Assembly: GCA_039621445.1 (NCBI GenBank)
Contig: CP154954.1
Coordinates: forward strand, 33,271,455-33,335,454
DNA length: 64,000 nucleotides
From: Euglena gracilis
Taxonomy: Eukaryota
Direction of reading: 5' to 3'
In this document: positions 1 to 64,000 of the stretch, piece after piece
How positions within the stretch are numbered: position 1 is the first letter of the stretch
Layout: each line of letters opens with the position of its first letter
Position numbers and translations under genes: made by a program
Notes under the pieces: model-generated
Told to the model about the DNA's origin: nothing
The model's input: only the letters and a program-made list of their open reading frames with translations
Databases searched by the model: none

Positions 1-2145
1 TTCATCAGCACATATTTCCTCCAGGCCTTCCATGCAGTATTCACCGCTCTCTCCATCGCCCTCTTCACTGCCCTCCACCGTTTCTAGTGAAGCGGCAGGG
101 GCTGCTGGCTGTTCCGCTATAGCGGTAGGCACAGTATCTGCTTGCGCAGTGACGCCAGTGGGTGCCCCTGTAGCGGGCTGGGGAGAAGAGGTGGCGACAG
201 AAGATTGGCTCTGCTGGGGTCCCTTAGGGACAAAAGGTCCTGCCGTAGCCGATAGGCTTGATCCCAGGTAACGCCGACCACGCCCGAAGGTGGTTGGTGA
301 TGACTGACCAGGAGTTCCCCGGGGTTTTGGCGTTGCCGATTGCGGCTGAGATGTAACTGATGTTGCCGGTTGCGGCTGAGTTGAGCGTTCTGATGGCGTA
401 ATTTCGGTAGGCGATTGCGGCTTTGGGCGGTGTGCCTTTGGCACATGTCGTTTCCGTAATCGGAAAGTTTTCCATGGCTTCCATTCATATTCAACCATCG
501 TGTGGTTGAAGCGCAGTAGGGGCAGGGCCATGCCTTGATCATTCACTCTGCCGCCTTGGAAAAAGGGCACGAGTAACGCTCTATCGAGCGTATCGCCGAA
601 TCGGCGTTTGACATAATCGTCAATGCTTTACTTCTCGAACCGTGGCCTGATGGGGACAAAGTCCGGGGGAATTTCCCTATCGCGGTTGAGATAAAAATAT
701 ATCTACATGATCTTGTACGTCCAAGCCCTGAACCAGAACCGCTGCAAAAACAGCGGGAGCTGACGATGGTTGCGACTGTAGGTCACTGTAGGTCACTACT
801 AGGTGTAAAGGTACCACTACCAAGTGCCGGGCGGTAAAATTCCCGGGTTGCGGGATCCAATTGGATTATTTTGTAAGGTTCAAAAAGACATCCACAATAA
901 AAATCATGGTGAGCATAAATTCTCCGACAGTGAGCGCATTGGTAGGAGGGTTGGCGCTCGTGGTGCGCGTTTGTGTGGGTGTCAGTGCATAAATTGGTGT
1001 CGGTTGGGGTAGCGGGGGGGGGGGGTACAGGGGTGTCTGAAGTTGACACACCTGGTGGAAAACGTAACAGTTGTGCAGCTGGGCGGCTACTCGACACCGT
1101 AATTACTTCCGGCCTTTTGGGCTTTCGCCTGGGAACCCAGCGCAACGTGCAGGGTTAAGATACTAGCTTCCCCTACTGCGTGGGAAACAAGCAGTAAACG
1201 TGCGGTGGGTAGGGGGGCAGCTTTCTGTTTACCCCTAGGGTAGGAAACATTTTTTTCGGTTGTGGAAAACGGTGTGAAAATGCAGGGGGACGTTCTGGGT
1301 GACGTCATGGGGGACAAGTTTGGGGTGTGGTGTGTGTGCGGGGGGTAGTGCGTAAACCGTGCGAAGGTCAATCCACCACCAATCGGTGTTGCCGTAGGAA
1401 TGGAAAACCCAATATGAAATCTGACAGGCGGTATTCGCCTCGAATGCCCAAGTACCAGAAATTTGGGAATTGTGGTGTGTGTGTGTGTGTGTGTGTGGTG
1501 CTTCAGGATAATGGGAAGAACTATGTCCAAAATGCATTCCAAGTCGCCACCGCACGTGGGGCTATTGTCAGCGGTCATAATTTTGATGGGCTTCTTGGCA
1601 TGAGCCAACAGGGGGGTGGGTATAAGTCCTTTGCGGAAAAGAAGGGGTATTCGACACCATGTGTCGAATAAATTTTTGGCTTGTTCACGGAAATTTTGAG
1701 TATCGATTTTCAGTTGGACCAAAAGTTTAATGGGGGGTACGCAAAGCAAAGGGTCGGGTGTAAAATTGTTGTCGGGCCAACTGTCCCATGACCCTTTGCT
1801 TACTTTGCTCAACATTCTAAGTAAAAATTTGGTGCGGGGAGTGGGGGAATAAAAAAATTTTCCGGGTACCGACCAGAAAGACGGATGGGCAGGGGCTACA
1901 GGGGTGATCAGTTCCTCCTCCATCTGTTCGTCAGCCCAGAGGTCCGTGCCATCAGACCTCGGGCTGGAGTTGGCTGATCCTAATTCTGCCCTTCGACCTC
2001 AAGGAGAAAGAGTTTTACTGCTACGAGTTCAAGTGGAATTGCTTTTCGAGGAGTACTACCTTCCCGAGAACCAATACTTTTACCAACTGGTGGACCGAAC
2101 TTTCTTCGGAACTTCAACTTCCTGAAGGAAGAATTCAACGCCTCG
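1..2145 (-). pseudogene. Decayed LTR-retrotransposon gag-pol fragment including a retropepsin-like aspartic protease; runs off the left edge
   Basis: Minus strand reads AKNLFDTWCRIPLL...IKIMTADNS (a degenerate D-T-G-like active-site motif). After a frameshift at the (CA)n tract ~1475-1495 it reads SDFILGFPFLRQHRLVVD, the typical retropepsin C-terminal ILGxxFL motif. In-frame stops upstream and downstream. One frame is open from 627 to the window edge (S/P/Q/E-rich). Right boundary approximate. Confidence 0.6.
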
Positions 2146-2211
2146 AGTTCAACTGGAACAAGAAATTCAAAGAACAGAAACACAGATATCAACAAAGGAC
2201 TTCCATGAAGA

Positions 2212-5200
2212 ATGAATTTCAAAGAAACTCTGAATTTCAAGAAGAACTGCAAAGAACTTCCAAGAAGTCAACTGAAGCTGGGGAAGGTGAAGTCACAGCA
2301 GCAGCTGCAGAAGGAGATGAGGCGGCAGCAGCACGTCAGTCCGTGGCCATCGCAACCCCCCCACCCCCCAGCAAATCAAAGATTTCAGACTCCCCCACTC
2401 AAAATGATGGCCATGGACCATGGACAACTGTGGTCAGGAAGAGACACAGGGAGACTACCATCACAGGTCCAACAGACTCCACCCCTTTTTCTCAGTTCCT
2501 CCCCTTCCAGGGGAAGAAGCAAAGGCTATGGCAGCCTCTCAAGGGAGATCAGAAATCCAAAGGATTCAAATCGAAATCAAGGCTATGGCAGCCATCATTC
2601 AACAGGGCCTGGGGCCCAGAATCAAGGCTCTGGCAGCCATTATTCAAGAGGGCAGTGGGCCCAGGGGCAAGGCTATGGCAGCCAGTACCCCAGCCTGGAG
2701 AGATCCCATTGGGAAAAGGTATGTCCAACTTTTCCCCCAGCAATTTCAGACACAAACCTCCCAGGAGCAGCAAGCCAATGCCAAACACAGGCCATGGTGG
2801 CCTATACTGGGAACCCAGAAGGACAGAGAAGAGAAAGTCCTGGAAAGAAGGCCAATGGAGGCCAAGCAGGCCTGTGTGCCACTGGCAGCCAGATGGAGGC
2901 AAATGGACAGAGAAGTCCTGGAGAAAAGGCCAATGGGGGCCAAGCAGGCCTGAGTGCCTCTGGAGGCCCAAGGGCCCTGAAGGCAAGTGGTGGCCAAAAC
3001 CATCAAGACCACATCAGCCCTTGGGGGGGAGGCCCAAGATTGGCTCAGGCAGGCCCCCCCCAGAAGATAATCAGCCCAGCATTATATGTACCACCCCACC
3101 ACAGACCTTCCCCCATCATTCCAAAACAGGGGGAAAGCCTGTCTTTGGAAAGCCCTATGGCAGGGCCAGCTGCAGCCCCAGTGATGGGGCACCCAGAGGG
3201 GCCCCCAGTGATGGGGCAGCCCAGGGGAAGGACCCCTGTGATGGGGCCTGTGGAATCCCCAGATACATTACACCCAGGGGTGCCCCCCTACAAGGCCCTG
3301 CAGGCCAGTATCCCCCATTGGGTCAAGGCAGGAGCCAGCAGAGAGGTATTAAACCTGATAAGGGAAGGGGTTATGGCAGATCTCCCCCTCCCCCCTCAGA
3401 TGTCATTAAAAGTTCCCTTCAAGACACCCCAAGAAATAATGACTGCCCGAAAAATTCTGAGGGAATACGAATGTGCAGGGGCAACCAGGCAAATCCCCCC
3501 AGAGGAGGCAAAACATTTTGTCCCTTATTTCATCCTTTCCAAAAAAGAGGGGGAAAAGACAAAAGAAAGATTAATCTCAGATTGTCGACAGTTAAATCTC
3601 CACTTCACCCCCCAGAAGTTCAGACTGGAACACATGGGAAACATTTTCCCATACCTAAGAAAAGGATGGTTCTGTGGAAAAATAGATCTGAAAGATGCTT
3701 ATTTTCACCTAAAACTGCACAGCAGCCTGGAAAAACATGTCTGCATGCAAGTGGGGGGGGGGAAACTTGGCAGTTTCAAGCTGCATTTTTGGCATCAGCA
3801 GCCTGCCACAAAAGTTTATGACTCTCATGAGAGTCTGGGAAAGGAAGTGGAGAAAGGAGGGAAAGGTAGTTTTCATCTACCTAGACGACATTTTGCTGTT
3901 AGCCCCCAGCAAAAAGACTGCAGCCCAACATTTGGCAGAAATAAAGCAGGACCTTTTATTGGCAGGTTTCGGATTAAACCTCCCCAAATCCTGTCTGGAA
4001 CCCACACAGGAGATAAAACATTTGGGCCAGTGGGTCAATTTGAAAAAGGGCCAGCTGGAAATCCCACAGGAAAAACTAAAATCCTTAAGAAAGGAGCTGG
4101 GAAAAGTGCTCACAGCACAAAAAATGAGCTGCAGAAAACTCAGCTCTATTGTGGGGCAGGTCAGAAGCTATTTAGTTTCCATGCCATTTCTCAGAATTCT
4201 GACAGATCAACTTTGCAAAATGGTGGATTTACACACAAAGTGGGGTTGGGACCACACCCTGACCATTCCCCAGGGGGTCAAAGATCAAATTGTGGAGTTA
4301 AAAGCGTTTTTGCAGCCAGGTGTGGGCAGAGCCTTTCAATCCCAGGCCTCTCAGGATCTGTTTTCAGACAGCAGCACCTGGCAGTGGGGGGGGCTGGACA
4401 AAAACTCAGGCCAAAAAGTGCAGGATTTTTGGAGGGACCTGCACATCCTTCACATCAACCAAAAAGAATTGATGTCAGCAGTGGAGACAGTAAAAAGTCT
4501 GGCAAAGCCAAAACAAACCATAATGCTTCATGTGGACAGCCAAGTGGCTGTAAGTTATCTAACAAAATGGGGAGGCAAAAAGCCCTACCTAAATTCCATT
4601 TTAAAACCCCTGCTGTATCATTGCCTAGAAAAGCAAATCAATTTGCAGGTGGTTTGGGTTCCCACAAAAGAGCAATTGGCAGACTCCCTGACCAGGGAGC
4701 AAAAGGACCCAGGGGATTATACCCAAAACCTACATCTCTTTCACCAAATTCTGAAATTTTTCAGACAGGACATTACCCCAGAGGAGGACATGTTTTGCAC
4801 ACCCAGCAACAAAAAATTCCCCAAGTTTGTTTGTCGGTACCCCCACCAAGGGGCTTTGCTGGTGGATGCCTTGAAGGCAGATTTGAGGGGGCTCCCCCCA
4901 GTTTATGCAAACCCCCCCTGGAGCATCATTCCCCAATGGGTTCAGAGATTAATGGTAAACCCAGACCTGACTTGTCTGTTGATCGTACCCCACTGGGCTT
5001 CAACATCATGGTGGCGCCAATTAATGGCAATCAGAAAGCCAGGCAGCAAAGTTTTGTTGGTACCCCCCCAATGGGGTCTATTCACCAACTGCTGGGGGGA
5101 GGAGATGCCCCCCCCAAGGTGGAAATTGGCCTGCTTGATTGTGTCAGGCAAATATTACAATCCCAGGAAGTTTCGATGTCCAGTATCGACACTTACATAA
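2212..5200 (+). CDS. DIRS pol: low-complexity N-terminus, reverse transcriptase, RNase H, DNA-methyltransferase-like domain (frameshift at G-run ~3762-3772)
   Basis: The 2212 frame gives KERLISDCRQLN...KIDLKDAYFHL. The 3737 frame continues FGISSLPQKF...FIYLDDILL, RNase H LFSDSS..WGG...HINQKEL...VDSQVAV...LADSLTR, then DMFCT.SNKK.PKF...DAL...YANPPW...LIVPHW. Confidence 0.9.
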
Positions 5201-5300
5201 AAAATCTGGGAAATGTCAAGAGATATGATTCAGCCTTCAGGACATTGGTGGGCCAATTGTCGCACAAAGGGGTGCCCTGCAGGACTGCACAGTCCACAAG

Positions 5301-6413
5301 ATGGCCGAGGCCATCCTTGATTTGGCTGCCCACAGCCTCAACACTGCACGCAATGCATATGCAGCAGTTTTATTACTCCCAGGGTTTGGGTCATTGAGGT
5401 TTTCCCCTCTTTTGTCTCCATTGAAAAGGAAATGGAATTCCAATGTCTGCAAGTATGCCCATTTCTGGGACCCTACTGATTTTCTAAACAACATCATCAA
5501 ACAATCAAGACCCCTCTCAGAACTCTCTGTGAAAGAGCTCAGAAACAGACTCATCATTTGTTGGAGGCTTTTGGCCCTCCACAGGGGGGTTGATTTAGCC
5601 AGGACACAGCGAAAAATCAGTTTCGTGGGAGAAAAAAATTATATTTTATTGCAAAGAAAAGGGTGGCAATTCCCAAGATGGGAGGAAGTTTTGAATTTAC
5701 CACACACCCCCCTCATCAGCCCCTGGCACCTATTGAAAGAGTATGTGGAAAGGACAGCCCACATGGTTGGGCACAAAAATAATTTGTTATGGTCTTTGGA
5801 TGGTAAACGACCTTTGACATCAGAAAGAGTGAATTCCCTTACCAAAGAAATTCTGCAAGAGGGGGGGGTGGACACCACCCACTGGAAACCCCACAGCACC
5901 AGAGGGGCTGGGGTTTTATGGTGGAAAAATGCGGGTTTACAAGTGGAAGAAGTCCAGCAGCTGGGTCAGTGGAAAAATTTTGGGGCCTTCCAAGCTCACT
6001 ATTTGCGACTGGGTGTCGTTTCAAAAATTCAAAATATTATGGCCCAAAGGGGGGTGCACAGTACCTCACCATCTCGCAGTGCGGAGCCCGAATGGTCTCG
6101 GACTCCCACGACAGAGGAAGGGGGAGGAAGGGACCAAGAGGGCGAAGCACAAGAAGATGGTGAGCCCAACCCCCCCACCCAAAAAATCAGCGGAAAAAGA
6201 AAAACATCCCAACCAGAAAGGGGACCCCCGACCAAGCAGCCCCAACCACCCACCCGGAAAAACACCAGAAAGAGACCACCATCCCCATCGAGGGGGGGGC
6301 CCCCCAGCAAGCAACCATGCGTGAGGGGGGGGGCGGGGCCACGACGGTTCCACTTCGCCAAGGTGTCGGACGAGGCCTCATCTTCGCCAACTCCGGCAAC
6401 AAAGGCGCAGTAA
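5301..6413 (+). CDS. DIRS tyrosine recombinase; N-terminal part lies in the 2212 frame upstream of a frameshift near 5270-5280
   Basis: Catalytic pattern: LHRGVDL (R), PHSTRG (HxxR), LGQWK...FQAHY (W...Y). Confidence 0.9.
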   Translation: MAEAILDLAAHSLNTARNAYAAVLLLPGFGSLRFSPLLSPLKRKWNSNVCKYAHFWDPTDFLNNIIKQSRPLSELSVKELRNRLIICWRLLALHRGVDLARTQRKISFVGEKNYILLQRKGWQFPRWEEVLNLPHTPLISPWHLLKEYVERTAHMVGHKNNLLWSLDGKRPLTSERVNSLTKEILQEGGVDTTHWKPHSTRGAGVLWWKNAGLQVEEVQQLGQWKNFGAFQAHYLRLGVVSKIQNIMAQRGVHSTSPSRSAEPEWSRTPTTEEGGGRDQEGEAQEDGEPNPPTQKISGKRKTSQPERGPPTKQPQPPTRKNTRKRPPSPSRGGPPSKQPCVRGGAGPRRFHFAKVSDEASSSPTPATKAQ

Positions 6414-6681
6414 GAAGCACCCCCCGCGCACGCACAAACACACCAGAACAGAACAGCCGGCAAGGAAAGCAGGACCTCACCATCTTCTTGTGCTTCGCCC
6501 TCTTGGTCCCTTCCTCCCCCTTCCTCTGTCGTGGGAGTCCGAAAATGGCAAAGTGCGGAGTTCGAGGTGTCTGGACAGGGGACCCCTCCGCAAACTCCGG
6601 CAACAAACGCGCGGTAAGAAAGACCACTCACCATCTTCTTGCGCCTCGCCCTCTTGGTCCCTTCCCGTGCCGTGGGAGTCC
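6098..6681. repeat. DIRS 3' terminal repeats: 67-bp perfect inverted pair (6098-6164 / 6476-6542), a diverged second inverted copy (6627-6681) and a direct repeat (~6390-6416 / ~6593-6620)
   Basis: tcggactcccacgacagagg...agatggtgag versus ctcaccatct...gtgggagtccga; aactccggcaacaaa.gcgc.gtaagaa occurs twice. Confidence 0.9.
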
Positions 6682-7170
6682 GGGACCCCGCCAAAAAACA
6701 ACCAATCTCTGAAAACCCTAGTGTCCTCATCATCATTGGATGAATACCCACACCTGATCACCCAAAGCTTTTTTTGAATATCGACAAAATGCTTCCAAAA
6801 GTGTAAAAAAAAAGTGGGAAAATGGGAAAAATGCGCAAAAAATTTCTTTCAAAAAGGGTCAGAACAGAGCACAAATCAAACAACATAACTCAGCGTCAAT
6901 ACAACATTGATCAAAGAGCAATTTGATAATATACAATCAAAATCAAAAAAGCCAAAATGAAACTGCAACATGTAAAAAAAGCCAGAAATTCTTAAAAATG
7001 CAAAAAAAATGCGCGAAAAAAATCGAAAAAATGCGAAAAAATGCGCATTTCCCAAAAATTCGGAAAATGCGCAAAAAATGCGCAAAAATTCGAAACACAT
7101 TTCCTCCCCCCTGCCAGTGCAGCGGATCGTTTTGGACCGGAGATCGTTTTGGACCGGGGAAACGCTGGCA

Positions 7171-10100
7171 GTGGAACGGGGGCGAGATGGGGTAGGGCCG
7201 CGGTGCGGCGTAGACCAGGCTGTGCAGGGCGGGGCTGCCGGCGCCGAACAGCTCCAGCCCCTCCTCCTCGCTGCGCAGGTGGGGCAGGCTCCCCCGGCGG
7301 CGGGCAAAGCGGTCCTGCGAGGGGCGGGCAAACAGGGCAGTCCAGAAATGAAGCAAAAAGACCTGGGTGAGCTCCGGGCGCTGGAAATTCTTTGGGAATG
7401 CTCCAAGACGGCTCAATATTGGGGGGGGGCACAGGCAATTTGAAAATTATTGGCCTTTTCCTTGCACAATAATCCGGGAAAAAAAACTGATTTTCTAGGC
7501 TTTGCCATGGCAGCTGGATTGGGGATCTGAATTGGTTTGAGTTGAATTGGTTTGAGGGACACCTGTGGAGGTCATCTAGCACCTATGGTCATCCAGAGTC
7601 CCAGGCCCAATCGTGCCCAGTCAAGCCCAGCACGCCAACAGAGATCCCAACCATCCCAACTTTGAGGGAGGCTGTTTGGCCATTTGTTGTTTGGCCACAT
7701 TTTGGCGTTCTTTGCCCACTTTTTGCCCACTTTGGGCTGCTTCAACTTCTGGCTGTCACGACACCCTAACACTAACCCTGGCCGCTTTTTTGCTGCGCTT
7801 TGGCCATCTGTGCCAACGTTCAGATACTTTTTGCTGCTTTTGAGAATTCTTGGCCAATTTCGCCAACGTTTGGCCACTGTTTGCTTTTGACTGCTTTTAG
7901 CAGCTTTCTGAAGCCTTTTGAGGACACTCTAGCCAACTCTTTTCGCCAAAGTGGCCAAAAGAAGCTAAAAAACTTAGGCGGCAGTAATGGCACTTAAGGG
8001 TTTTCGGGCCCGAAAACCGGATCGTCCGCGGTTTTGGGACCGGCTGTGGTCAAAACCCCCACTGGGAACGACATGAGCCGAACGAAAGACGCGATGGGGC
8101 GCACCTGCGCCCGTGAGGACACGTCCGGCGCGCGCACCTGCGCTTGAGCAGACCCCAAAATCAGGCGCAGGTGCGCACGACGGATCAGTAAGATCAAGCG
8201 CAGGTGCGCGCGATCCTACCGTGAGATCGTGGCAGGTGCCTGTGTGCTGGGGCCCCGGAATGAGTGGCGGCAGGGAGGGGACACACTCTGTTTTGAGGGC
8301 AACGCCTGCAGAACCCACCGATCGCTGCAGGACCGAAAGTCGGTCACCGGAGGACTCCGGAACCCCATCAGGCACACAGGGGCTGCAAGCCCACCGCCGC
8401 CGTGTTGGATACCCCCGAGCCAGATGGGCCCACACCCAGCACCGAACCGCGCGCACCTGCGCACGGGGACACACACACTTCGGGCGCAGGTGTGTCCAAT
8501 TGAGGTGTGGACGAGGGACCCCGTGGCGTGGGTTCAACGGCCAGGCCAGAGGGGCGAAGCATCCCGAAAGTGTCGTGCCCATGTGCGCGCGTTGGGGACC
8601 CCCCCTGGTTGTTGCCCACGGCGGCCACTGTTTGAAACCCGTGGCCGCACACACACAAAGGAACGTTCAGGGAGCGGGTGTGTCCCCCTTGGGCCGTGCA
8701 CGCGTGCGTGAGGGACGTGCGAACACTCGGTGTGGGTGGTACAGCCAGGTGAACACGTCCGCCACCAACGCCCGACTGCCTCAACGGTGGTCCGGTGCTC
8801 GCATTTGCGCTCTGACGACGTACGCTGCCATCACGGACCCCGAGACGTGGTCCGAGGGTGACAAGGCAGGGCCGAAGGAACCGTGTCCTCAAGCGCAGGT
8901 GCGCACCAGGATGCCCCACAACCGGCGCTGCGAGACCCAGTCCTTCATCACAATCACACTGTGATAAATTCCCTTCCCTTCTCAACAACTAACAAACCTC
9001 CCCAACTGGCGGTCAGCAATCCAAGCCATCTCCTTCACAATGCGTTCGGTTCAACGAGATTCACATCCATCCTCTGGCCCCAAAACGCAATGAGCAAACA
9101 CAACTGGCGTATGTACTTTCCTTTCCCTTTATAACAACTTACATTGATTGTAATACGATTTCAATAAGATTGCAACCTTTTACAATTGACATCTCAACAA
9201 TTTACAATTTGGTGCAGTGGAGATGCATTGCCAAAACTGGTTCCCGCTTGCCCTTCCCTGTGTCAATTGCCTTCCGTCCGTCCCTCGCATTCATGTCCCC
9301 TGCAGTTCAAATTCTCAAACAAATCAAAATGCACACTAATTCCAGTTCCCGCCCCTGTGTATGTCAATCCGCAAACCATTCCCCACCTTGCGGAGATGAT
9401 CAGCCCGCTGCTGCCAGCGCAGAGTGGCACACTTGTGGGGGTCATCCAATCGAGCCGATGGGTGTCATTGCAAAGCTCCGGATCAATATCAAAATGGTTA
9501 ATCCTCCCCTCCAAGCTGCCTTCTGTCAGAAACTCACAATCCCCAATTTTGTTGTCCTTTTGACCACTGCAGGGATTTTTTTCCAAAAAAACCTCGGACC
9601 ATTCAATTCTCAACCTCTGCTTGCCTGGATGGGCCAAGGCTGTGGTTGGGTGTCTGAACCAGGCAACACCAGATGAGTGGGTTCGACTCACTCAACCCAC
9701 CACAGCACCACACAACCGCCTCATCCAAAAGAGGGTTCTTGCCTGAAGGAATAAAAAGCGTCTCTGCAATTGCATTCAATCACGCACAAATCTCAGCTGC
9801 TTGCGGCCCCTCTTGGAATGAAATCCAAATGAGGGAATATGAGCAACTTGACCGCTGACGGTACACACAACCAAGCAGGAGGTAAAAACCCAGGCTGCAT
9901 GTGGGGGGGTTTGGGGAGCTGTTGGGATCGTCAGGGGGTTATTCTTTTAGGGTGCCTTGAAGGTCCTTGGGAACCCTTAAAAAATCATTCTGGAAAATTT
10001 TCGAAATTCTTCACATGCTTTTGCAATATCTCAGCAAAAACAGGCCAATCCTGGGGGAAAAAACGATTTCGGGCATCCCTGGAACATCCACCATCAACCC

Positions 10101-13100
10101 AGACCCGAAAAAAAAAGTTTTCAACCTTTTTTCTGATTTTAGGCCATTTGACATCCAGATCAGGGGTTTTTTTAAGACCGGGGGGGGGTCCCCCCCACCC
10201 ACCCACCCCCCTGGGGGGGAGGGGGTCCCGGGGGACCCACAAAAATGGCCGAAAAATCGCGAAAAGTGCTAAAAATAGAATTTTTTCGGCGCCTGCGGCG
10301 CCGAAAAGTATATCCCACCCCCCTCCAGGGGGGGGGGGGGGAGGGGGTAGGGGGGACCCACGCACCACAACCCCCCCCCCCCCCCCCCCAGGGGTCCAAA
10401 CTTAAAAAAATCCCTGATCCAGATGGCCCTTGTACTTCCCCTGGAAAAGAGATACAATGAAATTTTAAAAAGTGCCTTAAAATTGAACATTAAAAACCTA
10501 TAAACAAAACTAAAACAAAAATCAAAAAAAACTTTGAAATTTTTAAAAATTGAGCCTTAAAAAATCATAACCCCAAGGTACCATTTGGGGCGAGGGGGGG
10601 GATAAAAATTTTGGAGGTGGCCTCCACGCCTTCAACTGCATTCACCACCAAATCAAAACCCCCTCCCAAAATGACCTGGCGGGGTGCCAAAAGACAAGAA
10701 CAATCTTGTTGCCTTGCCCTTTGCAAGGTTGTTCGTACACTGCCAGGATATTTGGGTGGTTCATACAAATTGCTCTTCTTCCTTTGCACCTTCCATTTTC
10801 CAACAATTCAATTTACCCACCAAATGGATTATCTCTTCTGAAGAAATACAATGTCCACCCAATTTGCTTTGCCCCGAATGGCACTCGGGGGGTTACGCTT
10901 CCTTTCGCCCCAGCACTTGGCTGTTGCTGGTCATTCAGTCGAGCTGGTGACTGTCATTGCCAAGCACCAAATCAGAATCAGAAGCCTTCTCCTGGTCAAC
11001 AATTGGGGTGGGTGGGGCAGCTGATGCTGAACATGATACCCACCGGAGGGGAAAATCCCCCGCCCACAGAGCACATGCATTTGGCTCTCACCAAAACCAT
11101 TTGCACGAAAACATTTTGTGGGCTTTCTTTCCTTTTGGTGCAACGCACGGTAATCTGGAACTGATTTCCTGGGCTTTGCCATTGTGCCAAAATTGGGGAT
11201 CTGAATTGGTCTGAGGGTCACCTGTGGAGGTCATCCAATCGAGCCGATGGGTGTCATTGCAAAAGCTCCGGATCAAAATCAACATAATCAATCCTCCCTT
11301 CCAAGCTGATTCATTTCACAATCCCTATGAGCTGGATCAACTAACTCATCCTTGCCTGGATGAGCCAGGGCTGGTGCGGGGAAGGGCGGGTGGGGGAAAT
11401 TGAGCCCTCTCCAGGCAAAGCCAACCTACCACAGCACCACAGACAAACGAATCATTATCCAAAACAGCATTCCCGCCAGTCCAGTGTGCTTGCCATTCAG
11501 GAGGAGGGGCTGTGGCTGCCGGTGGAGGTCATCCAATCGAGCCTATGGGTGTCATTGCAGAGCTCCGGGCCAAACAGCAAAGCTAATCCTCCCTCCCACC
11601 ACATTGGCAGCCGTCAATGGCCGCCCCACCCGTTTTCTGTGCCCCTGGAGAGACGGATGCTGATCAGCCAGGGGAATCATTGTGCCATCACAGTGTGAAC
11701 TCTGGTGTTGAGAAATATGATGTGCATCATGTCAGCCCATCCAATGCCAATTCAGGGTAACTGCATGTGAACAAACAGCTGGGGCAAGACAATTGCGTTC
11801 TTGAGGGGACAATCCATCTCAACCCATTGCCATGGGCCATCAGACTCCAGACTCCGTACACGAATCACAATTCATTTCGGTGGTGTGCAACGGTGGTGGT
11901 CATCACAAGGCACAGCGGCCACACATCCGGGGATGAATCCACCTGAACAAGTGGGGGATGTCCAGCCTTGTGGGGGGGGGGGGTTTGAAATGGGCGCCTC
12001 CGAGCAGGTTCCCAGTCCACTTTTTTCAGCGCAACCTTTTTCGGGGGGGGGTCAGGTTGGGCGCAGCAGAGGACGGGGGGGGGGGCAAAATGGGCCAACA
12101 GCCCAGAGGATCAATAACACGCGGGGGGGGGGGGAGTTTCAATTGCCTTCTGTCTGTCACTGGTTGAAAAACACGGGCCAAGCAATCAGGGCGGACAAAG
12201 AATCAACGCGAGGCTCATTGTGGTGTGCAGTAAGGGGATCATCACGTAATCCACTCCAAATTACTGAACTTCGTAGCTGGTTTGGGGCACTGAGTTGGTC
12301 TGGGGGACACGACGCCTGTGGAGGTCATCCAATCGAGCCGAGGGTTGTCATTGCAGAGCTCCGGATCAAAATCAACAAAATTAATCCTCTCCTCCAAACA
12401 GCATTTTACAAGCCCAAACTTCCTTGGCTTTTGATCATCACTACGGATCAGGCTTTTGTTTAAAGACCCGGGGGGGGGGTACTTCCTAGCCAATCGGCAA
12501 GACACTGGAAAAAATGGACTAGCTAGACCCCCCTGGGGGGTCCGGGGGTCCCCCCAACTGGATAAAAAATTTTCCTCCGGCACTGCACGCCGAGGTGGAA
12601 ATGACGTTTTTAATAGGTTTTGGGCTGATTTTGTTCCGAGAATTCCCATTTTTGGCCATTTGGGGGGGTCACAAAAAAATTCCGGCGCTTTGCGCCGGTC
12701 ACAGGAAAAAGTTTTCCACTAGCTAGCCCTGCTAGCAGATCCCCCCAGGGGGGGGGTAGCCCTGCTAGCAGATCCCCCCCGGGGGGGGGGGTCTGCTAGA
12801 AATCTCACTAGCCAAATTTGGACTAGCTAGTCCATCCACCCCCCCCCCCCGGGGGTACTGCAATCCCTTAAGCAAAAGCCTGCTACAGATCAGGCTGTTT
12901 TTTTTACCAACCTGGGGGGGGGGCGAGGGGGGGGGTCCGGAGAGCCTGCCCAGGCAGCTACCACCCCCCACGGGGGAGGGTCGGATTTCGGCCTGCGCCC
13001 AGGCACACTCCTTTGAAAATAGGCCATTTTGGCACCCCCCCGCCTTTGGCGCTGGTGTCTGTGCTAGGGCACTGTTGGCTGTGGCTTATCGGGGTTGGGA

Positions 13101-16100
13101 GTGCCGTGGAGTGCCTTTGCCCCCCCCCTTCGGTTGGTGTCGGCACCACCTTAAAAACAGCCTGCTACGGATTACCAAAATTCCCTTCAAAAATGATAAT
13201 TTCCCACAATTTCTTGCTTCGATCTTGCAGTACAGCACAGGAAGCGCTGGTTTGGGTCGTTGACGGGCATCATCTTTGAGGCACACCAAAAACCTACAAA
13301 TGCCTTAAATTAAAAATCTGGCAAAATATTCTCCAAACAAAAATGCAACCATAAAATCTCAGCAACAACAGGCCAACTCCAGGGAAACAAAATGATTTCT
13401 TCAAGCCAGCCCATGGCCAGCCCAAATGCGCAACAAAACCCCCTTCCCATTCCATTGTGGGACCACCCTTCCCATTCTGCCACAAAACCGCGCAAACGAA
13501 TCCAAATCCAAAATAGGATTCTTGCTGGGAGGCTGCCTGCAAAAATGCAGAGTTCTGCATTCAGGCAAATCTCAGTTGCTTGCGGCCCCTCTTGGAATGC
13601 AAAGCCCATGAGGGAATATGAGCAACTTGACCACTGATGGTGTACACAACCAAGCTACCAATGGCGGAAAAAACTCAAGCCTTTCCCAGCCTTCTCGCTT
13701 TCACTCGGGGGGGGGGGGGGTCCCGGGGGTTTCGATGTTTGCCCATTTCCGGACCCTCCAAAAACACAATTTTTTGGCAAGTTCCCGGAGTAACACCATC
13801 AAAAAACGGATTTTTGCACATGTCGCCATATTATCAGACACCCCAGAGCCGAAATAAAATTTTCGTTAATTTGCGCAAACCAACACAAAAAGATGAAATG
13901 AGAATGCTGCTGCCTAAATTGAGCCCCCCCCCCCCCGGCAGAACCAGGGTTGCTGCACCCAACCCACCACAGCACCACACACAAACAAATCATTATCCAA
14001 AACAGCATTCCCGCCAGTCCAGCGTGCTTGCCATTCAGGAGGAGGGGCCGTGGCTGCCGGTGGAGGTCATCCAATCGAGCCTATGGGTGTCATTGCAGAG
14101 CTCCGGGCCAAACAGCAAAGCTAATCCTCCCTCCCACCACATTGGCAGCCGTCAATGGCCGCCCCACCCGTTTTCTGTGCCCCTGGAGGGACGGATGCTG
14201 ATCAGCCAGGGGAATCATTGTGCCATCACAGTGTGAACTCTGGTGTTGAGTAATATGATGTGCATCATGCAAACTTTTGCGCCTTGTCGGCTGTCAGCCC
14301 ACCCAATGCCAATTCAGGGTAACTGCATGTGAACAAACAGCTGGGGCAAGACAATTGCGTTCTTGAGGGGACAATCCATCTCAACCCATTGCCATGGGCC
14401 ATCAGACTCCAGACTCCGTACACGAATCACAATTCATTTCGGTGGTGTGCAACGGTGGTGGTCATCACAAGGCACAGCGGCCACACATCCGGGGATGAAT
14501 CCAGCCGGACAAATGGGGGATGTCCAGCCTTGTGGGGGGGGGGGGGGGGGGGGGCTCTCCGAGCAGATTCCCCGTCCTTCATCACAATCACACTGTGAAT
14601 TCCCTTCCCTTCTCAACAACTAACAAACCTCCCCAACTGGCGGTCAGCAATCCAAGCCATCTCCTTCACAATGCGTTCGGTTCAACGAGATTCACATCCA
14701 TCCTCTGGCCCCAAAACGCAATGAGCAAACACAACTGGCGTATGTACTTTCCTTTCCCTTTATAACAACTTACATTGATTGTAATACGATTTCAATAAGA
14801 TTACAACCTTTTACAGTTGACATCTCAACAATTTACAATTTGGTGCAGTGGAGATGCATTGCCAAAGCTGGTTCCCGCTTGCCCTTCCCTGTGTCAATTG
14901 CCTTCCGTCCGTCCCTCGCATTCATGTCCCCTGCAGTTCAAATTCTCAAACAAATCAAAATGCACACTAATTCCAGTTCCCGCCCCTGTGTATGTCAATC
15001 CGCAAACCATTCCCCACCTTGCGGAGATGATCAGCCCCGTTGCTGCCAGCGCAGAGTGGCGCACTTGTGGGGTCATCCAATCGAGCCGATGGGTGTCATT
15101 GCAAAGCTCCGGATCAATATCAAAATGGTTAATCCTCCCCTCCAAGCTGCCTTCTGTCAGAAACTCACAATCCCCAATTTTGTTGTCCTTTTGAGCAATG
15201 CAGGGATTTTTTCCAAAAAAAACCTCGGACCATTCAATTCTCAACCTCTGCTTGCCTGGATGGGCCAAGGCTGTGGTTGGGTGTCTGGACCAGGCAACAC
15301 CAGATGAGTGGGTTCGACTCACTCAACCCACCACAGCACCACACAACCGACTCATCCAAAAGAGGGTTCTTGCCTGAAAAAAAAAAGCGTCTCTGCAATT
15401 GCATTCAATCACGCACAAATCTCAGCTGCTTGCGGCCCCTCTTGGAATGAAATCCAAATGAGGGAATATGAGCAACTTGACCGCTGACGGTACACACAAC
15501 CAAGCAGGAGGTAAAAACCCAGGCTGCATGTGTGGGGGGTTTGGGGAGCTGTTGGGGGGGGGATCGTCAGGGGGTTATTCTTTTAGGGTGCCTTGAATGT
15601 CCTTGGGAACCCTTAAAAAATCATTCTGGAAAATTTTCGAAATTCTTCACATGCTTTTGCAATATCTCAGCAAAAACAGGCCAATCCTGGGGGAAAAACG
15701 ATTTCGGGCATCGCTGGAACATCCTCCATCAACCCAAACTCGAAAAAAAAAGTTTTCAACCTTTTTCTGATTTTAAGCCATTTGACATCCAGATGGCCCT
15801 TGTACTTCCCCTGGAAAAGAGATACAATGAAATTTTAAAAAATGCCTTAAAATTGAACATTAAAATCCTATAAACAAAACTAAAACAAAAATCAAAAAAA
15901 ACTTTGAAATTTTTAAAAATTGAGCCTTAAAAAATCATAACCCCAAGGTACCATTTGGGGCGAGGGGGGGGGATAAAAATTTTGGAGGTGGCCTCCACGC
16001 CTTCAACTGCATTCACCACCAAATCAAAACCCCCTCCCAAAATGACCTGGCGGGGTGCCAAAAGACAAGAACAATCTTGTTGCCTTGCCCTTTGCAAGGT

Positions 16101-19100
16101 TGTTCGTACACTGCCAGGATATTTGGGTGGTTCATACAAATTGCTCTTCTTCCTTTGCACCTTCCATTTTCCAACAATTCAATTTACCCACCAAATGGAT
16201 TATCTCTTCTGAAGAAATACAATGTCCACCCAATTTGCTTTGCCCCGAATGGCACTTGGGGGGTTACGCTTCCTTTCGCCCCAGCACTTGGCTGTTGCTG
16301 GTCATTCAGTCGAGCTGGTGACTGTCATTGCCAAGCACCAAATCAGAATCAGAAGCCTTCTCCTGGTCAACAATTGGGGTGGGTGGGGCAGCTGATGCTG
16401 AACATGATACCCACCGGAGGGGAAAATCCCCCGCCCACAGAGCACATGCATTTGGCTCTCACCAAAACCATTTGCACGAAAACATTTTGTGGGCTTTCTT
16501 TCCTTTTGGTGCAACGCACGGTAATCTGGAACTGATTTCCTGGGCTTTGCCATTGTGCCAAAATTGGGGATCTGAATTGGTCTGAGGGTCACCTGTGGAG
16601 GTCATCCAATCGAGCCGATGGGTGTCATTGCAAAAGCTCCGGATCAAAATCAACATAATCAATCCTCCCTTCCAAGCTGATTCATTTCACAATCCCTATG
16701 AGCTGGATCAACTAACTCATCCTTGCCTGGATGAGCCAGGGCTGGTGCGGGGAAAGCGGGGGGGTGGAATTGAGCCCTCTCCAGGCAAAGCCAACCTACC
16801 ACAGCACCACAGACAAACGAATCATTATCCAAAACAGCATTCCCGCCAGTCCAGTGTGCTTGCCATTCAGGAGGAGGGGCTGTGGCTGCCGGTGGAGGTC
16901 ATCCAATCGAGCCTATGGGTGTCATTGCAGAGCTCCGGGCCAAACAGCAAAGCTAATCCTCCCTCCCACCACATTGGCAGCCGTCAATGGCCGCCCCACC
17001 CGTTTTCTGTGCCCCTGGAGAGACGGATGCTGATCAGCCAGGGGAATCATTGTGCCATCACAGTGTGAACTCTGGTGTTGAGAAATATGATGTGCATCAT
17101 GTCAGCCCATCCAATGCCAATTCAGGGTAACTGCATGTGAACAAACAGCTGGGGCAAGACAATTGCGTTCTTGAGGGGACAATCCATCTCAACCCATTGC
17201 CATCAGACTCCAGACTCCGTACACGAATCACAATTCATTTCGGTGGTGTGCAACGGTGGTGGTCATCACAAGGCACAGCGGCCACACATCCGGGGATGAA
17301 TCCACCTGAACAAGTGGGGGATGTCCAGCCTTGTGGGGGGGGGGGGGGGGTGGAGTGGTCTCCTCCGAGCAGGTTCCCAGTCCACTTTTTTCAGCGCAAC
17401 CTTTTTCGGGGGGGGGGTCAGGTTGGGCGCAGCAGAGGACGGGGGGCAAAATGGGCCAACAGCCCAGAGGATCAATAACACGCGGGGGGGGGGGGGAGTT
17501 TCAATTGCCTTCTGTCTGTCACTGGTTGAAAAACACGGGCCAAGCAATCAGGGCGGACAAAGAATCAACGCGAGGCTCATTGTGGTGTGCAGTAAGGGGA
17601 TCATCATGTAATCCACTCCAAATTACTGAACTTCGCAGCTGGTTAGGGGCTTTGAGCTGGTCTGGGGGACACGACACCTGTGGAGGTCATCCAATCGAGC
17701 CGAGGGTTGTCATTGCAGAGCTCCGGATCAAAATCAACAAAATTAATCCTCTCCTCCAAACAGCATTTTACAAGCCCAAACTTCCTTGGCTTTTGATCAT
17801 CACTACGGATCAGGCTTTTGTTTAAAGACCCGGGGGGGGGGGGGGGTACTTCCTAGCCAATCGGCTAGACACTGGAAAAAATGGACTAGCTAGACCCCCC
17901 TGGGGGGTCCGGGGGTCCCCCCAACTGGATAAAAAATTTTCCTCCGGCACTGCACGCCGAGGTGGAAATGACGTTTTTAATAGGTTTTGGGCTGATTTTG
18001 TTCCGAGAATTCCCATTTTTGGCCATTGGGGGGGGGTCCCAAAAAAATTCCGGCGCTTTGAGCCGGTCACAGGAAAAAGTTTTCCACTAGCTAGCCCTGC
18101 TAGCAGATCCCCCCCAGGGGGGGGGGTAGCCCTGCCAGCAGATCCCCCCCGGGGGGGGGGTCTGCTAGAAATCTCACTAGCCAAATTTGGACTAGCTAGT
18201 CCAGCCACCCCCCCCGGGGGTACTGCAATCCCTTAAGCAAAAGCCTGCTACAGATCAGGCTGTTTTTTTTACGGGGGGGGGGGGCGAGGGGGGTCCGGAG
18301 AGCCTGCCCAGGCAGCCACCACCCCCCACGGGGGAGGGTCGGATTTCGGCCTGCGCCCAGGCACACTCCTTTGAAAATAGGCCATTTTGGCACCCCCCCG
18401 CCTTTGGCGCTGGTGTCTGTGCTAGGGCACTGTTGGCTGTGGCTTATCGGGGTTGGGAGTGCCGTGGAGTGCCTTTGCCCCCCCCCCTCGGTTGGTGTCG
18501 GCACCACCTTAAAAACAGCCTGCTACGGATTACCAAAATTCCCTAATTTCCCACAATTTCTTGCTTCGATCTTGCAGTACAGCACAGGAAGCGCTGGTTT
18601 GGGTCGTTGACGGGCATCATCTTTGAGGCACACCAAAAACCTACAAATGCCTTAAATTAAAAATCTGGCAAAATATTCTCCAAACAAAAACGCAACCATA
18701 AAATCTCGGCAACAACAGGCCAACTCCAGGGAAACAAAATGATTTCTTCAAGCCAGCCCATGGCCAGCCCTCAAGCCCAAATGCGCAACAAAACCCCCTT
18801 CCCATTCCATTGTGGGACCACCCTTCCCATTCCGCCACAAAACCGCGCAAACAAATCCAAATCCAAAATAGGATTCTTGCTGGGAGGCTGCCTGCAAAAA
18901 TGCAGCGTTCTGCATTCAGGCAAATCTCAGTTGCTTGCGGCCCCTCTTGGAATGCAAAGCCCATGAGGGAATATGAGCAACTTGACCACTGATGGTGTAC
19001 ACAACCAAGCTACCAATGGCGGAAAAAACTCAAGCCTTTCCCAGCCTTCTCGCTTTCACTCGGGGGGGGGGGTCCCGGGGGTTTCGATGTGCGGAGCCCA

Positions 19101-22100
19101 TTTCCGGACCCTCCAAAAACACAATTTTTTGGCAAGTTCCCGGAGTAACACCATCAAAAAACGGATTTTTGCACATGTCGCCATATTATCGGACACCCCA
19201 GAGCCGAAATAAAATTTTCGTTAATTTGCGCATACGCGCAAACCAACACAAAAAGATGAAATGAGAATGCTGCTGCCTAAATTGAGCCCCACCCCCGGCA
19301 AAACCAGGGTTGCTGCACCCAACCCACCACAGCACCACACACAAACAAATCATTATCCAAAACAGCATTCCCGCCAGTCCAGCGTGCTTGCCATTCAGGA
19401 GGAGGGGCCGTGGCTGCCGGTGGAGGTCATCCAATCGAGCCTATGGGTGTCATTGCAGAGCTCCGGGCCAAACAGCAAAGCTAATCCTCCCTCCCACCAC
19501 ACTGGCAGCCGTCAATGGCCGCCCCACCCGTTTTCTGTGCCCCTGGAGGGACGGATGCTGATCAGCCAGGGGAATCATTGTGCCATCACAGTGTGAACTC
19601 TGGTGTTGAGAAATATGATATGCATCATGCAAACTTTTGCGCCTTGTCGGCTGTCAGCCCACCCAATGCCAATTCAGGGTAACTGCATGTGAACAAACAG
19701 CTGGGGCAAGACAATTGCGTTCTTGAGGGGACAATCCATCTCAACCCATTGCCATGGGCCATCAGACTCCAGACTCCGTACACGAATCACAATTCATTTC
19801 GGTGGTGTGCAACGGTGGTGGTCATCACAAGGCACAGCGGCCACACATCCGGGGATGAATCCAGCCGGACAAATGGGGGACGTCCAGCCTTGTGGGGGGG
19901 GGGGGGTGGAGCTCTCCGAGCAGATTCCCCGTCCTTCATCACAATCACACTGTGAATTCCCTTCCCTTTTCAACAACTAACAAACCTCCCCAACTGGCGG
20001 TCAGCAATCCAAGCCATCTCCTTCACAATGCGTTCGGTTCAACGAGATTCACATCCATCCTCTGGCCCCAAAACGCAATGAGCAAACACAACTGGCGTAT
20101 GTACTTTCCTTTCCCTTTATAACAACTCACATTGATTGTAATACGATTTCAATAAGATTGCAACCTTTTACAATTGACATCTCAACAATTTACAATTTGG
20201 TGCAGTGGAGATGCATTGCCAAAGCTGGTTCCCGCTTGCCCTTCCCTGTGTCAATTGCCTTCCGTCCGTCCCTCGCATTCATATCCCCTGCAGTTCAAAT
20301 TCTCAAACAAATCAAAATGCACACTAATTCCAGTTCCCGCCCCTGTGTATATCAATCCGCAAACCGTTCCCCACCTTGCGGAGATGATCAGCCCGTTGCT
20401 GCCAGCGCAGAGTGGCACACTTGTGGGGGTCATCCAATCGAGCCGATGGGTGTCATTGCAAAGCTCCGGATCAATATCAAAATGGTTAATCCTCCCCTCC
20501 AAGCTGCCTTCTGTCAGAAACTCGCAATCCCCAATTTTGTTGTCCTTTTGACCACTGCAGGGATTTTTTCCAAAAAAAACCTCGGACCATTCAATTCTCA
20601 ACCTCTGCTTGCCTGGATGGGCCAAGGCTGTGGTTGGGTGTCTGGACCAGGCAACACCAGATGAGTGGGTTCGACTCACTCAACCCACCACAGCACCACA
20701 CAACCGACTCATCCAAAAGAGGGTTCTTGCCTGAAAAAAAAAAGCGTCTCTGCAATTGCATTCAATCACGCACAAATCTCAGCTGCTTGCGGCCCCTCTT
20801 GGAATGAAATCCAAATGAGGGAATATGAGCAACTTGACCGCTGACGGTACACACAACCAAGCAGAAGGTAAAAACCCAGGCTGCATGTGTGGGGGGTTTG
20901 GGGAGCTGTCGGGGGTGCCTTGAAGGTCCTTGGAAAACCCTTAAAAATTCATTCTGGAAAATTTTCGAAATTCTTCACAAAAATGCTTTTGCAATATCTC
21001 AGCAAAAACACGCCAATCCTGGGGAAAAACGATTTCGGGCATCGCTGGAACATCCTCCATCAACCCAAACTCGAAATCAATGATTCCCGTACGCTGGGGA
21101 AAGGAACCCCCCTGCAAACTTTATAAAAACTTTATACCCAAGGGGAGGTTACTGAAATCACTGCCCCCCCGGGCAGGGCGGTTGGCCACTCAAATATCAA
21201 ATCAGAAGAGACAAAGCATCAGTGTGGGGGCTCAGAGTGGTGTGCAGTGAGGGAATCATCACATAAACAATCCAATTCCAGTGCGGGGGCTCAGAGTGGT
21301 GTGCAGTGAGGGAATCATCACATAAACAATCCAATTCCCTGGGACTCGGGGCGGGGGGAAGGGGGGGGGGTATTTTTTGTCTAGAAACGGCCGGGGTCAT
21401 CCAATCGAGGCTGTGAATCTCTTTATGGAGCTGTGGGCCAAACTGTCAGATATTTGTCCTCATACATTGTGGCGGTGGCACTTTCGGACCTACCTGCTGA
21501 TACCCTGAAAATCAGTGGTGCACACCTTCGGCTCCGGTGGGTTCAATGGCAGCTGCTGCAGCCCACGCACCACGATGGCCTGGCCCACCGCCTGCGGGGC
21601 ACCGCCCGCCGCCAGCGCATGCGACAGGGGGAGGAACGCTGGGCTGTACAACGGCGTGGCCCGAAGGGCGGCCGCCAGGGAGGCGTTGTCGGGGAAGACC
21701 ACCGCAAGGGCCGTGCGTGCGGGCCGGGGCGTGCAGATGGCCCAAGAATGCAGGTGGCAGCAAGGCCCTGGCCGGGAAGGGCACCGCGCAGAACATCGAG
21801 GACACCCGCATGGAGTTGTAGGTCCGCAGCGCCCGGCACAGATTGCCCAACGGGTAGGCGGTGGCCCCGGCGGAACGGGTCGGGAGGAGGTACGTGTCCA
21901 GGGCGGCAGCAATCACCTGAGGGGGGGGGGTCCCACGTGAAAACCACCTCCCCACGCGGCCTTCCCCCACAATACCTTCCCGTTGGGGGGATCCCATTTC
22001 CAACGGTGGAAATCCCTATCCAGTGAACCCCCCCTTCAAGCAAAAGTCTGGGGAGTCCAGCCATCCAGCCCTTTTACAGGGGTGTCATAAAGCACTGTGA

Positions 22101-24319
22101 AAGTTTGTTTCCCTGGCCTCATTCATTTCAGCATCTTCAAAAGCAAAAATTTCCAAAACAACTGAGGGGTGCATGCACACTGCTGTTTGGGCCACGGCGT
22201 CGGCCTTGAGGTCGAAAAGCAGCAACGGGAAAGGGGCTGGGTCGGTGGGAATCATCCAGTCGGCAATGTTGAGGGGAACGTATACGTCCCCGGCTGCACT
22301 CTGTGAAGAGAGGGTGCACCTTGAGAAAGTCCTACCAAATGCCAAAAAAGAAACAGCTGATTTGCCAAAATGAAACGGCCAACAATCGCCAAAGAAAATG
22401 CCCAAAAAAAGCAAACATTGGTCCAAAACGACGCAAAAATGGCCCAATGTGGCTCAGAGTAGCCCAAAATGCAAATGGGCCAAAACTGGCAAAAAAAGGG
22501 CCGAAAAGGAAAACAAATGGCCTAAAATGGTTGGAAAGAAGTCAAAAATGGACCAAAAAGCCGCCGAAAATATGCGGGAATGGGCAAATATGCAGCGGGA
22601 AAACCCTCGGAAAATATGCGAAAAATTCACAAAACATGTGATTTTTGGGGTCAAAAAACGAAATATGCACTACCCCCCCCCGAGTCGTATGACCGGGTTC
22701 CTGCAACCTGTGACCGGGGGGGGGTGGTCATAACACCCCCATAACCTGCAACCTGTGACCGGGGGGTGGTCATAGATGAGGGGGCGGTCGTAGAAGTGTG
22801 TGAAAACTGTCCCAAAATGGCAGATTTACCCCCCCAAAATGTCCCATTTTTCAAAAATCCGGCGCTTCGCGCCGGCACGGGGGGCCACATTGGGGGGGGT
22901 CCATTTCATGGATTTTTGCTCGAACCGGCCAGGGGGGGGACTTTTTTGGGGGGTTATATTTTTCGCAACCTGCAACCTGTGACCGGGGGGGGGGTGGTCA
23001 TAACACCCCCATGACCTGCAACCTGTGACCGGGGGGTGGTCATAAATGAGGGGTGGTCGTACGACTAGGGGGGGGGTAAATATGTAGAATATGTAGAATA
23101 TGCGCAAAATATGCGCTCCGCGTTCCCCCCCCTGCCTTGCGGCTCCCCTTTAGCCCCTTTCTTTCAGTCGTCTGGGGAGAGGAATGCATGAAGAGCGTTT
23201 TTGGACTTGCACAGCACACCAAATCGGCAGTGCTGAAGCCAAAATTGAGCAGATGAAGAGTGTGGTGTAGTGTCTGATGGGCCGACGGGGAACGTTCAGG
23301 TTGATTCACCGCCTGGAGGAAGACTGGCCGGTTGCCGAGGTCGTCCTTTATGGTGCAGTCAGCATGCCTTTCCTGCAAACCAAGCCTGCCTGCCCTTGGA
23401 TGATCAGAGCCTGGACGAGAGATAAATTGGCACCGTGGCTGGCAGGCGTAGTTGGCGACTGGGAGGGGTGGGTTGACAAACCAATGAGGGCGCAATACAA
23501 ACTCCAAATGGCAGCACATGTTGCACCCAGTGGTGGAATTGGGTGACTGCAGCGGAAAGCCTGCTGGGTCTCCACCAACCGGTGCGTCAGGCCCCCGAAC
23601 GCACCCAGCGCATCGCAGGTCATGTGGTAGCCCTGCAAGGCATCGCAGCCTTCCACAAAGCGGCGGATGGGCTCCGCAAAAGTATCGATGGCAAAGGTTT
23701 GCGCATCCGCACCCATCGGGAACATGTTGTACAGCCCCAGACCTGCAGGGGGGGGGGACACAACTTCCTCTTTGGAGTGTACGGTGGCTGCACAATTGCT
23801 GAATCTTCACTCCACCCAAGAACCCCCACTTGGGGTGGATAAGAGATGCTTTAGGGGGATCATCTTGTCTTCTCCAAGAAATGCCGAATTTCCCCCCTCA
23901 TGTGTTTCCATGACACAAAACCCCCAGAGTACTGCACTTGCGTTTCGACCTTTGAGCCCTCTGGGATTGGACTGGCCTTTTATTCAATCGGCCCTTTGGT
24001 TGATGACGGTCTTCGATGCCAATCCCTTTAGGGGAAAAAACTACAGGGACCCTGTACAACTGTACAAGAAACCTGGGTCCCACCAAAAAAATGGTGGTTT
24101 TGGGGGTGGTTCACAGCCCCCTTCCCAAATTACCTCCCTCCCCTTATACCGCTAAATATCGTTGCTGTCCGGGGGGGGGGGGGGGGCGCTTTTTGGCCAA
24201 ATATCGCCACTGACCAGGGGGTGGTCGTTTGACAAGACCGGGGTCAAAACGCAAATCTGGAAAAAAAAGATCACCTGGAAAAAGATTGCTACTGACCGAG
24301 GGGTGGTCGTTGGACAAGG

Positions 24320-24353
<34 letters not shown>

Positions 24354-27300
24354 GGGGCGGTGAAAAAAAGCTGCTCTGTCTCCTTCCCTCTCCGGGAAAA
24401 AATGTTTTGCGACGGCCTGGTCCCCCCCAGCAGGTGCAAAAGGGACAAATAGGACAGTTTCCAGGGGGGGTGAACCTGTGGAGTGGCGGGCTGCTCCTTC
24501 GGAAACCAGCTGCAGGCTGTCAGGGTGAAGCTCCGGCACAATATACTGCTCTGAGTGCCCGGCCAAATAACCAACCGTCCTCTGGAGGAGTCTTTAAAGA
24601 AAGCACCCGGTGCGGAAGCTGTCGATCCCAGGCTCCCCTTGCTCTCCCTGCGTGCTGAAAAAATCTGGCAAAAAGCAAATGCCATAAAGGGTTCCAAATG
24701 TGGGTTTTTGATGCAGTTTCAAGACCATACGATTCTTCAAACTCCCTCATGGTGCCCATTTTGATTTAAATATACTCATCAAAATGTCCCAGAGGGTTAT
24801 GCGAGGATTGGTCTGTGATTGTGTTATTAATTATTTGTGTTACAATGTTGTTTTCCAAAATTTTATGTTTTTTAAAATAATTGGTGACCCAGGGTGGGCT
24901 GCCCCGGGGGGGTTGGGTCAAGAGGGTGTCTCCACTGAGGTGCCCCTCAACTTCCGCCTCGTGCCTGGGGGGGGGGGGGTTGGCTCGCCAAAAATGGCAA
25001 AAATTAAAAGAATTATTCAAAATCCGAAAAATTTCTAGTGCCTTTGGCGCCGGGTGGCTACACGGGATCGGACACACCTTGAGCCATGGTGTGGCCCCAA
25101 CCCACCCACCCACTCTCGAAACCCCCCGGGGGGGGGGGTCACACCGGTGTTAAATGGATCTATGGTTAAAACAGTGGTCAACCACCGGCAAAATCAAAGA
25201 TACCCCACAAGTTTGCAAAGCACCAGATACAGAATGATGCCAGGCACTAGTTGCCAGCCCAGTGGCGCTGCCTTGGAAGCTCGTTTCGGTTGCAACTCCT
25301 CCAAACCGTCTGCTTGCTCCGCATCGCAAAACAGGGGTTGATCTCAAGCTGGGCAAACCTGTACAAATTTGTCACAGATGGAAGAAGAGGAAAAAACAAA
25401 TCAAACCCAGAGGTTGGCTGTGACGCAAACCTCCATATCCGCCTTTTGGATTGGTGCAGGATTGCTTTGCCGCTTCAAACCCAACTCAGAGAATCCCTGT
25501 GTCAAGGTTAAAACTGCAAACAAGCACAGGGGAGCGAACATCCAGTGTGAATAATTGCCATTCAACCCCTGGGCGACATTGGCCTCCTGCTCGCCAGAAT
25601 CCACCCGTCTCTTCTTCTGACTCTCTTGCTGTGAGGAACAAAAAAGAATTGCTTTGGTTAAAAAAAAAGGTCTGAGTAAATACTGCGGGGGGGGGGGGGG
25701 GGGCTGTACGGGAAGGCGTGGTGAAGAAAATGGCATCCTTGGGTCATCATCCATCAACCAAAACGTCAAAAAAATGCGATTTTCAACCTTTAATTTTCGA
25801 CCCTGTTCAACTTCGAAAACCCAATGGTTGGCCCTCAGGCCTAAGGGCAGTCCTCAAGGGGAGGAGCTCAAGGGAAAAGCTCAGTGGATGGGGAACATAC
25901 AATTGCTTACCGACCCCCCCGGGGGGGGGGGGTCACTCCACTTTTTTAAAAACCAGTCAGTCACTCATTTTCAAAAAACCAGCCAGTCACTACCCCCCCC
26001 CCCCCGAGGGGGGGGTCGGCCACTCAGAAAAACGGCCACTTTCCAGTCACTTTAGGCCATTTTAGGCCAAAAAATTTTTTCCGGCACCTTCGGCGCCGGG
26101 TCACTCAAGCCACTTTTGCCCACTCCTGGCCGACCCCCCCCCCGGGGGGGGGGGGGGGGGGGGGGGGTCCAGGCCCAAAACCAGTCAGTCACTCTGAAAA
26201 AACCAGTCACCCCCCCCCCGGGGGGGGGGGGGGGGTGGGACAGTGCTTAAGCAATTGTCTGATGGGGAAATCTATCAGTCTGCCAGTCTGGTCATTCGGG
26301 GGGGCACACCCCAGGGTCATCGCTGTACTCTCGGTAGCGAACAGGCTCATCTGGTCCCTCTCCTTCTTCATCCAGTGCCATCGGGACAGGAGGTATCCAC
26401 TTGGGCGCCATGGAGTTCAAATCCAGTCCTTCCAGTTGCTCGCCCAGCCGCCATTCATACTCCACAGATGGCAATGGGCATCCTTTCTCAGAGCAATCCT
26501 GGCCATGACAGAGGGAGCAGATTGACACCAACAGCCGGCGCAGTACGGAGCCCACCTATGCTTACTGACCGGGGGGGGAGGGTGCCTACCCCTAGCAGGC
26601 ACCCCCCCGGGGGGGGACCCAGAAAATTTTCATTGAAAATAGCCTTTTCCGGGCCCCCAGCACCGGTTCGGAGGGATGGGCAGGCACCTCCAAAAAACCC
26701 ATCAGGGTTTGATATAAGGACAGGTGGGCGGGCCAGGAGGGGGGGTGGGGGGGACACCCCCCCATCTAAACAGTGGCGCGGTCCGGGTGACCGAAAATTT
26801 TTGCCCACCCAAAACGACCAAAAGTGCCATTCTGGGCACTTTTTGGGCAAAAATTTGCCAAAAATGCAAAAAATTTTCGGCGCAAAGCGCCAGAGGAAAA
26901 AATTGACCCTTTGGGGGGGAGGTCCACGGCACACCCCTCAACACCCCCCCCCACCGAGGGTCGGTCCCGCCCCCCAGGCAGGTGGGGGTGGGGGTCAGGA
27001 CCCCCCCTGCGGGCCAGGAGGGGGGGGGTGAGGGGGGACACCCCCCCACCTAAACCATGTACACCTTCCTTATATCAAACCCTGAACCCCATCCCCCGGT
27101 CGGATTGGTGCTATGGGGTGTCTGCCCCTAGCCCCCCACAGGATTCTGTTTAGTCCAGGGGGGGGGGCACGATGAAAGGAAGCCCTGGTTACGGCCTCCT
27201 TGAAGTCCACCAGCAGGGTGCGGGGGGTGCGGCGGCCCGGCGGTCCCTGGTACAAGACATCGCTGTCGATGTCTGCCTGGGTGGTGGCGTCCCAGAAGTG

Positions 27301-27357
27301 GGCTGCCACCAGTGTGGAGAGGGGCCCCAGGAAACAGCTCACCACCTCGCCGGCCAT
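7171..27357 (-). CDS. MSTO1: Misato/DML1 tubulin-like protein, at least 11 exons, C-terminus not found in the window
   Basis: Exons (minus): 27357-27191, 26466-26310, 25628-25575, 25325-25253, 24547-24476, 23742-23570, 23354-23220, 22300-22181, 21916-21774, 21700-21526, 7314-~7171. All phases join in frame. Misato motifs: EVVSCFLG...AHFWD...DVLY...TPRTLLVDFK; GWQYIVPELHPDSL; IRRFVEGCDALQGY...AFGG...ETIKDDL; AAALDTYLLP; PYPISPPF. Five introns are GT-AG (four donors GTGTGC, one GTTCAC) and five are nonconventional. Confidence 0.88.
9613..9667 (-). ncRNA. Possible short box AGA RNA, target unassigned
   Basis: Stem ttgcctgg/ccaggcaa, upper stem ccaa/ttgg, AGA 15 nt from the upper stem. Copies near 15244-15298 and 20601-20655. 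The paralogous segment at 11350-11426 lacks AGA. Confidence 0.4.
9788..9850 (-). ncRNA. Box AGA (single-hairpin H/ACA-like) pseudouridylation guide; predicted target is SSU rRNA UGCGGC-U-UAAUUUG (yeast 18S Psi1181 equivalent)
   Basis: Lower stem agttgct/agcagct, upper stem ccctc/gaggg, pocket arms catatt and gccgca, AGA 14 nt from the upper stem. Copies at 13567-13629, 15417-15479, 18922-18984 and 20774-20836. The two paralog types differ almost only in the apical loop. Confidence 0.85.
10161..10416. mobile_element. hAT-like MITE with 8-bp TSD ATCCAGAT
   Basis: TIR cagggg.tttttttaag / cttaaaaaaatccctg. TSD at 10153-10160 and 10417-10424. The empty site is seen in array copy 2 (~15787). Confidence 0.95.
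11083..11160 (-). ncRNA. Box AGA guide RNA, predicted 5.8S rRNA target (...UUU-U-G-AACGCA...)
   Basis: Hairpin ccagatta/tggttttgg with upper stem gcac/gtgc. The 5' pocket arm ccgtgcgtt is complementary to AACGCACGG, the 3' arm is aaat, and AGA lies 14 nt from the upper stem. Copy at 16454-16531, eroded relic near 7440-7490. Confidence 0.7.
11228..11300 (-). promoter_or_regulatory. Conserved bipartite motif GCAATGACA-N6/7-GCTCGATTGGATGACC (representative copy); candidate snoRNA promoter or processing element
   Basis: Copies start near 9441, 10930, 11229, 11527, 12323, 14065, 15071, 16301, 16600, 16897, 17686, 19424, 20428 and 21395 (partial). There is a relic at ~7569 and an inverted copy at ~33650-33695. 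Function is inferred only. Confidence 0.45.
11664..11730 (-). ncRNA. Box C/D snoRNA; D guide GATTCCCCTGG is complementary to the conserved LSU rRNA sequence CCAGGGGAAUC
   Basis: ATGATGC (variant C)...CAGA (D')...GTGATGG (C')...GATTCCCCTGG-CTGA (D). The +5 rule predicts the second G of GGGG. Copies at 14202-14268, 17034-17100 and 19562-19628. Confidence 0.75.
11840..11906 (-). ncRNA. Box C/D snoRNA, D' guide family TGCACACCA
   Basis: GTGATGA-ccaccaccgttgcacacca-CCGA...GTGATT...CTGA, 67 nt. Copies at 14402-14468, 17203-17269 and 19762-19828. Confidence 0.75.
12186..12245 (-). ncRNA. Box C/D snoRNA, D' guide ACTGCACACCAC
   Basis: GTGATGA-tccccttactgcacaccaca-ATGA...TGATT-ctttgtccgcc-CTGA. The copy at 17548-17607 has ATGATGA, so it varies only at the R of RTGATGA. 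Confidence 0.8.
12449..13164. mobile_element. Two abutting hAT-like MITEs (12449-12882, 12891-13164) sharing a triplicated 8-bp target CTAC(G/A)GAT
   Basis: ctacggat-CAGGctttt...aaaagCCTG-ctacagat-CAGGctgttt...aaacagCCTG-ctacggat. Repeated in array copy 2 (17811-18522). Confidence 0.92.
13567..13629 (-). ncRNA. Box AGA guide RNA, isoform 2 of the SSU-targeting guide
   Basis: AGTTGCT-CATATT-CCCTC...GAGGG-GCCGCA-AGCAACT-G-AGA. Further copy at 18922-18984. Confidence 0.85.
21202..21262 (-). ncRNA. Box C/D snoRNA, diverged paralog of 12186-12245, just outside the array
   Basis: GTGATGA-ttccctcactgcacaccact-CTGA-gcccccacac-TGATG-ctttgtctctt-CTGA. Its 5' half is tandemly duplicated (59 bp) at ~21281-21338. 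Confidence 0.85.
22673..23076. mobile_element. TA-flanked MITE (Tc1/mariner-like) in a Misato intron
   Basis: ta-ccccccc.gagtcgtatgacc ... ggtcgtacgactagggggggg-ta, with internal acctgcaacctgtgaccgg repeats. Confidence 0.75.
26703..27084. mobile_element. hAT-like MITE inside Misato intron 1
   Basis: TIR cagggtttgatataagga / tccttatatcaaaccctg. Imperfect TSD aaacccat/aaccccat. Confidence 0.85.
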
Positions 27358-28699
27358 GCTGCATCCTCTGCGGGGGAAGGGGAGACGGGAAAAAAATCCC
27401 TGTCCCGGCCATGCTTGTGCTTACCGACCGGGGGGGGAGGTGGGTGGGTGGGTGCTATGGGGTGCCCAGGGATGGATGGGAAGCCTTGAGGAGGGGGGGG
27501 GGTTGGACCCCCCCTCCCAACATGGACAACACGGAGGGGGGGGGTGGGTTGGACCCTCCCCTTCTACCTCGAAACAGGGGGGGGGGCGAAAATTTTTCGA
27601 TTTCATGGACGGGCAAAGGGCTGGAAATAGGGTCGAAATCGGTCGATCCAAAATGCTCATTTTTTTTGAAATTGTTTGTGCATTTTTGGGGGGGCCAGAA
27701 AATTTTCATTGAAAATGGCCTTTTCTGGGCCCCCGGCGCCAGGGTTGGAGGGGGGGGTGCCTGATATGGGCAGGCACCCCTGAAAACCGTACCCCCCCTG
27801 GGGAGGGGGTTCGGATGGGTCCTATAGGGTGCCTGCCCCTAGCACCCCCCCCCCGTGGGGCAGGCACCTGACTGAGCACAAGCCTGGTCCATTTAATGCA
27901 AAATACACAGAAAAAATGGCTGAAGAAAGTGCCATGTTTTGGCAAAAAAAAACATGACGGTGGGAATCAAAACCATTTTCTTCTGGCATGCCTGGGCCAA
28001 TCACCAAACCACCAAAAAACATGACAAACAATGCGTTTTTGAATTTTTAATTTTCGCCCTTCCAATCTGGCCTGGGCCCAAGGCGATGGTGAAGGGATAA
28101 GAGAACCACAAAACAGGCTTCCAAAGAAATGCATTTGGCAACACCAAAAACCGAGGAAAACCCTCAAAAAGACCATTTGGCATACACCACCAAATGTCTA
28201 GATTGTCACCAAAGACCCATCGACACAGAGAATGTCCCATACCCAATGAACACCCCCTTCAACCCCTTCGTGCTCATTGGGCTTGGGGGGGGGGGAATAC
28301 CCATCACTTTTAAAGTCATCTTCCCGGACACTTTTTTCATTTGAATGAGTTGTTTCTCAAAAATCTTGTTACTGGAATTCCGGGGGCACGATTTTGTACA
28401 CCCCCTGTTCATTGGGCAAGGGGGGTTCATTGAGCAGTGAGGTCCAGGGGACCCGACTGGAAAATTCCTCCGGTGCTGTGCGCCAAGGTGGAAATGAGGG
28501 TTTTTCATGAATTTTTTTTGGCTGATTTTGTTCCAAAAAAAATCCCAAATGGAGAAAACTTGAACCAGTTTTGGAGGCCTGAAAAAGTTTTTGGCGCTTT
28601 GCGCCAGTCACAGAAAAAATTTTTCCACTGGCTAGCCCTGCTTGCAGACCCCCCCCCCCGAGGAACAATATGCAACAAGTACGTATTGTGCAACATATT

Positions 28700-31600
28700 G
28701 TATGGCAGCCATGTGGAACAATATTGGCGCAGGCAGAGACTGGCACATTTCAGAACTCGAGTTGGAGAGCACGGTGCCAACTGGCGATATAACATCATGC
28801 ATCGTCCTTCAGAATCAAACCGGAGTGCAACCATCACGCAGCAAATGGTGGCACTTCCAATTGCTCGAACCACTCTTTACCCTGACTCAGGGTGTATGAA
28901 CGTTTCCGCGGTGGAGAATCAGTGTCCGAAACCCAATTTGCAGCAGGGCTTTGCGTCACCAAGGTCAAGAAATCCCACTGGTGAGCAGAGGGTTTTTCAA
29001 TCACCCAGGGAGGTTCCATTTTTGTAGCCCTTTTTGCAATTGCAAAATACAGGAAAAAAACAGCAGGTTGGGGTGGGGTCAAATTTATTCAGCGTTATTC
29101 CTGCCTTGGTTGTGGGCCCACCTCTTCCAATTTTTTTTCAGGGCACTAATTTTTCAGGTAAAGAAATTCCTTTGGCACCTAAGGTGCCTTGCATTCTCTA
29201 AAGGCGGCTTCAGGACCTCGAAACCTCCCTGCAAATGCTGCCGTCCTAAAAATACCTTCAAAAAGCCAAAAAACACATCATTCTGGCAAAATATTTCTTC
29301 TGACCGAGCACAACTGAAATTGCAAAATCTGGCCAAAACAAGCCAAATCCAGGAATTTTTTTTCTGGAAGAGCGGCATCCATGATCGAAGAAAACAATTT
29401 TTCGACTTCTGATTTCGGACCCGTCGACCTTGGAAGACCAAGGTCGACGGGTCTAAAGAACCTTTAAAAAATCCTTTGAAGTTTTTGAAAACATTTTTCT
29501 GGTGTCTTGTTATGGCGTTGAGGAGTGATCTTTAGAGGAGACACGGGATTTATTGGCCAGGTCTTGCCAAATAAATTACTACTTTTTGGCTAGCTTTGAC
29601 TGAAAAATCCAGCCTGCCTGGACCTCTTTGGCTCTTTGGAACAGAATCCTGCGAGATTCTGGGGGCCAACCCACAACAACAGCTGAAAGATCACTTTGTG
29701 CCATGTGGCTGACATGGGGGGGGAACCCTTTTGAGAAGCAGAGCCCTGAGCCCAATCCATGTTGTCCAGGTCATCCATCAAACCATGCGTCGGGGTGAAG
29801 CCCCTCACCGCGCCCGCCCCAGGGACTTGCACCGGCTCTGATTTCAACGGTGTTCCGCCCACAGCGAGGGGTGGCAAAGGTCCATGCAGGGGGCCGCGTC
29901 CCAGGCCGGAGGTCGTTGGGGGTCGGAGGATGCCATTGCTATCGTACCCTGGGGGGGGGGGGACTTTCCGCATTTCGAAAAAGCAATCAGCCACTTTCAA
30001 CAACCAGTCATCCACTTCCCATCCCGGTCACTGTGGCCACTCTTCAAATTGCGCAAAATCAATGAGTTTGGCCAAAATTCTTGGGGGGCAGGTGACCGCT
30101 TTCAGTCATGCCCATTCCTGATCTAAGGCCGGTCAATCACTCTCAAAAAAGCCAGCCGTCACCCCCCAGGGGTGAGGGGGAGAAACCCCTTCAGCAATGG
30201 TATGGTTGGGGGGCAGCCCCTTCGGCTGGAAGCGGTGGCCCCGTGTCCCCGTCGGACGCTTGGGGCAGGCGGTGTGCCTCCGATGCTCTTCCGTGGGGTG
30301 GAGGCAAACCACAAAAAATCTCATCCCGAGGGCATTCCTTCATTTGAGGGCAAACCAACCAGATAAAAATGGTTAATTTTGCGACCTCGGCATTGTTTGC
30401 AGTGAGGAAAATGCTTTCCTGGCGAACATTACCCATCCACCAAACATCCACAAAACGAAACAAAATCATGTTTTCAACTTCTCAGTTATTTTGAACCCTC
30501 GTCTGGTCACGGTAAAAAAAAATGGTGGGAATCCTGCCAGTTTCAGTCTCCAAAAAAGCAATAATTTTGTTGTATATTCTTTGGACAAAAAAAAACGTGA
30601 CGTCATGAGTGGTTCCAAAATCATTCCTGACTAAACGTACGCCTTCAAAAACACGCATCCCCTGCCAAAAGCTAAAAAAAAAGATAAACAAATTTTCCTC
30701 ATTTCCTTGAGTATAAATGAACACCAGGGCCCTCGGCACAGTCCCTGTCGCACATTGGCACTGCCACCTGCAGCATCGGCGCGCGTTGGGCCGGGGCACA
30801 GCGGCAGCCGCACCGGCCAGATGATCTGCCCCAGGCGGCCGAAGCACGGCGTTACGTCACACGGCACATGAGGCGGGGCGGCGGCAAGCAGAGCTGAGCT
30901 GATGCGGGCCGGGAGACGCCAGTCAGGGTTTTTTTTTAAAAGACCCCCACCCACTTTTTGCCAAAAATCGCGAAAATGCCAAAAAAGCGCACCATTTTCG
31001 AAAATTTTCGGGGCGGAAAAATATTCTCACCGCCCCCTGGGGGACCTCCCCCGGGGTTCAAGACTTAAAAAAAAACTCCTGGTGCCAGTGCGGGGGGGGG
31101 GTCCACATCGTCAACAACCCTGCATGGCTGGGGAGGGCCGCAGGCGAATCTTCAGCCGGTGCAGCGGGTACTCGTACATCCGGCACCGCTCCAGCAACTG
31201 CGCAACGTCCTTGATGCCTGCCAGGCTATGCGCTGGGGTTGATCTCTTCCCATTCCAATCCACTCTCACATGTGTATACAAGCAAACTGTTGTTGAGAAG
31301 AAACTTGGAGACTTTCCGGGATGTGGGGCCATTCGTATGGGAGGAGGTCTGCAGGGGGTCACCGGTGCCGTACATACGCTGGACATGGGTGTCGAAGGTT
31401 GGGCCCAAGAGGTGGTTGATGGAGGTGTTCCCGCATGCTGTCCTAAACCCTGTGACCATTGAAATGTTCCATTGAATTTGATATTGAAAGGTTGCTGTAA
31501 AAAAAACGTTATAGAATAGGTCTGGCTGGATGAAGGTTTTGGTTTTCTTGCGCTTGTCAGTTCAGTTGAATTAGTGTTCCCATGTGCGCAAAACAAACAC

Positions 31601-34600
31601 CTCCTTGTCGTCACTGCGCGGTCCAGCTGCGGTTTGGCCCGTTTGAGCAAGTCCCAGATCCGGAATTGCACACGGAAATACTCTTTCTTGATCTGCTCCC
31701 GCCGCTTGATGAGCCGCAGAACATTGAGCACCTCCACCTCCAGGGCTGAAGGGTGGCTTGCTGTGCATCCGGGCTGGTCTAAGGGGGACCCACTTCTCTG
31801 CTGCGCTAAAATGGCCTTTCGGCAGCCTTCAAGCAGAAAAAACTTGCTGTCCCTCATGCCTCATGGACCGACCGCCCTCATCGTTGGGCATGGGGGGCGG
31901 GGGAATGAGTTAAAATGAGAATCCTGATGATGGTTGATGCTGGTTGGACTGTGGTTGGTTTGATAAGAAAACATGCTGAACAAAAAACCTCCCAGCATTC
32001 GTTGGGCAGATGCCCTAAAACTGCCCCAGTCATCCCTGCCCTCCAGACCGTCTCGCTGGCGTTGTTGTCAGGTGATGCCTGACTCCGTTGCCCACCCCCT
32101 GCACAAAAATAACACACCATTTCGAAAGAACATCCCCCAGAATTGATTGACCCCCCTCATTTCCGGCAACAAAAATTGCGGTCCAAACCCCTGGAGCCTC
32201 CCTCCCTCTTGAAACCCCCCCCCTGGAGCGGGGGTCACGCAGGTGTCAATTGAATCTCTGGTTCCGAACCAGGCTGTTTTTTTTACCAACCCTGGGGGGG
32301 AGGGGGGTCCGGAGTGCCTGCCCAGGCAGGCACTACCCCCCCCCTTAGTTACAAGGCTTCTTGCCTGATTATGGCCGGCGCTAACTGTTTATGGCCGGCG
32401 CTAACTTCGCTTCTGGCCCAGTTTGCTGCGTGGTGAGTGGCCAGGGACCCCTTACACCAGTCCTCTTTTGTTGCTCCCCCTGGCCGGGTGAGTAACTCTG
32501 GTGAAATTCCAGCGCTGTAGGGACCATGCATCTCTCTAAGGTTTTGCGAACCCCCCCCCCCCGGGGGGGGGGGGGGTTGCAGCCACCCCCAATTTGGGCC
32601 CAGCCCAGGCGCAGCAACACCCCCCCGGGGGGGGGCGATGCTCCTACCCCACCTAGCCAGCCCCTTTTTTGGGGGGTCCAGCCCAAAATTTTTCGGCGCA
32701 AAGCGCCGAAATTTTTTGAAAAAATGTGTTCAAAAGTGGCCAAAAATGGGGTTTGGGGGGCGTTTGGGGCATTTTTGGGGGGTTTCAGTGCATCATTTTT
32801 TCAAAACTGTGTTCTGCAGGTCATTTTTGGGCACTTTTCCGATTTCAGTCCAGCTCGCCCCGGTTCAGGCCCAGCCCCCCCCCCCGGGGGGGGGGGGCGG
32901 GCTAGCCAGCCCAAATTTCTAGCCAGCCCAAATTTCTAGCCCTAGCCCAGCACCCCCCCTCCGGGGTCCTCAAAGAGATGTATGGTAGGGAAATACACTC
33001 ACCTTGTGTGGTTGGTGTGGTTCCCGTGGGTGGGTCTACACCCTTGCGCCCCACTACCCCCCCGGGGGGGGTCGAATTTCGGCCTGCACCAAAACAGATT
33101 CCTTTAAAAATAGGCCATTTTTGGCTCCCCGGCACCTTCGGCACCGGGGTCTGTGCCAGGGGACTTTTGGCCGTGTACCCTACCCCTGGGGGGGGGGGGG
33201 TCGGATCGGGAGTGCCTGCCCAGGCAGGCACCCAGTCCCGGGGTGGGGTTGGCACCCGACTAAAATACAGCCTGTTCTGAACAGGTGAAACTTGCGGTCC
33301 GAGCGTTGGAATCGGGGGGGGGGGGGATAAAACATAATCCCTAAAATCACCGGCAGGAAAAGAACATAGGCATCATCTTCTTGGAGATCATCCAAAGCAG
33401 CAGAGGTGTTGGCCAGCTTGAACCGGGGACAGTTGCGCAAATAATTTTGACTCTTCTCAATGTCCAAAGAAGGAATCTGCTGTCATTTTTTCTGGGTGTT
33501 AAGAAGGCGAATTTGATTTTGACACCTGTTTCCAGGGCAATCCTGCGCACCAAGTTTTCAGGAGCGCAACTCCTCAGGTTCTACAGTCGTGGGCTGTTTT
33601 CACCACCCGCAGGAGGCAGCTTGGAGGGGAGGATTAACTATTTTGATATTGATCCGGAGCTTTGCAATGACACCCAACGGCTCGATTGGCTGACCCCACA
33701 AATGTGCCACTGTGCGCCGGCAGCAACGGGCTTACCCCCCCCCGCGAAACTGTCATGCCCGAGAACCTGTCGCTCCAAAATCTATGCTTCCAAAATTTAG
33801 CTTGTGGTTCGCAGAGCCCTTTCGAGGGGCTCATAACTCGGGATCGAGTCAAGGAGAATGAGTGGAGACCACTCATTTTCACAGGTAATTCACAATCTAT
33901 AACATGGCATATATCCGGGACCACAACACTGCACACAACCAAAATCACGACTGCCACAAAAACTAAAAAAAATACAAAACACGAGAAACAAACGTAAATG
34001 AAACGCAATGCACCCACCTCCCCCTAAACGCCTGCTCCACCAACCACCAAAAAAAGCAGACAGGAGGAAAACACCAAATTGCTCAAAAGCTCACAGAGGA
34101 CACCCAAAAAAGCACCAAATTGCAAAGATTCCTTTGCGCGGTGGTGGAATGGTTGCTGGATATCAAAAGGATCGGCACTGGGCAGTGCTCAGGACCACAA
34201 TGAACACACCCAAGCGTGCTGCTTGGACGAGGCAAAGACACAACTGACAAGCAAACGTTTTTTGCAAAAGAGACATCAAGATGCGGATATGTTGTCAAAG
34301 TCCTAGGGGGGTCTCGAAAAAACAAATCTATAATTAATTCGTTTTAGAATCTTTCACATAGAATAAATAGGAATTTGAACCAGAATTTGCTTATACAAAT
34401 CTATATTCCGTTCTAGTAGAAAATTCTATATCAAATTATATTTTGGGGCTTCTGGCTAAAAAGAACACAAACAGCACAAATTACAAATTACAAACTCCTT
34501 TTTTGGTGGCGAAAGACGATGTGGGCCAAAAATCGGCACCATGTGAAAACAACAATGAGGGGTCAGCCAAACCCACTGCCCAGGGTTTCCAGGACTCGCA

Positions 34601-37600
34601 TGTTCAGTCTTGCCCAGCATTGGCCAGTCCAGGGCGCACTTCAAAGCGCGGCAGCAAGGGCTTGCCGAACGGGTACACTCTCTTCACCCGGCAGTAGAGC
34701 CGCTTCCGCCACCAGAAATACATGTCGCTGAGCTGCTGCAGGCGACAGCCCTTGGCTGGTCTGTGCAATGCAGCACAGAAGACGGCGCAGAAGGGCACAG
34801 AAGACGGCGCAGAAGGGCACTGAAACGAGAAAAAAGCGGAAATGACATCCTTCTTTTTGTTTTGGTTTTGCGCCGTTGATTCACAGCGCCGTCCTTTCCC
34901 CAAGTCAAACCCCACGCACCTGAGGTCAACTCCGCCACACGAAGCCAACCACAACACAATCGCCACAGGGCTTCACAGAAATGCCCCAGTGATATCACTT
35001 TTGTCAGCTGCACAGAGACAAACAAGGCCTGGCGAGGAGGGCTGGGCGGACAAGGCCAGCACGGGTTCACTGCCAGCGGTCGGACAAGGGGGCAACCCGC
35101 CTTGGGAGAGGCCGCGCAGCTTTTCCAGCCGATCAAAGGCAGCCTCCAGCATTTCCCAGCCATGGCGCAGCGCAGCCCCCCTCCCGGACCAGCGCCCAAG
35201 AGTGACAGGGAAACACACACACAACATGGGGGAGGGGTGGAGACCCCATCCCAGACCCTGACCTCATTGCCTTGCAACATTGTGATGGGAATAGGCTGGG
35301 GACAGGCACCTGTGGTCACTTCCCATTTTGGTGCTCTGGTCGGCCCTGGTCGGCAAATAATCGGCCATAGGTGGGGGTATCCGTCACAGAAAAAATGCGA
35401 AGGGATGCAATGATTTTCTGAATTGTCTCGCCAAGGTCAAAAAGAAGTGCCCCATAAGGCCTCCATTGGCTCCCCAAAAGCAACCAAAATGACCTAAAAT
35501 GGCTTGAAATAACCAAAAATGACCCAAAAAACGCCAACAAAATCCACAAAAGATTGTGAAAAATGACCCAAAATTACCAAAAGGGCGCAAAATGGCCAAA
35601 ATGCCATAAAAAATGCTCAGATTGACCCAAATTAGCCCAATATTTGCCAAACCAGTGACAAATGGCCCCCAAATTAGCAAAAACTGATCCATAATGCCCA
35701 AAATGGGTGTAAAACTGGATATTTGTGAGAAAATTATCCAAAAATGGTTTTAATTCTTCAAAATATACAAGAAAAATGCCAGCATCACCCAGCATCGCCC
35801 AGCAACACCCTGCATCGCCCAACATCGCCCAGCATCGGAACCAGGCTTTTGCTTAAGGACCCCGGGGGGGGGGGGGGGGGTACTGGCTAGCCAATCGGCT
35901 AGACACTGGAAAAAGTGGACCAGCTAGACCCCCCCTCCCCCCCCCCCCGGGGGGGGGGGGGGTCCGGGGGTCCCCCGGACTGGAAAAAAAAATTTTCCTC
36001 CGGCGCTGCGCGCCGGAGGAAAGATGAGGTTTTTAATAGGGTTTTGGCTGATTTTGTTCCAAAAATTTCCAAAAATGGCCAAAAACGGGCATTTTTGGCC
36101 ATTTTTGGGGGTCCCAAAAAAAATTTTCGGCGCTTCGCGCCGGTCACTGGAAAAAAATTTTCCACTAGCTAGCCCTGCTAGCAGACCCCCCCCCCGGGGG
36201 GGTCTGCTAGAAAACCCACTAGCCAAATTTGGACTAGCTGCAGTCCAGCCCCCCCCCGGGGGGGTACTGCAATCCCTTAAGCAAATGCCTGATCGGAACC
36301 CTACCTCTGGTCTCCAAAAATCCAGCATCACCCAGCATCGCCCTGCAACGCCCAGCACCATCAGAGGTGCTTGTTCCAGAGGGAAAGCTGCCGAATTCCT
36401 TCATCCATTCCCCTTCGGTCGGCCAACCACATGCAAGTCGGCCCTGGTCGGCCCTGGTCGGAACCCCCACCTACGGGGGTCCTGAAAATCATAGTCGGCC
36501 CTGGTCGGCCCTGGTCAGCCGTAGGTGCCTGGCTGGGGAGAACATGCCACGCTGATATCTCTGATGCTGGGAGAAAAGAATAAACCAACCTTCGGGGGGC
36601 ATATTGATTTTTGATGGGCTCAAATGACATTGCAGTGTTGGAAGCTGTGACAACCCCCCCATACTGCACGTTTGTGTTTGTGGTGATCTAAATCCCAGCT
36701 GGTTCTGTTCTATTGCAAATTTTTTGTTTGTTTAGAATTGGGAGTTGCAATTGAAAGAGTTGCAATTAACCGATCAAAAAACAAAAACCATGATCAACAC
36801 AAACAACACGGCTTTCAAACCCTAAGCAGGCTGCATCATGGATGAGTGTGAGGGCGTTTGCCTTGGGAACGTTCTCATTGTAAATGTTTAGCCAGCGGCG
36901 GTCGAGAACAGACCTCCAATATACAAATCACAATTTCCAAAAATGCAAAAAAGCAAATGTTTTTTTGGTTCTGTCACTGACGGGTTGGCTGATAGAAGGG
37001 ACGCTGACAAATTCCTATCAGGTTTTCTGGGCGGGACCCTGACAATTTCCCAGATGGGGAAAATCAAGGGGGGTACATCCATTTGTGAAAAATCGGGGAA
37101 AATATACACTACAAATATTTCAGAGACAACTACAAAGATTTCATTTCTGGTGCTCTATTACCCCCCCCCTGGTTGGGGTCGGTATAAAAGTCGTTGGGCA
37201 AAGGGGGTGCGGGTAACCCCTGGGGGGGGGGGTGCCCTGCCCCCTGCCTGCCCATGCCCCCACAGGGCGTGAACTTCCTTCAAAAGAAGCCCAAGAGGTC
37301 CTGAACAAAAAACCCCGTCGTGTGGACCGTTCAGGTGAGGTCTGAGTGAGAGCATCCACATCATAATTAACTTCCTCGTTGTTGTCATCTTCCAGGTAAC
37401 GGATATACGTGGAGGGCTGTTGGCAGCAGGCAATCAAATCACAGCGGAATCTTTTTTTCAATTTGGGGGGGGGGGGGGTGCGAGCTGACAGGAAAACAAA
37501 ATTTAGTGCTTTGTGTCGAAAAGCGAAATTTTCATTCAACTTTGGTCCACTGTTCATCAAACCAAATGGCAAAGCTACAACATCTCGCCAAATCACTTTC

Positions 37601-37806
37601 AAATACCTTCAAACAAAACATATCTCATGCAAACACACAACAAGAGTATTCCTGAAAGCAGGGGAAAAATGCTGCCATGTGTCCTGGTTGCCTGGATGCC
37701 ATTCCTCTTTCTGCACCAGGGGAACCTCAACCACAGAAAACTTCGGGGTTGGGATGCGCTTCAGGGGGGACGCAGCCACTGCGGAGTTGGCGGAGCCTTT
37801 GTTCAT
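28700..37806 (-). CDS. EPL1: Enhancer of polycomb-like protein (EPC/Epl1 family, NuA4 subunit), multi-exon; exon borders and 3' end only partly resolved
   Basis: Collinear exon peptides match EPL1/EPC motifs: RIPTPKF (~37750), QPSTYIRY...VNYDVD (~37360-37420), EMLEAAFDRLEK (~35120-35155), MYFWWRKRL...GKPLLPRFE (~34640-34725), DDAYVLF (~33365-33385), VLRLIKRREQIKKEYF (~31675-31725). Further GC-rich exons lie at ~31130-31220, 30770-30900, 30225-30305 and 29750-30015. Confidence 0.72.
32270..33274. mobile_element. hAT-like MITE (CAGGCTG family) with nested insertions
   Basis: ttccgaac-CAGGctgtttt ... aatacagCCTG-ttctgaac (7/8 TSD). Confidence 0.8.
35842..36291. mobile_element. hAT-like MITE, TSD ATCGGAAC, same family as 12449-12882
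   Basis: atcggaac-CAGGcttttgcttaagg ... ccttaagcaaatgCCTG-atcggaac. Confidence 0.93.
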
Positions 37807-40800
37807 GGACGGGAGGCTGCGGCTCACATAGGGCCACAAGGTGCGGGCAGCTGGATGGGCACCAGCGCATCCGCTGCAATCCGCATGGACACCTGCAAAA
37901 CAGGGAAAAGATAAGCAGCGACAAAGGAAAACAAGCAAAAAACTCTCTCTCAATGCGTCAGTTGTTCAATGGGAGGTGGAAATGAGGATTTCAACATGTT
38001 TTCTGCCCCCCCACCCAACTTGTGCCCAATTTTTTGGTGAAAAATGCAAAAAAAAAATGGGTGCAAAATGGCGGACGTACACCTTCTGGACCATAGATTC
38101 ACTCGGTGACCAGGGGGGGGATGGGGACTTTTTCCCTGGCCCAGCCCACCCAGTTTTTTTTAACCCCCCCCCACAACCCCCCAGTCACCCACCCACCCAA
38201 AATCCAACCAAAATCGGCTGAAAACGCTGAAAAAAATTTTCCGGCCCGGCCTTTGGCTGAGAAAAAACCTGACCGATGGTGCACCTGCCCCCCGGCAGCC
38301 CCGGGGCCCCAACCATACCATTGCTTGGCGACCTCCCCCTAGGGGGGAGTGGGGTCACTTCCACTCTGAAAAAACCAGTCAGCTTTTTTCAAAAAAAAAG
38401 CCGCTTTACCCCCGGGGGGATCGGCCACTCTTGAATGCGCTCATGTTGTCAAGGCACTATTGCCAAAAAGACTCAAAAACTTACAAAAAAAACTTCCGGC
38501 GCCAGGCAAGCCACTTTTCCATTTTCGGGCCTACCCCCCCCGGGGGGGGGGGGGGGGCTCTTGGTCAGAAAACCAGTCAGTCACCCCCCAGGGGTGGGGT
38601 GGGACAGGTGTTAAGCAATGATGTGGCCCCAACCCACCTCGAAAACCCACCTGCCCCCAGGGTCACACAGATGTTAAGTGAATCTACAATCTGGACCCAT
38701 GGCAGGTGCTGGGGGGGGGGGGCAATAATCCCCCTTTACCACCCTGCCCAACACTTCACAAAGACTTACTCTGTCTTGGGAATGCAAAGAAATAGCAGGA
38801 ACACAGGCATTTTCAACGCCTTAAAAACCCGTGAAACAAAATGATAAACACAAAAAAAATCATTCTGGCAGATTATTCTATGACGCGCCAAAATGGAGTC
38901 ACAAAATCACGGCGAAAACAAAGCAACTCCAGTGAAAAAATGCTTCCTGGCATCATTGTCTGTGCAAATATTATTTATTTTCGACTCCATTTGATGCTCA
39001 GACCGCCTTGGGAACAAAAAGTTTTTTAAAACGCCAGACAAATTTTATTGGTCGCCACACCTAGCTGGCGCGGGGGTGTGGGGGGGGGGGCTAAAATAAA
39101 AACCTGGTTTTTGATTGTTGTTGCCAAGAGGGTAATGCCCAGTTGACTCCCACCCAGAAGCTATTTGATAGAGACTGCCAAAATATCCCTTCTTGTAGCA
39201 CAAGCGCAGATGTTGATTGTGAATCCGTCTTTGGTCTTTGGTGCAACCAACAAAAAATCCATCTAAAAAATCCTCAAAATTTATCGGTTGTATCAGCAAC
39301 CACATGCATGTGGGATACAAACAAACCCAACTACTTCTAAAAACTTGCACCAGACTACACTTCAATATCAACTTGAAACCTTTCTGCAAAATTTTTGTAG
39401 ATTCAGAGGAACAAATAGCATCGTCAGCAGGCAAAAGACAAAGGAAGCAAACAATTCAAAGTCGGTGGGGTCAGTGTGATAGCCAAGCACCCAAACGATG
39501 ACACTGAAACGACAGGGACAAGAAACAGATCCACCCCAAATGCTTTTCCATCTTTGCGTCCAACATCCCGGCTGCATTTGGTCAAACTTTCTTTTGGAAA
39601 ATCCTCTGCGTTCACTTAGTGCACTCTTTTCGGGGAAACAATAAAATAACGTTGCCATTTGAGATGCAACACAATTTGTAAATTTGTGAACTTTGGGAAC
39701 AATGCAAGCCCTTTTGCCAAAAGCAACATCAATGGTAAATAAATTTGTTCAACTTCAACAAAAAAAGGGAAAAAGCAAAACAGCTGGAGCCCATCAAAAG
39801 CACAAGGGGAATCCTCAACAAAGCCACAAGCGAAAATTCGTTTCCATTGATTAGCTCTGGTGTTCTGGAAGCAGGATTAGTCCGGAGTAAAATGCAAGGA
39901 ACGCCATTACGTCCCCTTTCCCATTTCCGGCTCTTCTGCCAGCGCATTTCTCGCATATGGGTTTGGCGGCCGAAGGTTTGGTGTCCAGTAGAGAAAATCG
40001 TCGCGGCGTTTCCATTTTCATTTGCTTGTGACGAATGATAAGAAATCCTCTGCACTGCAGAGGGTGCAGTGGCCCCTTTTCTTGGCTCCAATATCTTTCT
40101 GAGGGGCTCACTTTTCAAATCTGCAAGAGGGCAAGAAAGCAAGTTGGTTGGAAGTGTTAGGATTCAAAATGCGACCACTCAAAAAGAGGAGATATGGGTT
40201 CAGCCGTTGTACTACAGGGTGGGCAGGGGTGAGCCCCCACCAGATTGCAATGAAATTCAGCAATTTGAGTATGCAAAAACAATTTTTTTGCATTTTTGAT
40301 TTCCTTTTTTGTAAATTACTCTTTTCCCCAGGGCCGATTTTTCACCACATGCACCAACGCCGGTATCCACCCTTCCAACGCAAATTGGATTTTCACCTGT
40401 TCCCAGTCACTTTACCATCATGGAAAGTTGACATATTGGTTGAAATGTGAGTCAGTAATGAATTGTCAGGGGGGTCAAAACAACGCCATATGAACTGTAA
40501 ATTTTTTGAAAAAAATTTTCCACAACACGAACTGGTCCAAATCCTCTCACATCTGACAACTTCACCACGTCAATTCTCAAACAATGACAGAAACCCCTTC
40601 TTCATACATTTCTCTCACCTTGGCCCATTATGCCCCCATTGAAAAAAATACAAAAATCACACATATAAGCACACTTTTGTTGCATGAAAAAAGGGGAAAG
40701 CATAAAACATAACCAAAAGATACATGAAAAAAATATTCCTAGATACCCTTGGTCTTCAGCTCTTCTCAACACAAAATCAAAAAAAGCATCCACAGCATTG

Positions 40801-41248
40801 TCGACTTGGTTGGAGCCATGTCAACAATATTGTTTAACCTGAAGAATCAAAAAACAAAAAAGAACCTTTTACGTCCAGGTGTTTTTTAAAGACCCCTGGA
40901 AGCTTCAATATAAGGGCAGCTGGGGGGGGAGGTCTGGGTGACCGATTTTTGGTCTGGGTGGCAAACTTTTGGCGAAGCGCCAGGACAAAATTTTGACCGA
41001 CCGCCCAAAACGGTCAAAAGTGCCATTTTGGGAACTGTTTGGGCAAAAACTTGTCAAAAATGCAAAAAAAATTCGGCACAAAGCTCCAAAAGAAAAAAAT
41101 TGACCTTTTGGGGGGTTGCCGGATGACCTCCCTGCTGGGGTCGGTCTGGACCTCCCTTGGCACGTGGGGGTGGGGGTGGTCCGGACAAGAACCTTGGGGG
41201 GTGGGCCGGGGAAAAAGGTGGGTGGGGGTTGGGGGGGGGCGCCCGGCA

Positions 41249-41529
41249 CAGGGGTGTGTGTAAGACCGGGGGGGGGAGGGTGGGTCCCCCCACCCACCCC
41301 ACCCCGGGGGGGGGGGGGAGGGGTCCCGGAGGAACCCACAAAAAAAAATGGCCGAAAAAAATCGCGAAAAAAAGTGCTAAAAATAGAATTTTTTTCGGCG
41401 CCTGCAGCGCCAAAAAAAAGTATATCCCACCCACCTCCGGGGGGGGCCCCCCCCCGGGGGGGCCCGGCCGGGCCCACCCCCCCCCCTCCTCCCTCCCCCC
41501 CCGGGGGTCCAAACTTAAAAAAATCCCTG
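41249..41529. mobile_element. hAT-like MITE, TSD GCCCGGCA, same family as 10161-10416
   Basis: gcccggca-CAGGGG...cttaaaaaaatCCCTG-gcccggca. Confidence 0.9.
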
Positions 41530-42122
41530 GCCCGGCAGCCGAGCACCTTCAATACAGGCAAAAAAAAACAAAAAAAACCCCAAATCCCGCCAGACTGTCA
41601 TTTTTTTCCAAAATTGGCGGCCCCCCGCTCTACCCCCCCCCCCCCTGTCAACCGACTGGGTTCCCATAACCCCGACCATGGGGGGTGGCCATGCGCGCCC
41701 CCCAACCTACAACCCGGTGGTCGCACGACTACCGATTCTCAAAACCACCAACAGGGGGGGGTGATTGTACGTGCCCCCCTTATGTCAACCCCCAAAGGGG
41801 GGGGGGTCCTCAAAAAAAAGCCATTATGGCCATTTTCGCCCCCTTAATGTAAAATCGAATTGAAAAATGATCGATTCTCACCTGGGGGGCCAATAAAAAT
41901 GTTGTGTGGTGCAATTTTGCCTCCAACCAACAAAAAACATGGTTTTTTTTTTGTGCAATTTAAGCTCTTTTTTCAATCACTTGCAAAGAGTTGACAATTT
42001 ATTTGCACGCAAAAAAAATTATCTGAAGACACATCATTTTGAATTAAAAAGCAAAAACCCAGGAACCCAGTGCAAGTGTTGTTGGCGACTTTTGGACAGC
42101 GTGCCGGGAAAAAAGTCCACGG

Positions 42123-42408
42123 CAGGCTTCTTTTTAAGACCCCCGGGGGGGGGGGGGGGGGGGGGGGTCCCCCCCACCCACCCAGGGTGGCGCGCGCCCC
42201 CACCCAAGGGGGGGGGGGGCGGGGACCCCCCCAAAATTGGGCCCGTTAAAGGCAATTTTCAAAATTTCCGCGCTTCGCGCCAAAAAGGTATACCCAGCGC
42301 CTCCGGCGCGGGACCCCCCCCCCCAGGGGGGGGGTCCGGCCTGGACCCACCCCCCCACCCCCCCCCCCCCCGGGGGGGGGGAGGTCAGGTGACTTAAAAA
42401 GAAGCCAG
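42123..42408. mobile_element. hAT-like MITE, TSD GTCCA(C/T)GG
   Basis: gtccacgg-CAGGcttctttttaag ... cttaaaaagaagccag-gtccatgg. Confidence 0.88.
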
Positions 42409-42703
42409 GTCCATGGTGGTTGCGGCTTTTTGCCCCAGCACATTTTTTTCAATCTAAAAATTAAAGTTGCAACACAGACTTTCAAGTTGGCAAGGCGGCA
42501 CCGACAAGAACGTTGCAGAGCAGATGGTTATAAAAAAAAACTTTCCATCTTGGTTACGGCACAAAGAAAGATTTTTCCCGTGATGTTAACAACAAGTGTG
42601 GGTTGGACTTATTCCCCCCTCATTCCTGGGTTGTGCTTTTTGAAAATCAAAATTTGACACACTCCCCTCATGGTAAGCTTTCTGGGGGCATGACTCCAAC
42701 ATG

Positions 42704-43203
42704 CAGGGAATTTCTTAAGGACCCCCCGGGGGGGGGGTCCAGCCTCCGGCTGGCCAAAAGGCTGCTTGCTGGATTTGAGCTGCTGGCTGGACTCCCCCCC
42801 GGGGGGGGGGGGGGGGGGGGGGAGGGGGGTTTCCGGGGTTGGAGCTGGCTGGGCTGGGCTGGGTCGAAGAAAAACAAAAATTTCTAACACATTTTCGACA
42901 TTTTGATGGGTGGAGCTAGATCAAGGCTGGGGGGCTGTGATGGAGGGGCTGTGATGAGGGGGAAAAATGCAGGGATAAGTGAGCTGGACAGCCCAGTTGG
43001 CTGGCCGGCCTGCGGCCGGCTGGGCCGGCCTTCGGCCGGCTGGCCCGGCCTCCGGCCGGGCTGGACCCGACTTTATTTCACTCGACCCCGGGGGGGGGGG
43101 GGGGGCTCCCAGCCCAAATTTGGGCTGCTGGCTGGATTTGAGCTGCTGGCTGGCTGGACCCCCCCCGGGGGGTAGGGTACCCTCCGGCTTAAGAAATTCC
43201 CTG
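42704..43203. mobile_element. hAT-like MITE (500 bp), TSD CCAACATG
   Basis: 16-bp TIR cagggaatttcttaag and a perfect TSD. Near-identical to 45391-45894. Confidence 0.95.
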
Positions 43204-43348
43204 CCAACATGACCTGTCAGCCGTACTGTCTCAAAATGGCCACTTAAAAAAGATAACAACTTCCCTGTAGCTTTGAGAATTACCAAATTGCTCCATGCAA
43301 CCATTCGCCCAGCTGTGGCCAAACAAATGACACGGATTGGGTGCATGC

Positions 43349-46300
43349 CTAAAGGCCCTTCGCGCTGGTGTTTGCCCGAACCACAAGGTGCCGGGTCTCG
43401 TCCAAGGGGTAGTTGTTCATGCTCTGGATGGCCCCTTGGGCCTCCTCCGGGGAGGTGAAGTGAATGAAGGCAATATTGCCCACCGGGTTGGAACCAGGTT
43501 GGGGTCGGCGAGGCCTGACGGGCACCATCGGCGGGCCGAACCGACCAAAAGAGCACAGCAAACGCCCAACCTGACTGGAGCCTCGGGTCAGCTGCACCTT
43601 GGAGATGGTGCCGAACCCCTCAAAGAGAGACTGCAGAGCAGTCGGGGACAGGACGGCAGCCGCCAATTGTGATGGGCGAAATGGGAACCGGGGACCAACT
43701 GGGCACCTTCGCAGGGCTCATCATTTGGACGGAAGACGGCCCCTCACTTGGGCCTATAGAAAACCGTGATTTGGCCCCAAAACAGGAAACCGATTGGGGG
43801 TTCCCATTGGGATCCCCGGGATAACTATTCCGATGTGCCGGCCGGATTAGGGTGTGAAAAAGATGCAGATATCAAAAAACTAGCCAGATAACGACAGTTT
43901 TGAAAATCTCCTGCTGAGCTGGCGGATGGGGGGAAACCGGCAAAACGACAGCGCTGCAGGACACGCGGACTGATTCCTCGGAGTCATCCCCCCCCGGAAT
44001 GGGAATGGGGCGACCGTCCTGCTCTCATCCCAATCATGGGGCACCCCGCCGACGTAGACAGACGTGGGGCTCGCCACTGCACCACCCTTGCCCCGGCCCC
44101 GGCCCTTGCCCAGCCCGCGGCCGCCGGGGAAGCCCGCCGGGGCCCCGTAGGCAAAGCCGCCCCCAAAGCCACCAAAGGCACCGCCACGGGGAATCTTGAA
44201 CGCCGGGCCACCGAATCCATTGTCCGCGGAAGGCTTTTTTCAAGCACGTGGCAATGCAAAACAGAATCACACAGAACGATTTAGGTGAACCACTCTGATT
44301 TTCTTCGAGGACAATGCCACCCGTTCAGGATTCTCACAAGGGATTGGTGGTAAAAAAAAATGGCCAAAAAATGGTGCAAAAAGAAAAAAAATGGAGCAAA
44401 ACAAGGGAAATATCCGGACATTTTCCAAAAATTTTCTGTCGCGGCCAAAATGGAATAAAAATATTTAACCAATTTTTGGTCATTGGAAAAAATTTTACTG
44501 CCGCCAGCGAACTCCCCGCAGGGTCAGTGTTGGGTCCAGGTGCCTGCCAGGGGGAAGAAAGATGAAGCCCCCTTCGGCCCTCCCGGCTGTTGGGGTGACC
44601 CAAAAAGGGCCGGTGTTGGGATTCGGATTCGCCCGACGTCAGGCCGGGTGGAGGGGTGCTGCTGTGGCTGATTTTGGCCCAGCTGCAGCAGCCCCCCCCC
44701 CCCCCCCCGGGTCTGCAAAACCCGACAGACATGAATAATCCTGCCCCGAAAAGACTGAGATGAGAAGAAGAAGATGAGGGGTTTAAAAGAAGCCTGCCCA
44801 AGGGGCCGCTTCATCCCAGTGCCCGGCAGAGCATCCCGCAGCTGCGTGGAGGACATGAAGACCTTCAGCGTTTGGGGGAAATCCTCGTCGAGAGGGTAGC
44901 CGTGAGAGGCAGGGGCATGCTCGCACTGCCGCCCGAAACCTTGGAGGAATTCCGTCCCATCCAAACGATGCAGAAACTCACATTCAAATGATGCGAGGAC
45001 CTGGGGTTCCAAAGCTTCATTTTAGGTCACCGATTCCTTTGGTTTTGCTCACTTCCGCGATATGTTGACATCGGTTCTCCGACCCCAAGAACAGCCCAAA
45101 ATAAAGGGGCCGGATTGGCTGGAAAATGGCCTGAGAAAAATGGGGATGAACTGGAAAACCTGGTGAGACAAAAAAAAGTCATCACTCTTGAGGGGGTTTT
45201 CTTGAATTGAGAGAGAGGACGTCGTGGGCTGAACCAAACATGGTTCTGCCTCTGGCTTTGAACCTGTGTTTGGTCGGTTGGAAGGTGAGGATGACCCTGG
45301 CAGAGCCACTCAATTGCTGCCTGTGCCTCTTGCGGTGTGCCAAACCTTGCATAACCGACCTGGTGCCCTGACTTGGTGGTGCCAGGGGACCAGGGAATTT
45401 CTTAAGGACCCCCGGGGGGGGTCCAGCCTCCGGCTGGCAAAAAGGCTGCTGGCTGGATTTGAGCTGCTGGCTGGACCGCCCCCCCCCCGGGGGGGGGGGG
45501 GGGGGGGGGGGGGGGTCTGGGGCTGGAGGGGGCTGGGCTGGGCTGGGTCGAGGAAAACCAAAATTTTCCAACACATTTTTGCCATTTTCGACATTTTGAT
45601 GGGTGGAGCTAGATCAAGGCTGGGGGGTTGTGATGGAGGGGCTGTGATGAGGGGAAAAAATGCAAGGATAAGTGACCTGGGCAGCCCAGTTGGCTGGCCA
45701 GCCTGCGGCCGGCTGGCCCGGCCTTCGGCCGGCTGGCCCGGCCTCCGGCCGGGCTGGACCAAACGTTATTTCACTCGACCCCGGGGGGGGGGGGGCTCCC
45801 AGCCCGAATTTGGGCTGCTGGCTGGATTTGAGCTGCTGGCTGGCTGGACCCCCCCCCGGGGGGTAGGGTACCCTCCGGCTTAAGAAATTCCCTGCAGGGG
45901 ACTCAGCAAGCGCCCCGTGGACGCTGTGTGCAGGGATGCCGAAGCGCAACCCCCCCACCCCAAATGGGCCATCTGAGGGCATTTCCCCCCAAAATTTTTG
46001 GCAATGGCCAAACCTCCCAGGGTCCACCCCGGAGTTCCAGGGGGGGTCTTCCAAATTAAAAAGCCTGAGCACCCCTGAGAAACCCGCCTAAGAAAAATTG
46101 CTGGGCCCCCCAATCCTGGGATGCGGGAGGGTCCAGCTTGTCCCCCAAAAGCCCAATCCAGCTTGGTCAGCATTCTTGAGCCAAAATCTGGAGGTGCAAA
46201 TCCAAAAGACCCCCCGTCACTTGGTGACCCACCCCCAGGGGGGTCCACCTCAGAGGCTGAAAATTTTGGGCTGGCTGGAAAAAGGCTGACCCCCCAATAG

Positions 46301-49300
46301 GCCAATAGGGGGGGGTCGCTGAGCTCTTATCTCTTTAGAGTAAGAGCGAAGCTTACCACCCCGGCGCCGGGGGGCCCCACCCCCCCCCCGCCCCCCCCGC
46401 CCCCCCCGCCCCCCCCCCCTGGGTAGGTCCGGAAACCCCGGGATTATCGATGTGACTGGATTTTGTGGCCCCCAAAGTGAATGGCCTATAGGTTAGGAAA
46501 GGATCCCTAGTACCTCCAGAGCCTTTCGGTTACCCGCAACTCCCCGCCAGTCCGGAGATATGGCCCGAGCAAAAAAGTTGTCTACCGTTTTTTTTCCAAA
46601 GAAATTTTGTTGGACCGGCAAAAGGGGCCATTTTTGGGGTCAAAAAATCGAAAAATTCAAAATATCTCGAAAACGCTGGGGAGTTGAGAAAAAGTAAAGA
46701 GTACCTCATTCCACAACTTTGGGACGCCCTATCCACCGGTATGCGCGGTTTGGTCCAACTCCCCGCCTGGCCCGAGATATGGCCGTTTTTCGGTCCAAAT
46801 GGCCGTTTTGTACACTTTTCCCACTGTCCGACTTAGCCGTTTTCTGGCCAAAAAGTCGAAAAAATCGAATTTTTTTTTTCGCCCAAAACCATGTTTTTTG
46901 GCCTCCCGGACCCGAAAAAAGTGTTTTTGAGCTGAAGATGAGCGTTTTTCGACCCGCCAGCGCCCCGTTTTGGTTCGCCAACCCATTGACTTTGGGTCAA
47001 AACCAGGTCAAAAAAGTCGAAAAAAATCGAAAAAATTTTTTTCGCCCAAAAACATGTTTTTTGGCCGCCCGGACCCGGAAAAAGTGTTTTTGAGCTGAAA
47101 ATGAGAGTTTTTCGACGCGCCGGGACCCCTTTTTGGTTGGACAACCCATTGACTTTGGGTCAAAACCGGGTCAAAAAAAACCAAAAAAATCGAAAAAATT
47201 TTTCAGCCCAAAACGATGTTTATGGTCTCCCGGACCCAGAAAACATGTTTTTGGGCCAAAAATGAGCGTTTTTCGCAGGCCGGGCCGGAGTGGTCCCCCA
47301 AAGAGCTCAGCTCTACGTCACACCCTGGTCGCTGAGCTCTTATCTCTTTAGAGTAAGAGCGAAGCTTACCACCGGGGCCGGAGACCCCCCCTTACCCCCC
47401 CGCCCCCCCCCCCCCCCCCGCCCCCCCGCCCCCCCCCGCCCCCCCCTGAGTAGGTCCGGGCACCCGAGGATTATCGATGTGATTGGATTTCCGTGCCCCC
47501 AAAGTGAATAGCCTATAGGTTAGGGGACGATCCCTAGTTTCTCCAGAGCCGTTGGGTTCCGCGCAACTCCATGCCAGTCCGGAGATATGGCCCGAGCAAA
47601 AAAGTTGTCTACCGTTTTTTTTTCCGGGGAAATTTCAGGGTCATTTTGGGGTCAAATAATCGAAAAATTCAAAATATCTCAAAAACGCTGCGGAGTTGAG
47701 AAAAATTAAAGAGGACGTCATTCCTCAACTTTGGGACGCCCGATCGATCGGTATGCGCGGTTCGGGCCAACTCCCCGCCTAGCCCGAGATACGGCCGTTT
47801 TGGGGTTTTGGGCCAGTTTGGCCAGTTTCAGCCGTTTCGGGCCCGTTCGGGCCCCGAAACCGTAATTTGCCCGTATCTCGGGCTAGACGGGGAGTTGGAG
47901 CCCAAACCAGGGGGTCAAACATTAGGTTTAGGGGGGGGTTTTGACCGTTTTTTGGGGTTCCCGGGGTCTGGTTGTGCGATTTTGGGCCATTTTTGGGTAT
48001 TCGGGGACCCCTGCGGGGGTTCGAGGGCCGCCATGCTGGGGTCCAAAAATCGAAAATTTCAAAATATCTCGAAAATGCTGCGGAGTTGAGGAAAAGTGAT
48101 GGCGACCTTATTTGACGACCTTGGAACGCCCGATCGATCAGTATGCGCGATTTGGGACAACTCCTTGCCTAGCCCGAGATACGGCCGTTTTGCCAGTTTT
48201 GGCCCGTTCGGGGCCCGAAACCGTAAATTGGCCGTATCTCGGGCTAGACGGGGAGTTGGGACCCAAACTGGGGGTCAAACATTACGTTTAGGGGGGGGTT
48301 TTGACCGTTTTTTGGGGTTCCCGGGGTCTGGTTGTGCGATTTTGGCCAGTTTTGGGTATTCGGGGACCCCATCACGCGCCGTTGGGGCGGCTGGGCGAGG
48401 GGGGGTCGGGTGGCAGGTCGGGACCCAAAATTTTGAAAAAATTTTTTTCGCTCAAAAACACTTTTTTTCACTTCAGAACTCAAAAAAAAGTGTTTTTGAG
48501 CGAAAAAGAATTTTCCGACCCGGACCCCTCCATGCCCCCCCTTGGATGCCCCCCCCCTGGCCGGTGGACTTAGCCATTTTTGGGTCAAAAAGTCAAAAAA
48601 ATTCAAATTTTTTTTTTCGCCCAAAACCATGTTTTTTGACCTCCCGGACCCGAAAAAAGTGTTTTCGAGCCGAAAATGAGCGTTTTTCGACCCGCCAGCG
48701 CCCCGTTTTGGGCCGCCGACCCATTGCCTTTGGGTCAAAACCAGGTGAAAAAAGTCGAAAAAAATCGAAAAAAAATTTTTCGCCCGAAACGATGTTTTTT
48801 GGCCTCGCGGACCAAGAAAAACTGTTTTTGAGCCGAAAATGAGTGTTTTTCGACCCACCAGCCGGGCCGGGCCGCCGGCCGCCGGGCCGCCGGGCCGCCG
48901 GGCTACCGGGCCGCCGGCCGGGCCGGCCGGGCCGCCGGGCCGCCGGCCGGGCCTGGCCGCCGGGCCGCGGGCCGGGCCGCCGAGCCGCCGGGCCGTTCCG
49001 GGCCAGGCCGGGCGCTGCGCCGGACTGGGATCGTCTCCCAAAGAGCTCAGCTCTACCTCACACCCTGGTTATGGGGGGGGTCCCTGGCTGGAACTGGGCC
49101 GACCTGGGGTCGAACCTGGGAAAGGCCAAAAATGCCCAAAAAACTGCCAATTATGCAAAAAAAAATCAACTTTTCGATCCAAAATTTGCCTGGCCAGCCC
49201 AAAGCCGACCCGTTATTTGCCCATTTTGGCCAATTTTGCACCCCCGAAAGCCAAAAATCCGTCACCGTCCAGCCGCCCAAAGGGCGGCTGGAAAACGACA

Positions 49301-49637
49301 ACTCGTCGATGGGGGGAGGCTGCTGGCTGGCTGGATCCCGCCAGGCATGGGGTCCACTTCGGCTCAAGTGATGTGAATGTCTCCAGCCAAGGTGCCAAAG
49401 CCCACATCAGAAGAATTGCTGTGGTCCCCTGCATATGATTGATGATGCATCGTTGCACTCCGGCAGCAAATTTGAACATCAAGCGGAATTCACGCGGTGT
49501 TGCGGGCAATGGTCACCCAACTGTCACATCAGCCTGAAGGAAAGCAAAAGGTTCCCTTTCATAAATGGGGGGCCATTGGATATGTGGTCTGGGAGGTTTC
49601 CGACGCAGATGGTGGTCGATGCTTCAACCAATGCCAT
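43349..49637 (-). CDS. Two-RRM RNA-binding protein with a Gly/Arg-rich linker (paralog A), 7 exons, all six introns nonconventional
   Basis: Exons 49637-49582, 49501-49435, 45377-45303, 44904-44800, 44224-44025, 43643-43577, 43489-43349 join in frame: MALVEASTTICVGNLPDHITPREFRLMF...GHQVGYARF...HGYPLDEDFPQTLKVFMS...SVYVGGVPHDWDETALQSLFEGFG...GNIAFIHF...MNNYPLDETRHLVVRANTSAKGL*. Aligns with paralog B. Confidence 0.9.
45391..45894. mobile_element. hAT-like MITE, TSD CAGGGGAC, inside intron 2 of paralog A
   Basis: caggggac-CAGGGaatttcttaag ... cttaagaaattCCCTG-caggggac. Confidence 0.95.
46317..49069. mobile_element. Head-to-tail pair of a non-autonomous element with asymmetric subterminal inverted repeats (Helentron/HINE-like)
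   Basis: Units ~46317-47329 and ~47330-49069 both start cgctgagctcttatctctttagagtaagagc (hairpin) and end aagagctcagc-tctac.tcacaccctggt. Confidence 0.6.
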
Positions 49638-51786
49638 AATATTGTTGCGTACCTGTGAGAGCAAATGAGGGTGGAAATGCAACTGAAACCGTGTTGAATA
49701 AAAGCTTTCGAAGTGTGCTAATCAGGGCGTTTTTTTTACGACCCACTGGAAAGGATGAACAGGGGAGTTATCCAGTCAAACGAGGAGAGCGGGACAGGGC
49801 TGTGGGGGGAAGGCTGGGGAGGAGGGGATGGACCATGGAGGGGGGGGATATGCAACAAGGCTCACCAAATATGCAAGGCAAAAAAAAAATGCAAAAAAAA
49901 ATACGCAAGCTTTGCATAAATCCCCTGAGGAGCTCCCCGGGGCTGTGCACTTTTTCACTGGAGATGACTTCGTTGGTTCCTAAAATCTGTTTTGAAAATT
50001 TTCCAAGACAAATTTTTGAAAGCTTTTTAAAGTGCCTGGGCCAGACCCCCCCAGGGGGGGGTTCTCGGACAGAAAATTGGTTTTGGTGCGAGGCAGCCAA
50101 TTTTTTTTGGGAAATGCCCTATTTGCTATTTTTGGAACCTGCCGAGGAGGGGGTGGGGGGAGGTCCACACCATACCATTGGTTGCCGACCCCCAAGGGGG
50201 GGGGGTAACTTTCCACTTTCAAAAAGCCAGTTATTCACTTTTCAAAAAAGGATTTGGTCAAACCCCACCTCCGGGGGGGGGGTCTAGGGCCAAAAACCAG
50301 TCAGTCACTCCGAAAAAACCAGTCAGCCACTCCCGGGGCAGAACGGGAAGGCCTGGGGGGGGGGGGGTCGACCCCCCCCCACCCACCACAGCATCTTCAT
50401 CGATTTCGGGAAAATAGGGATTTTGGCCGAAATTTTTTGAACTTTTTTGAAAAATGAATTCAAAACACATGATTTTTTGATGGAAAACCACATTTTTTTC
50501 CACAAAAAAATCTCAAAATTTTCAGGGTTAAAAATTGGTATTCTTAGGAGGGGGGGGGTGAAAAAAACCAACGTCAAAAAAAAGTGGACCAAATTTTGGC
50601 ACAGTCAAATTTTACTGACATTTTTTCTCTGTGAAATTTTTTTGGATTTTCAATGGCATTTTTTTTTGGCTTCCAAACCAGCCCCCACCCACACGGGGGG
50701 GTCGACCCCCCCCACCCACCACCCTGGCTGTTTGGCCGATTCCCGTTCCGCCCTGGCCACTCCCCTGGGGTGGTGTGGTCCTGAAACAATGGGATAATCC
50801 AGACCCCCCTTCCGCTCACCTAATACCCCGGGGGGGGGGGTTCAGACCCCTCCGGTCAAAGGGGTTGGACTACCCCCCGAAAGCCCGGATGCCTGGTGAA
50901 AGCCCGGATGCCTGGTGAAAGCCCGCCTACCTGCCAACCATGGGAAACCTGTTCATCCCTGGACCTCACGCGAAGCAATGCGAACTGCACAAAACAAAGG
51001 GGTGAGAGGATCGACGGTGGTGCCTGTGAGCCGTCGCCTTCATCAGTGATGGTGCGTCCGAACAGTGAGGCCTTCTTCAGGCATCAGGCGATAATTGTGG
51101 CCTAAAACGCACAGCAAACGAACGGAGGAAAGAGGGAGTTCAGAAAGGTTCGGGATGGCGTGCAGCACCAGTTGCGGCAAGTGGTGACCGCAGCCATTGA
51201 AAAGATACATCTCAAAAAAATGAATGGATGGAGAACTTGACAACAGCGTTTTAAACCAAAAAACCACTGTCCCCCAACGAAAGCTTCTCTTTCTTTTGGC
51301 TGGAGATAATGTTTTCACTTCCTACTCCCATTGACGAAATTTGAACGATGCTTTCCGCAAGAAAAAGACATCATGCAGAGGAAATCAAATGGGTTTGAGA
51401 GTGACCCCTTTGCCATCAACATGCGTCAAATCCCACATGGTTTTTAAGTTCTTTGGGCCTCCCAGACGAGGAAGGAAACTGAAAACAAAAAGTAACATCA
51501 CGGTCTCGATTGTGTTTCAGAGGTATCTTTGGCAGAATACAACCTCCGTCGCTTGCATATGTGAAATACCTTGATCATAATTCTTGGCTTTGTGCTATGG
51601 CGTCTCAATTTGAGTGCTTTACAATGCAGAGGAGGGAGCAGGCTTCTTATTAAAATACGAGGGGGAACAGAGGAAGGGAACTGTCCATCCATTTTCCAAA
51701 TTAACTTGGGAAATGCCCTGCTTTCCCGCCAGGGGTTTTATTTTTAAGACCGGGGGGAGGGGTCCCCTCCACCCACCCCCTTGAGT

Positions 51787-52012
51787 GTATGTATATGTGT
51801 ATGTATGTATGTATGTATGTATGTATGTATGTATGTATGTATGTATGTATGTATGTATGTATGTATGTATGTATGTATGTATGTATGTATGTATGTATGT
51901 ATGTATGTACGTACGATGTATGTACGTACGATGTATGTATGTATGTAGTATGTATGTATGCTTGTATGTACGTATGTATGTATGTATGTACGTATGTATG
52001 TATGTATGTATG
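51787..52012. repeat. (TATG)n microsatellite
   Basis: About 225 bp of tatg repeats with interruptions. Confidence 0.98.
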
Positions 52013-52014
52013 TA

Positions 52015-52680
52015 CCTCCCCCCCCTGTCCAACGACCACTAATGTTCGTCTCCGACCGGGGGGGGGGGGGGGGTCGTTAGACAAGGGGGGTGGGCCCCAG
52101 GCCGGCAATAAATTGGCCACATATGGGGGTCATTTTGGACAACTTTGGGCGATTTTCGGCATTTTTGACGACTTCTGCCATTTTTTGGCCATTTTTTGCC
52201 ACGTTTGGTTTCATTTAGCCATCCTTGGCCACTGTTGGCCATTTTGGGTTTCTTTAGCCATTTTTTGGCCACTTCTGGCCATTTTGGGCAATTTTGGGCC
52301 ACTTTTTGCCCAATTTCAGGCCATTTTTGCCCACTTTTGGCCATTTTTGGCCAACTGGAATCAAATTTCAGCCGTTTGGAACAATCTCACACTTCCATAA
52401 ATTTCAGTCATTTTGGGATGATTTGTAACTATTTTGGGGAGCTTTTGGCCTTTTTTTGTGCCGTTTTGGCATTTTCAGCCATTTTAGGGAGCCATTTTAG
52501 GGTGGTAATCCCAAACAAATTGCAAAAAAAGCATCACTGCAACATGCAAATGCAACTAAACCGAAAATAAAATCACACAATTTCTTTTGCAGTACTGAAC
52601 CAACATCGTATACAAAAAGTCGTCTCTGACCGGGGGGGGGGGTCGTTAGACAAGCTCGGTCGTTGGACAAGGGGGGGAGG
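52015..52680. mobile_element. TA-flanked MITE abutting the microsatellite
   Basis: ta-cctcccccccctgtccaacgacc ... ggtcgttggacaagggggggagg-ta. Confidence 0.75.
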
Positions 52681-53132
52681 TATGTACATCCATCCATCTA
52701 CCCATCTACTCAGGGGGGGTGAAAAAGTGAGCTCCTTTTCACTCGGGGAAAAGTGAGGGGGACCACTCACTTTTCCCCGAGGTTGGTCCAACCTGCCAAA
52801 AAGGCAGGTTGGTCCAACCTGCCAAAAAGGCCAAAACGTCGTATATTTCCTTTGATTTGGTGTCTCCTCAAAGTTCAAGTATCCATGCCTTTTTCTGGGT
52901 TTGCCTCCCAAGCAGTGACCTGTGCCGGCTTGCAGATAAAGCTTTCAAAATGGACCAAAAAGACTTTTTCAGGGTGCCTGGGGGGGGCACATATCTGAAA
53001 TTGTGCGCCTGGAGCAAAGTGCCGGAAGCAGGGGTTTTTTTAGTCTTGGACCCCCCCCCTGGGGGGCAGGCAGGGCAGGCGGGTCTGGCTGAGCCCCCCC
53101 CCCCCCCAGGTCCTTCAAGGGAGGTGGGATAT

Positions 53133-53308
53133 ACCACCCCCCCCCCTTATTGTCCCACCGACCTCCCCCCGGGAGGCCCGACCGGACGATAAGGGGGGGG
53201 GGGACAATAAGGGGGTACCAAAGGAATTTCATTGGCCGAGCCAAAAAACCCCCCGTCGGCCGGGGCCGAGGGACAATAAGGGGGGGGGGACAATAAGGGG
53301 GGGGGTGG
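53133..53308. mobile_element. Short TA-flanked MITE; second copy at 63150-63327
   Basis: TIR ccaccccccccccttattgtccc / gggacaataagggggggggtgg with TA on both sides. The two copies are nearly identical. Confidence 0.88.
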
Positions 53309-53822
53309 TAAAACCCCCTCCCAGTGATAAACCCCCGAAAGTTTAATGGATCCGGTTTGGTTGGTCGGCCGAAGGGGGGGGGGTTATAAGTGGGGGGGGT
53401 TTAAGTCCCGGAATTGTTGATGAAAATCCGACCCCCAAAAATGACCCCGAAACCCCCCCAAATTGGCAATTTTTGCCAAATTTGGTCAAAAATGGCATTT
53501 TTGACGATGGTTGGTCTCAAAAAAAAAACTGCCAAAAAATCAACTTTTGGTGGTTTGCGGCCGAAAAAAAATTGTCCCCGGTGGCTTTCGTTTTTCTTCC
53601 CCGGGGGGGGGGGGTTATAAGTCCCGGTTTGGTTGGTCGGCCCGAGGGGGGTTTATAAGTAGGGGGGGGGGGGTTATAAGGGGGGGGGGTTATAAGTGGG
53701 AGGGGGGGTTTACTTTTCGGTGCTGAAGGCGCCGAAAATTTTTCAAAAGGGTGCTACTTTTGGCATTTTCGCAATTTTTTTGGCACATATCCCCCATGAC
53801 CCCTGACCCTCAAAGTGCCAAA

Positions 53823-55317
53823 CGGTAGACTGGGGGGGGGGGGTAGTGGGTAGTCGGCCGACTAGTCGGCCGACTACCCAATTGGTCCACCGACTAGTCG
53901 GCCGACTAATTGGTCGGTAGCTAGTCGGCGGGGGGGTAGTGGGTAGTCGGCCGACTAGTCGGCCGACTACCCACTCTAATGTACTAACGGGTCAAAACCG
54001 CCGACTTTTAAGCCCCCCCCCTGGGAAAAAAAATTTGTCTAATTCACCTCAACGCCGGTCAAAACCCACCCAAATGGCTCCAGAACCCCCCAATCGGGGG
54101 TGAATATGCAAAAAAATTGGGGGAAAATGTCCATTTTGGGCCACTTTTGACAAAAATACACCTCTCCCCATGAATTTTCAATATAAGTCAAAATTTGCAC
54201 AAAAAAAGGGTCTTATCCCTCCAAGTCTATTGCCAACATAGAAGGGATTTTGTTATTTGAGGGGGGGGGGTGCGGGGGGGGGGGGCGGAGCCCCCCCCGC
54301 CTATGCCAAAGTGAGCCACAAAAACGACTTAGCCCCCGAGTATGTTGCAAACACAGAAGGGATTTTGTTATTTGGGGGGGGGGTGCGGGGGGGGCGGAGC
54401 CCCCCCCGCCTATGCCAAAGTGAGCCACAAAAACGACTTAGCCCCTGAGTATGTTGCCAACAGAGAAGGGATTTTGTTATTTGAGGGGGGGGGGTGCGGG
54501 GGGGGCGGAGCCCCCCCCGCCTATGCCAAAGTGAGCCACAAAAACGACTTAGCCCCCGAGTATGTTGCCAACAGAGAAGGGATTTTGTTATTTGAGGGGG
54601 GGGGTGCGGGGGGGGCGGAGCCCCCCCCGCCTATGCCAAAGTGAGCCACAAAACGACTTAGCCCCCGAGTATGTTGCAAACACAGAAGGGATTTTGTTAT
54701 TTGAGGGGGGGGTGCGGGGGGCGGAGCCCCCCCCGCCTATGCCAAAGTGAGCCACAAAAACGACTTAGCCCCCGAGTATGTTGCCAACACAGAAGGGATT
54801 TTGTTATTTGAGTCTCGGATTGGGGTGGAGGGGGGAGTTTTCTGCCTCTCGTGATGCAAAACGCAGATTGCAGATTGCATTTCTAAAGGATTTTAATGTA
54901 ATCCCTATTTCATCATTGGTTTTTTACCCCTCCGGACCCCCATCAAGGGCACACCCACCCCCCACTGACCAAAGATTTCCATCTGGGGGTGTTTATTTAG
55001 GCGTAAGACACTTATTTGGACCCACCCGGACCATTTCCGGGTGATTTGGGCCCGCCACAGGCCATTTTTATGACCGCCGACTAGCCACCGACTAGTTTCC
55101 ATTGGATTTTGTTCATGGGGGGGGGGCTTAAAAGTCGGCGGTTTTGACCCGTTAGTACATTAGAGTGGGTAGTCGGCCGACTAGTTGGCCGACTACCCAC
55201 TACCCCCCCCCCCCTGTCTCGCCGACTAGCTACCGACTAGGACTAGTCGGTGGACCAATTGGGTAGTCGGCCGACTAGTCGGCCGACTACCCACTACCCC
55301 CCCCCCCCAGTCTACCG
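53823..55317. mobile_element. Long-TIR (~195 bp) foldback element carrying an internal minisatellite; right end tandemly duplicated to ~55720
   Basis: cggtagactggggg...cttttaagccccc at 53823-54020 is inverted at ~55116-55317. 55088-55403 is repeated at 55404-55720. No TSD recognised. Confidence 0.8.
54228..54812. repeat. ~110-bp minisatellite, about 5 copies
   Basis: Unit atgttgc.aaca.agaagggattttgttattt...cctatgccaaagtgagccacaaaaacgacttagcccccgagt. Confidence 0.95.
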
Positions 55318-55918
55318 CCTTGCGCCGACCCTCAAGGAAGGTTTCGGTTTAAAAAATGGTGTTTTTTTTTCACTGGCTGTCCAGGGGTTCACAAGAAAGT
55401 CCACCGACTAGTTTCCATTGGATTTTGTTCATGGGGGGGGGGGCTTAAAAGTCGGCGGTTTTGACCCGTTAGTACATTAGAGTGGGTAGTCGGCCGACTA
55501 GTTGGCCGACTACCCACTACCCCCCCCCCCTGTCTCGCCGACTAGCTACCGACTAGGACTAGTCGGTGGACCAATTGGGTAGTCGGCCGACTAGTCGGCC
55601 GACTACCCACTACCCCCCCCCCCCAGTCTACCGCCTTGCGCCGACCCTCAAGGAAGGTTTCGGTTTAAAAAATGGTGTTTTTTTTTCACTGGCTGTCCAG
55701 GGGTTCACAAGAAAGTCCACTGGCCAATTTTTGCCGGTTGCAGTCCAGCCCCCTCCCTCAAAGGGGGGGTCTGCTAGGATGCAGTGAAATCTTTTATATG
55801 GGCGGACATGTTTCTGGGCTGAAAAAAATTGTCTTTTGGGCAAACAGATATCCACAAGTTGAGTTTCTTTATGATCCCTCCACCATTCAAGAGAAGCAAG
55901 CCAAAAACAAGCTGGTGC

Positions 55919-58900
55919 CTAGATTCGTGGGCTGCTGGTGTTGCCCCGCACCACGAGGTGACGGGTCTCGTCCAGCGGGTAGTTGTTCATGCTCTGGATG
56001 GCGCCTTGGGCCTCCTCTGGGGTTGTGAAGTGGATGAATGCAATGGCATCAGAGATGCAGGCTTCAGTGTCCAGGTGACAAATTCGGCAGGTAAAGCAAG
56101 CAGCAGGTTTTGTGGTTTTTGGCCAGTAAACCATCATAGAAACCTGTTGTGAACAGGCCATTGCTTGAGGAACTCAGCGGATCCACTGGCTAGCCATTTT
56201 GCTGGACACTGGAAAAAATGGACTAGTTAGACCCCGGGGGGCCCCCAGACTGGGAAAAAATTTCCTCCGGCGCTGTGAGCCGAGGTGGAAAGGAGGTTTC
56301 TTTTGCATTTCTCTTCGGCACTTCGCACTGAAACCGAAACCCAGGCCTCCTCCAGCCCATCTGTGTCAGAGGGTTTTTTAGGACCCAGGGGGGGTCTGGA
56401 CCAAAACACTCGGCTTCCGGGAGGGGGGGCACCTTTGGGGGTCAATTTTGGGGTCCAAAAAAAACTTCGGCGCGAATAGAAGAAAACCCTGCCTCCAGCG
56501 GGGCACCATACTCCCCCGAGCTATTCCAAATGGTCAATATTGAGCACTTTTGACAAAAAGTGCTTTTTGAAAACGTCCAAAAAAACGTCAATTTTGGACT
56601 GTACTTTTTTGAACTGCACTTTTTAAAAAGTGCTATGACAGTGACCTAATCCCGCCCCCCCCCCATGGGAATAGCTCGGGGGGGCATGGTTCCCACTCGC
56701 CCTACCCCACCCCCCCAGGGGGTTCGGCCGGGACCCATCCACCGGGTCATGAAACTTAAAAAATTTCTGGTCTGTGACCCCGCCGGGGGGGGGGGGGTCT
56801 TCTGAGTTTAGAAAAGCCTTCACTGGATAGCACACTCTTGCATTGCTGCGGCAGGTTCCTCCTTGGAATGTCACAACGACATTTTCAGTCAACCACATCT
56901 TTCATTTGTGATGATTGTGAACCAACAACTTGAAAAACCTCAATCGTCATCGAGGTCTCTTGAGCAGTGCAAGCGTATAACGCTCAGTTGTTACAGAATG
57001 GGTCATTACCTTTTCCCTATCAATGGATTCGATGAGAAACAGCCTCCACTGCAAACATCCCTGGGTGTTCCCAACTGGGTTGCTTCCACGAGTGAGCTGC
57101 ACTTTGGTGATTGTTCCAAATCCTTCAAACAGGGACTGGAGGGCAGTCAATTGAAGAGAAGAGCCACTTTGAATCTCGCTTGGTTGTTGGAAATGTACAG
57201 AGGGGCTATTTTACCTACCAGACACCTTCATTAAGTTCATCTGGGTGCACACACAAAGGGATTTTGTTAGGGTGCGTGTTTTGGCCATCCTTGCCTTGCA
57301 CACCCAAGGGGGTTTTGTTATTTTGGGGGGGGGTCCCGGGGGCCGACTAAGTTCGCGTTTTGGCAATCATTTTCCTTTTTGGAGGGATATGGGACGCTTT
57401 TTGACAGTTTCAAGGCCATTCCAATGTGTTTCCGTGCATTTTGAGTCAAATTTACTGACTCAAATTTCGGGGGGGGGGGCTTAAATTCAAAAAAATCGGG
57501 AGGTAATGCGGTTGATTGGAGGTCGGGCCGACCTGGTCGGCCTGACCTCCAATGGTCGATAAGCCATAGCCAATGGTCGGCCCGACTTCGTCATAGCCAA
57601 TCATCCGCACGGAGCCCTGTTTTGGAAATAGAGCACCGTGCAGCGTGGAAAAATCTGATGACACCGCTGGTCATCTGGTGATAAGAGCTCGAGGGGCAAC
57701 TTGGCACCCTAACGTTGTACGCAGACCGAGATACGCTCGCGATCGTCGGATCAGCCAGAATCTCAATCGAAATTTGTCGTGATTTTTGGTGTTCCTTACT
57801 TTAAGATGCTTAATGAACCACACAGAAGCGATTTTTCTCTTCGAATCGACGGCCTGAGGGGTCCAGGGGGGCACAAGGATTGTGAAATTAGGATTTCCCA
57901 GTCAGGATACTGGGATACTGGGATACTGGGAAGAGTACTGTGCAGCGTGGCTGAATTTGGTGGTGATTACTGGTTGTCTGATGAAAAGAGCTTTCGATTG
58001 AGGGGTGAGTTTGTACCTGAGCGATCGACACAGCCAGAGATACGCTCACGACCGTCGGAATTTGGCTATCAGATCAGTGGTGAATGATTGGTCCTGGGAG
58101 TGTCCTTACACCGAAGGTTGGGAACGCCGGTTTCCCCAAAAACGCCGCTTTAAAGAGGGGGGTGGGTTGGTTTCTCCGGGCAATTGGGCTTGGCTCGAAA
58201 GGCAGGTTGGGACGAAGATTTTTGCTTTGCATGAGAAGATCTTGATCGGCCTGACCCCCCAAGTAACGGATGGTGGGGTGTGTTGGAAGCATGCTGCGTC
58301 TGTGCTCTGGAAACACTTGGCACTTCCCTGGGCTCATCCCAGTCATGGGGTACACCTCCAACATAAACGGATGAGGGGCTGGAGGCTACACCACCAGGCT
58401 GAAATTGAAATTGGGGGAGGGGGGTCTGGGAGTGCCTCAGGCAGGTGCTGCACCCCACCCCAGGGGGGTGCAGCACCTGCCCCACCCCCCCCCCTCCTGG
58501 CCCGCAGGGGGGTCCGGGGACCCCCTCTCCCCCCCAGGGTTGGTAAAAAACCCAGCATTTTGGGCACTTTTTGGCCCACGACCTGGCCCAAAATTTTTGA
58601 CCCCCCAAAACGACCAAAAGTGCCATTTTGGGCACTCTTTGGGCAAAAATTTGCCAAAAATGCAAAAATTTTCGACGGGTGCCCCCCCAGGGTCGGTCCG
58701 GACCCCCCTGGCAGGTGGGGTGGTCCGGCCCCCCCTGCGGGCCAGGAGGGGGGGGGTGGGGGACACCCCCCCACCTAAACCATGTACGCCCTCCTTATAT
58801 CAAACCTTGGGCACTACCCCCCCGGGGGGGGTCGGATTTCGGTCTGTGCCCAGGCACATTCCTTTGAGGATAGGCCATTTTTGGCTCCCCGGCGCCGGGG

Positions 58901-60425
58901 TTGTGCCAGGGCACTTTTGGCCATGTGCCCTACCCTACCCCCGGGGGGGGGGGGGTCGGATCAGGAGTGCCTTGGAGTGCCTGCCCCCCCCCCCGGTGGG
59001 GTCGGCACCCAACTAAAATACAGCCTGGCAGGAACCCCCGGTCAGCATTGCCTTGAAATTCAGCCTGTGCACCACCTTTCCCACGGCCTTTTCCAGCACC
59101 TTTGCCAAAACCACGGCCACCAATGAACCCAGGAGCTGCAGCAAAAGGCATTTCAGAATTTGACATGAGGTGAAACGAGGTGGCTTGGTTGAAGAGGTGG
59201 CCCAAGCACCTCAGGGCACCGAAGTCCGTTTTTTTTGACGATGACGGTTTACCTTGCTTGTTGCTGTGTCCGCTTCCAAAAATTCCTCCAAGGAAAAAAA
59301 CGCCAAAAAGGTCCTGGTATCCAAGAACCAACGACCTTGAATCCTTTGAGTCAGTACTTGTTCGCTACTCGACCGCCACCGAAATTTTTCAAAGTCTTAT
59401 TGGAATATTTAAGGTTATTGAAGGAGTAGGGTTTGGTGCGCACATGGACATGTTGTGCAACATGGCCATGTGCGCACCTAACCCTACCCTTCAAATAACC
59501 CCACAATAAACTGGCGGTCGAGTAGCAAACAAGTACCTTTGAGTCAACCAAGGACTTGAATCACCAAAAGTGCTCTAAAAAGTGGTCTTCTGAGGCGAGG
59601 CAGACAGTATCCAGCAACCCCCAACGTGCAGGTTTTGGCGATTCGCATTCTCTCCATAAGTTCTGGTTGGTGTGGGCTTCTCCATTTGGTGAGTTTTTGA
59701 AAAGACAAGTTGTCCAAAGAATAGAGTCCCTGCCAAAAACAAAATTTTCTTTGTTTCTTCCGATTTTTTGAACAAGCAAAAACCAAAATCAAACAACATC
59801 ACAACTGGTTCATTGCCGTTAGTGAGGTTCCAGGTTGATTTGACTTCCTCATGGTTCTCACACTTTGCAGTTCAGAAAAAGTGCTCAGAGAAACCTGAGC
59901 CTCTCACAAGCACATTTGAACAGTTGTCAAATTCTGTGCACTCCCCCCAACCGTGGGAATTTCGCTGCAGGTGCGCCAAAACCATTGTCCAGCGGGCGCT
60001 TTGGTCGGGTGCCAGGAAGGGCATCGCGCAATTGAGTTGAAGACATGAAAACTTTCAAAGTGTTTGGGAAGTCCTCGTCAATCGGGTATCCGTGAGCATC
60101 AGGGAAGCTGTCAGGTTGAAAATTTCATATAAAACTTCATATCATTTTCAGCAGCCCTGCGCAAGCCATTCAATGGCGGCTTGAGCTTCTTGTGCCGTTC
60201 CAAACCTTGCATAACCAACCTGGTGTCCAGCCTTGGTGTGATTGATGATGCACCGTTGGACACCGTTTGCGAATTTGAACATAAGGCGAAATTCACGAGC
60301 CGTTTACAACAGGAACCAATCAAAAAAAGAGCAAGAAATCTCACTGGAGAGTGATTCCTGCTCATATAGTCGGGAAGGTTTCCGACACAAATAGTTGTAG
60401 ATGCTTCAGGGATTGCGAGTTCCAT
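55919..60425 (-). CDS. Two-RRM RNA-binding protein (paralog B), 7 exons, all six introns nonconventional
   Basis: Exons 60425-60364, 60304-60163, 60094-59940, 59149-59071, 58389-58334, 57148-57067, 56044-55919 join in frame: MELAIPEASTTICVGNLPDYITAREFRLMF...HGYPIDEDFPNTLKVFMS...SVYVGGVPHDWDETALQSLF...GNIAFIHF...RGNTSSPRI*. The stop codon aligns with paralog A. Confidence 0.9.
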
Positions 60426-60623
60426 ATTTGAATATCCCTGAAAGTGACAGAAACCACAGCGTCCATTCAAAACGCCATTTAAAGCAGTAAGCAAGTTTAA
60501 ATTCAAAAAATATTTATTTCTGAAAAGGTTTGTCTCTCGGGTTTTTCCTTTTTTGTCCCTCCTCTCTCTCGCTGGAAACCATAGGATCAATTCCTAATTT
60601 GAAGTTCTTTCTTAGCGTCTTTC

Positions 60624-60649
60624 ACTTTCTGAGTGTCTATTTTTTTTCG
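60624..60649 (+). other. Genomic copy of the Euglena spliced-leader exon ACTTTCTGAGTGTCTATTTTTTTTCG
   Basis: Exact match to the 26-nt E. gracilis SL as I recall it. It is followed by CCCTGG rather than a GT donor. Confidence 0.92.
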
Positions 60650-61535
60650 CCCCTGGTGGGGTCTGAAGATATCACTACTGAGATTACTGTGGATGATGTC
60701 GAAGACCCAATGGACATTACCCTCAGTCCGGCTTCGGTACAGAGTGTCAATGAGGTACCGGCACCCCCTCCAAGACAGCCAGAGGAGCAGTCCAGAGCAG
60801 TGCTGAAGGGCAAAAGCAAACGGCCTGACAAGCGACATCGAACAATCTTCAATTTGCACATGGAGCTGAAACAATTACAAGCCAAAATGAAGGTAAAAGA
60901 AAAGAAATAGAAGGCAGAAGAAGAGGAGCTAAGAGAACAGCTGAAACGTTTAACAGCGACTGCCCCTCCCCCTTTGCCGCAGCCCTCTACTGACCAGATC
61001 CCAGCTTCGGCTGGTTGGCACGTTGTCCTTCTGCCCCCTCTTCCCCCAATTTGCCCCCATCTTTGGTTCAATGTGTTCTTCCCCACTCCCTCTTCCACCC
61101 AAAATGTGCCCCATGTACCTGATTTGCTGGGATCTGGCCCCCCCCCACTGTGGCACACAGCACCCCCCAGCAAACTGGTCACAATGTCCCTGTGGCTTCT
61201 CCTGCCCCTGTTGTGCCTTTGTCTGGGGTGGGGTTCATTAGAAAAAACTTCAAATCCAGGAATGAAGTGAGGTGAAATTTTGCGAGAAAAACAGAATTCT
61301 TCAGGAATTTCGCCTCGCAGATTTCTATTCAGACGGGGCACGGCGGGTGGGAGTGCCCGACTACGCAGTCAGCCCGCAGCTTACCTTGGTCACACCCGTT
61401 TTGGACGACCTCAGGGGCAGGCTGGGTGCCAACCATGCCACCGTGACCACCTTCCTTAACAACCCACAGCGAATCGCGTCCGCGGACCAGGAGCTGCGGA
61501 AGCAGAAGTGGTGGAATCACGAGCTATTTCGCTAA
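60650..61535 (+). pseudogene. Probable retrocopy of a trans-spliced mRNA, product unknown
   Basis: A coding-like frame follows the SL directly (MDITLSPASVQ...ELKQLQAKMKVKEKK*KAEEEELREQLKRL) with an internal TAG at 60908-60910. A further GC-rich coding-like block lies at ~61330-61535, and its linkage is uncertain. Confidence 0.55.
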
Positions 61536-64000
61536 TGGCCGGGCTCCTTTGGACCCCCAATTAGCCAATTAGGGGGGGGGACAATTAGGGGGGGGTTACC
61601 CCGGCCAATGGCCAATGAGCCTGACCCCTGACCCCCCCCCTAATTGGCTAATGGACCGTCCAACGGGACCCCCAATTAGCCAATTAGGGGGGGCAAATAG
61701 GGGGGGGGGGTGAGGGTAACCCCGGTTCGAACCCAGGTAAGACTTGATCTTTGTTCGTCTCGTCCTTGAATTTTAAGTTCGCGGACAGTAAATGCCGACG
61801 AACTTTTCCACAATCCATGGCTGATGGAATTTCATGGGTGAAGGCGGACAGGCATTTTGAATTCAGATGGAATCACAAATCAAAATAGAGGTTTTACTGT
61901 TTGAAATGATTGAATTCGAAGAAATGATAGTTCATTTCGTGCCAAGTTCGTGCTGATCGCTTCACAGTTGAAGGTATGTTCCCTGTTGCTGCTCCTGCTG
62001 TTCTTCTGTAATGTTTATGAACTGCCACGCATTTTTGTTGGCGACATGCATGCATCTTCATATTTTTGCATGCATATTTTTAGCATCATTTCATTTGTCT
62101 GTGGCATGTCTTCAAAATGGTTGTGTATTACAGTGTTTACAAACTGCTGAAAAACTTTTTTTTTGTTGTCTAAATGTCTGAATGCATCTGCAACAGCTTT
62201 TGCAGCAACATTTGTTTGTGGCATGTCATAATATTCCAGCATGTCCTATGTACGTTTTCTTCTGGACATTTTCTGTGACATCATTCATTCAACATCTTGC
62301 ACATTTAATGCATCACAATTCAACTCAGCATGTATACACTGTACACCCCCCACCTTCCAACGACAGCCCAAAGTCAATATTTGTGTGACATAAAATTCCT
62401 TCTTCAGGAGAATTCACGAGGTGAAATCTGCGAGGTGAAATTTTCATGGGAAAAATTTTGCTCCTTTCCTCTCAAAATGGTCATTTTGAGGTTGATGCTT
62501 CATGGAATTTTATCGAAATTTCCGAAAACTTGCCCAAAATGCCATTTTTGGCCATTTTTTTGCCAAAAAAAGTGCTCTTTTGGTGAACTTCACCGGTGAA
62601 GTTCACCGATGGGTTAGGCAGAGAGGGGGGGAGAGGGTTCGGGACCCCCCGGTGAACTTTAAAACAGTGAACTTCACCATAGGGGGGGGAGGGGGGTTAA
62701 AATGACCAAAGTCTACTGCCTGATCTCCCAGGTGTGCCGCGTAGATCCACCGCAGACCTCATACCCGAAATCTGGCGTCTTTGACGCAGACTCCGTCCTG
62801 AGTCCCTGTGCCTTAGACGCGGATTTAAGGGTCAACTGTGCAAAACACCCAATCCAAGTGCAAAAATTTTCGGAACGGAGGCAAATATTTTTGAGATAAA
62901 GTGCAAACATTCTTGATCTTTGAAATAAGGTGCAAACAAATTTTTAACAGCCTCCTAATTTCAAGAAGGTGCGTCTTAAGACGCAGACTACGCCCAAAGT
63001 ACTGCGTCTTGAATAATGATTTTGTTGGAGCCCCCCAAAACCGACCAAAATGGTCCAGAATGCGTATTGAAGCGGAAATGTCATTGCTGCAAAAGCCGAT
63101 TGACCTCAGATTTTGTCCCACTTCATTCCAACCTTTGACAAATGAGTTACCACCCCCCCCCCCTTATTGTCCCACCGACCTCTCCCCGGGAGGCCCGACC
63201 GGACAATAAGGGGGGGGGGGACAATAAGGGGGTACCAAAGGAATTTCATTGGCCGGGCCAAAAAATCCCCTGTCGGCCGGGGCCCAGGGACAATAAGGGG
63301 GGGGGGACAATAAGGGGGGGGGGGTGGTACATTGGTTCGTGTCAATCCTGTTTTTCAAATACAATTCACTGCTTGGACATTTCCAAATACCAATTTTTGG
63401 CAAAGAAAAACACTGCATATGTGGGCACCTTGCATCAAAACCCCCTTTTCCGCCATTTCAAGCAGTTTTTTTTTGCAATAATTCTGGGCATTTTTGGAAT
63501 TTTTGGGGCCAATTCATGGTGATCATGGATTTTTTTGATGTCATGTTCGACCCCATTTTGGGCAGTTTTTGGCAGATTGTCAAGCATTTTTTTGGGATAG
63601 CTGCAAATATTGTTGATGAATTTTGGAAATGCTGGGCCTTTTGCGTCATTTTAGGTTATTTCTGACCAGATTTTGAACCGTGTCCATCCATTTTGGGCAT
63701 TTTGGCTACTCGCACAAGGCCACCTGTTGGCTTTGGGCAGATAGGGTGTTCACCAATTACCCGTCAATCAAAGTACGAAAATTCGTCCCAAATTCCTAAT
63801 TGGACCTATTTTGGACCCAAATGGCACGCAAATTCCTAATTGGGATCTAAAATTAGAGGAATGAATGACATCACTCAAGTCACGCATGACCTGCCGTAAA
63901 ACCCGTTTACCCCCCGCGACCCCCCCCCGACCCCCCCCCACCGACCCCAACACCCCCGTTGGCCCTCGCCACAAGGAGAACCTCCTATGACTGACTACAT

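Follow-up and report, generated by a model that had tools for sequence, protein, structure and literature searches.

Do euglenid snoRNAs derive from introns of host genes, as they do in algae and plants, or from polycistronic units of their own, as in trypanosomatids? With 349 rRNA modifications, the Euglena ribosome has more than any other ribosome reported (PMC7672448), so Euglena needs hundreds of guide RNAs. The genome was formerly fragmentary, so neither the chromosomal placement nor the expression of the guide genes could be studied. The primary work on snoRNA clusters of Euglena gracilis is reportedly that of Russell et al. (2004, 2006) and of Moore and Russell (2012), and Chen et al. 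(2008) is said to be the reference for intronic snoRNA gene clusters. The locus described here is a concrete and testable case. It is a mixed cluster in the sense orientation, within a verified and very large intron, that was recently duplicated and then received a transposon insertion. It also raises the questions of how new guide isoforms originate and what the 85-nt element clustered with them is.

The window is a stretch of 64,000 nt of E. gracilis (contig CP154954.1, positions 33,271,455 to 33,335,454). Within it the guide-gene cluster lies inside a spliced intron of a Misato-like gene on the minus strand.

21526..21698, minus strand: upstream Misato-like exon (tblastn residues 375-426; also X1 record 6 and X4 record 12, whose contig pieces cover 21525-21698)
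7315..21525, minus strand: GT-AG spliceosomal intron of the Misato-like gene, 14,211 nt, from protein colinearity with P0001 and spliced contigs
7174..7314, minus strand: downstream exon of the Misato-like gene, 3' limit approximate (tblastn residues 425-473 and contig join)

P0001 is the protein of a euglenid Misato-like transcript. By tblastn its residues 375-426 fall on 21681-21526 and residues 425-473 on 7320-7174. The splice borders read AAG/GTGTGC at the donor (21526/21525) and CAG/GAC at the acceptor (7315/7314). In the spliced contigs of runs X1 and X4 the alignment stops at 21525 and the loose end is identical to 7284-7313 of the window. An earlier note on this DNA had placed a Misato intron between these same borders and had named cDNA joining 21526 to 7314 as the check. 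The tblastn result and the spliced contigs reproduce the intron, and the junction itself is present in mRNA contigs from two studies.

Most of the intron is a tandem repeat.

8936..14569, minus strand: repeat copy A, 5.63 kb, carrying a MITE insertion (self-BLAST and repeat search)
14570..19926, minus strand: repeat copy B, 5.36 kb (self-BLAST and repeat search)
19927..21076, minus strand: partial repeat copy C, 1.15 kb, 95.0% identical to the start of copy A
10161..10416, no strand assigned: MITE of 256 bp in copy A only, bounded by terminal inverted repeats and flanked by an 8-bp target-site duplication

A unit of 5.4-5.6 kb is present in about 2.2 copies over 8936-21076 at 95-97% identity, and inside every unit there is a shorter sub-repeat of roughly 600 bp. 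Self-BLAST pairs 8936-10160 with 14570-15794 (97.2%), 10417-15558 with 15787-20915 (97.3%) and 8936-10110 with 19927-21076 (95.0%). In the repeat search the start-to-start spacings are 5631 and 5357, so self-BLAST and the second spacing bear out the 5.36-kb unit reported earlier. That note also called the cluster amplified. The whole cluster is indeed duplicated in tandem, but only to about 2.2 copies. The MITE is flanked by ATCCAGAT at 10153-10160 and 10417-10424, its terminal inverted repeats agree at 15/16 positions, and copy B has the empty site. Embedded MITEs had been claimed in the plural; one is proven, by its inverted repeats, duplication and empty site. A relative with 79% similarity lies at 41274-41529.

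Four box C/D species of 60-67 nt (11 genes) are well formed in the intron, together with one single-hairpin AGA-box RNA of 61 nt (5 genes), here called f.

19762..19828, minus strand: box C/D candidate A, 67 nt, C box GUGAUGA, D box CUGA; identical copies at 17203-17269, 14402-14468 and 11840-11906
19562..19628, minus strand: box C/D candidate B, 67 nt, C box AUGAUGC, D' CAGA, C' UGAUGG, D box CUGA; copies at 17034-17100, 14202-14268 and 11664-11730
17548..17607, minus strand: box C/D candidate C, 60 nt; second copy at 12186-12245
21202..21262, minus strand: box C/D candidate D, 61 nt, C box GUGAUGA, D' CUGA, C' UGAUGC, D box CUGA, in the non-repeated 5' portion of the intron
18922..18982, minus strand: AGA-box single-hairpin RNA f, paralogue type 1, 61 nt; second copy at 13567-13627
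15417..15477, minus strand: AGA-box single-hairpin RNA f, paralogue type 2; copies at 20774-20834 and 9788-9848
15244..15298, minus strand: weak AGA-box hairpin candidate h; copy at 20601-20655

Measured against a C box RUGAUGA close to the 5' end and a CUGA close to the 3' end, 55-100 nt apart, the C boxes of A, C and D are perfect, that of B is AUGAUGC, and CUGA is present in 4/4. The internal boxes of A and C are degenerate (3 mismatches summed), and C has no terminal stem. A 59-bp tandem duplication gives D an extra 5' partial copy that reaches 21321. Repeat copy B contains five box C/D genes (A twice, B twice, C once), which agrees with the earlier estimate of about five per unit. It also holds two strong AGA-box hairpins and at most three weak ones. 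Three to four hairpins per unit had been proposed; their presence is reproduced, but only the two paralogues of f are strong.

The strand bias is complete. RTGATGA C boxes occur 13 times on the minus (gene) strand of the intron and never on the plus strand, whereas the remaining window has 11 in about 99.6 kb of strand. A relaxed C/D scan of 14570-21525 gives 8 matches on the minus strand, 6 of them with internal D'/C' boxes and representing 4 distinct species, against 0 on the plus strand. Elsewhere in the window, about 99 kb of control strand yields 10 matches that have internal boxes. The AGA-hairpin scan likewise finds 8 matches (5 distinct), all of them on the minus strand and none on the plus strand, against 5 in 36 kb of control strand. 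The claim that all guide candidates lie on the host-gene strand is thus upheld. Several guide genes share one orientation and the cluster is repeated head to tail, as in Euglena clusters; the genes are also sense to a spliced host intron, as in intron-encoded clusters.

We argue that f has the structure of a pseudouridylation guide. Stem I has 7 bp and is preceded by an A, 1 nt precedes the AGA, and stem II has 5-6 bp. The pocket has 5-6 nt on each side, the target lies 13-14 nt from the AGA, the loop is 6-8 nt and the fold energy is -22 kcal/mol. Trypanosomatid H/ACA-like RNAs are described (PMC2613932) as one hairpin of 57-91 nt, with a stem I of 5-8 perfect base pairs and 1-3 nt to the AGA. 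The 5' side of their pocket has 5-11 nt, the target is 13-16 nt from the AGA, a perfect stem II of 3-7 bp adjoins the pocket, the loop is at least 5 nt and the fold is at or below -5 kcal/mol. RNA f agrees with every structural feature listed there. Both stems are conserved between its two paralogues despite base changes.

The pocket of f pairs with SSU UGCGGC-UU-AAUUUG through 6 bp, an unpaired UU, 3 bp, a U-U mismatch and 2 bp. One SSU site fits in 5/5 heterologous rDNAs, and 77/5000 shuffles equal it. The predicted site of pseudouridylation is the first U of the UU. We take this to be the yeast Psi1181 site, by yeast numbering. The yeast guide for 18S Psi1181 is snR85, which leaves U1181-U1182 unpaired (PMC6049503). 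For f the predicted position is the first U of an unpaired UU in conserved SSU. The pairing of f has 9 contiguous bp and 2 more, against a yeast minimum of 8 bp in the same source. The two RNAs differ in form, snR85 being of the H/ACA type with two hairpins and f having one hairpin and an AGA box. An SSU match had been proposed for one of the guides. No contiguous complement of UGCGGCUUAAUUUG was found within 2 mismatches on either strand, nor any with G-U wobble, and the pocket of f does fit SSU, so the match is real only as a two-part pseudouridylation pocket. Candidate h has no target in heterologous rRNA.

Among the C/D candidates it is B that has a candidate target. Over 11 Watson-Crick nt abutting the D box, the D guide of B, GAUUCCCCUGG, is complementary to a conserved stretch of LSU rRNA, a match that had been noticed before, and its predicted methylation site is a G in the conserved LSU segment CCAGGGGAAUC. 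The complement is present in 5/5 heterologous Rfam-annotated eukaryotic rDNAs. However, the target motif of B had served to retrieve these rDNA loci, so the result is partly by construction. Shuffled guides equal it in 5/5000 cases and match any set in 68/5000; the fairer figure is about 68/5000 per guide times 7 guides. The motif retrieved LSU rRNA in 6/8 short MAG contigs tested. It occurs in at least 96 metagenome contigs, and the 6 of these with Rfam annotation contain LSU in 6/6. The D' guides of the A/C/D family give a nominal match (3/5 sets; 75/5000 shuffles equal it), those of C and D pairing over 10-11 nt with one G-U in 3-4/5 heterologous rDNAs. The 4 other C/D guides have no box-adjacent antisense of 10 nt or more in heterologous rRNA, and by gapless full-length scores against 100 rDNA loci no guide rises above shuffles. 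A suggested 5.8S match is weak, being 9 nt in 1/5 heterologous rDNAs and not above chance.

The commonest element of the array fits neither of these types. It is interleaved with the guide genes and we call it e.

17675..17761, minus strand: e element of about 85 nt with an invariant 15-nt core CUCGAUUGGAUGACC; 14 copies, all minus
near 21385-21471, 20418-20504, 19415-19501, 16887-16973, 16590-16676 and 16290-16376, minus strand: e copies 2-7
near 15061-15147, 14055-14141, 12313-12399, 11517-11603, 11219-11305, 10919-11005 and 9430-9516, minus strand: e copies 8-14

One compensatory change backs its closing stem. Between repeat copies e has 2 substitutions in 522 nt, against 64 in 4345 nt of spacer (P = 0.018). 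An AGA-box RNA was considered and rejected: no AGA box follows a stem, the pocket would have to span 23-28 nt, and the predicted folds branch and do not surpass those of shuffled sequences. The element has no Rfam relative and matches the definition of neither box C/D nor AGA-box RNAs. It may be a new euglenid-specific class of small nucleolar-type RNA, or a processing module, co-expressed from the guide precursor. We hold this to be a speculative reading with a rather small chance of being correct. If it is true, the host intron is a dedicated small-RNA factory.

Together the tandem repeat, the splicing of the intron, the strand bias and the architecture of boxes and hairpins confirm the earlier observation as a whole, and the complementarity to conserved rRNA can be added to these. 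It is likely that the intron contains a mixed euglenozoan-type cluster of rRNA-modification guides, sense to its host, that was duplicated in tandem about 2.2 times and later received the MITE. Judged by their boxes and folds, the C/D genes are predicted to be compact methylation guides and f a single-hairpin AGA-box pseudouridylation guide. We infer mature RNAs, a processing route and modifications as follows. A long sense-strand precursor would be cut and trimmed to RNAs of 60-70 nt. Either host RNA (the pre-mRNA or the intron once excised) or a polycistronic transcript starting within the intron could serve as this precursor. The trimmed RNAs would join fibrillarin or Cbf5 complexes, and the guide RNPs would pair with pre-rRNA and direct 2'-O-methylation or pseudouridylation.

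Mixed tandem snoRNA clusters are already known for Euglena, and intronic clusters are known in algae and plants. The general arrangement is expected, so the surprise for a specialist is modest. Euglena snoRNA genes are clustered and multi-copy (PMC2784804), and the modification-guide clusters are summarised as tandemly repeated and polycistronic (PMC7671301, PMC2784804, PMC6366073). Our locus resembles them in its compact C/D and single-hairpin genes, single orientation, short spacers, isoforms and tandem repetition of the whole cluster. It differs from that description in lying inside a spliced intron of a protein gene, and in having only about 2.2 repeats of a long 5.4-kb unit that carries transposon-like repeats. 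Trypanosomatid clusters (PMC2613932) also mix C/D with single-hairpin AGA-box RNAs, whose consensus f fits feature by feature. Trypanosomatid genes are almost entirely without cis-spliced introns (PMC11613528), so an intronic host is no option there. The intronic clusters of Chlamydomonas, plants and Ostreococcus likewise have several sense snoRNA genes in one intron (PMC7671301). Ours belongs to another lineage and a 14.2-kb intron, its whole cluster is tandemly duplicated, and its intronic release is putative.

The strongest alternative is that the cluster is real but is an independent polycistronic unit with its own start in the intron, so that transcription and splicing of the host are irrelevant to snoRNA production. 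We consider this plausible, if somewhat short of an even chance. Both Euglena and trypanosomatid clusters are summarised as polycistronic units in PMC7671301 and PMC2613932. X1 and X4 have low-depth contigs (3.6-8) over the array and none over the unique intron parts at 21074-21407, which fits a transcript confined to the array. However, the depth difference may also reflect copy number, and the contigs themselves may stem from pre-mRNA, from paralogous loci or from carried-over DNA of a multi-copy region. They are 200-830 nt long and extend over several candidates; 19316-19638 and 19957-20462, for instance, are both in X4 record 10. Their presence on the array and absence from the rest of the intron also count in favour of the guide cluster itself, as do the few stranded reads, which are mostly sense. 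No pile-ups with defined 60-70-nt ends are listed in the roughly 5-6% of each raw run that was covered, and the runs are uninformative at that size. The array is strictly co-oriented with the host gene, and near the 5' splice site, beyond the repeat, there are candidate D and an e-like element. Both points argue against an independent unit, and no promoter model exists for this organism.

The array might instead be a segmental copy, silent or decaying, while the functional cluster lies elsewhere; its genes would then look intact only because the duplication is recent. With a mere 1.3% of substitutions separating the repeat copies, boxes can be intact in the absence of selection. From copy A to copy B, 3 substitutions fall in the 450 nt of C/D and f genes and 64 in the 4345 nt elsewhere, a depletion that is not significant (P = 0.10). 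In contigs of other runs 19638 is joined to 19957 and 20506 to 19319, and these variant junctions suggest further copies or alleles. Against this, the guide genes and e elements pooled have 5 changes in 972 nt, compared with the same 64 in 4345 nt elsewhere. The sole C-box change preserves the R consensus (candidate C has G at that position in the copy at 12186-12245 where 17548..17607 has A). The f paralogues retain their helices through base changes, the MITE went into spacer DNA and not into a gene, and sense-strand RNA is present. We regard a silent copy as unlikely.

That the boxes and hairpins are chance features of repeated intronic DNA is highly improbable: the scanners do match control regions too (37 C/D-like pairs overall and the 5 AGA hairpins) and Rfam finds nothing in the intron at gathering thresholds and only two chance-level C/D matches at E-values up to 10, but minus to plus ratios of 13:0 for C boxes, 8:0 for C/D pairs and 8:0 for AGA hairpins, two independent guide elements that fit universally conserved rRNA at the correct geometric position, and the full structural agreement of f are not what chance would give.

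The unit also contains a dispersed-repeat block.

17830..18440, no strand assigned: dispersed-repeat block inside the unit, 77-89% similar to six other places in the window

This block has very high depth in the RNA assemblies.

The DNA of the window is euglenid-like and nuclear, and the stretch at 7315-21525 is a genuine GT-AG intron of 14,211 nt that is removed by splicing. The translation of one window exon retrieved P0001, a euglenid transcriptome protein of 603 aa, whose Tubulin_3 domain (E = 3.3e-11) is as in Misato/DML1 proteins; exon 1 of the window itself gives a weak match to Misato segment II, under the Pfam cut-off. By tblastn, P0001 runs colinearly along minus-strand positions 27357 to 7174. 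Its residues 375-426 stop at 21526 and residues 425-473 start at 7320, and the boundaries read AAG/GTGTGC at 21526/21525 and CAG/GAC at 7315/7314. Finally, four public RNA runs were compared with 17400-22400 rather than with the whole repeat. Spliced contigs from two studies (X1 record 6, 1693 nt at depth 82; X4 record 12, 807 nt at depth 236) cover 22301-22178, 21913-21772 and 21698-21525. Beyond 21525 both run into 30 letters identical to window 7284-7313. The Misato intron of the earlier note, with its GTGTGC donor and CAG acceptor, is thus real, and the X1 and X4 contigs carry the join of exon 21526 to 7314 that it predicted. The Euglena draft-genome paper puts the median intron length at 598 nt and describes some introns as very large (PMC6366073).

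Most of this intron is a long tandem repeat. Self-comparison of the window puts it at 8936-21076, with 95-97% identity between copies and start-to-start spacings of 5631 and 5357 bp. Its parts and the candidate RNAs of the intron are as follows (the repeat copies are distinct from the RNA candidates with the same letters).

8936-14569, copy A of the repeat
14570-19926, copy B of the repeat
19927-21076, copy C of the repeat, partial
10161-10416, MITE insert of 256 bp, in copy A only, bounded by terminal inverted repeats and flanked by an 8-bp target-site duplication (ATCCAGAT)
Minus strand, box C/D candidate A, 67 nt, four identical copies, poor internal boxes
Minus strand, box C/D candidate B, 67 nt, four copies
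Minus strand, box C/D candidate C, 60 nt, two copies, poor internal boxes
Unique 5' part of the intron, box C/D candidate D, 61 nt, one copy and a 5' partial duplicate

The earlier note described a tandemly amplified cluster. The tandem repeat is there, but "amplified" is too strong a word for only about 2.2 copies. Its embedded MITE stands. The insert at 10161-10416 makes copy A 256 bp longer than copy B, and copy B retains the empty site, which means the MITE was inserted after the duplication. Every unit further has two copies of a sub-repeat some 600 bp long. The four copies of this sub-repeat are near-identical over the whole segment, so conservation among them is uninformative. The block at 17830-18440 has 77-89% similarity to six further places within the window and very high RNA-assembly depth, so it consists of dispersed repeats. 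At 17734-18401, palindromic repeats flanked by poly-G/poly-C show summed contig depths in the hundreds to thousands in the RNA assemblies, where chimeric joints and loose ends of G runs are also numerous. These are dispersed elements that are either highly expressed or highly repeated.

The box C/D candidates follow the orientation of the host gene, as had been claimed. Within the intron, the C-box motif RTGATGA is found 13 times on the gene strand versus 0 on the opposite strand; the remainder of the window, about 99.6 kb of strand, has 11. Relaxed scanning of 14570-21525 for C-box/D-box pairs gave 8 matches on the minus strand, of which 6 have internal boxes, and 0 on the plus strand; the same scan of control regions gave 37, with internal boxes in 10. 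Unit B (copy B) holds five C/D genes, which agrees with the proposal of about five per unit. Candidate D has its C, D', C' and D boxes in a fully canonical layout. The C boxes at 19942, 14585, 8951, 17803 and 12441 were rejected as genes, having no D box in range.

The proposed single-hairpin AGA-box RNAs survive in part. Hairpin f (61 nt, 5 copies of two paralogue types) agrees in every listed feature with the published description of trypanosomatid H/ACA-like RNAs (PMC2613932). An A precedes a 7-bp stem I, and one unpaired nucleotide stands ahead of AGA. The pocket strands are 5-6 nt each, with 13-14 nt from pocket top to AGA; a stem II of 5-6 bp adjoins the pocket and carries an apical loop of 6-8 nt, for a fold energy of -22 kcal/mol. 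The paralogues differ in the 5' strand of the upper stem, the loop and one position of stem I, with all helices kept. Scanned for such hairpins, the 80 AGA triplets of the minus strand gave 8 matches (5 distinct), the 63 of the plus strand gave 0, and the 413 in 36 kb of control strand gave 5. The other three distinct matches, g, h and i, are no stronger than those of the control. Hairpin g was rejected as having only a low-complexity match and overlapping the 3' end of f, and h and i found no target in heterologous rRNA.

Targets were sought in the rDNA of other eukaryotes, fished with the target motif of candidate B extended by a conserved tail. Rfam recognized LSU rRNA in 6 of 8 short MAG contigs tested, and the motif is present in at least 96 metagenome contigs. 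Five complete rDNA units annotated with Rfam served as the test set. The D guide of B, abutting the D box, has 11 nt of Watson-Crick complementarity to LSU in all five. This upholds the LSU match of the earlier note, on loci selected with the same motif. Shuffles of this guide reached five sets in 5 of 5000 cases and any set in 68 of 5000, and because of that selection the fair figure is about 1% per guide. The B guide is predicted to pair with CCAGGGGAAUC and to direct 2'-O-methylation at the second residue of its G run.

The SSU match that had been proposed does not hold as one contiguous antisense duplex, since the contiguous complement is absent; it does hold as a two-part pocket. The pocket of f (CAUAUU + GCCGCA) fits UG(C/U)GGC-UU-AAUUUG in 5/5 units with one U-U mismatch, and 77 of 5000 shuffles fit as well. 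This segment is present in 23 SSU-containing loci. Judged from the pairing, f should pseudouridylate the first U in UGCGGC-UU-AAUUUG, a site we take to be that of yeast Psi1181. Yeast snR85 guides 18S Psi1181 with U1181-U1182 unpaired, and 8 bp are enough (PMC6049503).

The remaining matches carry less weight. A, C and D have D' guides with a shared core, UGCACACCA, which pair over 10-11 nt (one G-U) with GGUGUGCG, a conserved segment of LSU, in 3-4 of the five units (nominal P 0.015-0.04) and would act at adjacent positions near a GGUGUGC stretch. We regard this predicted pairing as a lead only. The 18-nt D' guide target had 3 matches in genome contigs, all in long bacterial contigs and none in rDNA. 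The suggested 5.8S match is weak: the D guide of A has a 9-nt match at the 5' end of 5.8S in one of five sequences, which is chance level. The other guides found no target in the heterologous rDNA. No guide scored above shuffles in gapless full-length comparison with 100 rDNA loci, and when the fished loci were searched for a euglenid rDNA, none matched several guides well.

Another component of the array is the element e, 85 nt long, whose core CUCGAUUGGAUGACC is invariant. Its 14 copies are all on the gene strand, and no others are found elsewhere in the window. Between copies A and B of the repeat, the spacer has 64 changes in 4345 nt. Compared with this, e has 2 in 522 nt (P = 0.018) and the genes for the C/D RNAs and f have 3 in 450 nt (P = 0.10). 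One A-U to G-C exchange favours a closing stem. However, e folds no better than shuffles, its consensus structure is weak and it has no Rfam relative. No support emerged for e as an H/ACA-like RNA (it lacks an AGA box), as a C/D RNA (it lacks C and D boxes) or as a sequence matching rRNA on either strand.

The raw runs (5-6% of each sampled) gave a handful of array reads, none with defined ends. In the stranded one about 90% of covered array bases are in sense at this sampling. X1 and X4 contigs at depth 3.6-8 cover most of 17525-20915, and none of these low-depth contigs lies over the unique intron part 21074-21407 or the neighbouring 264-nt intron. This contrast could reflect stable array RNA, a copy-number difference or paralogous loci. 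Contigs of other runs have variant junctions at 19638/19957, which omits 318 bp including candidate A, and 20506/19319, which goes back 1188 bp. These junctions point to further copies or alleles and suggest that the array varies in structure in other strains or at other loci. Among the matches listed by a public sequencing-run search, no run is recorded as RNA.

The cluster belongs to a known kind, the clustered guide-RNA genes of Euglena and trypanosomatids. C/D and H/ACA-type genes are clustered and multi-copy in both (PMC2784804, PMC2613932). A citing paper summarizes the Euglena clusters as polycistronic and places intronic snoRNA clusters in Chlamydomonas, plants and Ostreococcus (PMC7671301). 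What 7315-21525 adds is a verified intronic, sense-oriented setting for a euglenid cluster whose duplication and MITE insertion can be dated. The literature searched contains no description of an intronic Euglena cluster; the primary Euglena papers were outside its reach, so one may already exist.

It must be noted that the host gene has other features. A 73-nt intron at 21699-21771 (minus strand) is spliced out in X24 and X21 raw reads and in X1 and X4 contigs. Its ends are CC..GG with a 2-nt ambiguity, not GT-AG, so it is a non-conventional euglenid intron beside the conventional 21914-22177 and 7315-21525. The X1 mRNA contig runs 523 nt past the 21525 junction, although P0001 residues 474-603 have no tblastn match in the window. 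The 3' exons therefore lie beyond the window start or are too divergent to detect. A frameshifted DIRS-like retroelement at 1908-6413 (plus strand) has an RVT_1 reverse transcriptase (E = 1.4e-8), a Phage_integrase tyrosine recombinase (E = 4e-5) and a weak match to a Dam-like methyltransferase (E = 0.003). It is downstream of the last detected Misato exon, presumably within the next intron. Adjoining it, 6029-6757 holds several copies, in both orientations, of a roughly 60-nt motif (ggactcccacg...caagaagatggtgag), which may be the terminal repeats of the retroelement.

Follow-up and report, generated by a model that had tools for sequence, protein, structure and literature searches.

In the nuclear genome of Euglena gracilis, MITEs with CAGG...CCTG ends and 8-bp target-site duplications probably become nonconventional introns that are spliced without a scar, the 3 + 5 nucleotides taken from outside the element being equal to the length of the duplication; we put the probability of this reading at roughly 0.6. 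All results come from a single 64-kb window, the whole stretch of DNA that was analysed (GCA_039621445.1, CP154954.1:33,271,455-33,335,454, forward strand), and coordinates are relative to this window (Table 1).

Table 1. Genes, introns and MITEs of the 64-kb window. Flank identity compares the 8 nt directly against CAG with the 8 nt directly against CTG. For each joint, the last base of one exon > the first base of the next is listed (+ strand coordinates), followed by slide and X21 reads.
Feature	Position	Strand	Description	Flank identity	RNA-seq joint (slide; reads)
RRM paralog A coding region	43349-49637	-	7 coding exons, 236 aa; spliced translation = P0001		
A exons	49582-49637, 49435-49501, 45303-45377, 44800-44904, 44025-44224, 43577-43643, 43349-43489	-			
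A1	49502-49581	-	80 nt, N3-CAA...TTG-N5; position common to B1		
A2	45378-49434	-	4057 nt, N3-CAG...CTG-N5, 10-bp perfect terminal pairing; A-only	1/8	
A3	44905-45302	-	398 nt, N3-CAG...CTG-N5; position common to B2		
A4	44225-44799	-	575 nt, N3-CAG...CTT-N5; A-only	3/8	
A5	43644-44024	-	381 nt, N3-CAG...CTG-N5; position common to B5		
A6	43490-43576	-	87 nt, N3-CAG...CTG-N5, 9-bp perfect pairing; A-only	5/8	
RRM paralog B coding region	55919-60425	-	7 coding exons, 233 aa; six RNA-seq joints		
B exons	60364-60425, 60163-60304, 59940-60094, 59071-59149, 58334-58389, 57067-57148, 55919-56044	-			
B1	60305-60363	-	59 nt; non-slidable joint		60304>60364 (0; 425+391)
B2	60095-60162	-	68 nt, N3-CAG...CTG-N5		60094>60163 (1; 298+293)
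B3	59150-59939	-	790 nt, CAG...CTG, 13-bp perfect inverted repeat, spacers 3+4; B-only, in linker	2/8	59147>59938 (3; 142+85)
B4	58390-59070	-	681 nt = element 58395-59067 (CAGGCTG...CAGCCTG) + 8 nt; B-only	7/8	58388>59070 (7; 228+175)
B5	57149-58333	-	1185 nt, N3-CAG...CTT-N5; position common to A5		57147>58333 (1; 287+279)
B6	56045-57066	-	1022 nt, N3-CAG...CTG-N5; B-only; 5 codons from A6 position	2/8	56043>57066 (2; 216+183)
Free MITE	42704-43203	.	500 bp, 12/12 inverted repeat, perfect duplication CCAACATG; just past A stop codon		
MITE nested in A2	45391-45894	.	duplication CAGGGGAC = host element's terminal 8 bp; 95% identical to 42704-43203		
Free MITE	35303-36531	.	duplication GCTGGGGA; nested MITE 35842-36291, duplication ATCGGAAC		
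Free MITE	32270-33274	.	1005 bp, duplication TTCCGAAC/TTCTGAAC; family of B4 interior and ends		
Free MITE	26703-27084	.	382 bp, duplication 7/8; related piece inside B4		
Two adjacent MITEs	12449-13164	.	12449-12882 and 12891-13164, middle 8-bp duplication in common		
Free MITE	10161-10416	.	256 bp, perfect duplication ATCCAGAT		

The introns interrupt two anciently duplicated two-RRM genes, A and B, whose spans in the first-pass annotation end exactly at the start and stop codons of our gene models (ATG at 49637 and stop at 43351-43349 in A; ATG at 60425 and stop at 55921-55919 in B). The spliced protein of A is identical to P0001 (eukprot EG_transcript_12387, transcript-derived) and matches Pfam RRM_1 in two stretches (E 4e-22), and that of B equals P0002 apart from A4T. 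The paralogs have a pS of 0.768 and are identical at 25/103 four-fold sites, so that synonymous and neutral sites are saturated. The spliced leader of B is added at 60438 (293 loose-end reads), and B carries a seventh intron in its 3'UTR (~51572-55912, 633 loose-end reads), which lies off the 3+5 geometry.

The 12 introns of the coding regions are all of the nonconventional, non-spliceosomal type; their ends pair through an inverted repeat headed by CAG and CTG, and cleavage takes place 3 nt upstream of CAG and 5 nt downstream of CTG. Three RNA runs (X1, X2 and X21) contain RNA-seq joints for all six B junctions, whereas the DNA-like run X20 contains none; one register within the slide range of each joint yields N3-CAG, and since the B1 joint cannot slide, its N3/N5 register is fixed. 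In A, the boundary pairs within +-9 nt that reproduce P0001 all remove an equal length, the element plus 8 nt; as these boundaries rest on the protein match and not on RNA reads, a register shift of 1 nt is possible at A2. The removed length corresponds to the CAG...CTG element plus 8 nt (3+5) in 11 of the 12 introns, and to the element plus 7 nt in B3, whose acceptor spacer is 4 nt. Eight introns (A2, A3, A5, A6, B1, B2, B4 and B6) display the strict N3-CAG...CTG-N5 arrangement; in A1 both sides have changed, to CAA...TTG, with pairing kept, and A4 and B5 have CAG...CTT. In each of the 12 introns, counting inward from CAG and CTG and allowing G-U, 11-16 of the first 20 positions are able to pair; GT-AG ends arise in no register (the borders are not GT/GC-AG), and the downstream exon begins with a purine in 10/12, the exons after A3 and B2 beginning with C. 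The first-pass annotation had already described the 3+5 geometry of 11 introns, the 4-nt tail at 59150-59939, a few CAA/TTG or CTT variants and base-paired ends; mapping of RNA-seq reads to the B junctions (3+5 except at B3, with 3+4) and the P0001 match of A agree with this geometry, and the other features were found as described.

The arrangement is shared with known euglenid introns, which are non-GT-AG and have CAG at +4..+6, CTG at -8..-6, paired ends and 3/5-nt spacers. Their splicing code has been given as 5'-N3CDG-/-CH'GN5-6∣R, and knock-in tests reported in the same paper required a 3-nt donor and a 5-nt acceptor spacer for splicing (Nomura et al. 2025, PMC12501133). Since splicing itself requires paired CAG/CTG ends, finding them in introns does not independently argue for descent from transposons. 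The first base of the intron and that of the next exon are also reported to be a conserved purine (PMC4770533); a duplicated target would give a purine at both junctions.

Free elements of the same form are abundant in the window. When 250 CAG..CTG pairs whose inverted repeats match at 10/12 or more were compared, the flanks at L=8 were perfect in 7 cases and had at most one mismatch in 14, against none of either kind at L=7 and L=9-13. With a stricter selection of 59 pairs, the flanks are perfect in 4 cases and have at most one mismatch in 11 at L=8; for L=5-7 none is perfect and at most one comes within a mismatch, and for L=9-12 there are no cases of either kind. The 8-bp duplications directly abut CAG and CTG, and no 3+5 spacer remnant was found in the free copies. 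These elements represent 10-11 insertion events (of 11 listed, five have perfect duplications, a further five score 7/8 and one 6/8), close to the ten or so counted in the first-pass annotation, and all 22 ends start with CAGG. Copies belonging to the same family occupy separate sites, each with a duplication of its own (42704 and 45391, 468/491 identical; 12449 and 35842, 363/394 identical), and the MITE block at 12449-13164 has a second copy at 17811-18522.

An 8-bp target-site duplication is a hallmark of hAT elements, and the description of these MITEs as hAT-like, based on duplication length, CAGG ends and target-site bias, is tentative. The second position of the duplication is T in 13/22 and the seventh is A in 14/22 folded flank copies, compared with base frequencies of ~0.23-0.25, these copies representing only 11 events, two of them at one site; the target pattern reported for the hAT element Hermes is nTnnnnAn (PMC10368747). 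The maize Ac/Ds hAT elements, with termini C/TAGGGATGAAA, are likewise described as having 8-bp duplications, an inverted repeat starting C/TAGGG and many short non-autonomous copies (PMC3260210). Ds is reported to act as a new intron (Giroux 1994, cited in PMC3935182); in contrast to the Euglena introns, it is spliced imperfectly, by the spliceosome, via cryptic sites. The duplications and CAGG ends fit the 'hAT-like MITEs' of the first-pass annotation, but a transposase, Ac-like or other, was not found, with no Pfam match to a transposase in the 9 ORFs scanned of the 192 of at least 110 aa in the 64-kb window.

Among the 12 introns, B4 alone can be linked to a family of free MITEs. B4 is a MITE-family insertion that is spliced precisely. 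Its flanks TACACCAC and TGCACCAC form a 7/8 duplication around an 11/12 inverted repeat, its ends resemble those of the free copy at 32270 (z 8.8 and 6.4), and three free copies (32270-33274, 12891-13164 and 18256-18522) can be aligned with its interior; parts of the interior also match free copies at 81-93% identity (local blastn). Its precise removal is documented by a joint with a slide of 7 and 403 X21 reads, so that B4 combines a recent insertion and its target duplication with an mRNA restored by splicing; RNA and DNA reads come from separate samples, and it is conceivable but unlikely that the RNA strains have an empty B4 allele. The intron is a composite: on the right, the MITE family terminates at 59027 and another 40 nt hold the outer end, followed by the duplication; on the left, the initial 18 nt are unlike those of the family. 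The ends of the ten introns other than B4 and A2 display no likeness to any of nine free MITEs of the window (z at most 3.1), while A2 matches free MITEs at its 3' end only through the nested MITE and matches nothing at its 5' end. Of the 11 introns searched by blast (all except A2), 8 yielded no copy outside the intron, and no sequence is common to any two of the 12 introns within the 64-kb window.

Three intron positions are shared between the paralogs, each pair in the same phase (A1/B1, A3/B2 and A5/B5), three are specific to A (A2, A4 and A6) and three to B (B3, B4 and B6), with B3 in a gapped linker, a distribution that matches the first-pass annotation. The precise empty sites to which it had also drawn attention are borne out at B4, where the exon of the other paralog is uninterrupted, but empty sites alone fail to separate gain from precise loss. 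Flank identity is clear only in B4 and suggestive in A6, and is at chance level in A2, A4, B3 and B6 (Table 1), B3 reaching 5/8 only in another register. The unique introns together give 20/48 at L=8, the highest value among L=4-12, and the six shared introns 13/48 (chance level); among 132 intron-flank cross-pairs used as a null, none reaches 7/8 and the mean is 1.88. With neutral sites saturated between A and B, a near-intact duplication must be much younger than the gene duplication. Judged by its flanks, B4 was gained after the gene duplication, and the flanks of A6 weakly suggest the same; no other intron could be assigned a direction in this way. For the same reason neither the duplication nor the family likeness would be expected to survive in old introns. 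Chance-level flanks are therefore uninformative if the introns are old, yet they provide no support for a MITE origin.

We propose that a MITE would land in an exon in either orientation, making an 8-bp target-site duplication, that its CAGG...CCTG ends would pair and be recognised by the nonconventional splicing machinery, and that splicing would take the MITE together with one duplication's worth of bases, returning the original reading frame. Since 3+5 equals the duplication length, an exonic MITE would leave the pre-mRNA scarless. In older introns the duplications would have been lost by mutation and the paired ends kept by selection; the mobilising enzyme would be a hAT transposase, and MITE insertion may be the usual origin of nonconventional introns. 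The first-pass annotation had read these MITE families as scarless introners, a reading that agrees with the removal of element plus 8 nt, the 8-bp duplications of the free copies and B4, while the unmatched ends of ten introns and the chance-level flanks of A2, A4, B3 and B6 lend it no support.

The same observations would also arise by occasional exaptation, if any CAG/CTG hairpin with 3+5 spacers were spliced, most introns arose otherwise, and the agreement of 3+5 with 8 bp were a coincidence or a survival filter. This fits the ten introns whose ends match no free MITE, A2 with its match only via the nested MITE, the four of six unique introns with chance-level flanks and the other geometry of the B 3'UTR intron, as well as the published signature, which is reported to cover only 61.2% of the nonconventional introns of E. 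agilis (PMC12501133). However, with neutral sites saturated, loss of duplication and family likeness is what old introns should display, and we consider exaptation unlikely given that the duplications of free copies are placed directly against the very CAG and CTG that are essential for splicing, that the flank identity of the unique introns peaks at L=8, and that a recent gain in gapC has 8-nt repeats (PMC4770533). It is still less probable that all nine positions predate the gene duplication and that each paralog precisely lost three, with no gains at all. Reverse-transcriptase-mediated loss also leaves precise empty sites, A2, A4 and B6 have no trace of a duplication, and the comparison is one of paralogs without an outgroup; against this, B4 keeps 7/8 flanks at a four-fold identity of 25/103, its likeness to free copies makes it far younger than the gene duplication, A6 weakly points to gain, and many lineage-specific intron gains have been published (PMC3935182).

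Double-strand-break repair with filler DNA, which would create introns together with short direct repeats, was the explanation given by Milanowski and colleagues (2016) for the 8-nt direct repeats of gapC intron 4, the sole strain-level recent gain on record (PMC4770533), and the extra 40 nt of B4 are not accounted for by the MITE family. Such repair would not be expected to yield, at 10 or more sites independently, a repeat of constant 8-bp length directly against CAGG inverted repeats, or families with 92-95% identity and differing flanks, and we regard it as very improbable here. No more credible is the reverse direction, in which the free MITEs are excised nonconventional introns reinserted in the genome: excised introns are reported to exist as full-length RNA circles (PMC11282704), but the duplications of the free copies abut CAG and CTG with no remnant of the 3+5 spacers, and 8-bp duplications with inverted repeats are described as the signature of cut-and-paste DNA transposition (PMC10368747, PMC3260210).

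A MITE origin of nonconventional introns has been a hypothesis since 2014 (Milanowski et al. 2014, 2016). It stays hypothetical in these papers and in Nomura et al. (2025), which name no MITE family, whereas here free MITEs and a MITE-family intron occur side by side. We did not find the 3+5 spacers linked to an 8-bp duplication in the literature searched, despite the MITE hypothesis, the 8-nt repeat and the 3/5 code. The introners of Micromonas and Aureococcus are, as described in PMC11282704, similar in being short inverted-repeat DNA transposons that insert in genes and whose duplication forms part of the removed RNA. They differ in being spliceosomal, with one splice site in the element and the other made in the duplication, and in occurring as many near-identical intron copies, which is not the case among the 12 Euglena introns; in Euglena removal is non-spliceosomal, guided by the paired element ends, and takes the whole length of the duplication. 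The MITE-derived non-canonical introns of Fritillaria borealis also have odd ends that are removed, so that insertions are tolerated, but there a modified spliceosome is reported (PMC11282704), whereas the Euglena machinery is apparently spliceosome-independent.

An 8-bp duplication beside CAGG ends would unite the 3/5 rule (2025), the 8-nt repeat (2016) and the purine at both junctions. The origin and genomic dominance of euglenid non-spliceosomal introns have been in question since the 1990s, and the question is testable with the existing E. agilis and E. gracilis assemblies and RNA-seq and with the knock-in assay. More speculatively, and we think with the odds against it, euglenid non-spliceosomal splicing would be an RNA-level excision tuned to one transposon superfamily, measuring 3 and 5 nt because the elements duplicate 8 bp; most of the ~70% of introns that are nonconventional would then be MITE relics, only transposons duplicating 8 bp could have colonised exons, and, in a bolder form, the machinery would share ancestry with the transposition apparatus. 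If true, this would explain both the excess of introns and the shape of the splicing code. If the scarless removal of MITEs is general, host RNA processing would neutralise a whole transposon class without a scar, turning its insertions into introns on a genome scale.

The RRM paralogs A and B both lie on the minus strand of a window whose base composition, poly-G/C tracts and dense inverted-repeat elements pointed to a euglenid nuclear genome; blastn between the A and B regions yielded six exon matches, and a single-exon query of A retrieved two proteins, eukprot EG_transcript_12387 and EG_transcript_13479, by whose source name the organism is taken as Euglena gracilis. Four runs (two of likely-RNA contigs, a raw RNA-seq run and a DNA-like run) were mapped to 55730-64000, a stretch without long tandem repeats that covers B only. 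The RNA reads bore out six intron junctions in B, each with 227 to 816 reads of the RNA run X21, while the DNA-like run contained no joints. The register of the spacers outside CAG and CTG (N3 and N5) is set by the joint of B1, which has zero slide, and in 6/6 joints one register inside the permitted slide places CAG at +4 to +6. The spliced product of 233 aa equals the protein P0002 save for A4T, and RNA variants at 60426 and 60429 are consistent with an allele. A second joint at 56044-57068 (121+109 reads) carries a single letter A between its two sides, which corresponds to a synonymous G>A at 57067, the final exon base before B6; as this change is found in about one third of the reads, like other variants in the B gene, the joint probably represents an allele rather than alternative splicing.

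The six introns of A were positioned via homology with B and the splicing code, and the resulting 236-aa product matches exactly the transcript-derived protein P0001, which contains two RRM_1 stretches. The boundary pairs within ±9 nt that yield P0001 (2, 3, 2, 3, 3 and 9 alternatives per intron) all excise the element plus 8 nt; the A registers are placed in this way and not by read-level joints, and a shifted register may apply at A2.

Coordinates of the paralogs, their introns and other features, with splice joints from the RNA runs and identity of the 8-nt flanks
Feature	Position	Strand	Joint	Flank identity (of 8)
Paralog A	43349-49637	-		
Intron A2 (A only)	45378-49434	-		1
Intron A4 (A only)	44225-44799	-		3
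Intron A6 (A only)	43490-43576	-		5
Paralog B	55919-60425	-		
Intron B1 (shared with A1)		-	60304>60364	
Intron B2 (shared with A3)		-	60094>60163	
Intron B3 (B only)	59150-59939	-	59147>59938	2
Intron B4 (B only)	58390-59070	-	58388>59070	7
Intron B5 (shared with A5)		-	57147>58333	
Intron B6 (B only)	56045-57066	-	56043>57066	2
3'UTR intron of B	51572-55912	-		
Element in B4	58395-59067			
MITE nested in A2	45383-45902			
Palindromic element in B3	59362-59530			
Palindromic repeat	53860-55600			
Adjoining MITEs	12449-13164			
Recurrence of adjoining MITEs	17811-18522			
Candidate retroelement	2209-6413	+		
Spliced-leader-like stretch	60624-60649	+		
Repeated, RNA-silent element	60650-61500			

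The first-pass annotation described the introns correctly in almost all details. Eight of the twelve show the strict form N3-CAG...CTG-N5; A1 reads CAA...TTG, with both sides altered and pairing preserved, A4 and B5 read CAG...CTT, and the 4-nt tail of B3 was seen. The ends can base-pair at 11-16 of the first 20 positions inward from CAG/CTG. Three positions, in identical phase, are common to both paralogs, three occur in A only and three in B only, and the intron noted in a divergent linker is B3, which lies in a gapped linker. The paralog-specific A6 (after codon 191 of A) and B6 (after the codon corresponding to 196) are just 5 codons apart, which could reflect relocation of an intron or two independent gains at a hot spot. 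The six coding introns reported for B stand; a seventh intron, roughly 4.3 kb long and located in the 3'UTR, had been overlooked: 633 reads go on from 55913 into letters matching 51541-51571. It begins 6-7 nt past the stop codon, harbours several tandem repeats besides a (TGTA)58 array, and has ends that are neither GT-AG nor N3-CAG/CTG-N5; its 10-bp stem is offset from the two ends by some 6 and 8 nt, so this intron breaks the 3+5 rule.

Free MITEs, i.e. short CAGG...CCTG elements with an 8-bp target duplication, were sought by considering all CAG...CTG pairs with a spacing of 40-5000 bp and inverted repeats over their first 12 bases, and determining the length L at which the bases outside both ends agree. 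For the 59 pairs matching at 11/12 or better, L=8 gave 4 perfect duplications and 11 within one mismatch, against none perfect and at most one within one mismatch at L=5 to 7, and none of either at L=9 to 12. A second scan (at least 10/12, low-complexity ends filtered out, 250 pairs) gave 7 and 14 at L=8, and 0 and 0 both at L=7 and at L=9-13. A scan for inverted repeats irrespective of terminus was dropped in favour of the complexity-filtered one, being dominated by poly-G/C and a palindromic tandem repeat; the high counts of GGC and CTA termini in the filtered scan are due to the palindromic repeat listed in the table. The expected ten or so free MITEs with 8-bp duplications were recovered as 10-11 insertion events, including the MITE nested in A2 and intron B4 itself, and 22/22 MITE ends start with CAGG. 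Copies of the same family (42704-43203 vs 45391-45894, 468/491 identical; 12449-12882 vs 35842-36291, 363/394) occupy different sites with different duplications, which shows transposition of these families; only pairs of at least 92% were used, since global identities of 70-85% are inflated by cheap gaps.

Folded over both orientations, the duplications carry T at position 2 in 13/22 and A at position 7 in 14/22, a tentative likeness, from 11 events of which two share one site, to the Hermes target pattern (PMC10368747). The 8-bp duplication is also that of Ac/Ds, whose ends read C/TAGGGATGAAA (PMC3260210). On the basis of these ends, duplications and target bias the label 'hAT-like' is reasonable, although no transposase was found among the 9 of 192 long ORFs of the window that were scanned.

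Several other elements of the window were recorded. The two adjoining MITEs are different CAGG elements sharing the middle 8-bp duplication, in the order CTACGGAT - element - CTACAGAT - element - CTACGGAT, an arrangement suggesting that the second landed in the duplication of the first; the block recurs about 5.4 kb on with 99% identity, within a segmental triplication with near-identical ORFs at 8993, 14624 and 19981. The candidate retroelement comprises two long ORFs, one of 1062 aa with a YLDD motif seen in translation and one of 394 aa with a weak Phage_integrase match (23.9 bits, below the 27.1 cut-off), and may be a DIRS-like tyrosine-recombinase element. A candidate for the Euglena spliced-leader exon, 26 nt long, sits at the edge of the RNA-silent element. 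The match to RNA contigs stops at 60652-60655, beyond which the contigs diverge into five or more distinct continuations, the behaviour expected of leader-bearing mRNAs, and at the 5' end of B (60438) ten loose letters (293 reads) equal the reverse complement of 60639-60648.

The identity of introns with MITEs, as first proposed, holds for B4. Its element has an 11/12 inverted repeat and the flanks TACACCAC/TGCACCAC, a 7/8 duplication, and because these are nearly duplicated the joint slides 7 nt. Both ends resemble the free copy 32270-33274 (z 8.8 and 6.4 against shuffles), and the interior 58413-59027 aligns with three free copies; in the DNA-like run this interior has a summed depth thousands of times exon depth, a figure that is no measure of copy number. 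B4 is composite: the family's right end at 59027 is followed by 40 more bases bearing the outer end, and the duplication follows this outer end. B4 is the clear case of a MITE as an intron. For the others the evidence for MITE descent is thin. The 3' end of A2 matches solely via its nested MITE, and the remaining ten introns have end scores of z ≤3.1 against free MITEs; blastn of eleven introns (A2 left out) against the window found no outside copies for eight, and nested pieces only for B5 and B6. The likeness by eye of the A4 ends to the CAGGCTTTTG family was rejected as evidence, its score being not above shuffles (z 1.2).

A2 and B3 contain further elements. The nested MITE of A2 is inserted into the last 8 bases of its host element, so that its duplication CAGGGGAC recreates the splicing-critical end, and the A2 pre-mRNA now carries three candidate acceptor CTG motifs in a span of 520 nt. 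The element of about 170 bp inside B3 has non-CAGG ends (TACTCGACCGCC...) and a summed depth in the DNA-like run of about 3700 vs about 40 in its flanks; it is another repeat family.

The empty sites in the other paralog, taken by themselves, fit precise loss as well as gain, and the flanks bear on the choice. With the 8 nt taken directly against CAG and CTG, the unique introns total 20/48 identities at L=8, the highest among L=4-12, and the shared introns 13/48; cross-paired flanks give a mean of 1.88, with 0/132 reaching 7. This cross-pair table is valid, whereas a permutation figure of 0.082 for any pair at 7/8 or better is an artefact of permutations pairing B4 with itself. Synonymous sites are saturated between A and B (pS 0.768; 25/103 four-fold sites identical), so neutral sequence as old as the gene duplication should be randomised, and consistently the shared introns are unalignable with chance-level flanks. 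The 7/8 duplication of B4 against this background marks it as a gain after the gene duplication, and A6 is weakly suggested to be another such gain; A2, A4, B3 and B6 may be either gains or losses.

The duplications of the free MITEs directly abut CAG and CTG, so an exonic insertion would read duplication-CAG...CTG-duplication. Cuts 3 nt before CAG and 5 nt after CTG would leave exactly one duplication, and orientation would be irrelevant to clean removal because the element ends are inverted repeats. The junctions and the removed lengths are established observations, and MITE insertion as a general origin of nonconventional introns is inferred. In knock-in experiments a donor spacer of 3 nt and an acceptor spacer of 5 nt were required, 6 being tolerated, and the CAG/CTG pair is essential for splicing (Nomura and colleagues 2025, PMC12501133). 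The sole gain documented at strain level carries direct repeats of eight nucleotides, and a conserved purine marks the start of the intron and also that of the following exon (PMC4770533); both purines would correspond to position 6 of one duplicated target, and these published details fit the 3+5 model.

A MITE hypothesis for nonconventional introns (PMC3935182), 'TSD-like' repeats (PMC11282704) and the splicing code (PMC12501133) are already in print. The portions of the literature covered, including part of PMC12621601, contain no named Euglena MITE family, no stated 8-bp duplication for Euglena MITEs and no link of 3+5 to an 8-bp duplication or to hAT; supplements outside these portions (PMC4770533 Table S3, the sliding-distance data of PMC12501133) may bear on this. 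The splicing machinery may have been shaped by these MITEs, or elements with 8-bp duplications may be the only ones tolerated in exons. The case belongs among transposon-derived introns, with MITE-to-intron conversion well supported for one intron, B4, and no more than plausible as a general rule.

What the first reader, a model, noticed from the sequence alone, without database searches (positions are those of the whole stretch)
44225..44799. Intron whose terminus matches the TIR of a free MITE about 2 kb away
The intron begins ggg-CAGGCTTCTTTTAA and ends TTGAAAAAAGCCTT-ccgcg. The TSD-flanked MITE at 42123-42408 has TIR CAGGCTTCTTTTTAAG. Splicing gives KRPL|DNG, identical to the uninterrupted KRPLDNG of paralog B.
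Basis: seen in the sequence. Interest (0 to 1): 0.75.

Follow-up and report, generated by a model that had tools for sequence, protein, structure and literature searches.

The report
Euglena intron with transposon-like ends
A 575-base nonconventional intron in a Euglena RNA-binding-protein gene is really spliced out, and its ends look like those of a nearby high-copy mobile element, which supports the old, still unproven idea that these odd introns began as transposon insertions.

Summary
RNA reads and an independent transcript protein confirm that 44225-44799 (minus strand, 575 nt) is removed, giving KRPL|DNG. Paralog B (59981-60001) has no intron at that site.

It is a euglenid nonconventional intron: GGG-CAGG... 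at the 5' end and ...CCTT-CCGCG|G at the 3' end. The 3' motif is CTT where the published splicing code has CTG, yet retention is under about 1%.

Its 5' end matches 20 of the first 22 bases of the element at 42123-42408 (called M1 here). Only true mobile-element ends score as high. M1 is high-copy, with an 8-bp target-site duplication (7/8 matching).

The match stops at the ends. The intron has no internal similarity to M1, is single-copy, and has no recognisable duplication (3/8). M1 is also not "free": it lies inside the same gene's 3'-UTR intron.

A cleaner case sits in paralog B. The element at 58395-59067 has a 7/8 duplication, interrupts a coding exon, is spliced out in the transcript, and paralog A keeps the empty site. 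The code's 3+5 spacer bases equal the 8-bp duplication.

This is new evidence for a known hypothesis.

The parts
44225..44799 (-). Nonconventional intron I4 of gene A (575 nt). The boundary can slide by 1 base, to 44224-44798.
   Evidence: RNA joints. Protein P0002 reads across the junction.
44797..44799 (-). 5' spacer N3 (GGG), just before CAG
   Evidence: The register follows the published code (PMC12501133).
44778..44796 (-). 5' terminal arm CAGGCTTCTTTTAAACCCC, the part that matches the MITE TIR
44230..44248 (-). 3' terminal arm ...CTTGAAAAAAGCCTT. It matches the 5' arm as an inverted repeat at 12 of 16 positions and ends CTT where the code has CTG.
   Evidence: The end-to-end stem appears in both the MFE and centroid folds.
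44225..44229 (-). 3' spacer N5 (CCGCG). The next exon starts with G.
44800..44904 (-). Exon of gene A upstream of I4 (...HGYPLDEDFP...KRPL)
   Evidence: Joints at 44904>45303 and 44223>44799
44023..44224 (-). Exon of gene A downstream of I4 (DNGFGG...HDWDE). Its lower boundary is uncertain by 2 bases.
   Evidence: Joints
42123..42408 (.). MITE M1 (286 bp). TIR CAGGCTTCTTTTTAAG. The 8-bp TSD copies lie at 42115-42122 and 42409-42416 (7 of 8 match). It is high-copy.
   Evidence: X15 depth is about 2.0x10^5 against about 60-80 for unique sequence. It is about 77% identical to 41249-41529 and, through that copy, related to 10161-10416.
40121..43348 (-). GC-AG intron of gene A starting right after the stop codon TAG (43349-43351). 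It contains M1, the MITE at 42704-43203 and the MITE at 41249-41529.
   Evidence: Loose ends at 43349 (589 reads in X20, 310 in X24) match 40091-40120 exactly.
59981..60001 (-). Paralog B empty site for I4 (AAGCGCCCGCTGGACAATGGT = KRPLDNG)
58390..59070 (-). Paralog B nonconventional intron (681 nt). It equals the MITE 58395-59067 plus one 8-bp TSD copy. The TSD is GTGGTGCA / GTGGTGTA and the TIR is CAGGCTGAA.
   Evidence: P0003 reads KGGVASSPSS across it. The interior is 73-92% identical to other MITEs in the window.
44078..44085 (-). Empty site in paralog A (a single GTGGTGCA) for the paralog B MITE-intron

Best explanation
The region 44225-44799 is a working euglenid nonconventional intron in an RRM/RGG RNA-binding-protein gene. 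The gene is most likely from Euglena gracilis, because its product is 99% identical to the eukprot record EG_transcript_12387.

How it works. On the pre-mRNA the two terminal arms pair (AGGCUU with AAGCCU, plus a U-run with an A-run) and bring the splice sites together. The non-GT-AG pathway then cuts 3 nt upstream of the 5' CAG and 5 nt downstream of the 3' C-T-T, and the reading frame is restored (KRPL|DNG).

How it most likely arose. A non-autonomous DNA transposon inserted into the coding exon. That transposon carried the same TIR type as the high-copy MITE at 42123-42408 (CAGG, a T-rich run, then AAGACCCC) and made 8-bp target-site duplications. The inserted element plus one TSD copy is exactly what the 3+5-nt rule removes, so the insertion was tolerated.

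Since then the interior, the TSD and the last base of the 3' TIR (G>T) have decayed.

Shown here: the junction, the strand, the splicing efficiency, absence from paralog B, the TIR match and its significance, and the MITE's TSD and copy number.

Inferred: origin by transposition, a hAT-like superfamily, the timing relative to the gene duplication, and a circular RNA product.
For: (1) Splicing.
- The 575-nt joint is seen in three RNA data sets and not in the DNA-like run X15.
- X24 is strand-specific, at 331 reads against 2.
- Depth in the three intron bins is 0-2.5 per direction, against 113-308 in the sense direction(s) of the flanking exon bins.
- P0002 confirms the junction.

(2) Code features. 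The intron has N3-CAG, an N5 spacer and a purine at the next exon start. These match the code in PMC12501133 (abstract and Results read). The terminal stem appears in both the MFE and centroid folds.

(3) TIR match.
- 20 of 22 positions match, score 14. That is the best of 730 other CAGG sites.
- 2 of 200,000 random sequences reach it.
- The only other window sites at or above 14 are true MITE ends.
- The 3' arm also carries ...TTTTCAAG, like the MITE's ...TTTTTAAG.
- The other 9 introns' ends score 1-8.

(4) The MITE type is real and abundant.
- Of 29 CAG...CTG pairs with a TIR of at least 12/14, 13 have flanks matching at 6/8 or better. The shifted control flanks give 1.
- 14 independent elements have 8/8 (9 elements) or 7/8 (5 elements) TSDs.
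- X15 depth over the MITEs is 10^5 or more, against about 60-80 for unique sequence.

(5) Proof of principle in the same gene pair.
- The MITE at 58395-59067 has a 7/8 TSD and sits in a coding exon of paralog B.
- 681 nt are removed, which is 673+8, with 8 equivalent junction positions.
- P0003 reads straight across it.
- Paralog A has the single empty site GTGGTGCA.
- The V codon GTA comes from the right TSD copy, which fits the 5|3 split.

(6) All five nonconventional introns of gene A start N3+CAGG. The sum 3+5 equals the 8-bp TSD.
Against: - There is no recognisable TSD. CCCTTGGG against CCGCGGAC matches at 3 of 8, where chance gives about 2 (read).
- There is no internal similarity to M1 or to 7 other MITEs once homopolymers are masked. 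Controls reach the observed score in 35-197 of 200 trials, and in 13 of 200 for M1 in reverse orientation.
- The family profile finds only the poly-C tract, at E=1.3.
- The intron is single-copy at 95% identity or more (X15 depth about 60-500).
- The shared stretch is only about 20 nt and is T/A-rich.
- The 3' motif is CTT, which is outside the published code. Single substitutions in CTG abolished splicing of the test intron in PMC12501133.
- Gain in A and loss in B cannot be told apart without an outgroup.
- No transposase was found in the window. Only 11 of 123 ORFs of at least 130 aa were scanned.
Confidence: 0.6

Rival explanations
1. The similarity is coincidence or convergence. Nonconventional introns need CAG plus a pairing arm, many arms are T/A-rich, and the 20-nt match to one of many MITE TIRs has no historical meaning. 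The intron would then have arisen in some other way.
For: - All five nonconventional introns of gene A begin with CAGG, so four of the matching bases come for free.
- There is no TSD, no interior homology and no multi-copy signal.
Against: - Given CAGG, only 2 of 200,000 random ends reach the score.
- Among real window sites, only MITE ends reach it.
- The other 18 ends from the 9 other introns score 8 or less, so no general convergence is visible.
- No sequence requirement beyond CAG/CTG and pairing is reported in PMC12501133.
Confidence: 0.15
2. The intron is old. It predates the A/B duplication and was precisely lost from B. Its TIR-like ends would then reflect an ancient superfamily origin at most, not an insertion of the present M1 lineage into paralog A.
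For: - The TSD is decayed (3/8), the arms match each other as an inverted repeat at only 12/16, and the interior is unique. All three point to age.
- The paralogs differ at about 12-25% of exon bases.
- The introns that A and B share at the same position (IEWL|HGYP and DWDE|TALQ) also keep CAGG ends.
Against: - Six nonconventional introns are paralog-specific, three in A and three in B. Two of them lie only 15 nt apart, one in each paralog. That pattern fits repeated gain better than six precise losses.
- One of the six is a demonstrable gain, with a TSD and an empty site.
- Published work on tubulin genes reports frequent gains of such introns (PMC3935182, passages read).
Confidence: 0.25
3. 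The M1-like sequence arrived later. A MITE would have inserted at the end of an intron that already existed and replaced its terminus, as happened at the 3' end of the 4-kb intron upstream.
For: The MITE at 45391-45894 sits 8 nt inside the 3' end of intron 45378-49434. Its right TSD copy (GTCCCCTG) now supplies that intron's CTG acceptor motif. MITEs therefore do land in intron termini.
Against: - Both arms of I4 carry the M1-like sequence, and both are in exact N3/N5 register with the exon borders.
- No second, older pair of CAG/CTG ends and no internal TSD was seen by eye in the intron sequence.
Confidence: 0.07

Closest known systems
Euglenid nonconventional introns (splicing code 5'-N3-CDG ... 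CH'G-N5-6|R, PMC12501133; CAG at +4..+6 and CTG at -8..-6, PMC11282704)
   Same: Non-GT-AG borders, N3 followed by CAG, a 5-nt 3' spacer, a purine at the start of the next exon, pairing terminal arms, efficient removal, and a position specific to one paralog.
   Different: The 3' motif is CTT rather than CTG, so it lies outside the tested code. It is nevertheless more than about 99% spliced. A second CTT case is the paralog B intron 57149-58333.
MITE-origin hypothesis for nonconventional introns (Milanowski et al. 2014, PMC3935182; restated in PMC6221363, PMC11282704, PMC11170887, PMC12501133)
   Same: [quoted passage not shown]
   Different: Those papers state it as a hypothesis. The 2014 paper says no transposable elements had been identified in euglenids, and the 2025 paper says the origins remain unclear (passages read). 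This window supplies three things: non-intron copies with 8-bp TSDs, an intron sharing a TIR with one of them, and a filled/empty paralog pair.
Introner elements and transposon-derived introns of Micromonas, dinoflagellates and Fritillaria (as reviewed in PMC11282704)
   Same: A non-autonomous TIR/TSD element inserted in exons and removed from the RNA together with one TSD equivalent.
   Different: Those are removed by the spliceosome and have short TSDs (3 nt in Micromonas and 3-5 nt in Amoebophrya per passages read in the review); in Micromonas the TSD supplies one splice site. Here removal follows the euglenid non-GT-AG rule, and the TSD is 8 bp, split 3+5.
hAT-superfamily MITEs (properties recalled, not returned by any search: 8-bp TSD, TIR starting CAG/TAG, target consensus nTnnnnAn)
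   Same: 8-bp TSDs, TIRs starting CAGG, and TSD position 2 = T in 6 of 14 and position 7 = A in 9 of 14 elements (P = 7x10^-4).
   Different: No transposase was seen, so the superfamily is unproven. Merlin also makes 8-bp TSDs in E. gracilis (PMC8101967). However, its copies end ...ACAAGTAC, i.e. a TIR of GGTACTTGT (supplement passage). That resembles the 185-bp element at 59353-59537 and not the CAGG elements.

Membership tests
Euglenid nonconventional intron | Removed from the mRNA at borders that are not GT/GC-AG | tested here: met
   The joint 44223>44799 appears in 3 RNA data sets. The borders are GG..CG, or GG..GG if slid by 1. P0002 reads across the junction.
Euglenid nonconventional intron | CAG (CDG) exactly 3 nt inside the 5' border | tested here: met
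   GGG|CAGG
Euglenid nonconventional intron | CTG (CH'G) followed by a 5-6 nt spacer at the 3' border | tested here: not met
   Positions -8..-6 read CTT. No other register gives CH'G.
Euglenid nonconventional intron | Purine at the first base of the downstream exon | tested here: met
   The exon starts GAC.
Euglenid nonconventional intron | Terminal arms pair and bring the ends together | tested here: met
   The arms match as an inverted repeat at 12 of 16 positions. The end-to-end stem is in both the MFE and centroid folds. The whole-intron z-score is only -1.07.
Euglenid nonconventional intron | Excised as a circular RNA | not tested
   No back-joints appear among the 15 joints shown; 115 more joints were not shown.
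MITE of the M1 family (42123-42408) | Terminal inverted repeats of the family type | tested here: met
   The 5' arm matches 20 of 22 M1 positions (score 14). The 3' arm scores 8.
MITE of the M1 family (42123-42408) | 8-bp target-site duplication | tested here: not met
   3 of 8 match (sequence). M1 itself has 7/8.
MITE of the M1 family (42123-42408) | Internal similarity to other copies, and multi-copy | tested here: not met
   X15 depth is 60-500 in the intron against about 2x10^5 in M1.
MITE of the M1 family (42123-42408) | An empty site exists | tested here: inconclusive
   Paralog B lacks the intron. A paralog does not separate gain from loss.
hAT superfamily | 8-bp TSD and a CAG-type TIR (feature list recalled) | tested here: met
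   14 elements have 7-8/8 TSDs, most with CAGG ends.
hAT superfamily | Autonomous partner encoding a hAT transposase | not testable with these tools
   No genome is held. 11 of 123 window ORFs were scanned and gave only a sub-threshold Phage_integrase hit.

The most novel reading that the evidence does not exclude
Euglenid nonconventional introns, as a class, are transcribed MITEs that make 8-bp TSDs and carry CAG...CTG TIRs (hAT-like). On this reading, the experimentally defined spacer rule, 3 nt before CAG and 5 nt after CTG, is the RNA-level image of the 8-bp target-site duplication. The cell removes the element plus exactly one TSD copy, so any such insertion into an exon is immediately silent. 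That would explain why these introns make up about 70% of Euglena introns and why most are 'slidable'. A bolder extension, not needed for the core claim, is that the unknown excision machinery recognises the same termini as the transposase.
Probability: 0.45. Interest if true: 0.85.

Novelty: new member of a known kind. Interest (0 to 1): 0.62.

Why it matters
The origin of euglenid nonconventional introns has been an open question since at least 2014. The papers I could read, up to 2025, still call the transposon origin a hypothesis.

This one window holds all the pieces needed to turn it into a countable genome-wide test:
- MITE copies that are not themselves introns, with CAGG TIRs and clean 8-bp duplications.
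- An intron whose ends carry one of those TIRs.
- A paralog pair with a filled, spliced site and an empty site.

The arithmetic 3+5=8 links the published splicing code to a transposition footprint. I did not find that link stated in the library. I did not open the supplements of PMC12501133.

The intron also shows that CTT can replace CTG in a natural, efficiently spliced intron.

Tried and rejected
- Whole-genome search: no genome is held for this window.
- Metagenome scan for the 22-nt M1 end: 0 hits. I did not use the second scan.
- Earlier findings of this scan: nothing.
- The look-up of sequencing runs: no RNA holder listed. The raw RNA runs came in by species label and were laid instead.
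- Unmasked local alignments of the intron against 13 MITEs gave high z-scores. These came from poly-G/C runs, so I rejected them and repeated the test with masking.
- ORF-through-the-excision-site test on 20 candidate elements. It did not discriminate, since random positions have a median of 44 open codons. Only 58395-59067 gave a recognisable protein.
- I first read the MITE at 45391-45894 as interrupting a coding exon. That was wrong. The real upstream exon is at 49435-49500, and the MITE lies at the end of a 4-kb intron.
- I first read the paralog B intron 59150-59939 as GT-AG. Aligning P0003 shows a CAG...CTG intron whose spacers sum to 7.
- Rfam and tRNA scans of 40000-50000: nothing.
- Pfam on 11 window ORFs: no DDE or hAT transposase.
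- The repeat finder on the minus strand returned an error, and I did not repeat it.
- A possible remnant of the right TSD: the intron's last 5 nt plus the next exon (CCGCGGACAATGG) resembles paralog B's exon CCGCTGGACAATGG. It is too weak to count.
Full report
**What the window is**

No genome is held for this window. The region carries two paralogous genes on the minus strand, each encoding a protein with two RRM domains and an RGG-rich linker (Pfam RRM_1).
- The products match two transcript-derived proteins in the big protein collection: P0002 (eukprot EG_transcript_12387, 99% identical to the queried exon) and P0003 (EG_transcript_13479).
- From those names, and from the intron type, I infer a Euglena, most likely E. 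gracilis. That is an inference, not a tool result.
- Gene A has exons at 49578-49637 (aligned part; the boundary was not resolved), 49435-49500, 45303-45377, 44800-44904, 44023-44224, 43576-43641 and 43349-43488, plus a 3'-UTR exon ending at 40120.
- Gene B spans about 55922-60425.

**The observation**

I laid two raw RNA-seq runs (X20, X24), one set of probable RNA contigs (X1) and one run that behaves like genomic DNA (X15) on 41900-46300.
- There is a joint from 44223 to 44799 that skips 575 bases, with 1 base of ambiguity.
- It is supported by 166+139 reads in X20, 331+2 reads in X24 (a stranded library, so transcription is from the minus strand only) and one X1 contig at depth 5086. X15 shows none.
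- Depth in the three intron bins is 0-2.5 per direction. The flanking exon bins read 113-308 in the sense direction(s). Retention is therefore below about 1%.
- P0002 reads GMKRPLDNGFGG across the junction.
- Paralog B is uninterrupted at 59981-60001, and P0003 reads KRPLDNG.
- On the minus strand the intron is GGG-CAGGCTTCTTTTAAACCCC...CTTGAAAAAAGCCTT-CCGCG, followed by exon GAC.

- TIR CAGGCTTCTTTTTAAG, with 15 of 16 positions matching between its two arms.
- Flanks GTCCACGG / GTCCATGG.
- DNA depth of about 2x10^5 where unique sequence is about 60-80.
- About 77% identity to 41249-41529, which has the perfect TSD GCCCGGCA, and through that copy a relation to 10161-10416, which has the perfect TSD ATCCAGAT.

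**Is the terminal match more than chance?**

Four of the shared bases come for free, because all five nonconventional introns of gene A start N3+CAGG. Beyond that:
- The intron's 5' end matches 20 of the first 22 MITE positions, with two single-base gaps and no mismatch (score 14).
- It is the best of the 730 other CAGG sites in the window. The next best sites are ends of other TSD-flanked MITEs.
- Under a first-order Markov null, 2 of 200,000 CAGG+18-mers reach 14.
- Against 26 ends of 13 MITEs, the 20 ends of the 10 nonconventional introns I could place in register score as follows: 14 for this 5' end, 8 for this 3' end, and 1-8 for the other 18.
- Of 2276 other CAG sites, four reach 14. All four turned out to be MITE ends I had not excluded: 41249, 41529, 59027 and the palindrome at 40876.

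The match is therefore specific. It survives a correction for about 10^3 end-by-family comparisons.

**What the match does not extend to**

- With homopolymers masked, the best local alignment between intron and MITE is MITE 1-21 against intron 4-22. Nothing else exceeds controls. 6 of 200 random window segments reach that score. For the other 7 MITEs in both orientations, 35-197 of 200 do.
- An nhmmer profile of the three family copies finds dozens of related elements in the window. In the intron it finds only the poly-C tract, at E=1.3.
- The intron interior is single-copy in X15.
- The flanks CCCTTGGG / CCGCGGAC match at 3 of 8.

The intron therefore shares a TIR type with the MITE but is not a recognisable family copy. 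The MITE is also not free-standing. RNA reads ending at 43349 continue with 30 bases that equal 40091-40120 (589 reads in X20, 310 in X24). This defines a GC-AG intron, 40121-43348, that begins right after the stop codon. It contains this MITE and at least two others.

**Comparison with the published splicing code**

PMC12501133 (abstract and Results read) defines the code 5'-N3-CDG...CH'G-N5-6|R by knock-in mutagenesis.
- This intron meets N3-CAG, the N5 spacer, the purine and the pairing requirement. The stem is present in the MFE and centroid folds.
- It has CTT where CTG is required. Single substitutions in CTG abolished splicing of that paper's test intron.
- The DNA-like run X15 has the same sequence: its contig over 43996-44328 shows no differences.
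- The intron thus belongs to the 38.8% of nonconventional introns outside the code. It shows that CTT is tolerated here, perhaps because the stem is long.
- A second CTT case is paralog B's intron 57149-58333.

**The wider picture in the window**

- Among CAG...CTG pairs 50-1500 bp apart with at least 12/14 TIR matches, 13 of 29 have flanking 8-mers matching at 6/8 or better. The 8-mers one step further out give 1 of 29.
- An unconstrained scan adds elements with CAT and CGG ends.
- Fourteen independent elements have 8/8 (9 elements) or 7/8 (5 elements) TSDs.
- TSD position 2 is T in 6 of 14 and position 7 is A in 9 of 14 (P = 7x10^-4). This fits the nTnnnnAn target consensus that I recall for Ac-type hAT elements. 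That is a recalled lead, not a tool result.
- Merlin is the only DNA-transposon superfamily I found reported for E. gracilis. It also makes 8-bp TSDs (PMC8101967, passages). Its copies end ...ACAAGTAC (supplement passage), which matches the 185-bp element at 59353-59537 and not the CAGG elements.

**A cleaner intron-equals-MITE case in paralog B**

- The element 58395-59067 has the TIR CAGGCTGAA...TTCAGCCTG and flanks GTGGTGCA / GTGGTGTA.
- It lies in the RGG-coding exon of paralog B.
- Matching P0003 to the DNA requires removing 681 nt, which is 673+8. There are 8 equivalent junction positions.
- The protein reads KGGVASSPSS. The V codon GTA can only come from the right TSD copy, as the 5|3 split predicts.
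- Paralog A has the uninterrupted sequence with a single GTGGTGCA at 44078-44085.
- The interior of the element is 73-92% identical to parts of other TSD-flanked MITEs: 26703-27084, 32270-33274 and 12891-13164.
- This evidence rests on a transcript protein.

**Intron turnover between the paralogs**

Six nonconventional introns are paralog-specific.
- In A: 45378-49434, 44225-44799 and 43490-43576.
- In B: 59150-59939, 58390-59070 and 56045-57066.
- The 43490-43576 intron of A and the 56045-57066 intron of B lie only 15 nt apart in the coding sequence.
- Their TSD-register matches are 1, 3 and 5 of 8 for the A introns and 2, 7 and 2 of 8 for the B introns. These are my counts from the sequences. 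One is clear, one is suggestive and four are at chance.

**Mechanism and origin**

The best reading has three steps.
1. A non-autonomous DNA transposon that makes 8-bp TSDs and carries an M1-type TIR inserted at KRPL|DNG.
2. The nonconventional pathway cuts 3 nt before CAG and 5 nt after the 3' motif. It therefore removes the element plus 8 nt, which is one TSD equivalent, and restores the frame.
3. The interior, the TSD and one TIR base later decayed.

I put this at about 0.6.

The rivals are coincidence (0.15), an ancient intron lost from B (0.25; this concerns timing and partly overlaps the main reading) and a later MITE insertion into an existing intron's end (0.07). A real example of that last process is the MITE at 45391-45894. 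Its perfect TSD GTCCCCTG now supplies the CTG acceptor motif of the 4-kb intron.

**Novelty**

The MITE origin of these introns has been proposed since 2014 (PMC3935182). It is repeated as a hypothesis in PMC6221363, PMC11282704, PMC11170887, PMC12621601 and PMC12501133 (passages read).

Six full-text searches found no paper that:
- reports non-intron MITE copies sharing TIRs with introns,
- reports an 8-bp TSD, or
- equates the TSD with the 3+5 spacer.

Papers outside the held library could differ. So could the supplements of PMC12501133, which I did not open. The finding is a new, well-documented member of a known kind. Its context makes an old question directly testable.

Noticed in passing
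window 58390-59070 (-), with 44078-44085 as the empty site: A TSD-flanked MITE (7/8) interrupts a coding exon of paralog B. It is spliced out in transcript protein P0003, and paralog A keeps the single target site. This is a cleaner intron-equals-MITE case than the finding itself.
   Followed up: yes
window 45391-45894 and 42704-43203: Two copies of a 500-bp MITE, 91% identical, with TIR CAGGGAATTTCTTAAG and perfect TSDs (CAGGGGAC and CCAACATG on the plus strand). One sits 8 nt inside the 3' end of the 4-kb intron 45378-49434, so its TSD copy supplies that intron's CTG acceptor motif. The other lies in the 3'-UTR intron.
   Followed up: partly
window 40121-43348 (-): A GC-AG intron starts immediately after the stop codon TAG of gene A and carries at least three MITEs. 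The 3' UTR continues at 40120.
   Followed up: partly
window 43490-43576 (-) and 56045-57066 (-): Each paralog has its own nonconventional intron, only 15 nt apart in the coding sequence (TRGS|NPVGN in A, NPVGN|IAF in B). The A intron (87 nt) has TSD-register flanks matching at 5/8.
   Followed up: partly
window 59150-59939 (-): This paralog B intron has a perfect 11-bp TIR (CAGAATTTGAC), but its spacers sum to 7 (3+4 or 2+5) instead of 8. It contains a 185-bp element (59353-59537, TSD TTTGAGTC 8/8) whose TIR GGTACTTGTT resembles the E. gracilis Merlin copies in the supplement of PMC8101967.
   Followed up: partly
window 43664-43957 (inside intron 43642-44022): The interior of this 381-nt intron has DNA depth of about 1.8x10^5 in X15, while its two ends are at unique depth. 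A high-copy repeat of unknown type is nested in it.
   Followed up: no
window 12449-13164 and 17811-18522: Two different MITEs sit head to tail at one target site (CTACGGAT / CTACAGAT / CTACGGAT). The whole arrangement is repeated about 5.36 kb away. ORFs at 8993-9676, 14624-15307 and 19981-20664 also repeat, which suggests a tandem segmental duplication.
   Followed up: no
window 40876-40898: A 23-nt palindrome, CAGGTGTTTTTTAAAGACCCCTG. It looks like two MITE-type termini with nothing between them, possibly a collapsed element or a footprint.
   Followed up: no
window 2209-6413 (+): Long ORFs of 1062 aa and 394 aa. The second has a sub-threshold Phage_integrase hit (23.9 bits against a cut-off of 27.1) and a tyrosine-recombinase-like HSTRG motif (that reading of the motif is recalled, not a tool result). 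This may be a Crypton- or DIRS-like element.
   Followed up: partly
window 44887 and 45336: Exonic variants in the RNA reads: G>A in 430 of 620 and 522 of 691 reads, and T>G in 283 of 761 and 395 of 745. These look like alleles or near-identical gene copies. At 44887 the X15 contig carries the variant letter.
   Followed up: no

Follow-up and report, generated by a model that had tools for sequence, protein, structure and literature searches.

A nonconventional intron in an RRM protein gene of Euglena gracilis that probably began as a MITE-like DNA transposon

Results

Host gene and its intron-less paralog

The 64-kb window, by which we mean the whole stretch of Euglena gracilis DNA that was analyzed, contains two paralogous genes, here called A and B. 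In paralog B, which lies on the minus strand, an exon that encodes an RGG-rich linker (59071..59147) is followed by an exon that starts the second RRM (58333..58389). Both exons were placed based on the RNA joint and the spliced frame, and the downstream exon also on Pfam. Between them lies a 681-nt nonconventional intron (58390..59070, minus strand), numbered here in the register matching N3-CAG...CTG-N5|R. The spliced frame of paralog B is open through a 233-aa protein and reads K-G-G-V-A-S-S across the joint; Pfam yielded RRM_1 matches on the paralog B exons, in a scan of gene B that covered unspliced exon ORFs only.

The matching site in paralog A (44078..44085, minus strand) is a single unbroken GTGGTGCA in a continuous exon, in agreement with an earlier note on this DNA, which had described the intron as paralog-specific and paralog A as intron-less. 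That note also held that splicing leaves KGG collinear with paralog A but with a gap in the alignment. The collinearity stands, with seven residues from KGG to VYVGG in both paralogs; the gap does not, as none is required.

RNA evidence for exact removal

An RNA joint running from 58388 to 59070 skips 681 nt, with seven letters that fit on either side. In RNA run X21, which was included on its species label, this joint is carried by 228+175 = 403 raw reads with 134 starts; it is also present in one contig each of sets X1 and X3, both marked "RNA?", and in no contig of the DNA-like run X20. Raw-read depth is 0.4-3.4 in the bins that lie wholly within the intron (58424-58915), compared with 72-122 in the flanking exons. 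The excised 681 nt correspond to a 673-bp CAG…CTG element plus 8 nt. The RNA data allow eight equivalent registers (58389+k..59069+k, k=0-7), and the published splicing code fits k=1. The earlier note had proposed that the segment is spliced out at 58390-59070; these boundaries are one of the eight registers, the one that matches the published code, and the reads confirm exact removal there. Nonconventional introns are excised as full-length circular RNA, according to work cited in PMC11282704 and PMC12501133. Among the 15 of 96 joints listed there was no backward joint, in a library prepared as cDNA RNA-Seq.

Fit to the euglenid nonconventional splicing code

The published code for nonconventional introns, 5'-N3CDG-/-CH'GN5-6|R-3', was defined by knock-in genetics (PMC12501133). 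At k=1 the intron ends are 5' GCA-CAG and 3' CTG-GTGGT|G, which match this code: CAG occupies +4..+6 and CTG occupies -8..-6, with a 3' spacer of 5 nt, and a purine opens the next exon. Among the eight allowed registers the 3' end is TG, GT, GG or CT, in no case AG, and no register has GT-AG borders. Thus, the segment is removed from mature mRNA without GT-AG borders, as is characteristic of a nonconventional intron. In all respects, its splice signals are the same as those of other euglenid nonconventional introns; what distinguishes it, beyond the code, is that it keeps a 7/8 target-site duplication (TSD) and the arms of a repeat family.

In nonconventional introns, pairing of the ends is expected to draw the splice sites together; here the outer intron ends show perfect complementarity over 9 bp. 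In the minimum free energy (MFE) fold of the whole intron, the 3' end pairs with an inner CAGGCUG (element position 41) and not with the outer one. The RNA data show that the outer CAGGCUG is used, and we dropped the whole-intron fold as a splice-site predictor.

Anatomy of the MITE-like element

Read on the minus strand, 59075-58387 is GTGGTGCA–CAGGCTGAA…TTCAGCCTG–GTGGTGTA. Based on this anatomy and on family comparison, we identify 58395..59067 as a MITE-like element of 673 bp with CAGGCTG...CAGCCTG ends. It is flanked by two 8-mers that are identical at 7/8 positions. The upstream TSD copy, GTGGTGCA (59068..59075), provides the last 5 nt of the exon and then the N3 spacer, while the downstream copy, GTGGTGTA (58387..58394), provides the N5 spacer and then the first 3 nt of the next exon. 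The two copies differ only at an exonic position of the downstream copy, and all eight duplication-derived intronic positions are intact (8/8). The 5' terminal inverted repeat (TIR) CAGGCTGAA (59059..59067) contains the CAG of the splicing code (PMC12501133) and the 3' TIR TTCAGCCTG (58395..58403) contains the CTG; the two are perfect inverted repeats over 9 bp. Both the 9-bp TIR and the 7/8 repeat of 8 bp had been reported in the earlier note, and both are seen in the sequence. As expected of a MITE, the 673-bp element is short and noncoding (0/6 ORFs over it have a Pfam match), and its TIRs are directly abutted by a TSD of fixed length, in exact register.

The element is a mosaic. The first 40 nt form an extra CAGGCTG terminus ahead of the 5' arm of a CAGGCTG MITE family, which takes up element positions 41-256 (58812..59027) and opens with its own CAGGCTG. 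Homology to the 3' arm of the same family is found at element positions 607-655 (58413..58461). The interior includes pieces of another repeat family (58584..58822), kin of a TIR/TSD element at 26703-27084, which match 27097-26788 at 84.6% over 149 nt and 91.6% over 95 nt. Beyond the 7-nt CAGGCTG, the outermost 40 nt (5') and ~18 nt (3') of the element have no other copy in the window. A search for a second duplication, which would betray a nested insertion at element position 40/41, revealed no CTG followed by at least 5/8 matches to the candidate 8-mer. Rfam gave no match at gathering score across 55800-60700, so the intron is not explained by a known RNA gene.

Relatives in the window

Two further copies of the CAGGCTG family lie on the minus strand of the window, each with a 7/8 flanking repeat of 8 bp: a 1005-bp copy (32270..33274) and a 274-bp copy (12891..13164), which has a segmental duplicate at 18256-18522. 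The intron's 5' arm (~215 nt) shares 79.4% identity over 228 nt with 33274-32270 and 72.3% over 231 nt with 13164-12891, and its 3' arm shares 80.8% over 52 nt with positions 931-979 of the 1005-bp copy. The likeness to the elements at 12891 and 32270 that the earlier note had observed therefore reaches past the TIR into the 5' and 3' arms (72–81%). As the family copies differ by 20-28%, the insertion is not recent. In all, the 64-kb window includes three independent CAGGCTG-family sites and eight independent CAG-TIR elements; within it, as in MITE families, related copies with TSDs of their own occupy unrelated sites.

At 42704-43203 and 45391-45894 lie elements whose flanking repeats agree at 8/8 positions and whose TIRs are 16 bp long; the intron element is not the youngest-looking case in the window. 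The 274-bp copy and a neighboring element have their middle 8-mer in common, so this copy is not a simple single insertion. A search of the window for empty sites recovered the flanks of the 274-bp and 1005-bp copies from no further place, or from the segmental duplicate alone. For the intron itself, there is no empty-site contig in the DNA-like run, in which contigs drop rare variants. In the same run, summed contig depth is 4.8e4-5.6e5 within the intron compared with ~40-47 in the exons, a measure that is not a copy number. We also rejected a metagenome match to the 22-nt terminus of the 3' arm: its one locus (L001) is a chance 25-nt match with no further homology, on an unrelated contig of 45.8% G+C.

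Chance tests on the flanking repeats

Across the window, flanking 8-mers agree at 7/8 or more positions in 11 of 150 CAG-TIR pairs, compared with 1 of 750 in an offset control; by arithmetic, the expectation at equal base frequencies is 25/65536. When pairs of CAGGCTG..CAGCCTG 40-3000 bp apart are considered, four out of five have 7/8 flanks, two of these four being copies of one segmental duplication. In a register test, 11 pairs were recovered at shift 0 and a period of element+8, compared with 0-2 at other periods. The flanking repeats abut the inverted repeats exactly, and the signal peaks in the exact register only.

Transposon affiliation

Pfam found a transposase domain in 0/38 ORFs of the window and 0/6 ORFs over the intron. 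The 8-bp TSD is as expected for hAT elements, which duplicate 8 bp of target and in many cases have CAG or TAG at their ends. For E. gracilis, Merlin families whose TSDs are 8 bp long have been reported, and Merlin TIRs start with GG (PMC8101967); the TIRs described here start with CAG, the C of which directly adjoins the 8-bp repeat. Both hAT and Merlin have the 8-bp TSD in common with this element, and neither transposase was found in the window.

The element also resembles introners, which are known from Micromonas, Aureococcus, dinoflagellates, and others. In these, insertion turns a DNA transposon with TIRs and TSDs into an intron whose splice boundaries the TSD helps to define (PMC11282704). 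However, introners are spliceosomal, with GT-AG or related sites (PMC11282704), whereas this intron has no register with an AG 3' end, as GT/GC-AG spliceosomal splicing would have, and obeys the euglenid CAG/CTG code.

Discussion

Altogether, these analyses suggest that a MITE-like DNA transposon with an 8-bp TSD very probably became a nonconventional intron after the gene duplication that gave rise to A and B. The reading of the earlier note, an insertion turned intron, is supported by the exact splicing, the absence from paralog A, the TIR with its repeat, and the family arms. A non-autonomous element with CAG...CTG TIRs would have been inserted, presumably by a transposase, into the exon for the glycine/arginine-rich linker of paralog B, which encodes a two-RRM protein, and this probably took place later than the A/B duplication. 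The nonconventional splicing pathway would treat the element as an intron, and the gene would still work. The TIR-derived CAGGCUGAA and UUCAGCCUG can pair, and the outer ends may do so in vivo. The cuts in the RNA would fall 3 nt before CAG and 5 nt after CUG, positions with an equal offset within the two duplication copies. Because of this equal offset, excision would take out the element together with exactly 8 nt and restore the reading frame that existed before insertion. Weighing against this account are the inner pairing in the MFE fold, the mosaic make-up with its outermost stretches single in the window, the lack of a transposase domain among the 38 ORFs of the window and the 6 over the intron, the 8-mer that the 274-bp copy shares with its neighbor, and the 20-28% divergence among family copies.

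The order of events could have been different, with the transposon inserted before the A/B duplication and paralog A later losing the intron precisely, e.g., by recombination with spliced cDNA. The single 8-mer in A is the expected remnant of cDNA-mediated loss, and A has introns that B lacks and vice versa, several in all, which indicates high intron turnover. We nonetheless consider this order unlikely: silent sites are saturated between A and B (57/75 four-fold sites differ), yet the eight duplication positions that the code leaves free (N) are intact, and in an intron that is common to both paralogs, at WDE|TALQ, the sequence around CAG has diverged.

The 8-nt repeats also have a precedent that does not involve a transposon. 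In Euglena agilis ACOI 323, gapC intron 4, a strain-specific intron described in 2016, is likewise a lineage-restricted nonconventional intron with eight-nucleotide direct repeats; for this recently gained intron, the relevant passages of PMC4770533 propose possible double-strand-break repair and name no repeat family. In our case, filler DNA would have been captured in a staggered break, and the repeats would be the filled-in overhangs. This is very improbable for the intron in paralog B, where the repeats abut inverted repeats exactly and where the arms are homologous to elements flanked by 8-bp repeats of their own; a TIR at each junction is not what random filler would leave. Finally, the direct repeat could be due to chance, and the inverted repeat could reflect no more than selection for CAG/CTG pairing in an old intron that never was a transposon. 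Such pairing is required for splicing irrespective of origin, as stated in the knock-in study (PMC12501133), and in gene B none of the five other coding introns, compared by eye, has a clear flanking repeat (three have at most 2/8 flank matches). Still, the offset control puts chance agreement at 7/8 or more at about 1 in 750, and both the enrichment test and the register test already argue against chance. The homology of the intron to other elements is long, and the DNA-like run shows the intron interior as highly repeated, so we regard this explanation as extremely unlikely. The evidence is in better accord with a MITE-like insertion into paralog B after the duplication.

A MITE origin of nonconventional introns was proposed in 2013 (PMC3935182; reviewed in PMC11282704). 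The hypothesis predicts that TIRs bound the introns and that the junctions carry TSD-like repeats (PMC3935182, PMC11282704), and both are found here. It has the standing of a hypothesis in the pertinent sections of papers from 2013-2025 (PMC3935182, PMC4770533, PMC11170887, PMC11282704, PMC12501133, and PMC12621601), and as of 2025 the Discussion of the knock-in study describes the origin of nonconventional introns as still unclear (PMC12501133). According to the 2013 paper, no transposable elements had then been identified in euglenid genomes (PMC3935182); in contrast, candidate family members are found here inside a gene and, apparently, outside genes too. The present analysis adds a connection to a repeat family and the observation that the 3+5 spacer rule equals the TSD length. 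In the main-text portions of the literature covered, we found neither the 3+5=8 argument nor nonconventional introns tied to named repeat families.

This locus unites an RNA-verified nonconventional intron, an 8-bp TSD split 5|3, an intron-less paralog, and relatives with TIRs and TSDs, all in 64 kb. It thereby provides a concrete example for the long-standing idea that nonconventional introns began as transposon insertions, gives the 3+5 spacer rule a possible simple explanation, and turns the MITE-origin hypothesis into a genome-wide test that is feasible on existing assemblies and RNA-Seq. More tentatively, there is a possibility that nonconventional splicing is, in effect, an RNA-level precise excision matched to one DNA-transposon class, the 3+5 spacers corresponding to its 8-bp TSD. 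In E. agilis, nonconventional introns make up 71.8% of introns, as given in the knock-in study (PMC12501133). If the idea is true, any new insertion in an exon would be removed with exactly one duplication's worth of sequence, such that the gene survives, and most Euglena nonconventional introns would be decayed copies of CAG-TIR (possibly hAT-like) elements.

Excision of the element from gene B transcripts

Two paralogous genes for two-RRM RNA-binding proteins lie on the minus strand, located by motif search and tblastn: paralog A at about 43360-49640 and paralog B (gene B) at about 55913-60438 plus a 3'UTR intron, the latter also delimited by RNA joints. Exon ORFs of both genes gave RRM_1 matches, and the gene B exons, joined as the RNA indicates, form a 233-residue open frame. 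The element (58395..59067) interrupts this frame in a Gly/Arg-rich linker, directly before the second RRM. Read on the minus strand, the locus consists of an upstream 8-mer GTGGTGCA (59075-59068), a 5' terminal inverted repeat (TIR) CAGGCTGAA (59067-59059), 655 nt between the TIRs, a 3' TIR TTCAGCCTG (58403-58395), and a downstream 8-mer GTGGTGTA (58394-58387). The 9-bp inverted repeat is perfect, and the two 8-mers agree at 7/8 positions; an earlier note had these flanks and TIRs correct in both coordinates and letters.

We aligned four runs to 55800-60700, i.e. to gene B alone: a raw-read RNA-Seq run (X21), a DNA-like contig set (X20), and two contig sets from different studies that we guess to be RNA (X1, X3). 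A joint from 58388 to 59070, with 7 letters placeable on either side, removes 681 nt. In X21, 228+175 reads with 134 different starts carry it, as does a single contig in each of X1 and X3; it is absent from the DNA-like set X20. X21 depth per strand class is 72-122 in both flanking exon bins and 0.4-3.4 in the three bins entirely within the intron, where the sparse reads may stem from repeat copies elsewhere. Thus, the segment proposed as an intron is indeed missing from transcripts. Because 681 = 673 + 8, the mRNA lacks the CAG...CTG element and, with it, exactly the length of one 8-mer. As the 8-mers differ at one position, it can be told which letters are retained: the T found there in the mRNA stems from the downstream copy and produces a Val codon.

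A 2025 knock-in study gives the signature of nonconventional introns, the euglenid type without GT-AG ends, as 5'-N3CDG-/-CH'GN5-6|R (PMC12501133). One of the eight equivalent registers, GCA-CAG...CTG-GTGGT|G, matches it exactly, and this is the register (58390-59070) that had been chosen from sequence. It cuts after the fifth letter in each 8-mer copy, so that the spliced exons together make up one intact 8-mer. Exact excision of the element plus 8 nt, in agreement with the CAG/CTG code, is therefore shown. The minimum free energy (MFE) fold of the whole intron does not fit neatly, as it pairs the 3' end with an inner CAGGCUG, whereas the RNA uses the outer one.

RNA joints define five further coding introns in gene B (59, 68, 790, 1185, and 1022 nt), and none of the five has GT-AG ends in the registers as listed. 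The intron at 56043-57068 has two joint forms, 1022 nt skipped or 1023 nt skipped with one extra A, each with >200 reads; possible causes are variation between alleles or paralogs and wobble of the 3' cut. The 3'UTR intron spans 4341 nt (51572-55912, minus strand), based on 633 reads that continue from 55913 into sequence located at 51550-51571, and its ends lack CAG/CTG at the usual offsets. At 60438, 293 RNA reads carry a loose upstream end, in transcript sense a T run with a final C, which resembles the euglenid spliced leader at its 3' end; if these reads do carry the leader, gene B would have its trans-splice acceptor at 60438.

Target-site duplication as a class property

Across the whole window, four of the five CAGGCTG..CAGCCTG pairs 40-3000 bp apart have flanking 8-mers matching at 7/8 positions; two of the four arose by a single segmental duplication, leaving three independent sites. 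When the window was scanned without regard to family, 150 CAG...CTG pairs had a perfect TIR of at least 8 bp. Flanks matched at 7/8 or better in 11 of these, and an offset control gave 1 such match in 750 comparisons; with one poly-G artefact and two segmental duplicates among the 11, eight independent elements remain. The signal appears only for 8-mers that abut CAG and CTG at a period of element+8 (11 pairs vs 0-2 at other periods). This register and enrichment indicate that CAG-TIR elements carry an 8-bp target-site duplication (TSD) as a class.

Two copies of a 500-504-bp element (45391-45894 and 42704-43203), 91% identical, each have a 16-bp perfect TIR and an 8/8 flanking 8-mer, and look younger than the gene B element. 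At 12449-13164 (duplicated at 17811-18522), two different CAGGCT-type elements adjoin and share the middle 8-mer, in the plus-strand order CTACGGAT, element, CTACAGAT, element, CTACGGAT; it looks as if the second inserted into the duplication of the first.

Family relations

The kinship to the MITE family at 12891 and 32270 was borne out by arm alignments. Element positions 41-256 align with the first 223 nt of the 1005-bp copy (33274-32270; 79.4% over 228 nt) and with the 274-bp copy (13164-12891; 72.3% over 231 nt), positions 607-655 align with the 3' arm of the 1005-bp copy (80.8% over 52 nt), and part of that arm recurs in inverted orientation at positions 512-550 (92%). The interior also includes pieces related to a different TIR/TSD element at 26703-27084. 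The first 40 nt of this mosaic element form an extra, diverged CAGGCTG terminus preceding the family's 5' arm; we looked there for a second duplication marking a nested insertion and found none. Summed X20 contig depth, which is not copy number, is 4.8e4-5.6e5 within the intron vs about 40-47 on the flanking exons, which fits very abundant repeats. A metagenome scan for a 22-nt end of the 3' arm returned a chance match and nothing else.

A large tandem segmental duplication (about 7000-24000, unit about 5.4-5.6 kb) repeats the CAGGCTG context at 9891, 15520, and 20877, and also includes the MITE, together with flanking sequence, at 12891 and again at 18256.

Paralog A and the timing of insertion

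At the equivalent place, paralog A has one GTGGTGCA within a continuous exon (44085-44078), and KGG and VYVGG are 7 residues apart in both proteins with no gap needed, which upholds the collinearity with an intron-less paralog A. The paralogs differ at 57/75 four-fold degenerate sites, i.e. saturation, so the identity of A's 8-mer to B's upstream copy is partly luck. All eight duplication-derived positions that are now intronic (the N3 and N5 spacers) are unchanged, and the published code leaves these letters unconstrained (PMC12501133). Conservation of eight code-free positions argues, from sequence comparison, that the A/B duplication long preceded the insertion. Family copies are 20-28% divergent, so it is not recent in absolute terms.

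The paralogs differ by further introns in both directions. Homology to an uninterrupted exon of B predicts an intron of about 4 kb in paralog A (45383-49428, minus strand); its ends, ATG-CAGGGGAC...GTCCCCTG-GCACC|A, fit the N3-CAG/CTG-N5|R code, and no clear flanking repeat is kept. The copy at 45391-45894 lies within the 3' inverted repeat GTCCCCTG of this intron, duplicating its 3' CTG signal. Paralog A apparently has another intron, at about 44231-44799, where B has none, and the 790-nt intron of gene B (59148-59937), with a 12-bp TIR, is absent from A.

Mechanism and superfamily

We propose that a transposase would make a staggered 8-bp cut at GTGGTGYA, into which the element inserts. The nonconventional pathway would then recognise the TIR-derived helix and measure 3 nt and 5 nt from it, and such measuring could restore the mRNA from the moment of insertion. 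Circular products of nonconventional introns have been reported (PMC11282704; PMC12501133).

Merlin families of E. gracilis have 8-bp TSDs and TIRs starting GG (PMC8101967). The elements described here share the duplication length but have TIRs starting CAG. A Pfam search found no transposase in ORFs of the window. hAT transposons also make 8-bp duplications, with which a hAT affiliation is compatible. Their weak target preference is T at position 2 and A at position 7, which is seen at roughly half of 16 positions in the eight elements, by an eye count that is weak evidence. Elsewhere, at 3713-6410 (plus strand; long ORFs from 1908), a reverse transcriptase match (RVT_1, E 1.4e-08) and a tyrosine recombinase match below the curated cut-off (Phage_integrase, E 4.1e-05) could represent a DIRS-like retroelement.

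Relation to previous work

A MITE origin of nonconventional introns was proposed in 2013 (PMC3935182), and a 2024 review mentions TSD-like repeats at intron junctions (PMC11282704). In 2016, eight-nucleotide direct repeats were described at a strain-specific intron in the gapC gene of E. agilis, and the case was interpreted as possible double-strand-break repair (PMC4770533). The 2024-2025 literature, in the portions consulted, still treats the origin as hypothetical or unclear. Altogether, the gene B locus is a well-supported example of an already described kind of intron. Two points, neither found in the portions of main text searched, are added here: the intron is linked to repeat families that carry 8-bp duplications themselves, and its 3+5 spacers equal the length of that duplication.
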